This document shows, piece by piece, positions 1-64,000 of a stretch of DNA of 64,000 bases (positions are counted from its first letter, which is position 1; each line of letters starts with the position of its first letter). The translations under genes and the position numbers were made by a program. Source of the DNA: Tubulanus polymorphus (Eukaryota; Animalia; Nemertea); NCBI RefSeq assembly GCF_964204645.1, contig NC_134029.1:10876850-10940849 (forward strand), read 5' to 3'. The notes beneath the pieces are model-generated. The model ran no database searches, was not told the DNA's origin, and saw nothing but the letters and a program-made list of their open reading frames with translations.

Positions 1-795
1 ATTTTGAGTGGTGAAACGTTATCAAATGGCCTCCAAGTATACATAGACATATTTAGAAAATATAGGATGTTTTGAACAGTTTAAAAGAGATTTCATCGAA
101 ATCCTTTGGATATTTGAGGAGTTACAGCAGTTTTAAATCGAAGTGTCTGTATAGGAGTTTCCACCCTTTTTCTTTTTATATATATAGTACCAGGGATACT
201 GGATGATCTAAGCTACAGTTCACCCCCAAACTTATGATACGAGCCCCTGTGGCTAATATAACAAAATTAATGAAAACTGATTGGCAGTGGATAAAGATCT
301 TCCATTTGTCTTACATTCAAATATCACAGCGAAATAAGTAACGTATAAATGAAACAAACAGTGAACGATCACTGTCACTCAAGTAAGTTGTTGACAGTCT
401 GCAAACATGTAAAAGGTACCGACTGTCCATGATTATGGTTATAGAAACAATGCATTGACAAGTAGCACTGGCACAAATGGTAAAATTACAAATATGGTTA
501 ATGCCCAGTAATTAAATGGTATATATGCATATTTATTGTGTAGACCACAACTAATTTAGAAAATAAAATACAGTAGAGTCTGGTAGAGATAGAGTCTATC
601 CACTCAGAAAAAGTTCGACTCGAGCTAGGTCTACTGTAGTAACAAATACCTGGTAATATATCACTTCGGATCCACTAAAAATATAGCAGTCAAAATCAAA
701 CTGACAACTATAAAACTGGGCCGTATAAATCGAAGTTATATATATGGTACATTAGTTTTAATATCAGGATCATCAACCGCTAACATTGCATCGTT

Positions 796-1394
796 AGTAA
801 TAGGGGTTTAGTAGTTTCATACCAAAGGTCGAAAGGTCGAGCCCATTAAAAAACAAAATATTAAAAGTAATTAAAAAACTATAATATATTTTCATAACCG
901 CGTGCATTTTATATCAAAACTAAATATTTATTCTAAGATATCAATAATATAAAAAGCATATTGTATTAAATCAATTGGTCGCTCCACTTCGCTACCGCTC
1001 CGCTCCGCGACCAATTGATTTAATTACAATACACAAATTCAAATAATCAAATATATTCAAATGATAATAATTCTATTATTCAACTGAAATGCACGCGGTT
1101 ATGAAAATATATTATAGTTTTTTAATTACTTTTAATATATGTTATTAATGAACTCGATCATTAAACCTTTGGTATGAAACAACTAAACCCCTATTACTCT
1201 TAAAATATTCATATATATATGAATAACATTTAAATCATTGAACTTCTAAAATCAATTTTAATAAAAAATATAGTATTAAAATGGAAGCAAATAAGTACTA
1301 CTGCCCAACATGTAATATCGATATAGATAAATCCCAAAAAGCAAGACACAATAAAACTAGAACACATTTAGAGAATAAATTGAAACTAGAATAT
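796..1394 (+). repeat. Left TIR (599 bp); 796-1198 is itself an imperfect palindrome; TIR includes the first 38 codons of polB
   Basis: Reverse complement of 19185-19794; by eye only 2 substitutions (813, 1199) and an 11-bp indel. Confidence 0.95.
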
Positions 1395-4300
1395 AAAGAT
1401 GATATATTAGAAAATAAATTAGAAGAATTAAAGGATGAAAAAGAAACATACAAATGTGATACATGTAATCAATCATTCAGTGATAAAAGATATTATAAAG
1501 AACATTTAAAATCTATAAGTCATATTAGAAATAAGAATAATGATATTTTAGGTGAAGATTATTTTGATAATGATAACGATAAGAAACAGAAGACAATTAA
1601 AAGAATAAAAAATAAATTAAACAATAAAAGACCATACATGGAAGATGTAAGAAGTTATATTAATTCATTAGATAATAAAAAAGATATAGAGATAACCGAA
1701 GCATTTAAAAGTGATATTGGTCCAGCAGCTATTGAGTTTAAATTTCATAAAGGAAAAACAATAGAAGAAAATAAAAAACATTTAGAAAATATGAAAGAAA
1801 TAATAAAAATAATTACAAACGTAGAATATCCTAAAATAAGTATATCTTCTAAAGTAAAGTTTATAAAATCTGAAGATAAACCAATATATAATATAAATTC
1901 TCATTCACAACATATTATTTCTAAACAACATATAGATGATAAATTAGATAAATGTTATAATGAAGTAAAAACTAAAATAGAAGAGAAATATTTTGAAGGA
2001 TCTGGTTTAATATTTGATGAGATAATATTTATAACTTTACATGTTTATAACACAAAATATAATAAGTTAACTAAATCAAAACCAATTGATGAAAATAATT
2101 TATCATATTATAAAGATGATAGTATAAATGGAACAAGTTATATTAAACTACCATTTAAAACTAATGGTGTAATAAATATACAAAATTTTGATAATAAATG
2201 TTTTCTATGGGCTATAATAAGTTGTTTACATCCAACAGAAGATATTACACATAGTTTTAGATTAACTCATTATAAACCATTTGAAAATAATTATAAGATA
2301 GATAAGTATCCTGTTAGAATTAAAAACATCCCAAAAATAGAAAGAGATAATAATATAAAGATAAATGTATTTGATTTAATTAAATTACCAAATACAAAAG
2401 GAAATAATATTAAACATTATACATTAGAACCTTTATACCTATCAAAAGATTATGATTCAAATGATGTTATAGATATACTATATTATGAGAATCATTACAT
2501 GTGGATTAAACAAATCGATTTATTTTTTAAATCAGAAAATGATTTTGATAATAAAATATATCTATGTAGAAAATGTTTACATAAATTCAGAACTGAAGGT
2601 GCATTATTAAATCATAAACAACTATGTGATAATCATGATTATTGTAAATTAGTTTTACCAAATGAAAAGGATAAAATATTAGAATTCAAAAAATATGATT
2701 ACAAAAATAAAGTACCATTTGTAATATATGGAGATTTTGAATCATTAAATAAAGAATTAACAGATAAAGATAGAAAAGATATATATTATAAAAGAAAGAA
2801 ATTAAATTCTAATGAAAGTGATTTTTCAGATGAACCACCAAAAACAAATACTATTAAAAAGATTCATCAATCAGCTGCAGCTTTCGGGTTATATATTAAA
2901 TCTAATTATCCAGAACTAATCGAAAGTGAATATTATAATTATAGAAATGAAAATGTTATCAATCATTTTTGTGACTTATTAATTGAATATGAAATAAGAT
3001 TTAGAAAATTATTGAATACAAATAAAGAAATAATTATGACAGAAGAAGATAAAGAAGAATTTGAGTTTTCAGATAAATGTTATTATTGTGAAAAGATATT
3101 TAATTATAAAGATAAAAAAGTAAGAGACCATGATCATTTGAATGGAAAGTTTAGAGGCGCTGCACATGAGAATTGTAACTTACAAGCTAAGAAAATTAAC
3201 TTTGTACCAGTTATATTTCATAATCTATCAGGATATGATGCACATTTATTTATCAAACAGCTATGTTATAAAATAGAAGAAATCAATAATGAAATAGAAA
3301 TATTAAATTCAAATAGATCAAAAGATAAAATACCAACTTATAAATTTAGAATGTTAGCTAAAACATCTGAGAATTATATATCATTCCAATTTGGTTGTCT
3401 AAGATTTATAGATTCATATAGATTTTTAAGTAGTTCATTAGACAATCTATCAAAATCATTAGTTGATGATGAATTAAAAATATTAAAACAACACTACCCA
3501 AATAATGATGATTTTAAATTAATGAGATATAAAGGAGCAATTCCATATTCATTTTATAAGAATCATAATGATTTTAACATAACTGAATTATTGAAAGAAC
3601 AATTCTATGATGAATTAAAAAATGAATATGTTAAAGATGAAGTCTATAATAGAACATTGAATATTTGGAATCATTTCGAAATTAAAAATCATGGACAATT
3701 AGTAGATTTATATTTAAAATCAGATGTATTATTATTAACCGATATATTCGAAAGGTTTAGAGATGTAAACCTAAAATATTTCAATATTGATCCTTGTCAT
3801 TGTTATTCTAGTCCAGGTTTAACATGGGATTGTGGATTAAAATTTACAGATATAAAAATGGATTTGTTAACAAATATAGATCAATTACTATTATTTGAAA
3901 AATCTATAAGAGGAGGAGTTTCAGGTGTATTAGGTGATAGAATGTAAATGATAATCCTGGATATAAGTTATTATACATAGATGCAAATAATTTGTATGGT
4001 TGGGCAATGATGGAACCACAACCATATGGAGTATTTGAAATAAGTGAAGTTTTACAGAATGAAAATAATGATAAATTTGATTGGAAGAAAAGAATCCTAG
4101 ATATTGCAGATGATTCAGATACTGGTTACTTATTTGTTGTAGATTTAGAATACCCTGAAAATATTAAATTCAAATCTAGAAATCTAGCATATTGTCCCGA
4201 ACATAAAACTGTTAAACATGAAGAATTATCAAATTATCAAAAAAGAATTAAACCCGATAATCATATTCATACTGAAAAGTTAATGGTAACTCAAGAAGAT

Positions 4301-5314
4301 GAATATAATTACGTTGTGCATTATAGAATGTTGAAGTTTTATTTGAATCAAGGAATGATTCTAAAAAAAGTACATAGATATATTTCATTCAGTCAATCTA
4401 AATGGTTAGAAAAATATATAGATTTTAATACTACACAGAGAACTAAATCTAAAACTGATTTTGAAAAAGATTTCTTCAAACTAATGAATAATGCATTCTA
4501 TGGTAAGACTTGTGAAAACATAAGAAATAGAAATGATATTGAGTTAGTTAGTAATGGTAAAAGAATTAGACATTTACAATCATATCCTAAGTTCATTGGT
4601 AACAGAATATTTGATAAAAATTTAGCTGCAGTTAAAATGAGGAGAACTTCTATGAAGTTCAATAAACCTATTTATGTTGGTGCATCGGTTTTAGAATTAT
4701 CAAAGTTATTAATGTATAAATTTTACTATAACATATTACAACCCCATTTTGGAGAAAAACACATAGAAATTCTATACTTTGATACCGACAGTTACATATT
4801 AAAGATAAAAACTGATAACATAACAGATGATTTAAAAACATTAAAACACCATTTTGATTTTAGTAACTATCCAAAAAATCATGAATTGTTTAGCAATGAT
4901 AATAAAAAAGTTCCCGGTAAATTCAAAGATGAATTAGGTGGTGAAGAAATGATAGAGTTCATTGGTATTAGATCTAAAATGTATTCATATAAAACTAAAA
5001 CTCATGAAGCTAAAAAGTTAAAAGGAATTACCAAAAGCGTTGTTGAAAAGAATATTCATTTTAAAGATTACATCAATTGTATATTTAATGAAGAAGTTAG
5101 AAAACATAAGATGAAATGTTTAAGATCTGAAGATCATGAAATGTATATTGAAGAGATAGAGAAGATAAGTCTAAACCCATTTGATGATAAAAGATATATA
5201 TTAGATGATGGTATACACACAGTCGCCTATGGTTGCAATTTAGATGAATATATAAAATTCAAAAGAGAAGAAACAAAAGAAAATGAGATTATGAAAAGGA
5301 TTCTAGCGTGTTAA
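1281..5314 (+). pseudogene. polB: Protein-primed family B DNA polymerase, split by a 1-nt deletion at ~3942
   Basis: ExoI YGDFES, ExoII FHNLSGYDAH, ExoIII YLKSDVLLL in 1281..3947; restoring one base (AGA[T]ATGTAAAT) gives ..GDRYVNDNPGYKLLYIDANNLYGWAM (motif A), then KLMNNAFYGK (B) and YFDTDS (C) in 3992..5314; N-terminal C2H2-like fingers; EndoVII-like CYYC..RDHDH..HENCN insert. Confidence 0.95.
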
Positions 5315-5342
5315 TCAATTTCAATAAAAATTTGTATAATAA

Positions 5343-5684
5343 ATGGAGAGTAAACAAGTACACAGTGAATTCTTAGATAGAATTAAAGATACTTCAAGCG
5401 TCAAATCTGTAGATTATAAATTTAAAAAACTAACTGAGTTAACAATTCACAAGAAATATCTAATTACTAACATTGAAACAATTACTAATAAATATGGAGA
5501 TAAATTAGTAATTCATTTAGAATATGAAGGATTAAAAGGAAATTCATATAAATTCAGAACATATTTACCAGATAGATTTCATAGATTATCAAGTGAAGAT
5601 CTAGAAGAATTATGTTCTGGAGATTTCTATTTCGTATATAAAGGTAAGAATGAAAAAGGGCACCATGAAATAGATTTCGAATAA
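5343..5684 (+). CDS. Small Polinton protein, possibly an OB-fold ssDNA-binding protein
   Basis: 113 aa directly after polB; beta-rich TNKYGDKLVIHL..TYLPDRF pattern; a homologue lies at 39851-40168. SSB function is inference. Confidence 0.55.
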   Translation: MESKQVHSEFLDRIKDTSSVKSVDYKFKKLTELTIHKKYLITNIETITNKYGDKLVIHLEYEGLKGNSYKFRTYLPDRFHRLSSEDLEELCSGDFYFVYKGKNEKGHHEIDFE

Positions 5685-5701
5685 GAAAATATGTAAAATA
5701 A

Positions 5702-6463
5702 ATGGTAGAATTAAAAGAATATAGAATATTTGTTGATTCTAGAAAACTTACAAATTATAAATCTCATAATTTACTAGTACAATTAGATAGAGAATTCAAG
5801 AATTGTGTAGATTTAAAATTAGTTAATATAAGTTTATGTAATTCTTTTTACAATGTATCGGATAAGTCTATTGAACATAGAGTCTTTTTAATTAATATTA
5901 GAAATAAAAATGAATGGGTCTACATATATTTAAAACCAGGGTTATATAATTTAGATACATTAGCACAAGAAATTAATAGAAAAGCCTGGCACAAATTAGG
6001 TAGTAGTTCTGGGTTTAGTATTAGATTTTTAAAAAGTGAGAGTTCTGATAGAATAAAGATAAGGTTGTCTAATAGTGAAAAACATAAAATTATGGTAAAA
6101 AAACCTATAGCTAAACTGTTAGGAATTCTTCCAGATAGATCTTTTACAAATATTGACGCTACTACACCAAACTTAATACCTTACACACATTTTTATATTT
6201 ATTGCAATTTAATCGATCCTACAAAAACATTCGAAGCAACTAAAGATATAACTTGTAATTCTGGTTTACTAAACATTTTACCATTGAAGAATGTTAAAGA
6301 ATTTGGAACGCAAATAAATTATAATTTAACAGAATGTGATTTCAAACCATGCATTCCTAGTTTTAATAATTTTAGATTAGAAATTAGAAATCATAATGGA
6401 TACTTAATTGATTTAAATAATTTCCCTGTAATTTATGAATTAGTTATAAGATGTAAAGAGTAA
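5702..6463 (+). CDS. Minor capsid protein (penton, single jelly-roll)
   Basis: 253 aa; IFVDSR N-terminus, KPGLYN, LLG, FYIYCNLI and C-terminal LEIRNHNGYLIDLNNFP resemble Polinton/virophage pentons. Confidence 0.75.
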   Translation: MVELKEYRIFVDSRKLTNYKSHNLLVQLDREFKNCVDLKLVNISLCNSFYNVSDKSIEHRVFLINIRNKNEWVYIYLKPGLYNLDTLAQEINRKAWHKLGSSSGFSIRFLKSESSDRIKIRLSNSEKHKIMVKKPIAKLLGILPDRSFTNIDATTPNLIPYTHFYIYCNLIDPTKTFEATKDITCNSGLLNILPLKNVKEFGTQINYNLTECDFKPCIPSFNNFRLEIRNHNGYLIDLNNFPVIYELVIRCKE

Positions 6464-6479
6464 TTTTTTCATTATATAA

Positions 6480-6821
6480 ATGAATATAACTGTTGGACCG
6501 AGTATATGTTTTGGGTTTGATTTTAAACATGGTAAAGAAATGAGAATTAAACTAAATGATGTAATTACTGATATAAAAAGTAAATCATTTAACAATGCGT
6601 CAATGATTGATAAAGAAAAGTATAATATAGAAAAAGTAATTGATTTAATTAAATCACCTTTAGAATATTATGAATTAAATGAAGATGGAATTATTGAAGA
6701 TATCAAAAACATATTAACCAAAATATATGATAATCATAAAACTAGTAATGAAATAAATGTTGAATTAATCATAAATAAGTTAACTAAATATTTTGATGAT
6801 AGTAATTTTTTTGATAAATAA
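6480..6821 (+). CDS. Hypothetical Polinton protein (113 aa)
   Basis: ORF in tightly packed co-directional array with T-tract/TAAATG start. Confidence 0.7.
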   Translation: MNITVGPSICFGFDFKHGKEMRIKLNDVITDIKSKSFNNASMIDKEKYNIEKVIDLIKSPLEYYELNEDGIIEDIKNILTKIYDNHKTSNEINVELIINKLTKYFDDSNFFDK

Positions 6822-7043
6822 ATGAGTGATAATAAGTGGATAATAACTGGATTATATAATGGTGCCTTACTATCAGTTGGAACGGTTGGTTATTCAATGG
6901 TATTAAAAAAAGTATTCAAAATGGGAAGTGTTAATGTTGATAGATTTGATATAAATGATATTTTAAAGTTAACATTAGCAGTTACTTTATCTAATTTAAC
7001 TATTGATTATTTGGAAAAACAAAAATATATTCCTCCCATATAA
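6822..7043 (+). CDS. Small membrane protein (73 aa, two hydrophobic segments)
   Basis: GLYNGALLSVGTVGYSMVL and ILKLTLAVTLSNLTI; the TAAATG start reuses the upstream stop codon. Confidence 0.75.
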   Translation: MSDNKWIITGLYNGALLSVGTVGYSMVLKKVFKMGSVNVDRFDINDILKLTLAVTLSNLTIDYLEKQKYIPPI

Positions 7044-7067
7044 ATGCATAATTTTTTTGTTAAATAA

Positions 7068-7490
7068 ATGGCTTCTGCAATTATAACTATTATAGGATCG
7101 GCAATTGTTAACGCTTTAGCATTTACAGGTGGTGGTTATTTATTTAAACATATTGATAAAAATAGTTCATTAGGAGAACAAAGAAGACATAACTTAGCGT
7201 TAGAGAAATACAATAAAGCTGCAGAAGAATATAGAGAAAAGAGGCAAAACTATATGGATTACATCAATAAAGAATTATATGATCAGAAGATTTCACATAG
7301 AGATTTTCAATCAGTTGATGATGCAATGAGTTTATATAACGCAGTAACAAATAAAGAAAAATTACATCTATACAAACCTAAATTATCAGATTATTATACC
7401 CCAAGTAAAGAACAACAGAAATATGAAATAATATGGATTTTAGGTGGAACAGTTATTGTTATATTTGTTGCTTATAAGTTTACTAATTAG
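7068..7490 (+). CDS. Membrane protein with N- and C-terminal hydrophobic helices and a central coiled coil (140 aa)
   Basis: MASAIITIIGSAIVNALAFTGGGYLF and IIWILGGTVIVIFVAY; close copy at 31229-31588. Confidence 0.85.
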   Translation: MASAIITIIGSAIVNALAFTGGGYLFKHIDKNSSLGEQRRHNLALEKYNKAAEEYREKRQNYMDYINKELYDQKISHRDFQSVDDAMSLYNAVTNKEKLHLYKPKLSDYYTPSKEQQKYEIIWILGGTVIVIFVAYKFTN

Positions 7491-7509
7491 TAATTTTTAT
7501 TCTAAATAA

Positions 7510-7815
7510 ATGGAAGATAAAGTTGATAGTATTGATATTATTCCTCATGATATAAATAAAACTAAATTAAAAACATATTTAGAAAAACAAATATTAGAAT
7601 TTGAAAGTGACTTAAAGATAAAAAAGAAAAAATATTTAAAAAGTAAAATTATATATTATTTGATTATAAGTGGTTCGGTTACAATTAGTTCTGTAATAAC
7701 ATTTCTAGCAATATTCAGTCCATTAACACCTTTAGCTATATCAATTGGTGTATTAGGATTAAGTTCAAGTGTTTATAATTATATAAATGGGGTTTCCAAA
7801 AGCTTTCCAATATAA
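7510..7815 (+). CDS. Two-TM membrane protein, probably C-terminally truncated by a deletion
   Basis: Hydrophobic hairpin IIYYLII..LAIFSPLTPLAISIGVLGL; the homologue at 31608-32050 carries ~165 extra nt after TCAAGTGT. Confidence 0.7.
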   Translation: MEDKVDSIDIIPHDINKTKLKTYLEKQILEFESDLKIKKKKYLKSKIIYYLIISGSVTISSVITFLAIFSPLTPLAISIGVLGLSSSVYNYINGVSKSFPI

Positions 7816-9088
7816 TAAATCAATTAAATATAATATTCCGGCAATAGATTTTAAGAAAAATATTACATATAAAAATGTAGTTTTAAATTCATTAACTAAT
7901 TTAGAAATTTATGTTACTGAATCACAGTTTTTTATTTCTAAAATGGAAAATATATTTAATACATATGAAGTTACTTTTACTCGAGATGAATATCATAAAT
8001 ATAAAGTAAAATCTAATATGAAGTATTGGCAGAATCAATTAAATTTTGCTGTTTATTGTGCAACAACAGGTTGTGGAATTAGTTGGAATGATCATTTAAA
8101 TAACTTAGATAAAAATTTGAAGTATTCTGATTTAAAATTAATTCACACAATATTTAGATTTCACACATATTTTCAAATCAGAATAATATTAAATGAATTA
8201 GAATGTCCTTTACCCGGGTCTAAATATTTTAAAGAATTGGATAATAATATTAATATATCCAAGTTTTATAAAATATGTAATGAATTTAATATAAATATTA
8301 ATTCCGATTTCAGAGCGCATGGTAAATTGCAAGGTATTGGTGAACAGTATGAAATAAAAAGAATTGATTATATGCATAGAATTGGAGCTTATCATAATTA
8401 TAAAATTGATAATAATAATGGTTGGGTTAATTTCATTTTAGAAAATGGTGAAGGTTTTACAAAATCAGGCATACAAAGAATAAATAAATCTATTAGAACT
8501 TATTTGATTTGCATACTAGGCGCTCAAGTTGAAACAAGATCCCCAATAATTGGAAATGATAACACTTCATTCGATGCGCAGAAACAGTTTAAAGTTTTAT
8601 TTGAAGATTCAATTCATAATGATAAAAATAGATCGATTCCAGAAAACATTATAAGATATCAAAATTATTTAGATAAATCTCATGTAAGACTTAATTATTG
8701 TATAGGCCCTAATCTATTAATTATTTCTAATGATTTAGTATTGAAGATGGGAAATATAATTGGTTATAATAATCTAATTAAAACTGCAACAATAAATAAT
8801 TCATTTGGATTGAATGATATAAATAAAAAGATTATTACTGCTCCAAAATTAATGGAGGGTGAAAAAAATAAAAAACACATTCAATCAACAGAAACTAAAA
8901 CTAAGAATATTAAATTGGTTAATGATTCCAAAATAAAAGATTACAATACATCAGAAAATAATAGAACTGATAAAATTCAACATGATATAATTAAACAAAA
9001 TGATGATAATAAATCCCATGAAAATACTAAATTAGCTATAACTTGTATAGGAATTGTAATCGGAGGAATATTATATTTTAAATTTTAA
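7787..9088 (+). CDS. Polinton protein with C-terminal TM anchor (433 aa)
   Basis: WQNQLNFAVYCATTGCG motif conserved in element B; C-terminal LAITCIGIVIGGILYF. Confidence 0.85.
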   Translation: MGFPKAFQYNKSIKYNIPAIDFKKNITYKNVVLNSLTNLEIYVTESQFFISKMENIFNTYEVTFTRDEYHKYKVKSNMKYWQNQLNFAVYCATTGCGISWNDHLNNLDKNLKYSDLKLIHTIFRFHTYFQIRIILNELECPLPGSKYFKELDNNINISKFYKICNEFNININSDFRAHGKLQGIGEQYEIKRIDYMHRIGAYHNYKIDNNNGWVNFILENGEGFTKSGIQRINKSIRTYLICILGAQVETRSPIIGNDNTSFDAQKQFKVLFEDSIHNDKNRSIPENIIRYQNYLDKSHVRLNYCIGPNLLIISNDLVLKMGNIIGYNNLIKTATINNSFGLNDINKKIITAPKLMEGEKNKKHIQSTETKTKNIKLVNDSKIKDYNTSENNRTDKIQHDIIKQNDDNKSHENTKLAITCIGIVIGGILYFKF

Positions 9089-9104
9089 TTTTTTTATTAT
9101 GTAA

Positions 9105-10796
9105 ATGGATGTAGAAGGTGGAGAAGATTATGAAATGGGAGAAATGGGAAATAATAATGAAGGATATATTGATGATGATTATAATGATGCAGGTGCTAAT
9201 ATTGATAATGATGATGAATCAGCATATAATACTAATTTAGGTGAAGATGATGATTATGATGATGATTATGATGGTATTAATTCCGAATTACGTGAAAAAT
9301 TAAATAAATATTTAAAAGCTCCTGAAAGTGGTAGAATTTCAACTAGAACAGAAAGAAAAGAATTTATGAAACTATTAGTAAAACAACAAGAAAAATATCC
9401 TGATAAACCTATGGAATTATATAAAATGAAATCTAGAGTAACAGATACAATTGTTAACGAATTACTACCAATAGCTGTAATAGATGAAATTGATACTGAA
9501 GATATTGTAGAACAAATTTTTAAAGATGACCCATATTTCACAAATAATTTAGAATTTAAAAATGATGCATGGTATTATAATCTTGAATTAAATAGGAATA
9601 CTGTGTCAATTCAATTATCTAAAATGGGTCAAGAAAATATTTTTGAACCTGTAATGCGAGCAACATCTACAATTGAAGGTTCAAAAGGTGGTAGAGAATT
9701 TCTCAGAATTATATGGAATGCAATCGATAGAATAAATGAAAAAGAACCAATTCCTAATATTGATATAAACAAATATTCACCATTTAAAAATCCAAATCCA
9801 AATCCTACTGATTTTGATCCAGAAATGGAAGAGAATAGAAATCGATTAGATAGATTAAGATCTTCAACACCCGAAAAATCGAGAAGAGACACTCAACAAA
9901 TTGATAATGATTCAAGTAAATTACAATTAGAAAAACAAATTGATAGATTAAGAGATTCAGAAGAAGAAATGAATAGTACTGGAATAAATCGACTGCAATA
10001 TTTACTAGAAAAAGGATTATTTGATTTAACTGATGATGAATTAGAAGCATTTCCTGAACAAACACGTAGAGAAATTAAAGGTACGCAAGAATCAGCTGAT
10101 AAAATTGCGCATGATAAAAGTATAAGAGATTTTAAAATTAGAACTTTAGAAAAAGAATTAACTGATAAAAATAAAGAAATAGAACAATTAAAATTAGATA
10201 GAGATAATAAAGTTATTGAAGAAATTGAATTTAAAAAAAGAAATGCATATTTAGAAAAAGAAATTGATGATTTAGAATATAACATAGAATTACAAAAAGA
10301 AGAAATTAAATTATTATTAAAATCATATGATTATAATATTAATAGATTAAAAGTTATTTTTAAAGATTTATTGATTAAACCAAATTCTGAAATATCATTG
10401 AAAGATAGAATAAAGTTATTATTTAAATTAGAAGGAATAACAATTCTTTCAATTCTAACAGCTGTAACTATGTTATTTACAACAATTGGTTTAGCAATAT
10501 CAAATGCTTTGAAATCTACTCCTACTCCAAATAAACCAGATAAACCTCCAGGTAATAATTCTATACAAGATCAAGTAAAGGATGGTTTAAAGAAATTAGC
10601 AAAATATTTATGGGAACTATCAAAGAAATCTGCTGCAGCATTGCCAGGAGTTATTGCTTCAATTGTTGGTTTTATATTGAAATCTGCAGGAAACATTATT
10701 AACTTTGCTGCTGAACATATTATTTTATTTTTAATTACGGTTGTAAGTGCTATTATTTTTGGTTTAGTAAATATGATATCAAAAAATATCAAGTAA
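9105..10796 (+). CDS. Acidic/coiled-coil protein with several C-terminal hydrophobic helices (563 aa)
   Basis: D/E-rich N-terminus, long heptad region, GITILSILTAVTMLFTTIGLAI, ALPGVIASIVGFIL, IILFLITVVSAIIFGLV. Confidence 0.85.
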   Translation: MDVEGGEDYEMGEMGNNNEGYIDDDYNDAGANIDNDDESAYNTNLGEDDDYDDDYDGINSELREKLNKYLKAPESGRISTRTERKEFMKLLVKQQEKYPDKPMELYKMKSRVTDTIVNELLPIAVIDEIDTEDIVEQIFKDDPYFTNNLEFKNDAWYYNLELNRNTVSIQLSKMGQENIFEPVMRATSTIEGSKGGREFLRIIWNAIDRINEKEPIPNIDINKYSPFKNPNPNPTDFDPEMEENRNRLDRLRSSTPEKSRRDTQQIDNDSSKLQLEKQIDRLRDSEEEMNSTGINRLQYLLEKGLFDLTDDELEAFPEQTRREIKGTQESADKIAHDKSIRDFKIRTLEKELTDKNKEIEQLKLDRDNKVIEEIEFKKRNAYLEKEIDDLEYNIELQKEEIKLLLKSYDYNINRLKVIFKDLLIKPNSEISLKDRIKLLFKLEGITILSILTAVTMLFTTIGLAISNALKSTPTPNKPDKPPGNNSIQDQVKDGLKKLAKYLWELSKKSAAALPGVIASIVGFILKSAGNIINFAAEHIILFLITVVSAIIFGLVNMISKNIK

Positions 10797-10859
10797 ACCA
10801 TGATATCAAAAAATATCAAGTAAACCATGATATCAAAAAATATCAAGTAAACCATGATA
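10773..10859 (+). repeat. 27-bp tandem repeat x3.2 spanning the stop of the 563-aa gene
   Basis: ATGATATCAAAAAATATCAAGTAAACC at 10773, 10800 and 10827. Confidence 0.95.
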
Positions 10860-10892
10860 AAAAATAAATAATTAATTTCTTTTGTTAAATAA

Positions 10893-12140
10893 ATGAGTGG
10901 GAGTTATATAAGTCCTTCGAAGATTTCTAGAATATCTAACGCTATTAAAGCAGAAAGATCACATCATATAATTACTCATAATCCTTCAAATATTAATCCC
11001 GATGAAACTTTATATGTTAGAATCCCTCGATTAACACAAAATACTTTTTATGTTCCAAACAGTATTTATTTATCAGCTGATATAAAAGTAATCGGTAATA
11101 ATAATAATTATGTTGTTGATAATGTTGGAAGATATTTGATTAAAAAGTTAACAATAAAGATTGGTCCAGAAACAGTTTTCTCATTAGATGATTATAATCT
11201 ATTTATGCATTATAAAGATTTATGGTTAACTAAAGAAAATAGAAATAATATGATATTTCAAGGCATCCAATCGGAAAACCAAAATAAATTAAGATCAGAA
11301 GCTAATAGCGCAATATTAACAAATGATGTAGATAAATTGATAAAAAGTATATATGGAAGCAAATATAAAATTCCATTAGACTTTGAATTGATAAATAATA
11401 ATGCACCTTTGTATAAATACGCAATTCAAGAAGATATTATATTTGAGATAACATTTGCTCCTGTAAATGAAATTGTAATATCTAGCGTTAATAAAGATAT
11501 GAGTTATAAATTATCGAATATATGTTTAGAATATGATACAGTAACTGATGAAAATATTTCAAGTATAATTCAAACTCAATACAATCAAGGATTTTCATTA
11601 TTATATGATTATATTGATAAATTTAAAACTGTAACTATTAATGCAAATGATGAAATAATTAACGAGAATATTAACTTTCCTAGAAGATCTATTTAAGGTA
11701 TATTAATATTTTTTACCATTGGAACGTATACTAATGGTGCAATAAATGTTGATAATTATTATAATCCTGAAATAACAAAAGTAGAAATAACTATCGAAGG
11801 TATAGCGAATAAAATATTTTGTCAAGGAATGAGAATGATTGATCAATGGGTAGAAATTAAAAAACATTTTATGAATGAAAAAGTAAAATCATTTGAAAAT
11901 TGTAACATTAATCAAATTGATTATTATACCGGTAATAAATATGCATTATGGTTAGATTTTAGAACAACAGAGGATAATTCATTACATGGTTCTGGAAAAA
12001 AACTACAGAACACTAAAGATGGAATACAATTATTCATGAAAAAGAATAAAGGAATCAAAAATTTTAAAATGCACATTTATATTATATCTGACGCGCAATT
12101 AAATATTGTAAATTCACAATTAGATAGTGTTATGTATTAA
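10893..12140 (+). pseudogene. Major capsid protein (double jelly-roll, 415 aa if intact) with a nonsense codon at 11694-11696
   Basis: ORFs 10893..11696 and 11829..12140 are in the same frame; element B reads ATT AAA GGT where A has ATT TAA GGT; size and beta-rich pattern fit a Polinton MCP. Confidence 0.85.
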
Positions 12141-12172
12141 AATTTTAACTTTAATAAAAAATCTTATATTAA

Positions 12173-13321
12173 ATGGAAGGTGGAATATATGAAATACAAT
12201 CTCCAAGTGAAATGATATCAGATATATATTATATATTACCTTATGATGAATACAGTAAGTATTTTGGAGATTACTTTAATCAATTCAAATATAGAATAAG
12301 TAAAATAGATAAGAATATTGAACCTAAAATAGAAGATAATATTGAACCTAAAATAGAAGATAAGAATGATATTGAATATAAAATAGAAGATAATATTGAA
12401 TCTAAAATAGAAGATAATGTTATACCTTCTACATCGAATTATGATATTGAATCAAAAAAGACAAATGAAAAATATTGTGACGTATGTAAACAGTATAAAA
12501 GTTATAAGAATTGGGCAACTCATCTTAATTCACTCAAGCATAAGAAAAATAAGAATAAGATTTTAAATGAATTGAATAATGATAGTGAAATTGATAATGA
12601 TAATGTTAAAGAAGATAAATATTGTGAAGAATGTGATAAATATATAAGTCGTAGTAATTTTTCAAAGCATAAATTAACACAGATACATTTGGATAATATA
12701 GAAAGAAATATATGTGAAAAGTGTAATGTTGTTGTATTACCTAAAGATAGAATTAAACATGATAATTCTTTTGAACATACAATAAAAGCTGCTGATTTAA
12801 ATTACCTTTATAGAGCACCAAGTGTATTTTTTGATATCGAAAATAATGATCATAGGAAATTATATAGATCAATTTTTATCGATTATGTAAGAAATAATCC
12901 AAAACAAGTATTATCAGATCTAAAAACTCGTCGGACGATTATAAAAATTTATCTAAATAATTATTGGAGTATACATTATTTCATAAAATTTAAAAATATA
13001 GATTTTTTAACAGAATTGAAAAAAGTTGCTGCTAATGATAATTATGATAATAAAAGTGATAACTTTGATGAAATAATTCAATACTACAGTTATGAAGATT
13101 TTTCACAGGATGTTATAAATAAAATAAGAAATGAAGCAAAAAATGAATATAAAAATATAAGTGAAGACAAATTAAACCAATATATTTATTTAACTTATGA
13201 ATTCTGGGTTAAGGGTTTGAACGGTAATAGTTATCATTTTAAACTATTAGGTGAAAGAAGATCGCAAGAATTAAGAGATGCATGGATCAAATTGTTTTCA
13301 GAATTAGAATCAGAAAAGTAA
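12173..13321 (+). CDS. Zinc-finger protein (three C2H2/matrin-like fingers, NIEPKIED repeats)
   Basis: CDVC..HLNSLKH, CEEC..HKLTQIH, CEKC..HDNSFEH; 24-nt repeats at ~12300-12420. Confidence 0.85.
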   Translation: MEGGIYEIQSPSEMISDIYYILPYDEYSKYFGDYFNQFKYRISKIDKNIEPKIEDNIEPKIEDKNDIEYKIEDNIESKIEDNVIPSTSNYDIESKKTNEKYCDVCKQYKSYKNWATHLNSLKHKKNKNKILNELNNDSEIDNDNVKEDKYCEECDKYISRSNFSKHKLTQIHLDNIERNICEKCNVVVLPKDRIKHDNSFEHTIKAADLNYLYRAPSVFFDIENNDHRKLYRSIFIDYVRNNPKQVLSDLKTRRTIIKIYLNNYWSIHYFIKFKNIDFLTELKKVAANDNYDNKSDNFDEIIQYYSYEDFSQDVINKIRNEAKNEYKNISEDKLNQYIYLTYEFWVKGLNGNSYHFKLLGERRSQELRDAWIKLFSELESEK

Positions 13322-13344
13322 TTTAAAATATGAATATAATACCC

Positions 13345-13890
13345 TTTGTGTCTTTATTGTCTTTAGTAGTTTAGTACTTTTAGTACATAAAGAATAAATC
13401 TTTATTTTATAAGTAGTGAATAAAATTATTTTTAAAACTACTAAACTACTAAAGACAATAAAGACATAAATATATATATAACACTGTTTCAATAATTATA
13501 TTTATTCATCTGATGGATTTTATATATTACTGTTTCAATAATTAAATCTATTTATTATATATATATCATAGATTTATCATTTATATATTTATTTTTCTAA
13601 GTACTAATTAAATAAAGATTTATTCTTTATGTACTAAAAGTACTAAAAGTACTAAAGATAATAAAGACATAACAAAACATATATAGATGTAATAAATATC
13701 ATAGATTTATTTATCTCACATATTTATTATATATATTTGATTCAGTAATGATAAATCTATGTGTGTTTGTTATGTCTTTATTATCTTTAGTAGTTTAGTA
13801 GTTCTATTTTATTTTTAAAGTATTAATAAAATAAAGATTTATTCTTTATGTACTAAAAGTACTAAACTACTAAAGATAATAAAGACATTA
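13345..13890. repeat. Nested direct and inverted repeats between convergent genes
   Basis: Five copies of (A/G)TACTAAA(C)TACTAAAGA(C/T)AATAAAGAC in both orientations. Confidence 0.85.
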
Positions 13891-13946
13891 GGGGGAGGTA
13901 TATAATACATATCTAATACATATCTAATACATAGGTATACAAATAG

Positions 13947-14558
13947 TTATTTTATAAATTTATATTCATATGGAAATTGTAATCTCATAAGTAATTTGGA
14001 ACCTTTATTATTCTTTAATTTATTCATATATTCATCATGTAATTCAGGAGGTATAATTTGATTTTCTTCCAATGATTGTTGCATAGATTTTTTATCTTTG
14101 TTATAAAATAAAACTAGAAATCTTATATTCTCTCTAAAATCTTTCACAATTGAATTATATTTCTGATTTAAAACCCATGTTGTTATCCCAAAATGTCTAC
14201 CAGAGAAAGCTAAATAACATAACTCACTTTCTCTAATTTTAGAATCATGTAAATTTGCGCAATCATCAATAATAAATAATGTATTAGATCCTTTATAAAT
14301 ATCTAATGCAATTTTTATACAATTATCTAAATTTTCTTTTACTGTTTTAGGATCTAATATAATAAACTTTTTTATCTTAACTATGTCTCTATTATATGTT
14401 TTATTCATTTCATAAGTAGGGCAGAATAATATTATATTATCAAAATGATTCTTATAAATAGTTTCTAACAAATCTAATATGAAATGTGTTTTACCACAGT
14501 TTGTTACTCCAGTAACTAACATATTATGTGGTTCAAATATAAACAAATCTTTATTCAT
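13947..14558 (-). CDS. A32/FtsK-HerA-type genome packaging ATPase
   Basis: Walker A GVTNCGKT, Walker B FIIDD, GRHFGITTWVLNQ motif. Confidence 0.92.
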   Translation of the reverse strand: MNKDLFIFEPHNMLVTGVTNCGKTHFILDLLETIYKNHFDNIILFCPTYEMNKTYNRDIVKIKKFIILDPKTVKENLDNCIKIALDIYKGSNTLFIIDDCANLHDSKIRESELCYLAFSGRHFGITTWVLNQKYNSIVKDFRENIRFLVLFYNKDKKSMQQSLEENQIIPPELHDEYMNKLKNNKGSKLLMRLQFPYEYKFIK

Positions 14559-15639
14559 TTATTCTTTTAATTTTACTAGATAAAATCCATTCATTAAATT
14601 TATCATCATATCCTTTATATTTCACCAGAGAATACTTTTTTCCTTTAAGAGTTTTTGTTTTCAATACCTTTTCTATTTTGTATTCTATTTCATCTGGATT
14701 TGGTACTAATGATAATTCTTGTTCATAAAAATAACCTAATATTTCTTCATCTTTTAAATCAAACAATTTATAAACAAATGGTTTAGTTAATATTATCTTT
14801 TTAATTTTAAATATTTCTTCAGTAAAATTAGGGGTATAACCTTTATAAAATGTTTTTCGATATTTAGAAATTCTAACATGTTGTCCTATTTTAAATTTAG
14901 GTTCACCGAAATCGTGTGTAACAAACGCACCATATAAATTATTCCAAACTATTTCTGAATTTTCTTCTTTTCTAGCTTGTATAGGTTTCATATTTATAGA
15001 ACTATGTTTACAATTATTATAACCTTTAACTAAATCATCTAATACATCGATATATTTGTATGTTTCATTAGCGGTGAAATATTTCCACATTCTAGTTTTC
15101 AATGTTTTATTAAATCTTTCTATAACAGATGCTTTTTTATCTGAATGTGTTGAAAAATATTCTACATCGTTATCAGATAATAGTTTTTTAAAATGTTTGT
15201 TATAAAATTCTTTACCTTCATCAAATTGTATTTTATCTGGGATAGCTTCTTTAAATATTAATTTGAAAGAATTTGTAACTTCTATACCAGTTTTATTTTT
15301 AATCGGGATACTCCATGCGTATCTACTGAATATGTCTATAACATTTAGTATCCAAAAATATTCTTTGTTATATTCTTCTAAGTTTTTCATATCAATTAAA
15401 TCAGCTTGCCATTGTTGGTCAATATATGAAACCATAACTTTTCTTGTTAAATATTTTTTATCCATCTTTTTATGAATTTGATATGTGGGTTGATTTTGTA
15501 ACCATGATTTTAATTCACTATGTTTTATTTTTTCTTTATCAGATTTAATTTTATTCCATAATTCTGAAACACTTGAATATGATACTTCACTTTCTGGGTT
15601 GTAATATAAATCTCTCAAATATTGTTCTTTTTTCATCAT
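14551..15639 (-). CDS. Retroviral-type (rve) integrase with C-terminal chromodomain
   Basis: DDE triad in WQADL, QFDEGKEF, VIERFNKTLK; chromodomain YKIEKVL..YSLVKYKGYDDKFNEWI; ORF intact. Confidence 0.95.
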   Translation of the reverse strand: MMKKEQYLRDLYYNPESEVSYSSVSELWNKIKSDKEKIKHSELKSWLQNQPTYQIHKKMDKKYLTRKVMVSYIDQQWQADLIDMKNLEEYNKEYFWILNVIDIFSRYAWSIPIKNKTGIEVTNSFKLIFKEAIPDKIQFDEGKEFYNKHFKKLLSDNDVEYFSTHSDKKASVIERFNKTLKTRMWKYFTANETYKYIDVLDDLVKGYNNCKHSSINMKPIQARKEENSEIVWNNLYGAFVTHDFGEPKFKIGQHVRISKYRKTFYKGYTPNFTEEIFKIKKIILTKPFVYKLFDLKDEEILGYFYEQELSLVPNPDEIEYKIEKVLKTKTLKGKKYSLVKYKGYDDKFNEWILSSKIKRINE

Positions 15640-15642
15640 ATT

Positions 15643-16068
15643 TTAATCCATTAATAATATTTTAGATTTATTTTCATTTGATTTATGATTTGACTTATTT
15701 TCGGGTATGATAGGTTTACTGTCTGTACACGGATAACTAAGTTTCCGATTGTCATTGGAATCATCTTTATCATCAGATTTGAATTTTGATTTATATATTA
15801 CACCGGATAATATAATAACTGTTACTAATCCAATTGTAATATATAATTTATAATTACTTCCAGCATTAGAAGAATTAGATGGATTATTATTTGAATCAAT
15901 ACCACCGTGTGGGTGCTGTACGGCACCATCAGATAATTTCTGTGATTCATTTATATCAGTTAATTTCTTTTTCTTAGCTTTTTTTAATTCTGAAGATCTT
16001 TTACCTAATTCTCTTGCCCATATAATTTGTTTCTCGGATCTAGGCTTCTTCTTAACGCTATCACTCAT
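15643..16068 (-). CDS. Basic protein with a single TM helix (141 aa)
   Basis: K-rich N-terminus; LYITIGLVTVIILSGVIY; TAAATG start. Confidence 0.75.
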   Translation of the reverse strand: MSDSVKKKPRSEKQIIWARELGKRSSELKKAKKKKLTDINESQKLSDGAVQHPHGGIDSNNNPSNSSNAGSNYKLYITIGLVTVIILSGVIYKSKFKSDDKDDSNDNRKLSYPCTDSKPIIPENKSNHKSNENKSKILLMD

Positions 16069-16641
16069 TTATTTTTGTTTTGATTCATTTTCTGTTTCGA
16101 TGTTTGGTTGTAGTACAGCGTCATCTGTTTCATTCTTACCTGATTTATATTCCATAGGTTTGATGTTCGAAAATGTTATGACGCCAGTAGAAATTAATGT
16201 CATAACCGATCCTAATTGAAATGAAGCATATCCAACCCATTTTTGTAATTCAGTCATAACTAAATAGTCATTTTTCAAATCATTATATAATTTATTTTCA
16301 TCATCAATTGGTATTAACTGGTTACATAATTTTGAATAACATTTGACAATACCATCTGAAATAGAATCATTTATTCTAGCTAATCGAGCTTCTTCATAAA
16401 TCTTAAAATATTTTATTACTTTATCGGGTTTCATAGCATCTAATTCTTGAAAAGTAATGATTCTATTTAAAAACTCATTAGTTTTTCCACCGGCAATCAA
16501 TAGTTCTATATGGTGCTTACAATATAAATAGTATTCATAATCTATAGAATTAGAAACAACTGTATCTTTATTATCACTAATACCTAAATCATCTAATGTC
16601 TTTTCAATATCAATATTATTCTTACTCGATTTCTTTGACAT
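16069..16641 (-). CDS. Hypothetical Polinton protein (190 aa) with a C-terminal hydrophobic segment
   Basis: TAAATG start; homologous 5' part (IEKTLDDLGI..YEYYLY) at 39470 in element B. Confidence 0.8.
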   Translation of the reverse strand: MSKKSSKNNIDIEKTLDDLGISDNKDTVVSNSIDYEYYLYCKHHIELLIAGGKTNEFLNRIITFQELDAMKPDKVIKYFKIYEEARLARINDSISDGIVKCYSKLCNQLIPIDDENKLYNDLKNDYLVMTELQKWVGYASFQLGSVMTLISTGVITFSNIKPMEYKSGKNETDDAVLQPNIETENESKQK

Positions 16642-17050
16642 TTATTTCAGAGAAATTTAATAAGAATAGTATTATAAGTATTCTTCAAATGATACTAGTA
16701 TCTCTTTAGGTTAATACTAAATTGACTAGGTTAGTTAAAGTTAAAGAATTTCTATTCAAATCTATTCAAAATCTATTCAATCTAATGTCAATTAGAATTA
16801 CCAAAAGAAAATATTGAAAATATGATAGAATTGACTAGCTAGTTGAAGTTATTGTTTTTTTATTATATTTTATTTAAATTAGGATTTAATATCTCACTAC
16901 TATTGTCTATCTATAGGAGCGGTAACTATAACTGTCCAGATAAGTCATTTCGGATCCTCGATATCAAATCCTCAACTGAAAATAAATTCAAAGAAACGAC
17001 TGGTGGAAATCTTATTTCATAAACAGATATATTTATTATGTAAATTTTAG

Positions 17051-17340
17051 CGATCGATAATAGAACAATGGAGAACAATAGAAATGCGGTCCAATCGGAC
17101 CGGTTATTGCGCAATACACAGTTATATTTTTATTCTAACAACGATTAATAATAGAACAATGGAGAACAATAGAAATGCGGTCCAATAGGACCGGTTATTG
17201 CGCAATACCTAGTTAACAGTAAACTATCAATACAGAACAACCGCCGCCATTAACAACGATCAATAATAGAACAATAGAGAACAATAGAAAAGCGGTTCAA
17301 TCGGACCGGTTATTGCGCAATACTTAGTTAACAGTAAACA
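17051..17340 (+). repeat. Three ~65-90-bp direct repeats carrying small palindromes
   Basis: ATAATAGAACAATGGAGAACAATAGAAATGCGGTCCAATCGGACCGGTTATTGCGCAATAC x3. Confidence 0.9.
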
Positions 17341-17410
17341 ATACAATATTAAAACAGATATATACAACATTTTTTGATATCTATATTACAAAGACCTTCA
17401 GTGTTATAAT

Positions 17411-17877
17411 TTATAATTTTGTCCAGAATTCTTTAATTACTGGATTGTTTCCAATCATTTCTTCAATTTCTGGTAAATGTCTTACTACTTCACTAAATGC
17501 TAATCCTAATATTTTGAATTTTTCATATTTTATTAATCTACCTACTCTTCTCAGTTTTCTTTCAAAACCGGCACTGATATCTCCACTCATTTTCTTAGTT
17601 TTCGATTCTTTGAGTCCCAACAGCAATTTAAGTCGCGTTGCTGGTAATTTTGGTAATTGTAGTTCGCGCGGTAATTGTTTATTATGTATTACATTACTCA
17701 GAGTTTTCACCATTTCTTGATGATAGTCCAAATGTTCTTATAATTTTCTGAAGTTTGTTCGTCAATTACGAGAGTTTCATCCTCCATTTCTATTGATTCC
17801 TGAGTTTCACTATCTATCGTTTCTGGTTCCTCATCCGTTGGTTGACTTGGAATTTCTGGTTGATCTCTGAATTCCAT
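17411..17877 (-). pseudogene. Probable ~155-aa gene with acidic N-terminus, frameshifted near 17735
   Basis: TAAAATG start at 17877 (MEFRDQPEIPSQPTDEEPE..) joins ORF 17411..17731 only via a frameshift. Confidence 0.5.
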
Positions 17878-18289
17878 TTTAATCTAAAAGATATCGTGAA
17901 AATGAATTACTGTACTTAAATATGTTTAAAGGTTTCCCTACTTCATAATAACTACAAAAAACGGTACTTACATTTAGATTTAGAACTGTAAACTGTGTTT
18001 TGAGAGAGAATATCCAATACGTACTATGTATGTGAATGTTGATTTCTAACTGCCGACGTGGCGCACGTTCAACCAAACTAATTACTTCTGCATGTTTGCC
18101 TGGATTGTAACAGATGTTCCTTTGTGATTAATCCTTTTCAACTGAAATAGCACCTTCGATCAATATTCAAATGAGGTGCGCCCCATTCAACTGAATATGA
18201 AATACGGCACAGATGTTTTTGTAAACAACCTAATGCAATTAAATATAGGTGGTTTGACATAGATCGAGAGTAACCGGTTTTCTAAGCAC

Positions 18290-18958
18290 TTAAGCTTCAA
18301 CGTATTTTTCATTATGTGTTGAATTCCATAATTCAACAAATGTCTTTGCTTTATCCAGTTGATCTAAATATAACTGTATATCTAGTTTATTAGATTTAAT
18401 AACATTTTCTTTCTTTTCAAGAGGCCTTAAATTTCTCCAACCCCAAATAAGTTTTTTATTGTATTCATCATTCATGTCAAATTTAGAAATCGGCAACACA
18501 TGATCAATATGAAAGTATTCACCATAATTATCTATATTCATTTTATCATCGAATTGATATATTATCCATGATTTGAGAAATTCATCTGAACAACCCAATA
18601 AATTAGATAATGTTTCTGAATGTGTTTCTTTATTGAATAATTTTGATACTTTAGATCTTAAGCATTGTTTCATTTTAAAATTAAAATCTGTTTGATATCT
18701 TTCTTTATGATAATTTCTATTATACACTTTAATATGTTCTAAATGATTTTCTTTCCATTGCTTATTTTTATCTTTGCGTGTTTCGGTATTATTTCTATAA
18801 TTTTGTTTGTCACTTAGTTTACTACAAGTTTTACAATAACTTTGCTTACCATCTTTCTGAGTTTTATAATTATAATATTCCGAGAGTTGTTTATTTATTT
18901 TACATTTAGAACATTTCTTATTGTTTATATTTATACCTTGTGATTGTTCTGGTTCCAT
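18290..18958 (-). CDS. HNH/endonuclease VII-like nuclease with N-terminal Zn ribbon
   Basis: CSKC..CKTC; LLGCS..L; YFHIDHVLP..NLRPLEKKENVIKSNK, a pattern typical of HNH nucleases in large DNA viruses. Confidence 0.8.
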   Translation of the reverse strand: MEPEQSQGININNKKCSKCKINKQLSEYYNYKTQKDGKQSYCKTCSKLSDKQNYRNNTETRKDKNKQWKENHLEHIKVYNRNYHKERYQTDFNFKMKQCLRSKVSKLFNKETHSETLSNLLGCSDEFLKSWIIYQFDDKMNIDNYGEYFHIDHVLPISKFDMNDEYNKKLIWGWRNLRPLEKKENVIKSNKLDIQLYLDQLDKAKTFVELWNSTHNEKYVEA

Positions 18959-19046
18959 TTATTATACGTATTTTTACTAAATTGGTTAATAATTTTAGAA
19001 TCCTCTTCCATTTCTTCGACCAACGTCATCTTCATTTTCGTCTTTT

Positions 19047-19298
19047 TCATTCCTCGCTGCTTTTGATAAGTTGTTTCGATTCCTTGATATCAAATTCCTC
19101 AACGTATTGTTCATTATTTGGATCATTATTCCATAATTCAATAAATTTCTTTCCCTTTGTTAACTGTTCTGAATATAACTGTAAATATTCTAGTTTCAAT
19201 TTATTCTCTAAATGTGTTCTAGTTTTATTGTGTCTTGCTTTTTGGGATTTATCTATATCGATATTACATGTTGGGCAGTAGTACTTATTTGCTTCCAT
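19047..19298 (-). CDS. 83-aa chimeric ORF: PolB N-terminal zinc finger (from the TIR) plus a tail resembling the HNH C-terminus
   Basis: First 38 aa identical to PolB; QLYSEQLTKGKKFIELWNNDPNNEQYVEE aligns with QLYLDQLDKAKTFVELWNSTHNEKYVEA. Confidence 0.65.
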   Translation of the reverse strand: MEANKYYCPTCNIDIDKSQKARHNKTRTHLENKLKLEYLQLYSEQLTKGKKFIELWNNDPNNEQYVEEFDIKESKQLIKSSEE

Positions 19299-19794
19299 TT
19301 TAATACTATATTTTTTATTAAAATTGATTTTAGAAGTTCAATGATTTAAATGTTATTCATATATATATGAATATTTTAAAAGTAATAGGGGTTTAGTTGT
19401 TTCATACCAAAGGTTTAATGATCGAGTTCATTAATAACATATATTAAAAGTAATTAAAAAACTATAATATATTTTCATAACCGCGTGCATTTCAGTTGAA
19501 TAATAGAATAATAGAATAATTATTATCATTTGAATATATTTGATTATTTGAATTTGTGTATTGTAATTAAATCAATTGGTCGCGGAGCGGAGCGGTAGCG
19601 AAGTGGAGCGACCAATTGATTTAATACAATATGCTTTTTATATTATTGATATCTTAGAATAAATATTTAGTTTTGATATAAAATGCACGCGGTTATGAAA
19701 ATATATTATAGTTTTTTAATTACTTTTAATATTTTGTTTTTTAATGGGCTCGACCTTTCGACCTTTGGTATGAAACAACTAAACCCCTATTACT
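19185..19794 (-). repeat. Right TIR (610 bp); 19381-19794 is palindromic
   Basis: Reverse complement of 796-1394. Confidence 0.95.
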
Positions 19795-21724
19795 ATCGTT
19801 GTCCAATTCTTCATTATCATCGACGATTCCACATAACAAGACAGTTTCGTTTAAAACGCTTTCGTCCTCTGATTGTGGTATGCCGATTATCTGTGAACCT
19901 GTAAGAAAAAAGAACATGCATTGCTTGTGGTTAAAGGTGATGATTTTAGATATTGTGAACGGTCAAAACATATGGTATGAGCTCTGGTAAGAGGTAAGGA
20001 TTGTATCACTGTTATATCTTATCAATAAGATAATCAAAGAAACAATCCATAGGTAACAACGGTTCTTAAGTCTGGCTGAAACATTGAGCTCCCATTGCAT
20101 TTAGGGTATGTAGTTTATAGGGCCAATAGCAATATTTTTTGGCAATGGTTTTGAATTGTGATGCCATTCCTCAGTTATGTGGTCACCTTTAGGCAGGCAT
20201 ATCACCGAAGAGGTTATCGAGCGTAGTTCTGCCACTAGGTGGTGAGCCGGGTCTAAACTTAGAACTGCTCAACTAGACCCCTATACTTACATTGTACCCA
20301 AGGTTACTAAGATCGACCCACTAGTAATGAAGTGAAGTAGCTGAAAGACATACACGGACTACAAGAATGAGGCTCTTATCGAAGCGCGAGAATCAATAAT
20401 GAGTACAGGCTAGCTGGGCAATAATCTTACCTTGAGTTAACAGATGAGTTTCCGGATGCAGATGAATTAGGTCGAGTAGTTCACTCTCGTTGATTACTTC
20501 ATTTGTGGTCAAGATTGAATACAAAACTGCTTTCTTTATTTGGAATGTCTTTATTTCTTTCATTCAACAGTGCGAGAACTTTGTACTCATCATCTGTTTC
20601 CGATTCCAATCCACATAATTTCATGGCAATGGTTGAAATGGCCAAAGGAAGAATCTAAAAGACAAAATAGTACATATATTTCAACGGACATTTTACCCTC
20701 GACAAAAGTGGTCCTATTTTCCCCAAGTCCTGGGAAATCCTTTGAGGAATTGAGAAAAGAAATAGATTATTCTTTCTCTAAATACGTTATAGTGTTCTTA
20801 GTTTTTTGTATATCAATGTGACAATCTGTTTTGATAATAAAATGTGTGGCTAACGATGAAGTGTACGCCTAGAGCTACCTTCCCTACAAAGTATAGTGTT
20901 ATCGCCAGGCAGTCCCACTACCTTATTTTCCCTAATGGTGTATAGTCCACACACGTTATCCAATGAAAATGTGTATAGGCAGGGTTCTCTGTGTGAGTGA
21001 TGTTTCAAAGAATGAAAGAAGTTTACATGGCAGGCACTATACACCGGGGTAGTTTTAATATATCACATGACAAGATTATTATCATATTTGAAGTAAATCT
21101 ATAAAATGTAAGTAGGATTAAATGTGATACTTACCGTTAAGGTATTCTTCTGTGTGGTCGTTTGTTTTCAAAAATCATGGTCATATTTACTTCCAGGCTG
21201 GTGCGGTACAGACGGATTTTGCCGATTTTTTCGGATTAATTACACGATTTAACAATCTCGAGGCACTCAAATCTTTCTCAAACCACCCAGTCTAACGCAG
21301 AAATTCGTTATCTTTCAGAATAATCTTACTTGAAGCGGATTGGATTACCAATAACGAAGTTACAAACTGTTGAAGTGACATACCTATCGACCGATCTGGC
21401 GGAGAGTTTTTTTATATATAGTACCTAGGATACTGGGGTCAAAAATTTTTTTTGTCAGGTCCCTGTGGCTAGTGCAAAGTGCAATTTGTCGTCTACCATT
21501 TTTAGCCATTATTTTGCCTTTTACCATAGTGTATGGTTTAATAGATTTCAAAATAGAGCCAATCGGAATCCTCTGGAATGAAATAACAATAGTTAAGTCT
21601 TTAACAGTATTAGAGCACATATATAACAAGAGCTAATTAGTAAATTTGACGATAAATCATAATCATAAACGAGAATGAGAGAGTAGTAAGAACTGTGGAA
21701 AATCAACAGTGGGTAATATAGGAG

Positions 21725-24700
21725 TTAGATGCTGTCATTCAAGGCAATGTATACTAAGCTATGATCCGACCAATATGTATCAATGATTCCAGTTGTATTG
21801 ATACCCATAGTATCTATATTGGTAGAAATCAAATCTAGCTTACTATGCAGAATTGTTGTTGGCAATTTGATGAGTTGACGACAGTGGAATTGATCAAACT
21901 TAAACCTCTCTAGTGGCTGATTATACGCGGAAGAATTTTGAATTATTGATTTCATGTTACAATCTCCCAATGTAATAATTATGGATGCTAAATCCAAGCA
22001 TGTTAAGGTTTTTAGAGATTCTAGAAGTGTGTTGAATGAACATGTTGGAGAAACATACATAAAGACAATTTGCAAAGGCTGGTGATTGTGTGCTATGCAT
22101 AGATATGTGTATTCCAACAGGCGAGAACTAAACGATTTGGTCTCAAGCAGATGTAAAGAATTCCTGAAGTATGTGATCAGTTCATGTGCAGGAGTACTCT
22201 TGCAATCATTTCTCAAAGTGGTAAAATTCGCAAGATCATAGTCTGAAGAAATATTGTGAGATGTCAATCTAGATTCTGAAAATGCTAGTACATCAGCAGC
22301 ACAAATATTTGGGTTCTGATTAATGTCACAGAAATGTTTTTTGTAAGACCTGGCATTGTGATAGAGTCTTTCAAAGAAGTTGCTGGTAGGCTGTATATTG
22401 GTTTGTAACACAAACTTACTGAAGAATTCAGTCGTAAATAATTCAGGTGGTCAGTCACATCTTTAGCAGTAGTTATCTTGTCTTCATTCAGGTTCACAAC
22501 GTATAAGTTATCAAGATTTTTAACACGACTGAAGGCAACATAATGCGAGTGAGTTAGTACAGATTTAGGAGTACGAGGGTGTGCAAGCATATTGACAACA
22601 ATTGAGTTATAAGTTCCTCTCTGTGATTTGTGAATTGTGCGCCCAGAAGCAGGCAATAATGGAAATTGTAATCTTTGTAATGTAGACTGTCTTGGTGTCC
22701 AAGTATTAGGTATATCAGGCGTAAAGAAGCATCTGTATTTCTGTCTTTGAAGTCTGCCGATAGCACCATTATTACACACAGCATTGTTATATACAGCAGG
22801 GATTCAGGATTTCAGTAGGCAGGCCTGCAGAATCGGAGTATGTTTCGCATTTACTTACAGTTTGACAAACCTTTTCTTTTACTGACTGAGATACACCACT
22901 AAGTACAACATCGATACATCTTATGACTGCTTTTTAAGTTTTGACTAGGTTGAATACTGTGTCATTATGGGATGAAGCGCTAGCTTTCAAAGGAAAGAAA
23001 TGTGGAACAGATAAGGGGTAATTATCATATGTAACAAATATTTCTTTAGATTTCAAAGTCAATATATCGGACTTAGTAAATGTATTTGTTCTAATACGAT
23101 TCAGCAATAGAGCAAAAGACAAATCCTCCTGTTGACGCATAATTTGGTCTAATTCAAAGATTTTGAAGTTATCAATCCAAATATTACAGGCAAGTGGTCC
23201 ATACTGATCAGGAATACTGGTAAATATGTAACTGTCCATGACTGGTTTTAGTTGATAGAAGTCGCCAATGCATAGAACATGTAGACCACCAAACAGTTTC
23301 TTGTTTGACATTATTTCTTGAAGACCCATATTTATGATATTAAGCATACCGGAACCAACCATACAAATCTCATCAATAATGACTAGTTTTAAGTCAGGTA
23401 TTTTGACCTAATAGAGTTTAGTTCACTAGGTGACATTTTTCTGTACTCATAACCGCTGCTTGGTAGAATTTTGAGACCTGAATGAATGTTGGTTCCATGA
23501 ATCTAAAAAGCAGTCATGCCTGTAGGAGCAAGTAGTAATATCTTACAATCATCTGGCTTTTCACCTGGTGCAGAAGATAAAGACCTAACTAAGTATTGAT
23601 ACAAAGCTTTAATAACTTAAGACTTTCCAGTACCTGCAGAACCTGTACAAAATATATGCAGAGTGTCAAGTTCTCTACTGATAGTTTGTATTATGTGTGT
23701 AAATATTTCATTTTGTTTTAAATTGAGAGATATGGTGGTAATCTATTAGGCAGTAGAGAAATGGCAACATCAGACTTATGAACAGGTAAATGTAAGTCAT
23801 GTGATAAGTCATAGTAACGCTGGTTATCTGGACGATCAGGGTCAAAAAAGAGACTCTCTTTATCTATATCATTTTGGGAGATTTCTGGTAAGTCAACATT
23901 ATCATTCTCGATTTGTTGTTGCATTGCTTCAACATGTCAATAAGATCGTCATTGTGTGACTCATATTTTTCAATTACTGGTTTAATCATTGGAAGGTACT
24001 CTTTTAATCTAACTTGGTAAGAAATATGATCTGCAATCATTTCTTCTTTTTTCCTTGATATATATAAGAGCAAGCGTTCACGATAATAGTTTTCTGGATC
24101 AGAAGATTAGTTATAATTTAGAAATCGTATAACACGTGGGTTTTTTCTTAAGTAAAAAGATCTCGGAAAATGAGTAGTGTAGTCATCAGTGATAGAAGGA
24201 TCATCATCATGATTATCATCAAAATAAGAATCCTTTCTATTGAATTTTTTCACTTTCACCAGGGAGCGTAATCAGCTAAACAGTAATCTTCTAAAACACT
24301 TAGTCTGGTAGAGTACTGATGTATTATTCCATCTTGTTGAATATGGGTAGAAGTCTCACGCAAATTCTTTAAGTCAACAAGGCCTTTGAGCAAAAATGTC
24401 CGTTCATTAGGTGGTGATTTGTTGATGAAAATAACTTCACGAGAAGAACGGGTAATAGGCAGTTGAAGAGTTCAATAGACATCCTCTTGTGCACCGATTT
24501 CTGCGGCGTTAAGGTATTTGTTACCAATATGTTTGACAGAACTTTTCAAATCCATATTTCCATTTTTGGCTTCATTGCATGCAGATTCTAGCATGGAAGA
24601 CATTCCTTTCTGACCTTTACATTTATAATTAGCTATGTACACTGCCAATGCGTAAGCATCAACAACATACTGGATGTCATGATTGGCTTGCCAAATACCT

Positions 24701-26450
24701 GGAAGGTTTTTCATATATGGATTGATCCTAATTTCATCAGGATTTCGTTTAAGGAAAACTTTAGTGTTTGTTAGAGATGATCGGATCGTTCTTATGTACT
24801 TTTCTTCGGAGAGACTTAAATGACTATCGAGGAAATTCAGTAAACTTGATATTGAAATCAGTCTGTCAATTTAGAATATTCTGTACAGTTTTACACTGGT
24901 TGTTAAGTAAAACACGTTCAGCATCAGTTGTCTCTTCATCCAGTGGGGTGAGAATTCTAGTTCGTGACATTGGAGGCTGTGGGAATCCAAAGCGACAGAT
25001 TTTCTGTTTTCTTTTCTTTTTGCAGGTTTTAGAGTGTTTATGAATTTGATAAGAAAGAAACTGTTCGTCAACAGTCGAGACATTGGAAAACACAGATATT
25101 ATACTATCAATGAAGTCACATATTTCTTGTTCAGAATGTTCTCCATATATCAGAGGATTGGCTAACCAAACTGTCATATGTATGTGTGGACTGCCTCGTT
25201 GTTGAAATTCAACTCGATACAATGAATCTGTAATGTTTCCGATTGGATAACTAGGATTTTTTAATACATGTTTGATGAATTGTTGAACTCTGTGTTCAAA
25301 AAATCTTGCACAAGTAACTGGGTCACTACTAACCAATCGAGTGATAGTTTTCCAGTCTAAGTTATAAATATCTTCATCAGTATAATTTTTGCCATCAACT
25401 AATTGACCTAGACACCTAAGTAGGGGACACCATTTTGTATCAGCAGCTGATTGACTAATGAAGAGAGATGGAAAGCCTAGTTGTCGAATCATTGCGAAGA
25501 GCTCTTTTTTTCTTTACTCCAGATATGGTGGTCAGTTTCTTATTCATTTAAATATATAATAGCCTTCATCAAGTTTTACTATAGATTGTCGAATATTCTC
25601 ATAGAGGATTTCACCAGCCGTGTAAGTTTTACCCTTAGTCTTACATCTACGTATCGAGAGAGAAACGCGATCAATCACTTGCTTGAGATGAAGTTTTTTA
25701 AATTTGAAAAAAATGTTAGGAATGTTGGATGCCACTCTCCTATCAACAGATCTCAATTCATATTTGCAGATATCACTATAATGAACTGGTCGATGTCTGT
25801 CTTTATTTTCTGGTCTGGTCTGGCCACAAAAGATTGTTGGCCAAGAAAGGTATTCAGCATTTACATCTTGATATAGACTAATAGGTAGATGACCTTTACC
25901 AGGTGCATATTTGTAAACATAGGGGTCAACTTCATCTAATAATGTATCCATATTAGCAGGCTTCTCATATATGTCGTCTTCATGGAAGATTCAGAATCAG
26001 ATGGTACATATTCTTTTGTGCTATCAGAACTAATGTTATGAAAATTGTTCTGTATGTTATCATCTTTCAGATAGGGCTGGATATCAGGATTTGTTGATAA
26101 CAAATTAGCGTCAAATTTTGCTCCGCTCTCTTTGTACAAAAATGAATGATGGATAAGCCATTGTAATGCCTGAATGACTTTAAGGGGTCTGACATTTTCT
26201 GAGAATTCGATGCTGTTATATGATAATTTTCGTTTCAATCGGACTGACACAGTCTGTGTATCTCTCATTTTTCAAGGTAATGCACTAACAGTTGTATTGA
26301 CATCAACAGGGACATTGACAACGTTGCCTCTGATAAGTCTTTGTTGTGCCACAGGTAACTGCCGTATTTGCATGAACGGAATTCTGAGGGCTATCAACCT
26401 TTCTTCAAGCTGAGTCAAATACAATTCTTGAGGTTTCTCTAGAAACCCAT
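21725..26450 (-). mobile_element. Decayed Helentron/Helitron2: HUH Rep, PIF1 helicase and AP-endonuclease, many frameshifts and stops
   Basis: Rep DPVTCARFF, YRVEFQQRGSPHIH; helicase GSAGTGKS, GDFYQL, QIMRQ, QFPL..TIHKSQ, YVAFSRV; EEP domain SESRL, GDCN, YWSDH (21725..22411); ends not resolved. Confidence 0.9.
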
Positions 26451-28490
26451 TCCGTTTTTAATGGAGTACCTAAAATTTTCAGGTTAATCAGCTGGAGTAA
26501 TTAAGCATCATGTGTAAATAAGTGTAACTTACCTTTCAAGTGAATATTCAAATGGTTGTTACTTGTGGTTTACTTAGTTTACGGAAATTTATTGTGTGGT
26601 TTAAGTGAACCTTGTCTTTTGCGTGGATAATTAAAACAGGTTATTTACCGATTGATTTCAGGATAGTTTGATGGAGTGTTTTCTTAATGAACTTCACAAT
26701 AAATGAAGCTAATACTAGCATTAACTAGTAGTTTTTGATAGAACCGTAATGACGATTGAATTGATCATAAATCGATTTTTATCTAACCTTGTTGGTCTTT
26801 GGAGACAAGCTGAAAAAAAGAAAAGAAAAGGTTTAATACTATTATTTGATGAAGACAGAAATAATCAATGAACAATTGTGTGTCAAAATGGCAGCGTGAC
26901 TAAAGCAAGTTCTTTGGTTAGTTGTTCAAACCCTTAAAAAGTTTGTCCATAATTATCAAATGAAATGCAAATTTAAATTTTCCAAATGCATCGGCTCAAT
27001 TTCACTCAGTGACATCACAGTGCACTAATTCTGATAAATTAATTTGTATAGAAGTAAATTCTATGACTGCTTAATTCTACCAATGACCAAATGACCTAAT
27101 CTAAGCCTACGACTCTACAAGATCCGCCTACGAAATTAAATGCATTAACTGCCAGTAAAAAGCGCTTTATCACATCTGAACTGGTCCTGACTAAAATACT
27201 TATATTGAACTCTGTTTGGACAGTTGCCAAAAAATGTCGCAATCGCACATCAGCTGTGCTGCACATTCATCATTGTCTAGTTAATATAATGACTATAATC
27301 ACAGACACAATTCTATTAATGTCAAAGAAGGGTTATCGTTATTGATTAATTCAGATAGGCCAACGGAGAACTGTCTATGAATTTACGACTGGCAATCCAC
27401 CGGTCGGGTGGCAAGGTGAAAGCCGCACGCCATTTTTATTTCCTCATGTTTTGTTCGTGAAAATAATATTAGGCCCATAAAATCCACGCCAAAACTGAAG
27501 TTTATATCCACACCAATGCGGGGAACATGTCTTGCGACAGAAATATGGAACCACTCTTGGCCAATGTCAATCATATTTATAGAATATCTTACCTTTAGTC
27601 AACGGGAAAATTCGCCTTCAACGTCAACGACAACAGAGGTAAAGATAGCGCGCAGTAGTGGTTACAGCAGTTTCATGTTCTTCACCAAGCAGCAAATTCA
27701 ATTCTATTAAATTCATTACGTGAGGAAAGTTCTTTTTAAATATTTTGAAACTCGAAACTATTAGCCTAATAAATACAAAATATCGATTAAAATCTACGAA
27801 ATAGCATGCAACTTTGAATTACAACAAAATTACAATTTTTAATATGAAAATTTCGATTCCCGAGTATACTTACCTGCCAAACATATTAGCCAGTAACCTT
27901 AGCTTGCTGGTATAACCGCCCGAAATTCAACCTGGCCTACTACCACCAGACGTTGGCGCCACCGGAAGTACGCTCAAATAATTCTTGGGTAACATAACCC
28001 AGTGAGCGGGGAGGCGGGAGGGACTAAAACGTATGTTTCGCAGGTAAGTATACTCGGGAATACAAATTTTCATACTAAAAATTGTAATATTCATATACAT
28101 TCCCTGCAAAACATACTAGCCAGAGTCCCACAGACTAGGAGGAGCGACGGCCAAGTTGAAAACAAATACCCCCAAAAACGAACACAGACCCCAAAAATAA
28201 GGAGAACTTTGCTCACCTTCAGAGCTGTAAGACAGCGACCCAAACGAATGAAATCCGATCCCTGCCAACATCGCATACCCAAGAAAAACAAAAATTACTT
28301 GGTAATTACAATACATGTCCAATTTCATCAACCCGTGAGATCCAGACAGTAAATAATTGCGAACTAAAGCACAAGATTCCCTGAATTCCAGGTAAATCCT
28401 ACAAGTGAAAAAAAAAACACTAATCCCCTGGATGCGGTAAAAAGGGTCAGCAGGAATACGAAAGTCAACCGGCTTAGGGGACCCCGGCTC

Positions 28491-28800
28491 GGATTCGAAC
28501 CTGATGGCATCGAGATTGCCACGGCACGAAACCTTGCCATAATCGACCGTGTGCGCAGATACATGCGCAGTTCAGATGATGTGATTTTTAGCCAATCAGA
28601 AATCCCGTTTTATTTTAGCGCGGGCTTTCCCATTTATAGTTCTTCCTTGAAATTTGCCGCAACGATTATACAACGAGCAATCTGATTGGTGCCGCCAGTT
28701 TTCGTTCGGAAAGCTGCGCATGTACCTGCGCACCCGGTCTACTGATGCAGGGGTTCGTGCCGTGGCTGAGTGTAGCGATGCCATCAGGTTCGAGTCCCTG
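28491..28800. mobile_element. ~310-bp foldback MITE within the DIRS element
   Basis: TTCGAACCTGATGGCATCG..TGCGCAG mirrored by CTGCGCA..CGATGCCATCAGGTTCGAG. Confidence 0.65.
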
Positions 28801-28814
28801 CAGAGGGAGGATGC

Positions 28815-29530
28815 CTAACTGAGACCTAAGGCAGCGCACGAGGTCTTCCAAAACCTCTGCAGCGGGCGACTGTGAAGCCTGCCCAATGGAAATACGGCTG
28901 ACATGTAGCTGATTTGACCCAACACCCTGCTCCGATACCGAGCAGAGTGGGGAACTCCCTGTAACAGAGGACGAAGAGCCTGGCACAGCTTCAGTATTCT
29001 GGCTGCGGCGGGGCGAACCCGTCCCTGGTGCAAATCGAAGTCCATATCGAGGTACGTGAATTCCTGAAACGGAGAGAGCCGGGACTTCTCTGTGTTGACT
29101 TTGAAACCAAGGTCTTGTATCATGCCGAGGGTCAGTTCGACCACGCGGCGACACTCCTCGCCAGAGGCCCCTACTATCAGCCAATCGTCCAGGTAGATGT
29201 AAAGCCTTACCCCTCGAGATTGCAACTTCTTTTGAACGGCCCTGACTAGTTTGGTGAAGACCCAGGGTGCCGAGTTGAGCCCGAAGGGCAGAGAACGGAA
29301 ATGATACACTTGCCCCTTCCACTTCCTGGAAATAAGCATCTTTTAGATGTATGGATGCTGCCCATTGACCCGGGCGTAGCCCTTGAATGATCTAATTTGG
29401 TGTAGTCATTTTGAACCTTTGACAATCGAGTGCAGCATCGACAGATGTATGACCGTTCTGAGACCTCCGGACGCCTTGGGAACTTAAATATTCTCGAGTA
29501 CCAGCCCGGAGACCCTGGATCCTCGACCAA
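28815..29530 (-). pseudogene. DIRS-type reverse transcriptase fragment
   Basis: PGWYSRIF, LPFGLNSAPWVFTK, YIYLDDWLI, GFKVNTEKSRLSP; frameshifted. Confidence 0.88.
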
Positions 29531-30891
29531 TTCCAGTGCCCTTTTGTCTCAGAGCTCTTCAATGGCTGGATCTATGTGCAGCTCCTGGCCCGGTTTGGGC
29601 TTCATGTCCTCCGGGGTCCTGGTCAAGGGGGCCTCTCTCTGGACGACATACGTTAACCGGCCGAGACAACCCGAGTCGTCGGCCAGGTATCGCCAAAAAC
29701 GGCGGACCAGCGGGAAGCGCAGGTTTGTAAAAAGGCCCCCACTGGTCCCTGGCCTTCAAAGCTTGTCCTTTTTTGCGAACTTCCGAAACCCCTGTCCTTT
29801 CTTGGAGCCTTTTCCCTTCCCCTTGAAGGATATATTCCGGGCCTCGGGCTTGCCCAACTGCTATCTAGGGGCTGAACCCCAACCAGACTTTTGTTGCAGC
29901 TTGGAGGACAAATCAACACCGGAGTTTTCCTGGCCACCCGACTTCTTCGGAATACGCCACACTCTGAGTTTCCCTGACACCGACCGGAATACAAGCGAGA
30001 CGAATCGCCGAGCGGGGCCCTGTATAAGGCCTTCTTCACTGGCTCCGGAAGTTAAGCATCTTTAAGCGACGACTGATGCGCCACCAGAGCCAAATAAGCT
30101 TGCACCCTTATTGCTAAGGGTACCTGATGGCACAAGGACTTTGCCATAGACTGTAACAACCTATCCAAGACCTCAACCTTGTCGACTATCTTGTTGGGGT
30201 CAGGGTTATCTCGAGCAAGAACCTCCTTGACCGCCGACAATTCACCATGCATGGCTAATAAAGCTGCGTCCTGGAAGCTATTTATCATACACAAGCTCTC
30301 TGACAAAGTCTGGTGAGCCTGAAGGGCCTGCTTAGGCATGGAGAGCGATTATGGTAAAACGGACTGGCTTCCTATCGAGCTGGTTTCCGCGTCCAACGAC
30401 GTGTGCTGTTTGAAGGAGAACCCCGGGTTTGTATAGAACCCGGTTCTGAACCTTCTTATCTTCGGGTCTACCGCCGTGAAGAACCTATTAACCTTCGACT
30501 CTGACTCCAGGGGGCCAAGTCCACTTCTGAGAGGTTCTATTTGAACTCCCTTTAAATTCCTCGTGGTAGCTTGCATGAGGGGCGAGGACCACCTCTTCTT
30601 GACCCTCCTGAGCCTCAAAGATCTTACTGGCCGCCGCCTGGTGTTGAGTAGGCTTAGGCCTCTGAGACGTGCCCCCATAGTTGACCAGGACCTCCTGAAT
30701 CAACTGGTTCCACGATAAGTCGGGACCCTGATCCCCCCTGTGGAGGGAGATGGAGAACCGACATAAGGGCATTGCCACGGGTAACCGCACTGCTGAAGTG
30801 CCTTCGGGGTTCGTACCCTGTACGAGCTGACTAGTGGGGTTGGAGAGTGAACCCAACTGGGGCCCCTGCTCCTCATCAAAATCGGAGCCTG

Positions 30892-31228
30892 CTGGTAAAT
30901 ATGTTCTGAATTTATATTATATCATCTTCATATTCTAATTTCAATTTTATTCTCTAAATGTGTTTTAGTTTTATTATGTCTTGATTTTTGGGATTTATCT
31001 ATATCAATTTTACATGTTGAACAGTAGTACTTATTTGCTTCCATTTTAATATCCAATTTTTTATTAAAATTAATTTTAGAAGTTATTAGATTAATATTTT
31101 AAGAGTAATAGGAAATATGGGGGTTCAGATTAAAGGTTGAGAGGGCGAATTCATAAAAATAAAAAATTTTCATTTTTATGAACTCGACCTCTTGACCTTT
31201 GATCTGAACCCCCATATTCCCTATTACT
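30892..31228 (-). mobile_element. Left-end fragment of a third Polinton (element C): 125-bp terminal hairpin, polB 5' end, deletion to the SSB-like gene
   Basis: 31104-31228 AGTAATAGG..CCTATTACT palindrome; ATG at 31044 gives MEANKYYCSTCKIDIDKSQK; joined to TATAAATTCAGAACATATTTACCAG (= A 5547-5571). Confidence 0.85.
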
Positions 31229-31588
31229 GTGGTTATTTCATTTAAACATATTGATAAAAATAGTTCATTAGGAGAACATAGAAGACATAACTTAGCATTA
31301 GAGAAATACAATAAAGCTGCAGAAGAATATAGAGAAAAGAGGCAAAACTATATGGATTACATCAATAAAGAATTATATAATCAGAAAATTACACATAGAG
31401 ATTTTCAATCAGTCGATGAAGCTATGAGTTTATATAACGCAGTAACAAATCGTGAAAAATTACATCTATATAAACCTAAATTATCAGATTATTATACAAC
31501 AAGTAGTGAACAGAAGAAATATGAAATAATTTGGATTTTAGGTGGAACAGTTATTGTATTATTTGTTGCTTATAAATTTACTAATTAG
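31229..31588 (+). pseudogene. 5'-truncated copy of the 140-aa membrane gene
   Basis: Near-identical to A from ~7131; 5' end replaced by the terminus of element C. Confidence 0.85.
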
Positions 31589-32054
31589 TAATTTCTTTTC
31601 TAAATAAATGGTTTATAAAGTTGATAATATTGATATTATTCCTCATGATATAAATAAAACTAAATTAAAATCATATTTGGAAAAAACAAATATTAGAATT
31701 TGAAAATGATTTAAAAGTTAAAAAGAAAAAATATTTAAAAAGTAAAATTATATACAATTTTATTATTAGTTGTTCAGATACAATTAGTTCTGTAATAACA
31801 TTTCTAGCATTATTCTCACCATTAACACCTTTAGCTATCTCAATTGGAGCTTTAGGTTTAAATTCAAGTGTATTAACCGGCATAAGTTTAAAATTGAATA
31901 TAAAAAGTTATAAAGAAAAAATAAAATCTAATATAAAAGAAATTGTGGTTAAAAAATAAACATTAGATTATATAATAAGTTTAAATGGTAATATAACAGT
32001 TGAAGAACAAGTTATTAAAAGAATTAGTAAATTATTAATTTTTTTATTAAATTG

Positions 32055-34509
32055 ATGGTAGATAGTTTTCCAAAAGCTTTCCAATATAATAAATCAATTA
32101 AATATAATATTCCAGCAATAGATTTTAATAAAGATATTTCATATAGAAATGAAGTTTTAAATTCATTAATTAATTTAGATATTTATGTTACTGAAACTAA
32201 TAATTTTAATGCAAAGATGGAAAATATATTTCATGTATATTTAATTAATTTAAAAAAAATGAAAGATGAAAAACAATGGTTATTAAAATCTAGTGTGAAG
32301 TAGTGGCAGAACCAATTAAATTTTGCCGTTTATTGTGCTACAACAGGATGTGGAATAAGATGGAATGATCATTTGAATAATTCTAAATATAAATTAATTC
32401 AAAGTTTATTTAGATTTCATACTTATTTTCAAATAAGATTAATATTAAATGAATTAGAGACCCCTTTACCAGGATCTAGATATTTTAAAGAATTAGATAA
32501 TAATATTAACTTATCATAGTTTTATAAAATTTGTAATGAATTTAATATAGATATAAATCATTCTGATTTTAGAACAGAAATTGGAACAATAAGATCATTT
32601 CCTTGCCCTGAAAATGTTGCAGCATATTGTACACTTCCCATACCATCTAATAGTTTTTATAATATCTATAATAATAAATCCCTTTAGGGCCATATGTTGT
32701 AATATTACAACAAGATTTTGGACCCGTGGGCAGGTACCCGAAAGTTCATTGATTTCACTTATTTTGATCTTAAATTACCATTAACAGCCCGTTGTTGTAA
32801 TATTACAACCATAAAGTGGCGCTATCTAGCGGTTAGACTGACAACTACAACCAGGAAGTAAGCATTGATCAGAAAATTGATCAGAAAATTTTTTGCATCA
32901 AAATATCGTCAAAATTTATTTGGATACAGGTATGCATCACTGTTTTTTTACCGTTTTCTATCATTACAAATATATAAAGAATATTTAGGAGCTAATTAGA
33001 GTTTCTGATCACTCACTGGCCCATCGTCAGGCAGGGCCAATTTTTGGTGTTGCAATATTGCAACATCGGGCCTTTCAAACAATTCAAATTCATCTCAAAT
33101 AAATTTTGGTAGTTAGATTAATTATATCTACCTGGCATAACTGACATTTTAGAGCCTTACACACTTACTAGGGGTGATATTCCATTTCTGAAATAACCAT
33201 AGGCCCCACATATTGACATCTCGTGTCAAAATAATTGTAAAATGGCGGTCATTTTTGGTTTGTGTCCATCATTTCCCTCAGTATTGGTAATGCAGTGTTT
33301 CACTCATTGTAGATAAAATGGATAGAGGTAAAACAAGGTATAAAAACGTCAGTGATGTCTTAGATGCTCTAGAGGATGGCAATAACGAGGAAGGCGATGA
33401 CGCGGGTGACATCGACAGTGTTCTAAATGTGTGTTATATATTTTCTAGTGATAATAAATCATGAATTTTGCATTTATATACTGTTTTATGTTTGATTTGT
33501 GAGGCTTTAGTCATTCAGAAGTCATTCAGAAGATTTTGGAAAATTCAAGTCATTTCATTTTGTGACCCTTAATGCCCATTGTTGTAAAATTACAACATTG
33601 CTAAAAATGTGGGCCAAATTTCTTTTTGTTGATTTTTTGCACATATTTATGTTTATTGGTCTCATTGCTATTGATTTCACACTTCAAATATTTTTTTACA
33701 AGCCTAGGTCTATGTTTGGGCTCTAGAGGGTTAAATTAGGTTATGGTAAAATAGAAACTAAGGATTTAGAAACATTAAATTTCAATCAATTACCGAAATT
33801 CTATGATAATTTAAAACAAGAAAACAATAATGTTTGGGTTTATTTTATTTTAGAAAATAGTGAAGGTTTTACTAAATCGGGTATACAAAGAATAAATCAA
33901 TCAATTAGAACTTATTTGATATGTATTCTAGGTGCTCAAGTTGAAACAAGATCCCCGATAATTGGAAATTTAAATACATCATTTGATACACAAAAACAAT
34001 TTAAAGTTTTATTTGAAGATTCTATTCATAATGATAAAAATAGATCGATTCCAGAAAACAAAGTTATGTACCAAAATTATTTAGATAAATCTCATGTAAG
34101 ACTAAATTATTGTATAGGTCCTAATTTATTAATTATTTCTGATGATTTAATATTAAAAATGGGAAATATAATTGGTTATATTAATTTGATTAAAACTGCA
34201 ACAATAAATAATAAGTTTGGATTAAATGATATAAATAAAAAGATTATTACTGCTCCAAAATTAATGGAAGGTGAAAAAATTAAAAAACATATTCAATCAA
34301 CAGAAACTAAAACTAAGAATATTAAATTGAATAATGATTCTAAAATAAAAGATTACAATACATCAGAAAATATAAAAACTGATATTATCCAACATGATAT
34401 AATTAAAACTAATAATGATAATAAATCCCATGAAAATACTAAATTAGCTATAACTTGTATAGGAATTGTAATAGATGGAATATATATTTTAAATTTTTTT
34501 ATTATATAA
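32055..34509 (+). pseudogene. Disrupted homologue of the 433-aa gene
   Basis: FPKAFQYNKSIK..WQNQLNFAVYCATTGCG..LGAQVETRSPII; internal stops and a 1.05-kb insertion. Confidence 0.85.
32680..33730 (+). mobile_element. Non-autonomous piggyBac-like element
   Basis: CCCTTTAGGGCC..GGGCTCTAGAGGG|TTAA ends (left TTAA degenerate); four GTTGTAATATTACAAC-type palindromes; possible transposase start remnant MDRGKTRYKNVSDVLDALEDG at ~33318. Confidence 0.7.
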
Positions 34510-35040
34510 ATGGATGTAGAAGTGGGAGAAAATATTCAAATGGATCCTTTTGATGAACCTGATATAACTGAAGAACAACCACCTGATTTTAATGAAACAA
34601 GTTTTAATGACGGTAATGAGCCAGAATATAATAATAATTTAGCAGATGGTTAGCAGATGGTTAGCAGTGGTTTTAATGATAATATAATAACAACAGGCGA
34701 TTTTGATAGAAGAGCTGGACGGAGAATAAATATTGAAAATGAAAATCAAGATTTAGTAAGACAGAATTTAGAATATAAAGAATATATAAATAATTTTAAA
34801 CCTATATCTGAAAAATCTGGATATAATATAAATGATAGGGGTGCCAGATATTTAGTACAAGAATTAAAATCTTTGGATGGTGAATATAACTATCATTTGA
34901 AAGATGATTATTATATTAATATCACTTATAAAAATCAAAATAAGATATTAGCAGAATCAACTTTGAGTAATTTAGAACCATCTAGAATTAAAAGAATAAG
35001 TAATAGTAATGAAATAGAAAAATTATCTAATATATAAATA

Positions 35041-37407
35041 TATAAATTATCGAATATATGTTTAGAATATGATACAGTAACTGATGAAAATATTTCAAGC
35101 ATAATTCAAACTCAATACAATCAACGATTTTCATTATTATATGATTGTATTGATAAATTTAAAACTGTAACTATTAATGCAAATGATGAAATAATTAATG
35201 AGAATATTAACTTCCCAAGAAGATCTATTAAAGGTATATTACTATTTTTCACCATGGCAACATATTCCAATGGTGCAATAAATGTTGATGATTATTATAA
35301 TCCTGAAATATCAAAGGTAGAAATAACTATTGAAGGTATGATTAATAAAATATTTTGCCAAGGAATGAGAATGATTGAACATCGGTGAAAAAGCTGAATC
35401 ACTGAAACGCTGAAACGCTGAAAAAAGAACGCTGAAATTTCTGGGAATTCACGAAAAACGCTGAAATCGTGCTAGGAACCGACAATACACATTTTGAACT
35501 TTTTTTCCGGAGCGGGCCGCTGCCGAGTCCTGAACCGTGCTTTAGTCTCTACCTTACTTAGTTATAGAGACATGCATAAAACAGTATATTGTGTGGAGTA
35601 TGAAAACCTATGAAACCCCATTCACAACCGTACAAGCCACTTTTAAACACTATGCTGAATATTCCAAGAATGTGGTTGACTTCGAGACGAAAAAAATCTT
35701 ATTTGAACATTTCAAATGTATATGAAATATGATTATGATTGCCACTTCTCTTTTGTCAACATGTCACGCATGACTATGGACGACTGTGGTATTCTTGGAG
35801 ACCGGAGGTAAGTTAAATTTAATAGCTAGCTATAATGATTATGCGGCTTTTGGACAAAAGGGATCTTACTTAATTTCTTTTTAATTCATCGTGCGCATGG
35901 AATGGATTTAACAATTGCGAATAATTTATTTGCTGTGGTGAGAAAATCATTAGGTTTTTAAAGAAATGACAAACCATCTGCTAGAAAAATGTATCGATTC
36001 TTATTTTTAGACTGTCTATAAATGGAGGAATCGTAGGCCAAGTTGCTTAGATGGACATACAGATACCGAGAAAATACTTTTTATAGCAGTGATTATATTT
36101 CACGCTATCAGATGCCACAAGTGAACTTCAACTGTGAAATTTGTAGCAGGATAGCTAAACGACACAATTTTAAAACATGAAATAAAACGAATGCTATTTC
36201 AGTAATAACTTGATTCAACCAGAGAAAAATAGGTCAACAGCTGATGTACAGTAGACCCCGCTTTACTTGTTTTTCCTGGGACCAAATTCGTAGTCTTTAA
36301 AATCTAAGGGATATTCCGAGGTAACCAAGGGGATTTCAATAGAATACGAAGCAATGGAACCAGAATTCAAGCCCAAGCTAAGCGAATCTGTGGCTTTAAC
36401 GCTTGATTCGGATAAAATGTAGAACTGATTTCTCTTGTGTACTCTTGTGGAATGTATAATGTATATTTCAAGCTGTTAATCAATATAGTTAAGATAAACG
36501 TTCAATTATTGGATCTTTCTTGTTGACGTTTAATTTTGAGAGTTTAGAGTTCCAGTTTATCCACAATGTGCAGTGCCTAGCCTTCATCTACACTAAAGCC
36601 AAGTCTGTGTATGGGAAAATGTTGTTCGACTCTTATAGGCCTGAAAAATCGAGGCATGAATGCAGATGGTAGTCTCAGCAAGTTGAGAAAGTAAAACAAG
36701 TTTTGACCTCTTCCGGGGACGACCCTTTAAGGCTCCTCCTTGTAGAAAATGTAGAAATATGAAACCCAATCGAAGCTATGCTAAGTACAATGACAGTTGA
36801 ACCTTTATTAACGAATTTCAATGACACCGAAAATAACGTTGGCTTGTACGGTTGTGATAAAGTTTTGATAGGTTTTCATACTCCACACATACTGTTTATG
36901 CATGTATCTACAACAAAAAATTAGGTAGAGACAAAAGCAAATGTTCAGGACTCGGCAGCGGTCCCGGCCCGGAAAAAAATTCAAAACGTGTATTGTCGGT
37001 TCCTAGCATGATTTCAGCGTTTTCCGGGAATTCCCAAAATTTTCAGTGTTTTTCGGGAATTCCCTGAAATTTCAGCGTTTTATTTTCAGCGTTTCAGTGT
37101 TTCAGCTTTTCCAGCGAAGTTCAGGAACCGTTGATCAATGGCCAGAAATTAGAAAACATTTATGAATGAAAAAGTAAAATCATCTGAAAATTGTAATATT
37201 AATCAAATTGATTATTATAACGGCAATAAATATGCACTATGGTTAGATTTTAGAACAACAGAGGATAATTCATTACATGGTTCTGGGAAAAAACTACAAA
37301 ATACAAAAGATGGAATACAATTGTTCATGAAAAAGAAAAAAGGAATCAAAAATTTCAAAATGCCAATTTATATTATAAATTCTCAATTCGATAGTATTCA
37401 ATATTAG
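35041..37407 (+). pseudogene. 3' part of the element B major capsid gene, interrupted by a MITE
   Basis: YKLSNICLEYDTV..FPRRSIKGIL..GMRMI / DQW..YALWLDFRTTEDNSLHGSG. Confidence 0.85.
35376..37130. mobile_element. ~1.75-kb foldback element with ~270-bp TIRs
   Basis: 35376-35640 mirrored by ~36838-37130 (GCTGAAA repeats, CTAGGAACCGACAATACAC); TTGA on both flanks. Confidence 0.8.
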
Positions 37408-37437
37408 AAGTATAAAGTTAAAATTAACGATATATAA

Positions 37438-38544
37438 ATGGGGGATAAAAAAAACTCGAAATACTAAAGAACAATATCTAAGAAATTTATATTATAATCC
37501 TGAGAGTTCGGTTGCTTATTCTTCTGTAAAAAACATATGGAGTCAAGTAAAACAAGATAAATTAGATAAGATAATCCCACAAAATTTAGTTAAATATAAA
37601 GATACAAATGAATTTATGTTAGAACAACCAACATATACAAAACATAAAAAAATTGTTAGAAAATATAAAACTCGTAAAACTATGGTAAGTTATGTAGATC
37701 AGCAGTGGCAAGGAGATTTAATTGATATGAAAAATGTTAAGAAAGATAATGATGATTATTGGTGGATATTAAATATAATTGATATTTTTAGTCGTTATGT
37801 ATGGAGCTTCCCACTTTACAGAAAAGATGCTGTACAAACATCAAATGTTTTAAGAAAATTTCTTTCGGATGATAAACTAAAACCAGAAAAAATACAATTT
37901 GATGTTGAAAAAAATTTGATAATTCACTTGTTCATGAACTCTTAGATAATCATAATATTAAATATTTTTCAACAAAATCGGATAAAAAGCAGCAGTTGTT
38001 GAACGATTTAATAGAATATTAAGAACAAGAATGTGGAAATATTTTACAGCAAAAAATACTTTTAAATGGATTGATGTTTTACTAAAATTGATAAAAGGTT
38101 ATAATAATTCTTATCATTCTTCTATTGGAATGAAAACTATTGATGCTAGAAAACCTGAAAATGCTGAAATTGTTTGGAATAATTTATATGGAGCATTTCT
38201 TCTAGATGATTTTGGTGAACCTAAATTTGAAGTTGGTCAAAATGTTAGAATTTCTAAGTATAAAAAGATATTTGACAAAGGATACGATCGTAATATTACT
38301 AGAGAAACATATAAAATAAAAAAGGTAATAACAACAAAACCATATGTCTATAAATTAGAAGATTTGGATGATGAAGAAGTTGATGGGTATTTTTAACTAC
38401 TGAAAATCTAGAACAAGAATATAAAATTGAAAAGTATTAAAAACAAAAACTGTTAATAGAAAAAAATATTCTTTAGTAAAATGGGTTGGATGGCCAGATA
38501 AATTCAATGAACTGATATTATCGAGTAAAATTAAAAATATATAA
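37438..38544 (+). pseudogene. Element B rve integrase-chromodomain, frameshifted
   Basis: WQGDLID, IQFD, VERFNR, YSLVKWVGWPDKFNE. Confidence 0.88.
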
Positions 38545-39153
38545 ATGAATAAGGAATTATTTTTATTTGAGCCTCATAATATGTTAATTTCTGGTGTAAC
38601 AAATTGTGGAAAAACTTATTTTATATTAAATTTATTAGAAATTATTTATAAAAACTATTTTGATAACATAGTATTATTTTGTCCAACGTATGAATTTAAT
38701 CAAACTTATGATAGAAATATAACTAGAAATAATAAATTTATTGTATTAAATCCTAAAACAGTTAAAGAAAATTTAGATAATTGCATTAAAATAGCAATTG
38801 ATATTTATAAAGGATCAAATACATTATTCATTATAGATGATTGTGCAAATTTACATGATTCAAAAATTAAAGAGAGTGAATTATGTTATTTAGCTTTCTC
38901 TGGAAGACATTTTGGGATAACAACGTGGGTTTTAAATCAAAAATATAATTCAATTGTTAAAGATTTTAGAGAAAACATTAGATTTTTAGTTTTATTCTAC
39001 AATAAAGATAGAAAATCAATCAAAAATGCGCTTGAGGAAAATGATATTATTCCACATGATTTACACAATGAATATATGGATAAATTGAAAAATAATAAAA
39101 GATCAAAATTACTATTTCGATTACAACACCCATTTAAATATGAATTTATTTAA
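38545..39153 (+). CDS. Element B packaging ATPase (ORF intact)
   Basis: GVTNCGKT, FIIDD; closely similar to 13947..14558. Confidence 0.9.
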   Translation: MNKELFLFEPHNMLISGVTNCGKTYFILNLLEIIYKNYFDNIVLFCPTYEFNQTYDRNITRNNKFIVLNPKTVKENLDNCIKIAIDIYKGSNTLFIIDDCANLHDSKIKESELCYLAFSGRHFGITTWVLNQKYNSIVKDFRENIRFLVLFYNKDRKSIKNALEENDIIPHDLHNEYMDKLKNNKRSKLLFRLQHPFKYEFI

Positions 39154-39850
39154 ACTCAACTAGCTTGTTAATCTAGTATATTTTAATCACATTCTAGTTA
39201 AATTTTTGTTATTGGCAGTTGAAACGAAAAAATAAATAAAAACAACAATATTTTAACTAGCTTGTTAATCTAGTATATTTTTAGTTGTATTCTAGTTGAA
39301 TTCTAGTTATTGGTAGTTGAAACAAAAAATCAAATAAAATTCAATAAAAAATAAATAAAAACAACAATATTTCAACTAGCTTATTAATCCAGTATATTTT
39401 AGTTAAATTCTAGTTAAATTCTAGTTGAATTCTAGTTGCAACAACACAACTAATTTGTTTCTTATATAAATGGGCGAAAAGAAAATAAAATCTAAAAATA
39501 GTGATGTTCCAATTGAAAAAACTTTGGATGATTTAGGTATAACAGAAACAAAATTAGCGTCAGATAATAATTGTGCTTTAAATGATATTGCTACAAACAA
39601 TAATTATGAATATTATCTTTATTCAAACATCGATTAGAAATATTAATAGCATATTAATAACTAACAATTAGTTGGTATAAGAAATCAAATATATATTTTA
39701 GAAAAAAAGCAAAAAAATAATTTTATTTTAATTAATTGAATATCTCACTACTTTTGTCTATCTACGCGGAGCAATTGAATTGTCCAGATAAGTCATTTCG
39801 GATTCTTGATATTTAATTTATTTTTTTTTATTTTTTTATTTCTTAATTAT

Positions 39851-40168
39851 TTAGTCAAAAACTTCTAAATCATGATGCCCGTCTTCATTTTCCCATGGTA
39901 AATTATTTTAAATCCTTCTAAATCTTTTAATTCCTCTGTACTCAATAAAACCCATTTATCAGGTAAAAATACTTTAAATTCTCGCATTACAGTAACTTAA
40001 ATTTGCTGTTACTTTCTCTCCATATTTAGTTTTTATCTTTTCTAATTTCAATATTTTGTGTTCAATTTCTTTTGTAACATCGACTAACTTTTTTATTTCA
40101 AATTGTTTTTTTTGTTGTTGTTTTATTCTGTTATTGATTGTTGCTAAGAATGCTTTTCTATCTCCCAT
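39851..40168 (-). pseudogene. Divergent homologue of the 113-aa SSB-like gene
   Basis: TKYGEKV, KVFLPDKW..LSTEEL, ENEDGHHDLE vs TNKYGDKL, TYLPDRF..LSSEDL, KNEKGHHEID; TAAATG start; frameshifted. Confidence 0.7.
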
Positions 40169-40256
40169 TTATTACGGGGAAAAATTACTTGTGGTGATGA
40201 GTGGTGTGTCGTACTCTCGTACTCTGGTATGAAACCCCACTTTTACAATTACTGAA

Positions 40257-40860
40257 ATCATTTGATACCAGACACGACTAAGTTGTTTCCGAAACAGATC
40301 CATATAGCTATGTGGTCAGTATTGGTCAATATTTGGTCGGTTGAATAGTTGTTAGATGAAAGCCCACAGCATATCTAATTATTTGACACCAAACACGACT
40401 GTGTTGCTTCTAAAATAGACAAATTAGTTGTTTCCGAAACAGATCCATTTAGCTATTTGGTCAGTATTGGTCAAAAATTGGTCAGTGAAATAGTTGTTAG
40501 ATTATAGCCCGCAGCATATATAGTCGCTCGACGCCCAAACACGATTCTATTGCTTACTAATACTAAACATATAAATTACTTATGGTGGGCTCTGGTTAGC
40601 ACTGGTAACTGGTCAGTACTGGTGAAGCATTGGTCAGTTAAACAATTTTTAGATTAATGTCCACATCATATCTAGTTATTTGACACCAAACAACTTATTG
40701 ATTGCAAAACAAATAATTGACTATATGGCTAGTACTGGTCATGCACTGGCCAGTTAATAGACAAGGTCCACGGCACGAGTTATTTGATACCAAACACGAT
40801 TGGATTGTGTCGTTTCGAAAATTTATCTGTTGGGCAATTTGACTGTGGTCAGCCCTGGTT
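40257..40860. repeat. Degenerate tandem repeat (~120-150-bp units)
   Basis: Recurring ATTTGA(C/T)ACCAAACACGA..GGTCAGTATTGGTCA..GTTGTTAGAT. Confidence 0.75.
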
Positions 40861-42546
40861 CGTTAGGTTCTTATTTTGCCGGCAATTTATCTCGAACATC
40901 GAATGACTCAATTACTGATTAAGTCAACAGATCATTAATTAATGGAAATGAAGATCAGTGTTGTTGCGAAGTGCGAATATATTTTTTATTATTGATCAGT
41001 ATTAATAACTACGTCATTGATTGATTGCAGTGGCATCGATATGTTTGTTTAATTTCTGTTCAATTTTTGGTGTGACATTTGTTATGGAACACTCTGTATT
41101 GTAACCTTGGCTACTGCTGCCATCTATAGGGAAAAATGTGTGAATGCTCACTTGCCAGAACCGGAAGTGAAAAGAATAAATAAAAAGTCATGAAAACTAG
41201 AAAAAACTGGTCGTTAAAAGTTACTTCTCGGCTCAACCGAAGGGACAAGGATGGAATTCAAGACAAGTGTTTAACTAATAGTCCTTAGTCTGAATAAAAT
41301 GTCTCTGGTATGGGTGCTATGGTGCTTGGAATAATATCCCTAACTAGTTACACCGTACTGTATCATTTTATTTTTACTACTCCCCTAATTGACTATGATG
41401 TTCTCAAGTGGTCTTAAGTACCGCTAATAGCCGAAAGTCGTTGATTTATGTGAAATTTACATACAGCGCCACCCGAGCAATACGGGTGTTAAATAGATAC
41501 GCTAGCAAACCGGCATTCTCATAATGGAACTATTTTGACCTATTCTGGAGTTGAACTAATGGTATAATTGCTCTTAAACTGCTACATCGACCTGTAAGGT
41601 CATTACTCGAGGATCGCAGCTATATCGACATGGCAAGAAACCACTGTTATCCCTCTTATTGTTTTTAATGTAAAATGTATTATGCTTTGTAAATCATACG
41701 TAAATACATGTATCACTCTGTACATCTCGACCCGAAATGGTGCAATAAGGATAACAATAAAGTGACTATTGGTATTCCGTAGCGACCTGTCCACTATCGT
41801 AGACTGGTCGCCTGTCCAATTCTGCAGGGCCAACTTCGGTTTTCGTAGCTAGTCGACTAGTGGTCGGAGCTAATAACCGAACACAATATAGTTCGGTCGT
41901 AACGTATTTCACAGTGTCGACCATCTTGAACCTAGGTCCGAACTGTAGCGACCGTGCTCAATTGCGTGGTCGACCATTTCCGGACTATAGTTCCGACTAA
42001 CGGACATTCGGTTTCATTTAGTTCGACTATAGTCGACTAACTCCGATAACCGAAGGTGGCCCAGAATAGTCCATCTTCGCTTGCCAGGGGTCCGGTATCA
42101 CTCCCGAACTCGCTTCCACCAGCCCCCTGGCCTCACGAAGCGTGATTTCATTACTGGCGCTGTTGCGCATGACGTCATATATCGATTTGCGAAATACTTC
42201 CTTGTTCAGTAAACGATCATTGATTGGTCCATTTAACGGGAAAACCAATAAGAAGCCTAAAGTCGTTTGTTACAAGCGCTGTGATTGGTACGACCGGATT
42301 CTGGTCGGCTAGTAACGACTCCAACGACTCGTGAGTTCAAGGGGTTTGGCTAACAGTTTTAGCGTAGTGGGTTCGAATCCCTTGACGGGCGATAATGGAA
42401 TAGTCAGAATCTAACTGAAGGTAGAGACCGGCAACCAGTCTAGTCTTGCGGAATTGTATCGGCAACCAGTCTAAATCAATTTGAAAATCCAAACATTGTG
42501 TACGCCCAAACATTGTGTACTTTCATCCGTACGATCAGAAAACAAC

Positions 42547-42574
42547 ATGGCGCCGAAACCAAAATTTCAGGAAG
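42547..42574 (+). CDS. MORF4L1: MRG15 (mortality factor 4-like 1) coding exon 1, MAPKPKFQE(G)
   Basis: ATGGCGCCGAAACCAAAATTTCAGGAAG|gt; phase-1 join to exon 2 gives MAPKPKFQEGEKVLCFHGPLLYEAK, the MRG15 chromo-barrel N-terminus. Confidence 0.9.
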
Positions 42575-44885
42575 GTGATAATTGTGTATATTATGTTCCA
42601 TAATTATAGTGTGCAGTACTTTTGGTGCTATTGCACTTTCATACAGCCTCCCAAAAATGTTTATTTTTGCTATGTAGTATGTAACGGATGAAATCTAAGT
42701 GATGGACACCACCAGGGACTGGTCACATTTCGGTCGTGATTGAATCCAATTATTCATTATTCGTTTATTCCGACTCGCACTCCCAGCCGTTGGGTAGGGT
42801 TTTCAGATCACGTGACCAAAACCGGCCATAGTGCCGTTTTTTCCCACTTCAAAAGTTATGAACTTGATAAATCTTATAACTGTCATCCGATTTACTTGAA
42901 CTAAATTTTCGAGGAAAGATAATAAGCATCTTGTACTGTGTTGAAAATTCCATAATGATGCGCGGCGTAGTTCGTGAGTTACAAGCTGTTGGACACCAGC
43001 CAACTTTAGATTGTTGATTGACAGGTGCGCGTGTACTCTTCACCGCGGATTTCGAAAAATGCAGTTTTGAGATGCCCATCTTCTAGGCGATACTGCAGAA
43101 AAGGGGCGGGACTGGGGATCACGAAACCTTCACAGGTGTTTTCAAAACTTCTTGATTGACATCCAGGTATGCCGTACTTGTTTGTACCGGCAATTTGACC
43201 GATTTTGCGACACTTAAAAGATTTTAACGCAATATATTTCATCAAATTATGAAATTTAGAAATTAGTTCTCCCCCAGGTAGAAAAATATAGTAGTTTTAG
43301 TGTATATTGCAAAAGGTTTTAGTTAGATTCGTTAAGCCATCGCTCTCGACTTTTGGGTTAAATTTGGGAAGTATCGAAAAAATTGCTACATCCGGGCATT
43401 TTCATTCACTTCCGGGTTCGCGTAAGCGTTTGTTTACATGTGTAAATCAGCTGTTTACGCTAGTTTTAAGTTGTTTTAAGTCATTTTCTCACAGAATCAA
43501 TGAAATTTATGATAATTACTTTATATTGAGCAACTTTGGGGAAGATGTCGCCGATAAAGCTCAAGAAATCCCGTGTGTCATTCTGAAGGCCTTAGGCCTA
43601 CCTCATCAATCACACTGAAAAAGCAGCTACATGAACCCCCAGCCTCTCCCCAATCAAAATGTCCATATGAAACCTAAACTGAAATGAAAATACAATATTT
43701 ATTTATCAAAAATCATTTATTTATGTTTTGCAAGCTACAATTGAAACGGCAAAAGCTGACTCCTACTCGTAGTCAATTATCATCTTCCTTGGATTGGGCC
43801 GCCACAAAATTTATAATTGCTGTATTTTATTGCTCATATAAAATTCTCAATCCACAATTCCATTAACTTATCTATATTGAAGCTTATTTAGATAAGATGG
43901 TTGCAGTTTAAATAACTCCATCTCAGTGAGAGTTAAAGCTTTTAGGACTTGGCCTACATTTTGCATAATGATTCTTTTAAGAGGGGTTGGCTTATTTAAC
44001 ATCATAGTTCTTAGAGTGACCTGCAAAAGATAAAAGTTTCAATTAATAGATCCTTCTTCAAGTACTTTATATACCATAAAGGTTCTTTCTGGATCTTTTT
44101 TAGCAACGAGGATCTAATAGGCCTAACGTGACTTGGCCTAAATTTGAAATTCAAGAATTCTTACTGGATCACTAATATTTTCTTACCAATCAACTGAACG
44201 CATGAATCCTGATTAAATAGAGGAAGCTGGGATAAATACGGTCATTTTGATACCAATCATGATGCGTTTTTGGGTTTGAAATACTTTCCGAGCGACGGCA
44301 ACCATTTTAATCCCAAATATCAATTGTTGCTATTGTGGTTACCATGGCAACCAACTTTTATGTGTTGCGATGTCTGTGGTAAATTATAGTCGGATATATT
44401 TATCCCTGTGAAGTCGTAACACAAAATAAGTAAACATTTATCCTTTGTTTTTAGCTGATGAATACCTGGAACTGGCAATGAGCCAATTAATTAAGCTAAT
44501 TACCCTTAATTGGCTTAATTAATAATTAGTTTAAGATTTATAATCAATAGGAAAAGTATTATTCTGTATTTTCCCAAAGTTTGATTGAAATCGGATGACA
44601 ATTCCCAAAGATATACAAGTTTCTTTTCTACTTTCAATTATTTCTTAACTAAGAAATTGATCATTTGGTCACCATTTGACCTTGTGACCTTTAGTTCATT
44701 TCCTAATGAAGACTATGGCTGAGAAGTGTGATTTTCAGCCGACAAATTCCTTCATAACTTTTGAACGGCTTAACCGATTTTAGTTCTGTAAATTGCTATG
44801 ATCTTATATTAAACCCTTCTTTCATCTAGGCCTTTTAAATTGTTTGTATAGTGTTTGGAAAATTTTCACTTGAAAACCCTACGTT

Positions 44886-47240
44886 GGGGTTTGGTGATGG
44901 GCTTGGATTTTATTTCCGGGTTGTTGATAACCTCGCGAGAATGGTGCTCAATATGAACTGCGAATAAATTCAAAATATCACGGAAATACCTTGTGTTTAT
45001 ATTGCTCATTTATCCGCTAATATGTAATAGATGAAATCTAAGTGAAGGACGCTTCGTCACTGCAGCTTGATTTAATTTTTACGACTAAGATTAAGAAATC
45101 ATAACGATTCGAAAACAACCTCGTTCACGTATGGGGTGTAACAAAAACACTCAAAATAGTGTCAGTGACTAAAGGAACACCGAGAAAATTAATTGTTGTC
45201 AATGAAACTGGAAAGAAACTCTTACTAACTCTTAAAGTCTATCAATTTTATTTCGATGTTGAAATTGTTCTGTAGATTTGGGCCCCGAGCATTAAATTAT
45301 TGAAGAAATTAAATCAATTCTTATTGTTAAGCTTGGTAAAAATGGAAACTAATGCCATATATATAGTGAAGTGGTGGGGGAAAGAAGATGAAACTTCAAC
45401 TTTAAGGTTCGATTAATTTCTGGTTATTAAAAATTTTGGCTTATATTTTGATTAGGAAAATTATGACGAACCTGTTCATTTCATCTGTAGATCAAATGAA
45501 ATTCAATTTTCTATGAAAATAACTTGACCCATTTCTTAACTAAATATAAACTGGTCTTTGGCTACCCGGGGTAGGTCGGTTTACCACTGCTAAAAAGATT
45601 ACTATTTTGATTTGTATCAGGAATTTTTCAATGGTTTATAAACCACTTTGTAAAACCCGAAATGTAAAAACCGACATTGTGGTTAAACTGAGACGGTTTG
45701 CAAGATTGAAGAATTTGACCTGTGTTAATTTAGAAATTAGCTCGATTTGAAAAGTAAAGAAAGACAAGAAAAAATGAAAGACACATTGAAACGCTTCGAT
45801 CGCATAATTTTTTTCTGCCAGAAAAAATAATCGAATTGATTTCTCTCGCGAAAAATATTTATTTGTTTCTAATTTTTGGGGGAATGTCGAGTACCGGGAA
45901 TCTACGGCTCAAAATAAATAGTGCACGTGGCCAGCGGTACCGAATTCCTTATTTGGTGAAAGAAGGGGTGGAGAAAATGTTTTTGGTCGACCGTGATGTC
46001 GCTGCTCCGCGGAGCGAGACCATGCCGCCGATCGTCGCGCTGCCTTGAAATTTTAAGCAAATCGTACGACAACGCGACTCATCGCAGTTTTAGGGTCATT
46101 AAACTTGATAAATGATTACATATTTCAGCGCTGCGGCTGGGGTTGACTGTCGCTCGCGCGCGCGCGAGAGCGTAATTCTCCAGGATTCGAACCTGCGATG
46201 GCTGAACCGGGCGCGCCGGCGCGTGGTTTGTTTATTATGAATTCGCTCCCCGTTGCTAAGGGAATTTCAGCTATTTTCAAACTCGTTCGATCAACGTGGT
46301 TCATTGTTAAACTATTCATCGACCCAATCTTGTTCGAAATTTTATGAAATAAATAAATTCTGAAATAACCCGATCCATAAATTGCCTTATTTTAGTTATT
46401 TCGCTGCCGGATTTTAGCGTGACGTAATACTACTTCCGATTTCTCCATGAACTTTTCCCCATGAACCGGACGTCAAGTGACGTCATTTTTTTCTGACTTT
46501 GTCAGCTAGTCAGAATCGGTTAAGAAGGCACTTCGTAGTATCCACATATACGCGTTTACCAAAGGGACGTCCTCTGGGCGCCCGGCGTCCGTCTATTAAC
46601 TAAGCTCCGATAAAAAATTGGTCGTTAAGAATCATTATCAGACGGTCGTCATGCTTTACTATATAAAATCACAAGGGATGAAACGCAGTTCAAGTCGTGC
46701 CAGCCAGAAAGTTGGGACAGTCCCGTGACATTCTGATGTCATCACATTTAAAACTTTGTATGTTAAGTTAACATATTCACAGACCGATATCAATTGTCAG
46801 ATTATGATTCATATGAAATTAATAACTTATAAAGAATAATTTATGATCAAATATATAATTCATAGACAAAAAATGCATTTGATTGTAAGTTATTCTCAAA
46901 TATTTTTCGTATCATAGTTTCCATCTTAGATGCTTCAGGTTTGCATTCAGTCAAATAAGAAGCGTTAAGTCACGTGACTGTCCCAACTTTCTGGCTGAAA
47001 ATTTAAGTACAGCGGAGGCCTGGCGTTTCATCCCTTGTGATTTGATATAGAGCGTCACGACCGTTTGATAATGATCCTTAACGACCAATTTTTTATCAGA
47101 ACTATATAGCGGATAAATAACCAATATAAACGCAAGGTATTTCCATGATATTTTGAATTTATTCGCAGTTCATATTTAGCGCCATTCTCGCGAGATTATC
47201 AACAACCCGGAAATAAAATCCAAGCCCATCGCCAAACCCC
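44886..47240. mobile_element. Foldback element with ~135-bp TIRs and nested inserts
   Basis: GGGGTTTGGTGATGGGCTTGGATTTTATTTCCGGG.. mirrored at 47107-47240; no clear TSD. Confidence 0.75.
46603..47103. mobile_element. MITE with ~130-bp TIRs
   Basis: GATAAAAAATTGGTCGTTAAG..CAGCCAGAAAGTTGGGACAGTC mirrored. Confidence 0.75.
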
Positions 47241-47246
47241 TGTGGA

Positions 47247-48225
47247 CAGGTCGATTGAAATACTTAGATTTACGTATCTACGTAAATTTACGTACTGTAC
47301 GTGAATTTACGTATTTAGCTATTGAGAAAGTTTGCAAGTTTTCACCGTTATACACACTCTTTGATTTTGATGTTTTATCTCAACTCCATTGCATTTGAAG
47401 TTATTCCTGAGTGATGAGAATTAAGGAAAAAATAAAAGAACATTCAGGGACTAGGCCTTTATATTCCTGCTGCAACTGGCAATTAAAGATCGCTAGATTG
47501 GCATGAGAAATGGTGAAATTATAAGGGTGGCAGCACCAGCTGGCTTAAAGTTGCGGGGAAAACCAGGTTTCAATATCATTTTCAACAACAGAGTGAAGAA
47601 TATCTTCATCTAGGTGTCGTATTGATAAAAAAATATCACTCAATTTTGAGATTTTTCACAGGTTTTCAAATTGACAAAAACAAGTGAAATAGGGCAAGTC
47701 AACTAATCTGAAGATACAATGATAAATGTTGTTTTATACTGGAGTTTTGTTTTTTATTTGTATTTTGAATATTCGCTATAAAATCTGAAGCTTTTTCGTG
47801 AATAAGTACTTCAGGCTATGCATCAAATTAGTGACCATAGTACTCCCATCATGTCTTCAAAAATTTGTAAAGACAAATTCAACGGTAGAAAATCAGCAGA
47901 ACTTGGCCCTCCACCCCTTTAAACACAAACTGTGTTCCCCGACTGCAAGATCTCTTTCGCAGCAGCCTCCAAATATACAACCACTGTCTTACTTCAACCT
48001 GTCACCCCTATTAACACAGTTAAGATAGAAATACCAAACTTTTTCTAAAAGAACTTCAACCATTGGTTAATGTTATGGAGTGAAAGCCAATCAGATGTGC
48101 CGTCTTATACAGGGTGAACCACTGGCCTAAAGTAGGGGGTATAGGTTATGCTTTGACCTACGTAAAATTACGTACATTACGTAAATTTACGTAGATACAT
48201 TAATCTACGTATTTTAATCGACCTG
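47247..48225. mobile_element. MITE with CAGG..CCTG ends and an imperfect 5-bp TSD
   Basis: CAGGTCGATTGAAATAC../..GTATTTTAATCGACCTG; TACGTAAATTTACGTA subterminal repeats; flanks GTGGA/GTAGA. Confidence 0.75.
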
Positions 48226-49150
48226 GTAGATATTTAAAGGCAGGTGATATTTTGTCAATGCGGCATTATTCCTGTAAACGCTTTTTTGCCAATGGCACAT
48301 TCCAATTGGCTAATTGATGCCGCACATGCGCACTGAGGTGCGCGACTTAGAAATTTCAAGGAAAGTGTGGAGAACCCCTCGGCCTACGGGATTTCCGTAT
48401 TTCTTTGCTACGCATTTTAATAGCTAAAGACAGAAGTACGGATGCTTTGTAAAAACTACGGGTTTTCATCTGTCCTTTTCAAAATACGGATTTGTTTTAT
48501 CTTCCTTAATGAAAATACGGCTATAGTATATCATCACATCTGTGAATACGGTTATGAACTTTCTTAAACAGGAGTACGGGTCGTTTACTTCTACTCGTAA
48601 TTTGGGTCAGAGTATTGATTAGCACTGAGTTATGGCAGTGGCGTACACGTGCGTCTTATCTATTTTAAGCCCACTTGGGACTTTAGTCCCAGCGGGCTAT
48701 TGCGTTCACTTTTCGTCCGTCATCCGTCCGTAGACGAAATCCAGTTATTTTGGGAAGTTTTGAAGACGCACCAATGTAATGTCTTGATATCTGGGTTACA
48801 CATGTATCTATCTTAGACATCTGCAGCCAAAATACTGGCCCTGTCAGAATCAAGATGGCCGACTGGCAGCAATTGTTGTTCGCCAAAATCAGCCTATGTC
48901 AACGGTCTGGCCGATCGATAATCATTCGTATGCTCAATACACTACGCTCGAAGCTATTTTTAGCACACTCAAACGCAATTTCACTACTAATGGGCGAATT
49001 GAACGGATTAAGCAAAAATATATTTCGTAATTGGTTTTTCTTTATGGCGGGCAAAGTTGAAAGCCGTGGGTTTCATATTTTTTTGGAACTTTACCAAAAA
49101 GTTTCAAAAATTCGATTTATTTGAGCAGGTTTTTTATGCAGCATCTTTAA

Positions 49151-50363
49151 CCCTTTCAGTGCTGACTCATGGTTCCTATAGCCCCTCAAATCCCTCAAAA
49201 ACCCCTCAAATTCCAAAATCCATTTTTGAGGGTGCAAAATCCCTCAAATTCTGAGTGTTAGCCCTTGGCCCCTCAAAATCCCCTCAAATTCTGAAAATTG
49301 TGTCTCTCAGAGAATTTTGTATCACCTTTTTTTAAGGACCTTTCTTCAAACATTCAATGTAGGCCCTACACCATGAATTGTAGTAAGACAGAGTGAATTA
49401 TGCATTGTGTTGTTTGATGATAATCACAGCAGATCATTGCTGTAATTACTGTGTACACACTAGATTGGAATTTTATACTTCAATTGTCTTGTTGGCCAGA
49501 TTAGTTTAATCTGGCCAACCTGATTATCCTGATTAATTTATCCAGGAGTTTAGGAACAGTTACTTGAAGTTCCTAGTTGAGCTGGACCCAGTTCCACAGT
49601 TGTGAGTTAGAGTAGCTTAACTCTTGAGTTAAAGTTAGTTCATTTTCATTGAGTTAACTCATAGTCAAATCTTAACTCAGAACTGTGGAACTGGACCCTG
49701 AATGTCAAAGTTATTTGAAATCAAATCGAATGCCGAAAGCAAATGTCTGTGACAGAAAGTGTTATGGCAGCTAATCGTGGAATGAAGGCTCTTCAGTCGT
49801 GAGTGGCCTCCTACTGTACATGAGTTTTTTCACTCAAAACAAAGTCAACAGGAAATTGAATTTAGTATTGAATATATTTGAATTGAATAAGTTTATTTTA
49901 TAGGTGCCTAATTGTATTTTGCTTGGTATGGACTGATAAGTATGCCAAGTATTCTACTTGTAGGCCTACTGTTTTATGTATCAATTAGGTTTTGTCATGA
50001 AAAATGACCCTCAAATTTGGTGATTATACCCTCAAAAGCCCCTCAAATACCCCTCAAATTTCATATCGATGGTTCTGTAGGAACCATGTGACTAGTTAAT
50101 ACCCTAAAGTGCTAGAGATGATTGGAATTTAAAAAAAATTCCACCCTAGTGTGTTGAATGATGGGAATACCACTATAGTGCATCTACACCGCGACGCAGT
50201 GTATCATTAGTTACTATTTTTTCACTATGTTTGACAGGTGTTGCCATTATTCAAGAGAGATAATTACTAATCATTAATTACATCAATACACCGCAGTGTG
50301 GTGTTCTAGCAAAATCACTCACTGATTTATACACCGCACTGCATCATAGACGCACTGAAAGGG
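49151..50363. mobile_element. piggyBac-type MITE
   Basis: TTAA|CCCTTTCAGTGC..GCACTGAAAGGG|TTAA. Confidence 0.88.
49168..50088. mobile_element. MITE with 5-bp TSD (hAT5-like) nested in the piggyBac MITE
   Basis: TGACT|CATGGTTCCTATAG..CTGTAGGAACCATG|TGACT; CCCTCAAA subterminal repeats. Confidence 0.8.
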
Positions 50364-52914
50364 TTAACTGGCCAAAATAACACATGTGAAAATTCAATGC
50401 TATTTGGATTGGAAGAACTTTATATTGCCAAGATCTGACGCTTGGTTTGGTAGTTAAAAGCTTTCAAAGACAAAACCCCTCAAAATCTTGATTATATAAA
50501 ATGTGTTGACGCGGTTTTGACTTCCATCATGACGTCATAACATTGAACGAGGTGGATCAGCTGGTGCGCGTTATTTCACTAACAAAATGGCGGCACGATT
50601 GAATAGGTGGACATTCATCAATACTGATATTCAAGGCGTATGATATAACGATTTATTGTGTCGATGTGATCAATTATTCTAGTTTTGATATCCCGTGCAT
50701 AAGGTAAAGTTGCATCTAGATATCTGAAGAAAATGTGGTTTTAAAATGCAGAAATTTACTTCCGTGTTCGCCACACGGCTGATTTACTGATAGCATCGAA
50801 TTTTTAGAGATGAGTCATTAACGTTCGCATTAGCAATCCGTTTTTAGAGCCTGATTATTTGTATTAATTTATAGGCTAGAGTACGCGCGCCACGGTGTAG
50901 GTTCAGCGTAACAACGATTTGTCTGAGTAAAGATGTAAGCTAATTAAAGCAATCCTATCGTGAAATTATTAAAAATCATGTCAATCGATAAACTTTGTTT
51001 TGCCAGTAACCGCCACTGGCCTCAAATTTGAAGAACTTGGGAGCTTCTGTCCTGATTGGTCCGTATGATAAAAATGAAAAACCTCCGATGAAACCCAGGC
51101 TCTCACCAAGTTTGAACCATATCTTATCGGGTCACTCATAGTTTTAGTTGTTTTAAGTCATTCAAGGGATGTATTAAAATTATGATCATTTGTTCAGACA
51201 AAAGGCCCATAATCAATTTTTCGAAGATTTCATTCTCAGCAAAAGTCAGTTATTAAAAGTTCTCACTAACCAAAATTGAGTCCTTTTTAGCTCACTTGGG
51301 ACTTTAGTCCCTGCGGGCTATTGCGTTCACTTTTCGTCCGTAGACGGAATCCAGCTATTTTGGGAAGTTTTGAAGAGGCTTCAATGTAATGTCTTGATAT
51401 TTGTGTTACACATGTATATACCCTAGCCCAAAAACTGGCCCTGTCAGAATCACGATGGCTGACTGGCAGCCATTGTTGTTCGCCAAAATCAGCAATTTTT
51501 ACACATTTTTGAACTTTTAGAGGGAAATTTTGAAGACGCTTCGATCAATTACCTGGATCTTTCGTACATATTTGAATCCCCAAGGGCCCATCAGCATAAG
51601 AAATATTGGGTCGATCGGACTCAAGATGGCCGTCCTATGACCATTTTAGTGCCCAAAAATGTCAATTTAGCCCGAATTCTGAGTCCTGTAGCTTCCAACT
51701 GGTTTGCCATTTCTCAATGCAATTTGTGATGGGTATTCTTTGGAAAGAGAAATTTTATACCTGAGACATGTATTTTTGACCAGCCAATTATGGCGCAATT
51801 GGCAGCCATCTCGGTGTCATCAGTACTCATTCGAAGGTGGGAAAAAGTTTTCCATATTATATTGATACCTAATGCAGCTATCATTATCAGTTATGTCTGA
51901 CCCCCCCTAGTTCAGCACATCACCATCTATTAGACATTTCCAATGATGTCATTCGTCTAGGATTCGACCAATATTCGCCTCAGAAGAAGAATACATAAGT
52001 CAAGAATTCACCCTACTCCAGAATGAAGAATGTCAGAGCTTCGCCTGGTATTCACCTCATACATATTTCCTGTAGTCAGACATTCACCTTTCGAAAAACC
52101 GTGAACAAAAAATAGTTTTTGACCAAGGTCCGAAACTAAGCATTTTCAAGATACTAAATTTTCTACAAATTATCAGTAAACTTTATTTAACTAACAAGGC
52201 CTAAGCCTATTGCAATGCAATATACATTTGTTAAAATAATTGGTGTTATTTGGTTTCCATTTTATAAAAAATAAAGTGCTCAAATAGTTGAGCTTCAAAA
52301 ATAACCAAGTTATTACTATTAATGCAAAATGTGTATGGAAACATTAATAATGTATTTATGTTCCTGGGAGTCATTTTCCTACTTCATCTTAAGTACTTGA
52401 AATGATTATTGTTCAATTCAACAAATCGGAATGACTTCGGAATCCCTCTCATCGAAAATATTAAATATTGAAATAACAACATGGTGACCATGTTGTACTT
52501 ATTTCAATATTTGACCAGGTCAGTCTTGGAGGTAGGTATTATTGACACATGCCCCATGTGGAATTACCCGACCGTCATATTGATATTACAAAAAATCAGT
52601 AATTAAGTATTACCTCAAGTGGCCACTGAGGTAGGTAAAAAAGAACTACTTATATAAACCTCGGAAAAATAACAACAAAACTTAATAAACATCAGAAGAA
52701 TTACAACAAAGTTAAAATACTGTTACCCAGGGGCCAGTTTCGTGTAGATGGAATAAGTACCTGACTTTTAAATTGATCATAATTCAGATATCATTAGGGC
52801 AATCAGAGATCGACCTGTTCATATTGTACCTGGAGTTCGGTCTTGATGGTCTAACCATAAAATGTTCCATATAATTAATTAACCAGGAGTGTATTTATGT
52901 ATATGAAACTGGCT

Positions 52915-53170
52915 CCAGGTATATACAAATTTCCAAAGAGCCATGTAAAACGCTCTACATTATTAATTAAAACAAAATGTCGGTGCCACTCATTTCTATC
53001 ATCGATCTTCTAGATCAGTATCTGATCAGTGGCTGCTAATACCAGGTATATACAAATTTCCAAAGAGCCATGTTAAACACTCTACATTATTAATTAAAAC
53101 AAAATGTCGGTGCCACTCTTTTCTGTCATTGATCTTCTAGATCAGTATCTGATCACTGGATCAGTGGCTG
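52915..53170. repeat. ~127-bp tandem duplication
   Basis: CCAGGTATATACAAATTTCCAAAGAGCCATG..GATCAGTGGCTG twice. Confidence 0.9.
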
Positions 53171-53242
53171 ACCTACAAAAAAAGGACACAATTTGATGTA
53201 ATACATGTACATAGAACAATACTTGTTAAAGTATGTATTCAA

Positions 53243-53386
53243 TAGACAATTTCAGAAAGTCGCAATCCTTGCGGCAGGTGCACGTACATGGTGGATAATC
53301 ACTATGAATCGAATTCTTTTGGCTTTGTGATTATCCACCATGTACGTGCACCTGCCGCAAGGATTGCGACTTTCTGAAATTGTCTA
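53243..53386. repeat. Perfect 60-bp-arm inverted repeat (mini-MITE, TAG..CTA ends)
   Basis: 53243-53302 is the exact reverse complement of 53327-53386; 24-nt loop. Confidence 0.92.
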
Positions 53387-53457
53387 ATAGTCCCTATATC
53401 AAATCCTCCTCTGTAGATTTTTGTGTCAGCTTGATGCAACTCATAACACAGAAAATG

Positions 53458-56400
53458 TCAATGAAGAACCTTTTTTATGTAATCAACACTGGCATTTTCC
53501 TCCTCCAGCCTTTTTTTCTGTCTTGTGGCAGCAGCTTTTTGGCCACCCATAACTCTTGCTTTATGAACTGCAGCAAGGTGATTGTAGTAATAGTTCACAC
53601 GATCAATAGAAAGACAAAGCTGCGTCGAAAGAACTTTCACTTCAGATTCTGTAAGCGGAGGAACCATGCCAGCTTTAGCCATTTCAGAACCTTTTTTTAC
53701 TTCTAACTTCTTCTTGGAGAATTCTTCAGCAATAAGTTTCGAAGGTAGACAATTTCCAGGGTCAAGGATTCGTGACTTCGAAAGTTCCAGAAGATCAAGA
53801 TATGATTTAAAGTGCCCATCACAATTATCACATTCACATTTTCTCTCTGGATCAGCGTATGGCCATGGAATAAAAGTGAGAAGTGGGCCATTTGGGAACC
53901 AGACCATTTCTTCATTCCTCCTGTTCCGTTCTTGGCAAATTGGGTGTGGACATCCATCTTTGAAACAACACACTAATCCGTAGACATACTTAACTGTATC
54001 AATCTGATGATTAGATATCACACTCAATATCATGTCAAAATATTGCAACTGTTGGAATTTTTCTGGTTCTGCTGAATATTGGTACTTTATATCACTTCGT
54101 TTCTTCTCATTGGCTTTCAGATAAGACAGCAACAATTCTCTCCTATCTACATAATCTGGTCTTTCACCATGTTTGAATAGTTTAATTGTGTTATTGTTAA
54201 ACTTTGTTCCATTTACTCTGGATAGGTAAACATCCACAGCAGCATTTAGATTATTTGCAACCAATGTTTCATCTATAACACCAGCATTTTTATTAGGACC
54301 CAATAGGGTCGATGGGATAAACAAGTTTGCGTGAGCTCGCTTGAGCTGCCCATTTAAATGTTCGACAATATTTAAGAAGCTCCCGCCAGCAAACCGTGTC
54401 GTTACGAAGGTGGCTAGTTTCCTTTGCTCATAGTGCCATTCTCCCCACATGAATTTCTGTTCTACATGGTCGGGATTTTCATCCCCCGCCCCATCTACTC
54501 TGATGGCATCAATTTCTTTCACATGACCATCTTCTCGATAGAAAACATGTTTCAGTTGTGGAACATTTGACAACATACGTAGATCCGCTGCATGTTGACT
54601 AGGTGTCTTAGGAACTAATTTGGTTGGTTTCACTATCCCAGCATAGTCCTCTATAGTAGTTGGACTACCGGTGAAATGATACGAAGTGACCTGTAGTATT
54701 GACTGTTCAGAATTTGTGAAGTCGGTACGCGTGGCCAGGTCCTCTTCACCTCGCACCATAAGCGATTTAAAATGATTTGATGTTGCTAGCGTATTTAATC
54801 GGAAGCCAGCAGCATCATCTCTGTTAATTAGAAGAATGTTCTTGTTGTCAGTTGAGTGTAATTTATCAAGACCTTTATACAAGGCCGACGACCAATGGTC
54901 ATCTACATTAATTTTGATGTCAAAGCCCTTCCTCGCACGTTTAGACACAATGTTTGCAACACCACGGTACCTTGAACTTGATTTTCTCCGTTTGTTAGGT
55001 GGAACACATAATTCAAATACTGTGCCATAACTGATTTTTTTTCCAATTCTTTTTGACAGTTCATCTCGCAACCTTTCCATAGTCATTTTTTGGCCGACCT
55101 TTTTGCGCTCCCATGTCAAACTAGACGAGGACCGCCACTTATCGGCCCCCACACCCGCATTTCTCACAATGTCCTCCATGACTTTCCCAATGTCTGGATG
55201 GCTCTGTAGTAAAGTTTTAGTAGATTTAGTGACTTTTCGTTGTAATAATCGTTCCTCTGCCATTTGCTTAGCAATTAATACCTTCTTTTGTCGTTGTAAA
55301 TGCTGTCTCTTTTCTTTAATTAACTGAATAAACTTAGGATCTGTAACAGATTTTAAATTCACTAGTCTCTCAGCAGTATCACAATCATCATCGTCATCAC
55401 TATCAATCTCCAATGGTTCAGTGTCATCAGGAGTATTTTCACATGGCAGAAGATTACTCAATTCGTCTTCATCAATCTCTTCCTCATCTAAATCATCTGC
55501 TTCATTGTCAACATAATGATCATACAACCCCAGCTTTTCTAGCATAGCTTTATCCTTCGATTGCACCAGATCTGTATATACACTATGAATTACTTGTATC
55601 CGTGATAGAGCTTCCTCTACATCATCACGTAATTTCCTATAGTTAGATCCATAAGCTGCCTTACACTTTTTACCAGATAGACAATCTGTTGCAGCAAATG
55701 TGACCAGTCGTTTGTCCTTCTCAGTAGAACACAACGATTTCAGCAACTTTAGACGATCTTTGCTAATATAATTGTAACCAAACTCTGATTCAGAGAAAAG
55801 TCCAAACTTGACACCTATATTAAAAGCTGAACCATAATCGACACCACTCAATTTCTGTGAAATATACAGCTGAGTTCCACCACACCGTAGTGTTCCTTTC
55901 AGGTTTCTACCCATTAACACGGCAACAACAGGCATTTGGAAAACTTTTCTTAAGACATTGGGCTTACAATACTTGTGTGATGCAGGGAAACAAGAATCAT
56001 GTATCTGTCGAAGAGAGACTGGTTCATTCTCCAAGACATATCTGGCTATCGAAGCATCAAGCTGACATGAACAGTTATCTGTATCAGTATGACGGCAGTT
56101 CTCTTGAATGATTTTAAAATCGGCAAGAGTGAGGTTTGAATAATGAGACACTTTTACATGGTCATTCACTTTCAAGAAGAAAACCTTTTTACTATCAACT
56201 ACCATTTTCTCGGAAATAAACAACCTATAAGTATCTGAAAAATACCTGTTATTATCTGGTACTGATTGAATACTATCTTTAATACTACTCGTAACATCAC
56301 TGATCTCATTACCAACATCTGAACTCATTTCAGTATTATCTTGTTCATCATTAGAGGGGATGACAGTGTCTGAATTGTGAGATACAGATTCATTCACTTC

Positions 56401-56925
56401 TTCAGTATAAATACTCTTATCTTCATCGGTGGGCTTAGTAACAACATTAGTTGATGGAACAGTCTTATATGAACTAATTGTGGCATTAACTTGTTCATCA
56501 TCAGAAAGGATGACAGTGTCTGCATCGGAAATCACTTCTTCTGTAGCACTACTAAATGTATCGGTTGAGTAAGTAACAGTAGCTGATGGAGAAGTCTTTA
56601 TACTTTGTGATGCATGATAACGAGAGTCCCTTCCAGATTTATTTTCCTTTCGATTTAAATCTTCTTTTTCAATTTTGAGCCCTTTTTTTTCAGCATACAG
56701 ATTATCTAATTGGGTTTGAAGTGCATCAGCCTCTTCCGTTAAATTCAATAAAGTTTTGGTGCGTATCTGAATGAGCAGAATGCCGGTTTTAGATTCGATT
56801 GACAATAACCTATCATTTATATCAGCGATCCTTTGTTGACGACACTTTTTCGACAGCTTCGGTTTTGGACCAGAATCAGCGTTGGCATGTCTGCGTTTTC
56901 TCTTAAAAGGGTACACTTTATTAAC
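53458..56925 (-). CDS. Zator-like DDE transposase, exon 5 (catalytic core, Cys clusters, C-terminal homeodomain-like helices)
   Basis: INRDDAAG, QHAADL, VKEIDAIRVDGAGDENP, GGSFLNIVEHLNG correspond to Zator QDD / VDGGPDENP / SAFNRVE; acceptor ttttcag|GTT at 56925. Confidence 0.85.
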   Translation of the reverse strand, partial: VNKVYPFKRKRRHANADSGPKPKLSKKCRQQRIADINDRLLSIESKTGILLIQIRTKTLLNLTEEADALQTQLDNLYAEKKGLKIEKEDLNRKENKSGRDSRYHASQSIKTSPSATVTYSTDTFSSATEEVISDADTVILSDDEQVNATISSYKTVPSTNVVTKPTDEDKSIYTEEVNESVSHNSDTVIPSNDEQDNTEMSSDVGNEISDVTSSIKDSIQSVPDNNRYFSDTYRLFISEKMVVDSKKVFFLKVNDHVKVSHYSNLTLADFKIIQENCRHTDTDNCSCQLDASIARYVLENEPVSLRQIHDSCFPASHKYCKPNVLRKVFQMPVVAVLMGRNLKGTLRCGGTQLYISQKLSGVDYGSAFNIGVKFGLFSESEFGYNYISKDRLKLLKSLCSTEKDKRLVTFAATDCLSGKKCKAAYGSNYRKLRDDVEEALSRIQVIHSVYTDLVQSKDKAMLEKLGLYDHYVDNEADDLDEEEIDEDELSNLLPCENTPDDTEPLEIDSDDDDDCDTAERLVNLKSVTDPKFIQLIKEKRQHLQRQKKVLIAKQMAEERLLQRKVTKSTKTLLQSHPDIGKVMEDIVRNAGVGADKWRSSSSLTWERKKVGQKMTMERLRDELSKRIGKKISYGTVFELCVPPNKRRKSSSRYRGVANIVSKRARKGFDIKINVDDHWSSALYKGLDKLHSTDNKNILLINRDDAAGFRLNTLATSNHFKSLMVRGEEDLATRTDFTNSEQSILQVTSYHFTGSPTTIEDYAGIVKPTKLVPKTPSQHAADLRMLSNVPQLKHVFYREDGHVKEIDAIRVDGAGDENPDHVEQKFMWGEWHYEQRKLATFVTTRFAGGSFLNIVEHLNGQLKRAHANLFIPSTLLGPNKNAGVIDETLVANNLNAAVDVYLSRVNGTKFNNNTIKLFKHGERPDYVDRRELLLSYLKANEKKRSDIKYQYSAEPEKFQQLQYFDMILSVISNHQIDTVKYVYGLVCCFKDGCPHPICQERNRRNEEMVWFPNGPLLTFIPWPYADPERKCECDNCDGHFKSYLDLLELSKSRILDPGNCLPSKLIAEEFSKKKLEVKKGSEMAKAGMVPPLTESEVKVLSTQLCLSIDRVNYYYNHLAAVHKARVMGGQKAAATRQKKRLEEENASVDYIKKVLH

Positions 56926-57437
56926 CTGAAAAGAAATATAACAAATCTCTATGGATAAAGCTCTGGTGGGAAAATTTAAGTATTTTTGGGGAATTAGCAA
57001 TTGTCCTGTAAATTCATGTAAACAGGATTCCTCTTTGTACTACCATACACCCACCATAAAGATTTCATGAAATTATGTCCATCAGTGTTATGGCATAAAA
57101 TACATAAAAGCCAACACAAACTGTCAGCCACCTCCCAGATTTAATATACACCTACCATCAAAAAATTCAATGAAATTACCTCAATTGGTTTTTATAAAGT
57201 TATGTCATAAGATAATAAAACCTAAAATAATCATGGCCACCTGTCGGCCATCTTGAACTGGGAACTTCAGTCACAGCAGAGCTAATCAGTAAACAAACAA
57301 ATATGTTGTAGAAATCCATTCGTATGTAAAATGTATTGGCAGATAGCGAGGGTGGCGGATAATGTAGCGTAGACTTTCAAAAATACCTGTAATCAAAAAC
57401 TTTTTAAAATCATTGGTTTTCAAATTTATACATGTAC

Positions 57438-57655
57438 CTCAAGTCTTGCATTTTTCAGAAGCGTTCCTCTATTGCCTTTATTTAACAGCTCCGGTGTTTT
57501 TAAAACAAGCTTATAGCATGTTTTATTTATTTCCTTGTTGTAATTAGCATTTTTCCCATGCTCTGCCAGAATCTTTGTCTGTCGCTGAATATGAGCTTTA
57601 TGTTTTTCTGTATCCATTGTGCCAAAATCAACTAAAGTTTTCTGAACTGTAATTT
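57438..57655 (-). CDS. Transposase exon 4
   Basis: ttcacag|AA..CTTGAG|gtacat; 218 nt, phase 1 to 0, open. Confidence 0.8.
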
Positions 57656-57998
57656 CTGTGAAAAAATTACACAACTTCATTAGACTATAAAAGAAACAAT
57701 GACAGTCCTCTATATCTGAGCTTTTAAAATGATAGTAAAGTAATATAAAAAATATCAAGTGAAATCCAATATTACTGGGGTAGCAATATTGCCAGGATAC
57801 GGCAAGTACGGTAAGTTATGTTTAAGTAAGAGAGTCACACTTGAGTTCAATGCAGACACAAGTTTGAACCCAGCCTTGAAAGGCTATCACAGTGGGACAT
57901 CTATCACTATTGTAGTTCTTAAAAGCAGAAAATATATTTAGGAAAGGGTTAACTATGTCTTGCAGCTGAAGGGTGAAGTCATAAGAAATAATAGTTAC

Positions 57999-58169
57999 CT
58001 CTGACAGCTGCAATATCAGGTTCACTCTCGATCGATTCTATTTCGCTGACATCGGGACTAGCTTTCAAATACACAACAGTGAAGTTTTCAAGAAAGTCAT
58101 AGTATTCAGCAGTTATTTCTGTGTGGTCTTCTGTGTACAGGACACCTTCACAGTTCAATTTTTCACAAA
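57999..58169 (-). CDS. Transposase exon 3 (second half of CIDE-N domain)
   Basis: ttttag|TTTGTGAA..AGAG|gtaact; 171 nt, phase 1 to 1; CEKLNCEGVLYTEDHTEITAEYYDFLENFTVVYLK. Confidence 0.8.
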
Positions 58170-58868
58170 CTAAAATACAAATACCATTTTACAAACTAGG
58201 AGTGCTTCGTGCACCTAGGCAAATTAATTTCGTCATACAGGGCTTGAAATTAGCAGCATCTTGATATCCAAAGGATAGGCCTACTAGGTCACTTGTAACT
58301 TTACCCTGATGACACACAGTGGTGTGTCGAAACGTCGGAAATAAAATTGTTAAAAAAACTTGAGGGTTTTCTACATGATAGGCCTACTAGGCCTAGATCT
58401 TTGATGTCTATGTATCCAAATGGGTTTCCAAAATTTTCAGTAAACCTCTGAACTTGGGGTAGGCCTACCATGATTTGGATATCGGATACGAGATTTTGGT
58501 TGAGTAGTATCCAATGTGGATCGATGATGTATGAAATTTCAAAAATTTCAAGCCCTACCAGTACGTAGTATCAAAGAGTGGTTTTAACTTATATCCTACG
58601 TAGTATCATTTTATAGGAAGATAGACATTTGATTTATATTCATTTTTGTGAACTTATGTCCCAATTGCAGCATTACCATAAAAACAATATTGTACAAAAG
58701 CTTTACAATTAATTAAATAAAGATTGATTTCTATTCATTTGAAAAGAAATACCCTTGCTGCTAAAGAAATGCTAAGAATTTATAAACTAATCGTGAGATC
58801 AGGAAAGGTGAATTTTACCTTTATAGGCCTCATTGACCTTACACGAATCAAGACTTAAATAGACTCAC

Positions 58869-58954
58869 CTTTCTGTAATAAATCCTCATACGATGTTGCT
58901 ATTATTGGAACTTTTTCTTGGGTTCCTTTGCCCACGAGTAATTTAAAGGGTCGA
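58869..58954 (-). CDS. Transposase exon 2 (first half of CIDE-N domain)
   Basis: ttttcag|TCGACCC..GAAAG|gtgagt; 86 nt, phase 2 to 1; RPFKLLVGKGTQEKVPIIATSYEDLLQK. Confidence 0.8.
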
Positions 58955-59673
58955 CTGAAAATAAAAAATTATAATAGGCCTATTAATTTTATCAAGAAGA
59001 GCAAGGGCACGCTTCGTAAAGGATAGGTTACTGGTTAGCCTGATCACTTCTAATGAAGTTTCACAATAATGGGAACTAGGTCACATATCGCGAAAGAAGT
59101 AAAACATTTTAAAATTTGACAGATCATGATGAGGTGGTGCTTTCTGTAGGCAGTGTCCCTTGGATTGAAAAGACACTGATAGACAACAGTTTGAGTTTTC
59201 TTCACGGCATCCACATTAATTGTAATGAATAGCAGAATACGTGATTGTGAGTGAAGAAGGTCTCACTGACTTCTTTCCATACATACACTACAAAATACAA
59301 GTTGTATATTGTAGGCCTAGAGTACAAGTCCAAGACCAAGAGCAGCCTGGCGCCTAGGATTAGGAGGGGGTGAATTTTTAGTAATAATATAACGGCAATG
59401 GAATAAATAATAATGGTGTTCAGATGACAGGCTTTGTTGTGGAAGCATGGAATAGCCATATAAGCAGATTAGGCCTGGCCCTACAGAATTGAATTTCAAT
59501 CAATTTTTTGTGAGCGTTTTTACTCAGACTAACCTAGGCTGAAATTTTACGTTCTAGCTAGATACAACTCCAACAAGCCAAGGAAGTGATTGATGGCATA
59601 GTTAGTATAGATTGTCATATAGATACTAGATAGGGGCCTGCTGAGACGATAAGATAAACTGATTGATAAATAC

Positions 59674-59690
59674 CTTGGCATTTTTTCCAT
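59674..59690 (-). CDS. Transposase exon 1 (MEKMP)
   Basis: ATGGAAAAAATGCCAAG|gtattt; phase 2 matches exon 2; ~585 bp inside the TIR. Confidence 0.6.
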
Positions 59691-60788
59691 CCGTTTTTCT
59701 TCGTTCGCCAATCGATAAACGAAAATTCAAATTCTTTATTTACAATTCAATTCAATTCAATATTTATTAACATTTGCTACATATAAAATATCGCGTAACA
59801 CACATGAATAAAGTTTGCATAGACAATGAAAAAAAAAAATTTACTCACACCAATTACAAGCGAAGTTACCTGACTCGAGTAAGAAAATAGACTCGTTGGG
59901 GCAGGGAACCAGTCTATTTAGAATACAAACGCGGTGATTAGGTTCGAATCCCATGCAGGCTATATTTATCTGCAGAACACAACAGACGCGTCGTAATATA
60001 TCTTTTTTCGGTTCGGGTTATTTAACTTCCTTGCGCATAATTAAAAATCCGGTACCGGTACGTCAGGTTTTCACCTCATTCCATGAAACTATTCGCCAGA
60101 ACATCATTATATAGCCCCCAACTGTTCGTCAGTCATTCACCCAATATAAAAAAAATGATAGCCAGACAATCGACATCAGCGTTTTGCTGCCACGTCAGGC
60201 ATACGCCAAAATTCGACGTCGATGTTGCATCGACCGCTGAACTAGGGGGGGTCAGACATAACATTGATAGCTGCATAAGCATAATTTGTTACCACAATCA
60301 ATTGCAAAGTTGTAGCTCATGACATTGTCTATGATTTTGGTGAGTTTTAAAGACATTTGTTTTTCTATGTGGTCACCAGGGGGTGTTGAATAGTAGAATA
60401 ACTTTGTATTTCTTATTAGATTTGGTACCTACGCATATTTTGTTACCATGATCAATTGCAAAGTTGTAGTTCATGACATGTTCTCTGATTGTGGTGAGTT
60501 TCATTGGGTTTTGGGTTTTGCATATTGTCACCAGGGGGCGTTGAATAGTAGAAAAACTTAGTATTTCCATATTAAATCGGTAACGAGGCATATTTTGTTA
60601 TCACAATCAATAAAAAAATCATAGCTGCTGAGATATTCTATGATTGTGGTGAGTTTCAAGGTCATTGGTTTTTGAATATGGTCACCAGGGGGCATGGAAT
60701 ATTGAAATTGTTAGATTGTTGATCATTTGAAACCACTTCCCAAGTGGAAATGATGCCGCATTGGCAAAATATCCACTTCCATATTTAA

Positions 60789-61558
60789 AGGCCGACTTCG
60801 AGTATAAAAAGCCCATCATCTGTCAGACATCGCCGTACCTCTGAACCCATGGAGCAGTCAAGAGCTCCAGTGTTGAAACTGGTATTTCCCTAATAGCTCC
60901 GTCAGTGAACCGATTTGGACCCTCCTTTTTTTCTGGGATAGGCCTATGTGTAAACATGTAATGGCTTAAAATTTAGTTTAAGCCCTCCTTCATGCATAAA
61001 TTAGCAATTTACTTAGCACATTCTTCAAATTTTCAAATCTTTGAATGACAAGCTGGGAGGAGTTATTCACCTCACCACAGAGAGCACAGTGACCTGTAGT
61101 CATAAACTTATGTAAACAAAACAGTTGCAGCTCTCTAGTGCGTAATTTTGGGGGTTAGAAAACTTTTGACCTGAAAGTTGTATCAAACTGAAAATTTATT
61201 TGTCATCTTAACTCCTCATCAGTAACAATGTGTGAAAATTTCATCAAAATCGGACAAAAATTGAATACATTGAAAATACAGATTTTGTGTTCAACTCCAT
61301 TATTACTGGAGGAATTCTTATCAAAAACATCTACAAAATCAGTGAATTCTAATTAAGAAGATTACTATGACCAAAATGATATCAAACAGATATGAAAATA
61401 GTTTTTTTTTATGTGTCACTGTGATACTGTGCGATACTGGTGTGTAAAGTAAACACTTTAAACAAACTACTGCTTGTTAGTTGCTAGTGGGATGTGGCCT
61501 GCACTGCATATCTCAAGTACCAACCGGTGGGTTTTTGGACCTCCATTTAAGTCGGCCT
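60789..61558. mobile_element. Kolobok-type MITE
   Basis: TTAA|AGGCCGACTT..AAGTCGGCCT|TTAA. Confidence 0.75.
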
Positions 61559-61562
61559 TTAA

Positions 61563-62480
61563 AGTCAATTTAGTTTCGATTTTCTTCGTCCTTTTCGGGA
61601 TATCTCGCTTAATTTTCGGTGTGCATACCTCGAAGAGGTCTTAATCGAATCAGTAGGGTTGTGCAATCCAGATAAATCATCGTTTTTATATCCATTTTGC
61701 GCTGTTTTGAAGGATTGATGAATATTTTCGAAAAATTGAGCTTTAGGCCATATAGAAAAAATTACCGGTACTTGATTCTCATCAGAAGTTGTGAAAAAAA
61801 TCATCGAGGAGGGAGGCTCAATGATATATGAAGACTAGCAAGACCTCTATTAGAGGTCTTGCTAGTCTTCATAGCACGGGTCAAAACAAAACAAATCTTA
61901 TTTGCCACTTCTAATTTCGCAAACAATGAACGTTACTTTGAACGTTATGTGTGCCAGAGCTAGCTTTCAATTATCAATAAACTTCATAAGTGTTTGCATG
62001 TTCTGGCAGCTAATAGATGACTTTTGTATAGGCCTATAAAATGTTGCAAGTGTGATTTGTTATCCCAGGCGGAAGTTTTATGTTTTATATATAAAATATG
62101 AAAAAACTCCAGGCAGCCGCTAAACTCTGTATGGGCACTGATACGAATCAAGTAATTTATTTTATATGGCCTTAAATCGGTGGAAACGACCGCCATTTTG
62201 TTCGTGTTTGTTTGTTTCTTTATGCAAATGAGCCGTTGCACGCATGCGCAATGAGGCAGGGATGCTTCAATTATATCATTGGGGAGGGAGGAGCTTCTTG
62301 TTGCATAAAGGAATAAACAAACACGAACAAAATGGCGGTCGTTCTCATCGTTATATGAAAATGAAAATGACGATTTATGTGGACTGCGCAACCCTACTGA
62401 GAGACCTATTTGAGGTATGCACAGCGAAAATGAAGCGAAATATCCCAAAAAGATTGAGGACAATCGAAAATAAATAGACT
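61563..62480. mobile_element. Kolobok-type MITE with ~140-bp TIRs
   Basis: TTAA|AGTCAATTTAGTTTCGATT..AATCGAAAATAAATAGACT|TTAG. Confidence 0.7.
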
Positions 62481-63906
62481 TTAGTCGTATACAGCAGGGT
62501 GTCTACATATGCTGATTGACCGTACATCGTTGCTGATTGGCTCATTTAACGCCATGAATGCGCTAAAGTGTGCGGCTATGAAAATTCAAGGGAAATGTTG
62601 AGTTCAGTGATAGATACATGAGGATCTAGCAGGATTCAAACCCAGGCCAGCGTATGGCTAGCGTTGCGTCTTTCCACTAGACCACAGAGCTCCACGTTTT
62701 AATACATATAACACTCACCCCCTCCCTATAAGGAAGAATATATTGAAAAATGGGAGTAAAAGACACGTAAAAAGATATGTTAAAACCGCATTTTATCCCA
62801 AGGATCTGCAAAAATTTTGAGTTAATTATTCAGAATTAAGGGAACTACTTTAAATATGGATTATAGTACCTATATGAATTTTACTCGACACACAAAAGTG
62901 AATAATGTTTGAAAAATGGGGTAAAAGACACGTAAAAAGATAAGATATGTTAAAACCGCATTTTATCCCAAGAATCTGCAAAAATTTTGAGTTATTTATT
63001 CAGTACTCGTGTTTCGCGGGACAGTTGTTTTGTAACACGTAGACCGCGTGCTCGTAATTCTCCGGGACTCGACCCTTAGTGATGCTGTGAAACCGGCATG
63101 CTTGTTATTCTAAAAAATTCGCACCGTTGCTGAGGGACTGTGCTTTTGGTGGGATTCGAATCCAGTCTTCCAATCGGTTTCTAGGGAGAAATCCGAACTA
63201 AAAACATTTTTGACATTGTTTGTAAATTTTCTTTGTAAATATTTGTTAATATATAGATGTGTCCCGGATATAAACGACACTTTTTGAGAAGGACTGTATG
63301 GAAAAATATAGAAAATTTGAATTTGCCTCATGCGCGATTAACTTAAAGAGCTTCCGGCTCGCGCATTCGGTGTTCGCTGTGCGCTTATTAACCCTATATA
63401 TGTTACATGCATTGCTGTCCAGTGACAAGCCTAATTAGACTTAACAAAGGGCACTCACACATAAGGCAATAGAAGTAGGCCTATCCCAGATGGATTAAAC
63501 CCGATTAAACTAGGCCTATATAAATTCTGGAAGGGGTTTATGCTCCTCTTTCCCCGTTCCTGAAATATTCAGTCAATTTCCTGGTGGACCACCTTAATAT
63601 CTCTTCAACCATTAGATATTTTCATTTTTCAGCATAGCAATTTGATAGAAAATTGAATCTAGTTTCAGAATAACGCAGTTCCTGTTTGGCTGGCAATCTG
63701 AACAAACTCTGCCTATTGATCAATTTTGAGCAATGGCTTACTATGTAATGGCTGCACTGCCAACTACAAGATGAATCATAGGGCCTAGTACCAACCAGGA
63801 ACACCCCGTATCATCAGGATGACACAGACCATGTTAAAAACACGTAATTTGAGAATGGGGCCTACAATACTTTTAATAATTCAGTTCTTGTCTGTTACTC
63901 TATTAG

Positions 63907-63953
63907 GTGAGAAGGTACTTTGCTTTCATGGACCATTACTATATGAGGCTAAG
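63907..63953 (+). CDS. MORF4L1: MRG15 coding exon 2, (G)EKVLCFHGPLLYEAK
   Basis: tattag|GTGAGAAGG..GCTAAG|gtaagt; 47 nt; hallmark VLCFHGPLLYEAK. Confidence 0.95.
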
Positions 63954-64000
63954 GTAAGTTACCTCTCGCTAAAATTTGGGTGTATAGTAGGCACTTAACC

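Follow-up and report, generated by a model that had tools for sequence, protein, structure and literature searches.

Genes of a decaying Polinton (element A) in Tubulanus polymorphus start on TAAAT(G) and its variants behind pox-shaped upstream motifs, so that transcription of element A probably relies on RNA polymerase taken from a poxvirus-type helper; we hold, with moderate confidence, that its genes are read in the cytoplasm in the manner of a virophage. Established directly are the motifs themselves, which are conserved, hold a fixed spacing and are rare in most other Polintons, and the lack of a recognisable polymerase gene. From sequence shape alone we infer a dependence on a pox-like virus, and element A is accordingly described here as a predicted virophage-like hyperparasite.

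Element A spans positions 796-19794 (~19 kb, 76% AT) of the analysed window, a 64,000-nucleotide stretch of DNA, and is flanked by a 6-bp target duplication (Table 1). It is multicopy, with a copy number not calibrated against single-copy DNA. Long terminal inverted repeats with a 6-bp target-site duplication, a protein-primed family B polymerase, an rve integrase, an A32 packaging ATPase, a double-jelly-roll major capsid protein (MCP) and the length of ~19 kb are shared with Mavericks/Polintons (adintoviruses; PMC8502044). The left terminal inverted repeat includes the polB promoter and the polB 5' end. The polymerase gene is split into pieces in different frames (1281-3947 and 4007-5314) and was recognised via close relatives: the second piece is 85% identical to the 1363-aa protein P0337, and the relative P0345 matches DNA_pol_B_2 at 5e-17. 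The MCP gene is likewise split (10893-11696 and 11829-12140), and its fold was taken from a 77%-identical natural relative (P0122) that resembles the capsids of iridovirus and PBCV-1 in structure (E 1e-15). The two short ORFs downstream of 17877 are probably a single broken gene, and the DNA directly upstream of the 7787 gene departs from that of other copies, probably through a deletion in the element A copy. The 7787 protein has 1221 relatives and a confident structure model, yet matched no known fold; for the 113-aa gene at 5343, Phi29 SSB is a tentative lead (score 0.84). The start of the A32 ATPase gene sits inside the 3' end of the integrase gene. In contrast to Mavericks/Polintons, element A has several membrane-type proteins, no recognised protease, and TAAATG starts that are wanting in 30/31 other contigs. 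Pfam gave no match to a cysteine protease or minor capsid protein in element A; it likewise missed the N-terminus of L039:2740, which is protease-like. The window as a whole contained no Rfam family and no tRNA.

Table 1. Features of element A and its relative, element B, in window coordinates.
Feature	Position	Strand	Start form and remarks
Left target-site duplication, 6 bp	790..795	+	ATCGTT; identical hexamer at 19795-19800
Left terminal inverted repeat, ~600 bp	796..1394	+	AGT terminus; 98-99% complementary
polB start	1257..1283	+	Intermediate-like; A-run at -14..-9, initiator TAAAATG
polB, protein-primed family B DNA polymerase	1281..5314	+	Zinc fingers and endonuclease VII domain
113-aa gene, candidate single-stranded-DNA-binding protein	5343-5684	+	Intermediate-like start (A-run, TAAATGG) at 5320..5345
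253-aa gene (5702-6463), candidate minor capsid (penton) protein	5680..6463	+	TAAATG; A-rich unclassed core
113-aa gene	6480-6821	+	Late-like start at 6461..6482: TAA-T6, 7-nt spacer, TAAATG
73-aa gene	6822-7043	+	Late-like start at 6803..6824
140-aa gene, two hydrophobic segments	7068-7490	+	Late-like start at 7049..7070
Gene with hydrophobic segment	7510-7815	+	Late-like start at 7491..7512
433-aa conserved gene (ATG 7787), C-terminal hydrophobic tail	7784..9088	+	TAAATG
563-aa coiled-coil gene (9105-10796), C-terminal hydrophobic segments	9086..10796	+	Late-like
Double-jelly-roll major capsid gene (MCP)	10874..12140	+	Late-like
382-aa zinc-finger gene (12173-13321)	12150..13321	+	Intermediate-like
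A32 packaging ATPase	13947..14561	-	TAAATG, upstream unclassed; Pox_A32 E 1e-11
rve integrase with chromodomain	14551..15645	-	TAAAATATG; identical start form in L001
141-aa gene, hydrophobic segment	15643..16071	-	TAAATG is a stop-start junction (16068)
190-aa gene	16069..16660	-	Weakly T-rich in element A
Start at 17877, then two short ORFs (56 and 100 aa)	17411..17881	-	TAAAATG
222-aa endonuclease VII/HNH-like gene	18290..18981	-	Intermediate-like; phrog_1035 E 2e-17
Right terminal inverted repeat	19185..19794	-	Carries polB start copy at 19298
Right target-site duplication, 6 bp	19795..19800	+	ATCGTT
Element B, rearranged, decayed relative with insertions	30940..40200	.

The 14 ATGs that the preliminary description had reported as beginning TAAATG are all preceded by TAA, ten on the forward strand (5343, 5702, 6480, 6822, 7068, 7510, 7787, 9105, 10893, and 12173) and four on the reverse strand (14558, 16068, 16641, and 18958). 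Its start motifs were real, but its tally of 18 genes included the inverted-repeat copy of the polB start; the 17 distinct starts comprise 14 TAAATG, two TAAAATG, and one TAAAATATG. The TAAAATG form, with TAAA before the ATG, was verified at polB (1281), its repeat copy (19298) and 17877, as was the variant integrase start (15639, preceded by TAAAAT). Composition was weighed as a source of the pattern, given a very AT-rich element with 42 non-start TAAATG sites. Those 42 sites lie among 514 (8%) non-gene first-ATG-after-stop positions, in comparison to 14/17 gene starts (binomial p 3e-13), and removal of the true stop-start junctions (6822 and 16068) left 12/15 (p 3e-11). When element A and 31 other Polinton/PLV contigs were processed with a single blind ORF caller (ORFs of at least 100 aa), TAAATG marked the start of 13/18 ORFs in element A and 13/282 in 30 of the others, with 6/56 in the AT-rich subset (8 of the 30 contigs, GC up to 32%). 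In three AT-rich giant-virus contigs the count was 5/28. The exception among the 31, the distant contig L039, had TAAATG at 7/7 starts at 38% GC. These counts refute a by-product of 76% AT composition, to which we assign a negligible probability.

Base -3 was T at 14/17 element A starts, the opposite of the Kozak purine. In 29/30 control contigs, 40% or more of the ORFs had a purine at this position, mostly far more. A TATA box lay upstream of 1/17 starts versus a 9% background, and Kozak and TATA readings of the start motif were both rejected. An A-rich Kozak context or stop-start overlap, the refutation set in advance, does not explain the TAAATG excess. A role in translation, be it as an in-frame stop ahead of the ATG or through stop-start coupling, appears very improbable, as does a T-run acting as splice acceptor or terminator. 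The genes are indeed packed head to tail, with two exact stop-start junctions, and the T-run directly follows the upstream stop at 6480 and 9105; at 6822 the T-run lies within the upstream coding sequence and the TAA doubles as the upstream gene's stop. However, 12 of the 14 TAAs are not the stop of any upstream gene, the TAA is out of frame in TAAAATG, and the motif is kept at the first genes of blocks (polB, 16641). The T-run spacing tracks the downstream ATG, no AG was present between T-run and ATG in 20/20 starts, and the back-to-back starts at 1811 and 1831 of L004 each carry the motif.

Upstream sequence information was limited to the last ~25 nt before the starts, and at five gene junctions merely 16-28 nt separate the genes. 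Two upstream core classes were distinguished, a T-run class (late-like) and an A-run class (intermediate-like), both defined after inspecting element A. The six T-runs noted earlier were confirmed to end 6-8 nt before TAAAT and belong to capsid and membrane genes; the A class has TAAAAA 8-9 nt upstream and comprises the polB, SSB-like, zinc-finger, and nuclease genes. With a T-run scored as at least 5 T at -13..-8, counted from the T of TAAA, the T class accounted for 6/17 element A starts, 10/21 starts in relatives, and 1/61 non-start TAAATG sites; the A class accounted for 4/17, 2/21, and 1/61, respectively. T was found at -10 in all six T-class starts and A at -10 in the A class. The MCP start was T class, and the zinc-finger start A class, in element A, L001, and L004, the latter motif being kept in L001:4001 and L004:4918, orthologs whose proteins are 24-31% identical. 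The zinc-finger A-run is fixed relative to the downstream ATG, although the distance separating it from the upstream stop differs among the three copies (32, 84, and 105 nt). AATAAA as the upstream gene's poly(A) signal was rejected for the A class, because the A-run keeps its position relative to the ATG downstream of it, and because no same-strand gene precedes polB. The 190-aa gene start was late-like in the orthologs of L001, L004, and L006 and in element B. Against pox-type staging, the strict class fit was only 10/17 in element A and 12/21 in relatives, the nuclease start was A class in element A and T class in its L004 ortholog, the core ahead of the candidate minor capsid gene is A-rich, and the ATPase start is unclassed.

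Six related contigs (L001-L004, L006, and L007) had TAAA at 21/21 scored starts (17 TAAATG, 3 TAAAATG, and 1 TAAAATATG) with protein identity down to 31-33%. In L007, the most distant of them, the initiator is TAAAATG and the MCP start belongs to neither class. Persistence of the motif in element B held for the six starts named (31608, 34510, 37438, 38545, 39470, and 40168), and its polB start (31044, reverse strand) is TAAAATG with an A-run; the blocks that element B shares with element A are, however, 85-94% identical, and it therefore gives weak independent support. A quick polB tree, which omits 3/31 loci (stops or short matches) and does not address a single origin of TAAATG, placed L039 outside the well-supported group containing element A. 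T-run plus TA(4-6)TG starts with A at -3 were seen in several other Polintons, among them L022 (8/14) and, with TA3-6 counted, L028 (6/13); a layout of this kind may thus date from early in Polinton history and be transcribed by an enzyme of the host.

The latter pattern bears on the possibility that element A has compact nuclear promoters of its own, that host RNA polymerase II transcribes from them, and that their likeness to pox promoters reflects convergence or shared ancestry. Element A integrates in the nucleus as a multicopy element, and TSV, a relative in the same broad class, has nuclear replication (10.64898/2026.06.19.733378). We nevertheless consider this unlikely in view of the T at -3, where purine is common in the controls, the short intergenic gaps, and the absence of TATA enrichment. 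Sense coding sequence (15 kb) contains 69 AATAAA versus 68.4 expected by codon shuffle, hence no depletion, although this test separated no Polinton from another because depletion was absent in all 31 controls too. The corresponding TTTTTNT test was also non-discriminating, since a shortfall was common to many controls.

In vaccinia late promoters, TAAAT(G) overlaps the start codon and position -10 is a T within a stretch of Ts; intermediate promoters combine TAAA with A-rich sequence further upstream and lack a T at -10 (PMC11980589). The late and intermediate cores are placed ~6 and ~11 nt upstream, respectively, and G8R has TAAAAT as its intermediate initiator (PMC12722222). Element A shares TAAAT(G) on the start codon and the TAAAAT variant with intermediate/late promoters (PMC11980589, PMC12722222, PMC5294985), the T-run, T at -10, and ~6-nt spacer with the late class, and an A-rich core without T at -10 with the intermediate class. 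It differs in an A-core spacer of 8-9 rather than ~11 nt and in having no recognised polymerase, and its promoters are putative. ASFV, the other pox relative checked, has a different initiator (PMC7163114), which counts against a pox-type reading. The motif that the preliminary description took for a pox-type promoter is real, conserved and lineage-specific and matches vaccinia post-replicative architecture in detail, and the second, intermediate-like class strengthens this reading; no helper emerged, a motif scan of viral_contigs (IMG/VR) giving 9 loci, none wired with TAAATG. Single or close queries with the ATPase, MCP, 7787, or polB found no relatives in viral_contigs, and the phage collection held no relatives of element A.

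A pox-like polymerase might instead come from a partner other than a poxvirus: a linear element in the cytoplasm, for example, a sister Polinton, or a large DNA virus of unrelated descent. The literature search turned up no marine-invertebrate pox-like virus, and the yeast elements pGKL1/2, which are linear, protein-primed, and AT-rich like element A, start transcription at TAAAN, where slippage of their own pox-related polymerase gives rise to 5' poly(A) leaders (PMC6211774). In contrast to element A, in which a capsid is present, these elements have their own RNA polymerase and capping enzyme, an early-like upstream core, no capsid, and no integration. No RNA polymerase family was recognised among 21 element A ORFs or 14 more from A, B, and relatives, including the largest ORFs without known identity (563, 433, and 382 aa), and a pox cascade matches two core classes better than the single yeast class does. 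We regard such a partner as quite unlikely.

Under the favoured poxvirus-type helper, a copy of the element, whether excised or incoming, would become exposed to the viral factory upon infection. Naked DNA can be read by the post-replicative, not the early, machinery of vaccinia; the exact AAAANTGAAA early motif was absent from element A. The A-run class, acting like an intermediate promoter, would first switch on the polB, SSB-like, zinc-finger, and nuclease genes, and the T-run class, acting like a late promoter, would direct expression of the capsid and membrane proteins. If transcripts begin inside AAA and the polymerase slips there, they would gain a 5' poly(A) leader; the T at -3 would then never be in the mRNA and a Kozak context would be unneeded. 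From one helper infection to the next, copies would be kept in the host genome by the integrase.

Mavirus and Gezel-14T are established cases of promoters shared with a helper (PMC8547959; 10.1101/2022.07.28.501842). Mavirus/EMALEs, with CroV as helper, and Gezel-14T, with PgV, resemble element A as integrating small DNA viruses with many endogenous copies and with promoters that copy those of a helper, as is predicted for element A. Those systems have protist hosts, Imitervirales helpers, and one class of motif (TCTA or AAAATTGA), whereas element A has a pox-type motif in two classes and a helper that is only predicted. In animals, Polinton-like viruses found in entomopoxvirus occlusion bodies (AHEV_PLV1/2 and CBEV_PLV1) are proposed poxvirus hyperparasites (PMC11296320). 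Compared by description, they encode a protease, L2-mu, and phospholipase without an rve integrase, and element A has the integrase and not this module; the main text contains no analysis of their promoters. Protist promoter sharing and the co-occurrence of PLVs with entomopoxviruses are already known, but our literature search found no description of pox-type promoters in any Polinton, and the word "promoter" does not occur in the main text of PMC8502044.

We tentatively suggest, as a possibility short of an even chance, that this animal Polinton lineage and at least one distant lineage are endogenous virophages of undiscovered pox-like viruses, copying intermediate-then-late tiers and forming an inherited antiviral reserve. 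If so, start-site motifs would reveal to which helper lineage each animal Polinton belongs, and virophage biology, possibly including virophage-based defence, would extend from protists to animal genomes. The two-class promoter set predicts a pox-like virus in a host where the search found none, and offers a sharp, cheap test. As a separate observation, and only suggestively because the control contigs were mixed, CpG was not depleted in element A and was depleted in a host-side ORF (z -5).

The preliminary description held that TAAATG marks most gene starts of element A, the Polinton in the window, and every coordinate it gave was correct when checked against the element A sequence. The 17 distinct starts comprised 14 with TAAATG, two with TAAAATG, and one with TAAAATATG, and TAAATG occurred at 42 of 514 non-gene first ATGs (enrichment at gene starts, p = 3e-13). 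An ordinary translational context or the overlap of stop and start codons could produce such a motif. Kozak contexts favour a purine at −3. That base was T at 14/17 element A starts, which argues against the first explanation, and stop-start junctions were confined to the genes beginning at 6822 and 16068, without which TAAATG was still present at 12/15 starts (p = 3e-11); the motif thus withstood both objections.

When the starts were aligned on the T of TAAA, two upstream classes were found. The T class consists of TAATTTTTTT with a spacer of 6-8 nt, and its members are the same six genes (6480, 6822, 7068, 7510, 9105, and the major capsid protein gene, MCP) for which an upstream T-run had been claimed. 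The A class consists of TTTA[A/G]TAAAAA, a spacer of 8-9 nt, and then TAAA(A)TGGA, and it includes polB, 5343, 12173, and 18958. Because the classes were defined post hoc, after element A had been seen, its relatives are the fairer test: the T class accounted for 6/17 starts in element A, 10/21 in the relatives, and 1/61 non-start TAAATG sites, and the A class for 4/17, 2/21, and 1/61, respectively. The T-class products are the capsid protein, three proteins that contain hydrophobic segments, and two uncharacterised small proteins; those of the A class are PolB, a candidate SSB (a lead only), a zinc-finger protein, and a nuclease. Orthologs keep their class: in the related contigs L001 and L004 the MCP is T class, and the A class of the zinc-finger gene is retained at 24-31% protein identity. 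Exceptions were the candidate minor capsid gene, with an A-rich start, the ATPase and integrase, whose starts fit no class, the nuclease of L004, which is T class, and the capsid start of L007, which belongs to neither class.

The relatives were scored on six contigs (L001-L004, L006, and L007). Short antisense shadow ORFs, a cut ORF in L007, and the contig L005, which nearly duplicates L004, were omitted; the 21 starts scored comprised 17 TAAATG, 3 TAAAATG, and 1 TAAAATATG. As controls, 31 other Polinton or PLV contigs were gathered by a polB profile search and treated with the same ORF caller as element A. TAAATG was found at 13/18 ORFs of element A, at 13/282 in 30 of the controls (6/56 in the eight AT-richest), at 7/7 in the remaining control, L039, and at 5/28 in three AT-rich giant-virus contigs. 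On the basis of these counts the signal is lineage-specific and non-compositional, yet it is found beyond the lineage of element A. In a quick tree L039 appeared to fall away from element A. L039 also has a protease-like domain fused to its integrase. Elsewhere among the controls, starts in L022, L024, L028, L041, and L043 combine a T-run with TA(3-6)TG, and TATATA close to the start is preferred in L017, L019, L023, and L030. Across Polintons and PLVs, start motifs appear to be lineage-specific.

Other readings of the upstream sequence were weighed. A splice acceptor would place AG after the T-run, which occurred in 0/20 cases, and TATA boxes were unenriched (1/17 starts against a background of 9%). 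Start-site information was confined to the last ~25 nt. At five junctions the genes lay just 16-28 nt apart, and the A-run kept a fixed distance from the downstream ATG while its distance from the upstream stop ranged from 32 to 105 nt. Codon-shuffle tests of the motifs AATAAA and TTTTTNT gave no discrimination. We conclude that the promoter-like architecture of element A is real, conserved, and lineage-specific.

According to PMC11980589, PMC12722222, and PMC5294985, TAAAT(G) overlaps the start codon in poxvirus late promoters, which carry T at −10 and a core lying ~6 nt upstream; intermediate promoters have TAAA and an A-rich core ~11 nt upstream without T at −10, and the G8R initiator is TAAAAT. 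The T class fits the late promoters closely and the A class fits the intermediate ones roughly, whereas the ASFV initiator differs (PMC7163114, in part). Yeast linear elements use a TAAAN initiator with a polymerase of their own (PMC6211774), so what the motif suggests is a pox-type enzyme, which need not belong to a poxvirus. No polymerase or transcription-factor family was recognised in 21 element A ORFs and 14 further ORFs of A, B, and the relatives, several of which, including 7787, are unexplained.

Most likely, at moderate confidence, a pox-type helper polymerase reads element A in the cytoplasm, initiating in AAA, with the integrase storing copies. From the motifs observed we infer each later step: replication genes would be read first and virion genes second, the polymerase would add a poly(A) leader, the integrase would retain copies in the host genome, and host defence is a further putative step. 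Against a pox-type helper, starts in other Polintons combine a T-run with TA(4-6)TG and have a purine at −3, and a motif search among viral contigs found no helper virus. Helper-shared promoters are established for mavirus and EMALEs (PMC8547959) and Gezel-14T (10.1101/2022.07.28.501842) and discussed for Tetraselmis PLVs (10.1101/2025.10.09.676808). Entomopoxvirus occlusion bodies contained PLVs (PMC11296320), a paper whose main text lacks the terms "promoter" and "TAAAT"; "promoter" is likewise absent from the main text of PMC8502044, 10.64898/2026.06.19.733378, and 10.1101/2024.03.23.586382, the second of which sets elements from octocorals, hydrozoans, and bivalves apart from the main Maverick groups. 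Our literature search, which covered papers outside subscription, returned no account of pox-type promoters in a Polinton, and the pox-type architecture of element A may represent a new form of virophage-type helper mimicry, with a putative helper link.

Element A has terminal inverted repeats of ~600 bp, is flanked at both ends by the 6-bp duplication ATCGTT, and encodes an rve integrase, an A32 ATPase, and a PolB that is protein-primed and includes an endonuclease VII domain. Its capsid gene is of the double-jelly-roll type, as judged from the predicted fold of a 77%-identical natural relative. Decay of this copy is evident from the splitting of both polB and the capsid gene. The family is multicopy: one run gave 65,371 DNA reads on element A, mostly at 90-99% identity, with a depth in the hundreds in most bins (uncalibrated to single-copy DNA). 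Named polB matches were from spider and ribbon worm (43-46%); these matches and the Helitron and retroelement fragments in the flanks suggest that the host is probably an invertebrate animal. Two close polB relatives, P0345 and P0415, carry a LAGLIDADG intein at a common site; such insertions are typical of large DNA viruses.

Features of the window and of two related or control contigs
Feature	Position	Description
Element A	796-19794	Polinton; TIRs, target duplication, gene content
Protein 7787	7787-9088	433 aa; widespread family, 1221 relatives; confident structure model without any fold match
Repeats I9, I10	13322-13946	Non-coding spacer separating converging gene blocks; long nested inverted repeats, possible terminator or hairpin signals
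Repeats D10	17045-17342	Three direct repeats of ~92 nt, raised GC, between 16641 and 17877 ORFs
Helitron and reverse-transcriptase fragment	21700-26300, 28800-30700	Helitron decayed; both between elements A and B
Element B	about 30940-40200	Rearranged relative of element A
Repeat I19	31104-31228	Two element B termini back to back, a 62-nt inverted repeat; suggests rearrangement or end-joining
Long frame	53458-57039 (-)	1193 codons without interruption; transposase-like by eye
Intergenic spacer	L004:1811-1831	19 nt separating two divergent genes, TAAATG read both ways; sequence like a bidirectional promoter
Distant Polinton contig	L039:1-9034	38% GC; polB 38% identical; some TAAATG starts with T-run

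The Helitron remnant retains Rep, PIF1, and endonuclease domains. For the long minus-strand frame, a Pfam search with a 956-aa part gave no match, and CpG is strongly depleted across the frame.

Follow-up and report, generated by a model that had tools for sequence, protein, structure and literature searches.

The Zator superfamily, reportedly described by Bao et al. in 2009, has 5'-GG...CC-3' termini, terminal inverted repeats (TIRs) of about 25-35 bp and a catalytic triad spaced DD(43)E. Among bacterial insertion sequences, IS1 (InsA/InsAB'), the IS3-family member IS911 (OrfA/OrfAB) and many IS630 members use -1 frameshifting at a slippery heptamer with a hairpin, and OrfA and InsA damp transposase activity in IS911 and IS1. 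Such frameshifting is familiar from viruses as well. We know of no programmed -1 frameshifting in eukaryotic DNA transposons. Maize En/Spm (TnpA/TnpD) and the Drosophila P element (66-kDa repressor/87-kDa transposase) each make a plentiful non-catalytic protein and little transposase. In the NAB corepressors, a SAM-like NCD1 precedes NCD2. For Zator-1 of Branchiostoma, PMC12905397 gives a TWA target duplication and 33-bp TIRs; grouping with Zator/TP36 transposases in a tree is a criterion drawn from PMC7386202, and Zator is reported without a Pfam match (PMC5751038).

The window, a 64,000-nucleotide stretch of Tubulanus polymorphus DNA (GCF_964204645.1 NC_134029.1:10876850-10940849), holds an 8.4-kb transposon at 51873..60275, with 40-bp TIRs, a TAA duplication and the following ends and 3' features.

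51870..51872, no strand: left target-site duplication TAA, present as a single TAA in empty-site contigs
51873..51916, plus strand: left TIR, starting TGCAGC, 4 nt longer than the right TIR in this copy
52182..52187, minus strand: AATAAA poly(A) signal, common to all isoforms; a 3' contig of sequencing run X4 ends at 52174
52915..53159, no strand: tandem duplication of 127 bp within the 3' UTR; it overlaps the beginning of exon 6
53243..53386, no strand: perfect 60-bp hairpin with 24 nt in its loop, downstream of the transposase stop and upstream of the exon-6 acceptor
60236..60275, minus strand: right TIR, 40 bp, starting TGCAGCTATCAAT
60276..60278, no strand: right target-site duplication TAA

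The TIRs are 88.6% identical over 44 columns, and their inner 27 bp are perfect. Empty sites of the flanking repeat are found as contigs with one TAA, with loose ends at 51872 and 60276. A sequence-only reading of the window had placed the gene between TIRs with a TAA duplication, in a mobile unit rather than a domesticated locus, and both claims stand: the two ends align, TAA lies on each side, and the empty site has one TAA. A search for further TIR-bounded copies with TWA duplications found other TWA flanks of the element in raw WGS reads of run X5 and two RefSeq loci, on which the copy number is based. Domestication of the transposase gene is ruled out by the TIRs, the duplication and the other insertion flanks, and the identification as an intact TIR/TWA cut-and-paste transposon is supported. 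The 60-bp hairpin has a folding z of -17.9, and an Rfam scan of it gave only sub-threshold matches to miRNA families.

The five exons proposed in the sequence-only reading have GT-AG ends at the coordinates it gave and join into 3960 nt, encoding 1319 aa with one terminal stop.

59674..59731, minus strand: exon 1, ATG at 59690; an X4 contig extends to 59731
58869..58954, minus strand: exon 2, N-terminal half of CIDE-N, with basic R7, K10, K15 and K20; in the X4 contig
57999..58169, minus strand: exon 3, C-terminal half of CIDE-N, with an acidic patch of E48, D49, E52, E56 and D59
57438..57655, minus strand: exon 4, PIP-box-like QKTLVDF and most of an NAB NCD2-like domain
53458..56925, minus strand: exon 5, last part of the NCD2-like domain, then coiled coil, acidic linker and the complete transposase core

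All four joints are carried exactly by one 652-nt X4 contig (depth 29.5), at 59674/58954, 58869/58169, 57999/57655 and 57438/56925. The spliced joints are absent from DNA, both in an X1 contig (6910 nt across all introns) and in the raw X5 reads. Its spliced contig is why X4 is treated as RNA. It is the one run giving RNA support, and its record carries no run type; runs X6-X10, with next to none of the element's words, were left out. The phase-1 donor position of exon 2 is common to five relatives.

Exon 5 also contains two extra donors, missed by the sequence-only reading, from which splicing to a sixth exon leaves out the catalytic core.

56809..56810, minus strand: alternative donor 1, giving a 212-aa isoform; X4 loose end at 56808
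56236..56246, minus strand: alternative donor 2, last exonic base 56246, giving a 400-aa isoform, directly 5' of an in-frame U-run
53142..53172, minus strand: coding part of exon 6, an alternative last exon with its acceptor at 53172, ending SATDPVIRY-stop

Splicing to exon 6 reproduces database proteins P0081 and P0082 letter for letter, and is supported by the X4 loose end at 56808 and by 26 unaligned letters at 56244. Both short proteins have CIDE-N and the NAB-NCD2-like domain, the longer one has the coiled coil as well, and RefSeq annotates the 212- and 400-aa forms only. X4 contig depth, which is a weak measure of isoform abundance, reaches 34.5 and 9.1 for the short forms and 55.8 for the shared 3' UTR; pieces inside the alternative intron have 5-20, and most bins of introns 1-4 have none. 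There is likewise no depth at 56038-56243, and the 1319-aa mRNA remains predicted because no X4 contig bridges donor 56246 into the core. The gene mainly yields short isoforms without the DDE domain, and the 1319-aa product is predicted to require intron retention. The exons and coding sequence first described for the transposase are thus correct, but they specify one possible product only, and the short DDE-less forms are better covered.

The N-terminal domain had been assigned to CIDE-N by its residue pattern. P0081, identical over the first 203 aa, matches PF02017 at residues 7-67 (E 3.5e-7, 30.6 bits, cut-off 23.5); scans of single exons against Pfam and PDB left CIDE-N unmatched because an intron splits the domain. 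With a low-confidence structure model (mean pLDDT 61.5), the top five of 48,161 chains in a structural search were Drep4, Drep3, CAD/ICAD, CIDE-A and FSP27 (Z 7.9-9.0), and the top Foldseek matches were to FSP27 (E 0.002). Together, the Pfam match above cut-off and the CIDE domains as best structural matches of that model bear the assignment out. The domain has both a basic and an acidic charged face. According to the account of CIDE assembly in PMC8647176, filament-forming CIDE domains have both faces, CIDE-CIDE contacts are charge-based, and CIDE filaments scaffold the nuclease in DFF40. The N-terminal slot of one relative, L009, holds a SAM domain. The two charged faces and this SAM domain make oligomerisation, one of the roles originally suggested for CIDE-N, its likely function. 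CIDE-N was undetected in several relatives, including the complete element L014, and the family can therefore do without it.

The second ORF1 domain matches NCD2 (PF04905) in 16 of 22 rows (best E 2.5e-12), over the C-terminal half of the NCD2 profile only, and an ORF1 profile matches the NAB NCD2 of PDB 2yuf (E 4.5e-8). The window's own exon 4 matches NCD2 only through the family profile. A profile built from relatives only matches the element at aa 114-265 (E 1.8e-20), which covers the coiled coil.

56623..56850, minus strand: coiled coil, about aa 190-265, from the relatives-only profile

The transposase core contains three further features.

54178..54840, minus strand: RNase-H-fold catalytic domain, D867/D868-D975-E1019 (DD43E), from alignment and structural match
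53812..54009, minus strand: Cys/His cluster H1137, C1151, C1156, H1158, C1161, C1196, C1199 and H1202, a probable zinc site
53521..53757, minus strand: predicted C-terminal homeodomain-like helical bundle, about aa 1221-1299, from VIA

The triad spacing is 43 in 62 of 65 aligned rows, and the Cys/His cluster is 92-100% conserved in 65 rows. In VIA, the ten best rows for the core model are Mos1, Metnase and Sleeping Beauty (Z 7.5-9.0), with integrases next (Z about 7); the comparison with 3hot gives Z 8.9 and an rmsd of 3.8 over 191 aligned residues. The model thus points to a Mos1-like RNase-H catalytic domain of IS630-Tc1-mariner (ITm) type. The predicted helical bundle resembles the Meis2 homeobox with a middling score (VIA Z 7.3, 55 aligned). 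Foldseek of the catalytic domain gave E-values that were not significant, and searches of it against Pfam, NCBIfam, PDB sequences, plasmids (tblastn) and viruses gave no match; the ESM Atlas gave no usable feature match, and its structure rows were below threshold.

Termini are TGCA in the window element and in all three complete relatives, whose flanking duplications are TTA/TTA (L022), TAA/TAA (L028) and a mismatched TAA/TTA (L014). TIRs are about 45-60 bp in relatives and 40 bp in the window element. The earlier classification as Zator-like is therefore upheld in part: the TWA duplication and DD43E agree with it, but the ends are TGCA and not GG. The element appears to be Zator-related rather than a canonical Zator, given these ends.

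A domain-architecture search in other taxa found CIDE-N in sea-urchin gene models and in 8 of 82 related loci, and the fusion is a family trait, not a one-off. Sea-urchin P0100 and P0103 are short models with CIDE-N, the NCD2-like domain and the coiled coil, while P0104 (1316 aa) has these and the transposase; the short and long models diverge where the nemertean donor aligns. CIDE-N is present on both sides of the transposase tree, with at least 3-4 changes. ORF1 (NCD2-like domain and coiled coil) lies upstream of the core in 30/82 loci, most of the others being too short. Wherever both parts are present (28 loci), ORF1 is a reading frame of its own, and the transposase ORF lies in the -1 frame in 23 loci and not in the other five. 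A second in-frame ORF1/core fusion, P0052, falls outside the element's clade. Two prokaryote-MAG contigs also carry relatives, one of them (L081) with the two-ORF layout of animal loci; these are probably host contamination.

Donor 2 is homologous to the junction of the two ORFs in relatives, where a candidate frameshift site is found. Aligned U-run heptamers occur in 21 of 24 distinct loci (G_GAU_UUU in 8, U_UUU_UUA in 7, A_AAU_UUU in 4 and G_GGU_UUU in 2), a count that falls to 13/24 without GGA, which was added to the pattern post hoc. The U-run is in phase in 22/24 loci; heptamers are present in phase in 22/24, while the two wrong phases give 5 and 4 and the control windows 61/418. With the U-run of best hairpin picked for each locus, 14/24 have a hairpin downstream that ranks among the top 5% of local windows, mostly 6-9 nt on. 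RNAalifold found no consensus structure in an ungapped alignment of these hairpins, and 6 of 7 U_UUU_UUA sites have a folding z above -2. Seven of eight ORF1-only database proteins end at most two residues from a Phe. Relatives, from other marine animals, thus combine a -1 overlap (23/28), an in-frame X_XXY_YYZ heptamer (21/24) and downstream structure, expected at 5-9 nt (14/24), and programmed -1 ribosomal frameshifting is the likely source of their long protein. The window element is in frame at the junction, with no -1 overlap and no hairpin (z +1.0; 76% of control windows fold equally). An assembly error behind this in-frame junction was considered and rejected, the X1 contig having no indel there.

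We consider it rather probable that the locus is a low-copy, likely recently mobile Zator-related transposon, in which one gene gives short CIDE-N proteins and, by intron retention, a predicted rarer CIDE-N-DD43E transposase. Relatives would make the long protein by programmed frameshifting; in the window lineage, an in-frame junction with a splice donor at the same place would stand in for the frameshift. The long form would come from intron retention, with possible help from the 60-bp hairpin that precedes the exon-6 acceptor. CIDE-N would be a self-assembly module, so that short and long products could co-assemble head-to-tail and via the coiled coil. The level of transposase activity may then depend on the excess short protein, which would most likely damp it, by analogy with OrfA and InsA.

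It may be that the short CIDE-N/NCD2/coiled-coil protein is instead a required cofactor, one that would attach to the ends and provide the scaffold of the transpososome, as En/Spm TnpA would, although we regard this as unlikely. Such a role would fit the retention of ORF1 in 30/82 loci, the presence of two different mechanisms that both keep a short product, and the scaffolding of the DFF40 nuclease by CIDE filaments described in PMC8647176, but DNA-binding helices and a C-terminal homeodomain-like fold are predicted in the core itself. The mechanism itself could also differ, if the U-run of relatives were a 3' splice acceptor and the whole family spliced with no ribosomal frameshift. Many sites do read UUUUUAG or UUUUCAG, 10 of 22 have a phase-1 AG no more than 6 nt away, and the window element splices at that place. 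However, the AG phase varies (phase 1 in 10, phase 2 in 7 and none in 5 of 22) whereas the U-run phase is fixed (22/24), a matching in-phase donor plus AG was seen in no more than 6 of 18 loci, the U-run follows an XXX-like triplet, and a GC stem begins after a spacer of fixed length; splicing throughout the family is decidedly improbable.

The sequence-only reading had also suggested that CIDE-N couples transposition to the host ICAD/CAD caspase switch; a related possibility is that it buffers apoptotic DNA fragmentation. The CIDE-N homology is true, and the charge-based contacts described in PMC8647176 make cross-binding plausible. No positive evidence for coupling was found, however: the slot is occupied by SAM in L009 and lacks detectable CIDE-N in complete L014 and others, and the N-terminal 400 aa contain no DxxD-G/S/A site. 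We hold this proposal to be very improbable, and self-assembly is favoured over it because SAM replaces CIDE-N in one relative. Finally, the CIDE-N exons could be passive cargo, with the core expressed separately from an internal start. X4 shows no read-through at 56246, and database core proteins begin at internal Met codons, but those starts are ORF-caller products. CIDE-N on both sides of the tree, the shared intron position, and ORF1 and core in one open frame in the window, indel-free in X1, make passive cargo extremely improbable.

The preferred reading, a short regulator and a long transposase from one gene, extends to the family. An undescribed, widespread animal lineage (TGCA, TWA, DD43E) would use -1 frameshifting to make a short polymer-forming regulator (CIDE-N or SAM, NCD2 and coiled coil) and a long transposase, with a nemertean/sea-urchin branch that swapped to a splice donor at the same codon, and with CIDE-N and NCD2 maybe traded with DFF/CIDE and NAB host genes; we lean towards this view. 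In the open literature, no description was found of a CIDE-N transposase, of such frameshifting or of an NCD2/NAB transposon; the lineage may be listed in Repbase. If true, translational recoding would be added to eukaryotic cut-and-paste transposons, together with a natural example in which a splice site took the place of a frameshift at a single position; that would imply that the ratio of short to long protein is under strong selection. Mobile elements become a further setting for CIDE-N, a domain of apoptosis and lipid-droplet proteins, and for the NCD2 of NAB, which may explain 'uncharacterized CIDE-N proteins' in invertebrate annotations. A domain list in PMC7642931 sets a CIDE-N excess in Hydra (10 and 7 vs 1-3) beside transposase domains, and this excess may stem from such transposons. 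With an intact copy, each step is testable in cell culture.

Compared with DFF40/CAD, DFF45/ICAD, CIDE-A/B/C and Drep1-4, the transposon CIDE-N shares the sequence profile (PF02017), beta-grasp fold and basic and acidic faces, but its protein has no DFF40 nuclease, DFF-C or CIDE-C domain, and inside the transposon the domain is joined to an NCD2-like domain, a coiled coil and a DDE domain. ORF1 shares with NAB1/NAB2 an NCD2-like domain and an oligomerisation domain before it. Relatives share with IS1, IS911 and IS630 a short N-terminal protein with a multimerising coiled coil and a long, putatively -1 frameshifted transposase; however, the lineage is eukaryotic, intron-containing and TWA-targeting, its oligomer module was probably borrowed from animal signalling proteins, and the window copy splices instead. 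As in En/Spm and the P element, one transcript is alternatively spliced into non-catalytic and transposase products, but the superfamilies are unrelated, and splicing here removes the catalytic ORF while retention would give the enzyme, the reverse of P. The closest likeness is to Zator, in the TWA duplication (TAA/TTA), ITm-type fold, DD43E spacing and motif order, and perhaps in short TIRs (33 bp in Zator-1, 40 here). The lineage differs from Zator in its 5'-TGCA rather than GG ends, its 6.7-8.4-kb elements, an additional ORF1 that carries the NCD2-like domain and coiled coil together with CIDE-N or SAM, its two products made by splicing or, putatively, frameshifting, and a PHD finger in many relatives.

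The element occupies window 51873-60275 and is real, intact and more general than the sequence-only reading had supposed. Its right terminal inverted repeat (TIR) is 40 bp long, the left one matches it with 88.6% identity over 44 columns, and TAA stands on both sides. The flanks belong to a very high-copy repeat (window 51350-51870 and 60279-60701; contig depth 1e5-1e6) with 155-bp units on the right side; because empty-site contigs of this repeat carry a single TAA, the duplication claimed for the TIR-bounded unit is real. Raw whole-genome reads of another sample (X5) contain three more flanks at the element's TIR, every one starting with TWA (8, 6 and 3 reads), and since their depth over the TIR is less than twice that over the interior, the family is low-copy. 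RefSeq lists two Tubulanus polymorphus loci on separate contigs, LOC141910267 and LOC141906012, with proteins that match the element's without a difference for 203 and 391 aa; the element's own locus may be one of the two. Elsewhere the window holds:

1242-17000, Polinton/Maverick-like block of long ORFs, low GC (21-29%), with an endonuclease VII
10893-11693, in this block, weak capsid-N match
13950-14558, in this block, A32-type ATPase (E 1e-11)
14554-15642, in this block, rve integrase and chromodomain
21728-22450, minus strand, LINE-type endonuclease fragment
24869-25513, minus strand, Helitron helicase-like fragment (E 1.6e-23)
37379-39153, second Polinton-like fragment, rve integrase and A32 ATPase
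61827-61873, perfect 23-bp palindrome

The predicted five-exon gene on the minus strand (59690-59674, 58954-58869, 58169-57999, 57655-57438, 56925-53458) holds in sequence, with GT-AG throughout, 1319 aa and one stop, and one contig (652 nt, depth 29.5) of X4, a run taken as RNA because this contig is spliced, spans all four junctions. None of these junctions was found in DNA (X1 contigs, X5 reads). Both RefSeq proteins share one short C-terminal tail and are reproduced exactly when donors 56810 and 56246 are spliced to acceptor 53172 of an alternative last exon, exon 6, downstream of the transposase stop; the excised 3.6 or 3.1 kb contains the catalytic core in full. The isoform evidence comes from contig depths of the single run X4: at the 56810 joint a loose end at 56808 matches exon 6 (depth 9.1), and at the 56246 joint a contig (depth 34.5) aligns as far as 56244 and runs on for 26 letters. 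Inside the alternative intron lie separate pieces at depth 5-20, broadly falling toward the 5' side, with essentially no cover over introns 1-4; these pieces fit a rarer retained-intron mRNA. By bin arithmetic X4 has no cover at 56038-56243, and read-through at 56246 into the core was not seen. Between the transposase stop and the exon-6 acceptor stands a perfect hairpin of 60 bp (53243-53386). The related locus L081 has a near-perfect one of 163 bp (5706-6055), also 3' of the transposase ORF; each has a 24-nt loop, and they are possible splice regulators or small-RNA sources.

The N-terminal CIDE-N domain was confirmed: the Pfam CIDE-N profile hits residues 7-67 with a score above cut-off (E 3.5e-7), and the five best structural matches of a low-confidence model (pLDDT 61.5) among 48,161 chains are CIDE domains (Z 7.9-9.0). 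Residues 114-265 match a profile made from 18 relatives only (E 1.8e-20); across the family this second domain matches NAB NCD2 in 16 of 22 rows, it also matches PDB 2yuf (E 4.5e-8), and a coiled coil follows it. The structures nearest to the core model (aa 690-1305, pLDDT 86) are Mos1, Metnase and Sleeping Beauty (Z 7.5-9.0), and a Foldseek search with it gave no significant match. Nearly every row (64-65 of 65) keeps D867/D868, D975 and E1019, and in 62 of the 65 rows 43 residues separate D975 from E1019. A PIP-box-like motif occurs in six of nine ORF1 (upstream-part) proteins examined, as QxxLxxF/Y in nemertean and urchin proteins (window exon 4, aa 96-103; P0100, aa 220; P0102, aa 164) and as KIxxFF/FL in three others, a possible PCNA-binding site.

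Homology search yielded 80 homologs of the core at 36-57% identity; many of them carry a C-terminal PHD finger, which is absent from this element. In sea urchins, proteins combine CIDE-N with the same NCD2-like domain, and P0104 (1316 aa, Strongylocentrotus purpuratus cluster) has both CIDE-N (E 2.2e-9) and the transposase, matching at 43-54% across the core; part of the catalytic domain is missing from this model but present in the near-identical P0002. The short sister models of P0104 diverge at the residue aligned with nemertean donor 56246, as judged from protein models. Among 82 fetched loci, the NCD2/coiled-coil part is present in 30 and CIDE-N in eight, seven confirmed by Pfam (E 6e-5 to 3e-16) and L025 by custom profile only; five relatives share the phase-1 donor inside this element's CIDE-N. 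Of the 16 loci scanned, three are complete elements bounded by TIRs, all beginning TGCA: L022 and L028 have matching TWA duplications and CIDE-N, and L014 has TAA/TTA flanks and no CIDE-N detected by profile search. L009 carries a SAM domain in the CIDE-N slot (E 2.6e-6). L021 has an N-terminal exon in the same slot (3942-4334) that to the eye resembles another domain of the beta-grasp type (PB1/ubiquitin-like) and has no Pfam match. A short upstream exon motif, Q-x-T-I-x-I/V-x-N ... I/T-G, recurs in L030 (498-671), L014 (1355-1576), L015 (1230-1427), L025 and L009; the L030 motif had no Pfam match and by eye resembles the RHIM amyloid motif. In a tree built from 56 catalytic domains of at least 230 aligned residues each, CIDE-N needs four changes, at least three forced by well-supported branches, and this element clusters with P0001, P0003 and urchin rows (support 100/100). 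Members within contigs of an archaeal and a bacterial MAG (L081, L082) are probably host-animal contamination.

In all 28 loci having both parts, ORF1 ends before the core ORF, which lies in frame -1 relative to ORF1 in 23, +1 in four and 0 in one. The core N-terminal domain is present in 44 loci, 32 with its start and upstream DNA, 24 of them distinct. An in-phase X_XXY_YYZ heptamer occurs in 22 of these 24; the two wrong phases give five and four, and control windows 61 of 418. The 22 include three incidental picks, and GGA was allowed as XXX, admitted after the data were seen. GGA in this position has a precedent in a viral site. The aligned U-run is in phase in 22 of 24 loci, with four slippery types covering 21 (13 without the GGA type). 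Hairpins ranking among the best 5% of local windows accompany it in 14 of 24, the best U-run being picked per locus; sequences and loops differ, and spacers are similar. Strong hairpins are mostly missing from the U_UUU_UUA group, and RNAalifold gave no consensus structure. The U-run could instead be a splice acceptor, which fits worse than a frameshift, as the phase of the AG after it varies among relatives and a matching donor is present in just 6 of 18 loci. The homologous spot in the window is in frame (Arg-Tyr-Phe-Ser), carries a splice donor and folds into no hairpin; P0052 is another in-frame case, outside the clade of this element.

One family has two routes, alternative splicing and predicted frameshifting, each of which would yield ORF1 alone as a short protein and ORF1 joined to the core as a long one. 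CIDE domains assemble head to tail via oppositely charged faces, according to PMC8647176, and both charged faces are found in this element's CIDE-N. It may be that short and long forms co-assemble through the N-terminus they have in common, with its polymer-forming CIDE-N or SAM and its coiled coil, and that their ratio is under selection. In IS1 and IS911 the short form damps the transposase; by analogy, the short form here would most likely do the same, the main rival being that it serves as a cofactor. The proposed coupling to ICAD/CAD was not borne out, homology being all that speaks for it.

Searches of a literature set with few subscription papers and without Repbase turned up no CIDE-N-bearing transposase, no transposon with NCD2 and no eukaryotic cut-and-paste element with -1 frameshifting. 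Zator termini are GG, which this element's ends are not. In a comparison by features the element fails on this point, and it is therefore termed Zator-related. Otherwise it works like a Zator/ITm element, with a TWA target as in Zator in PMC12905397, and PMC7386202 and PMC8533490 place Zator in ITm.
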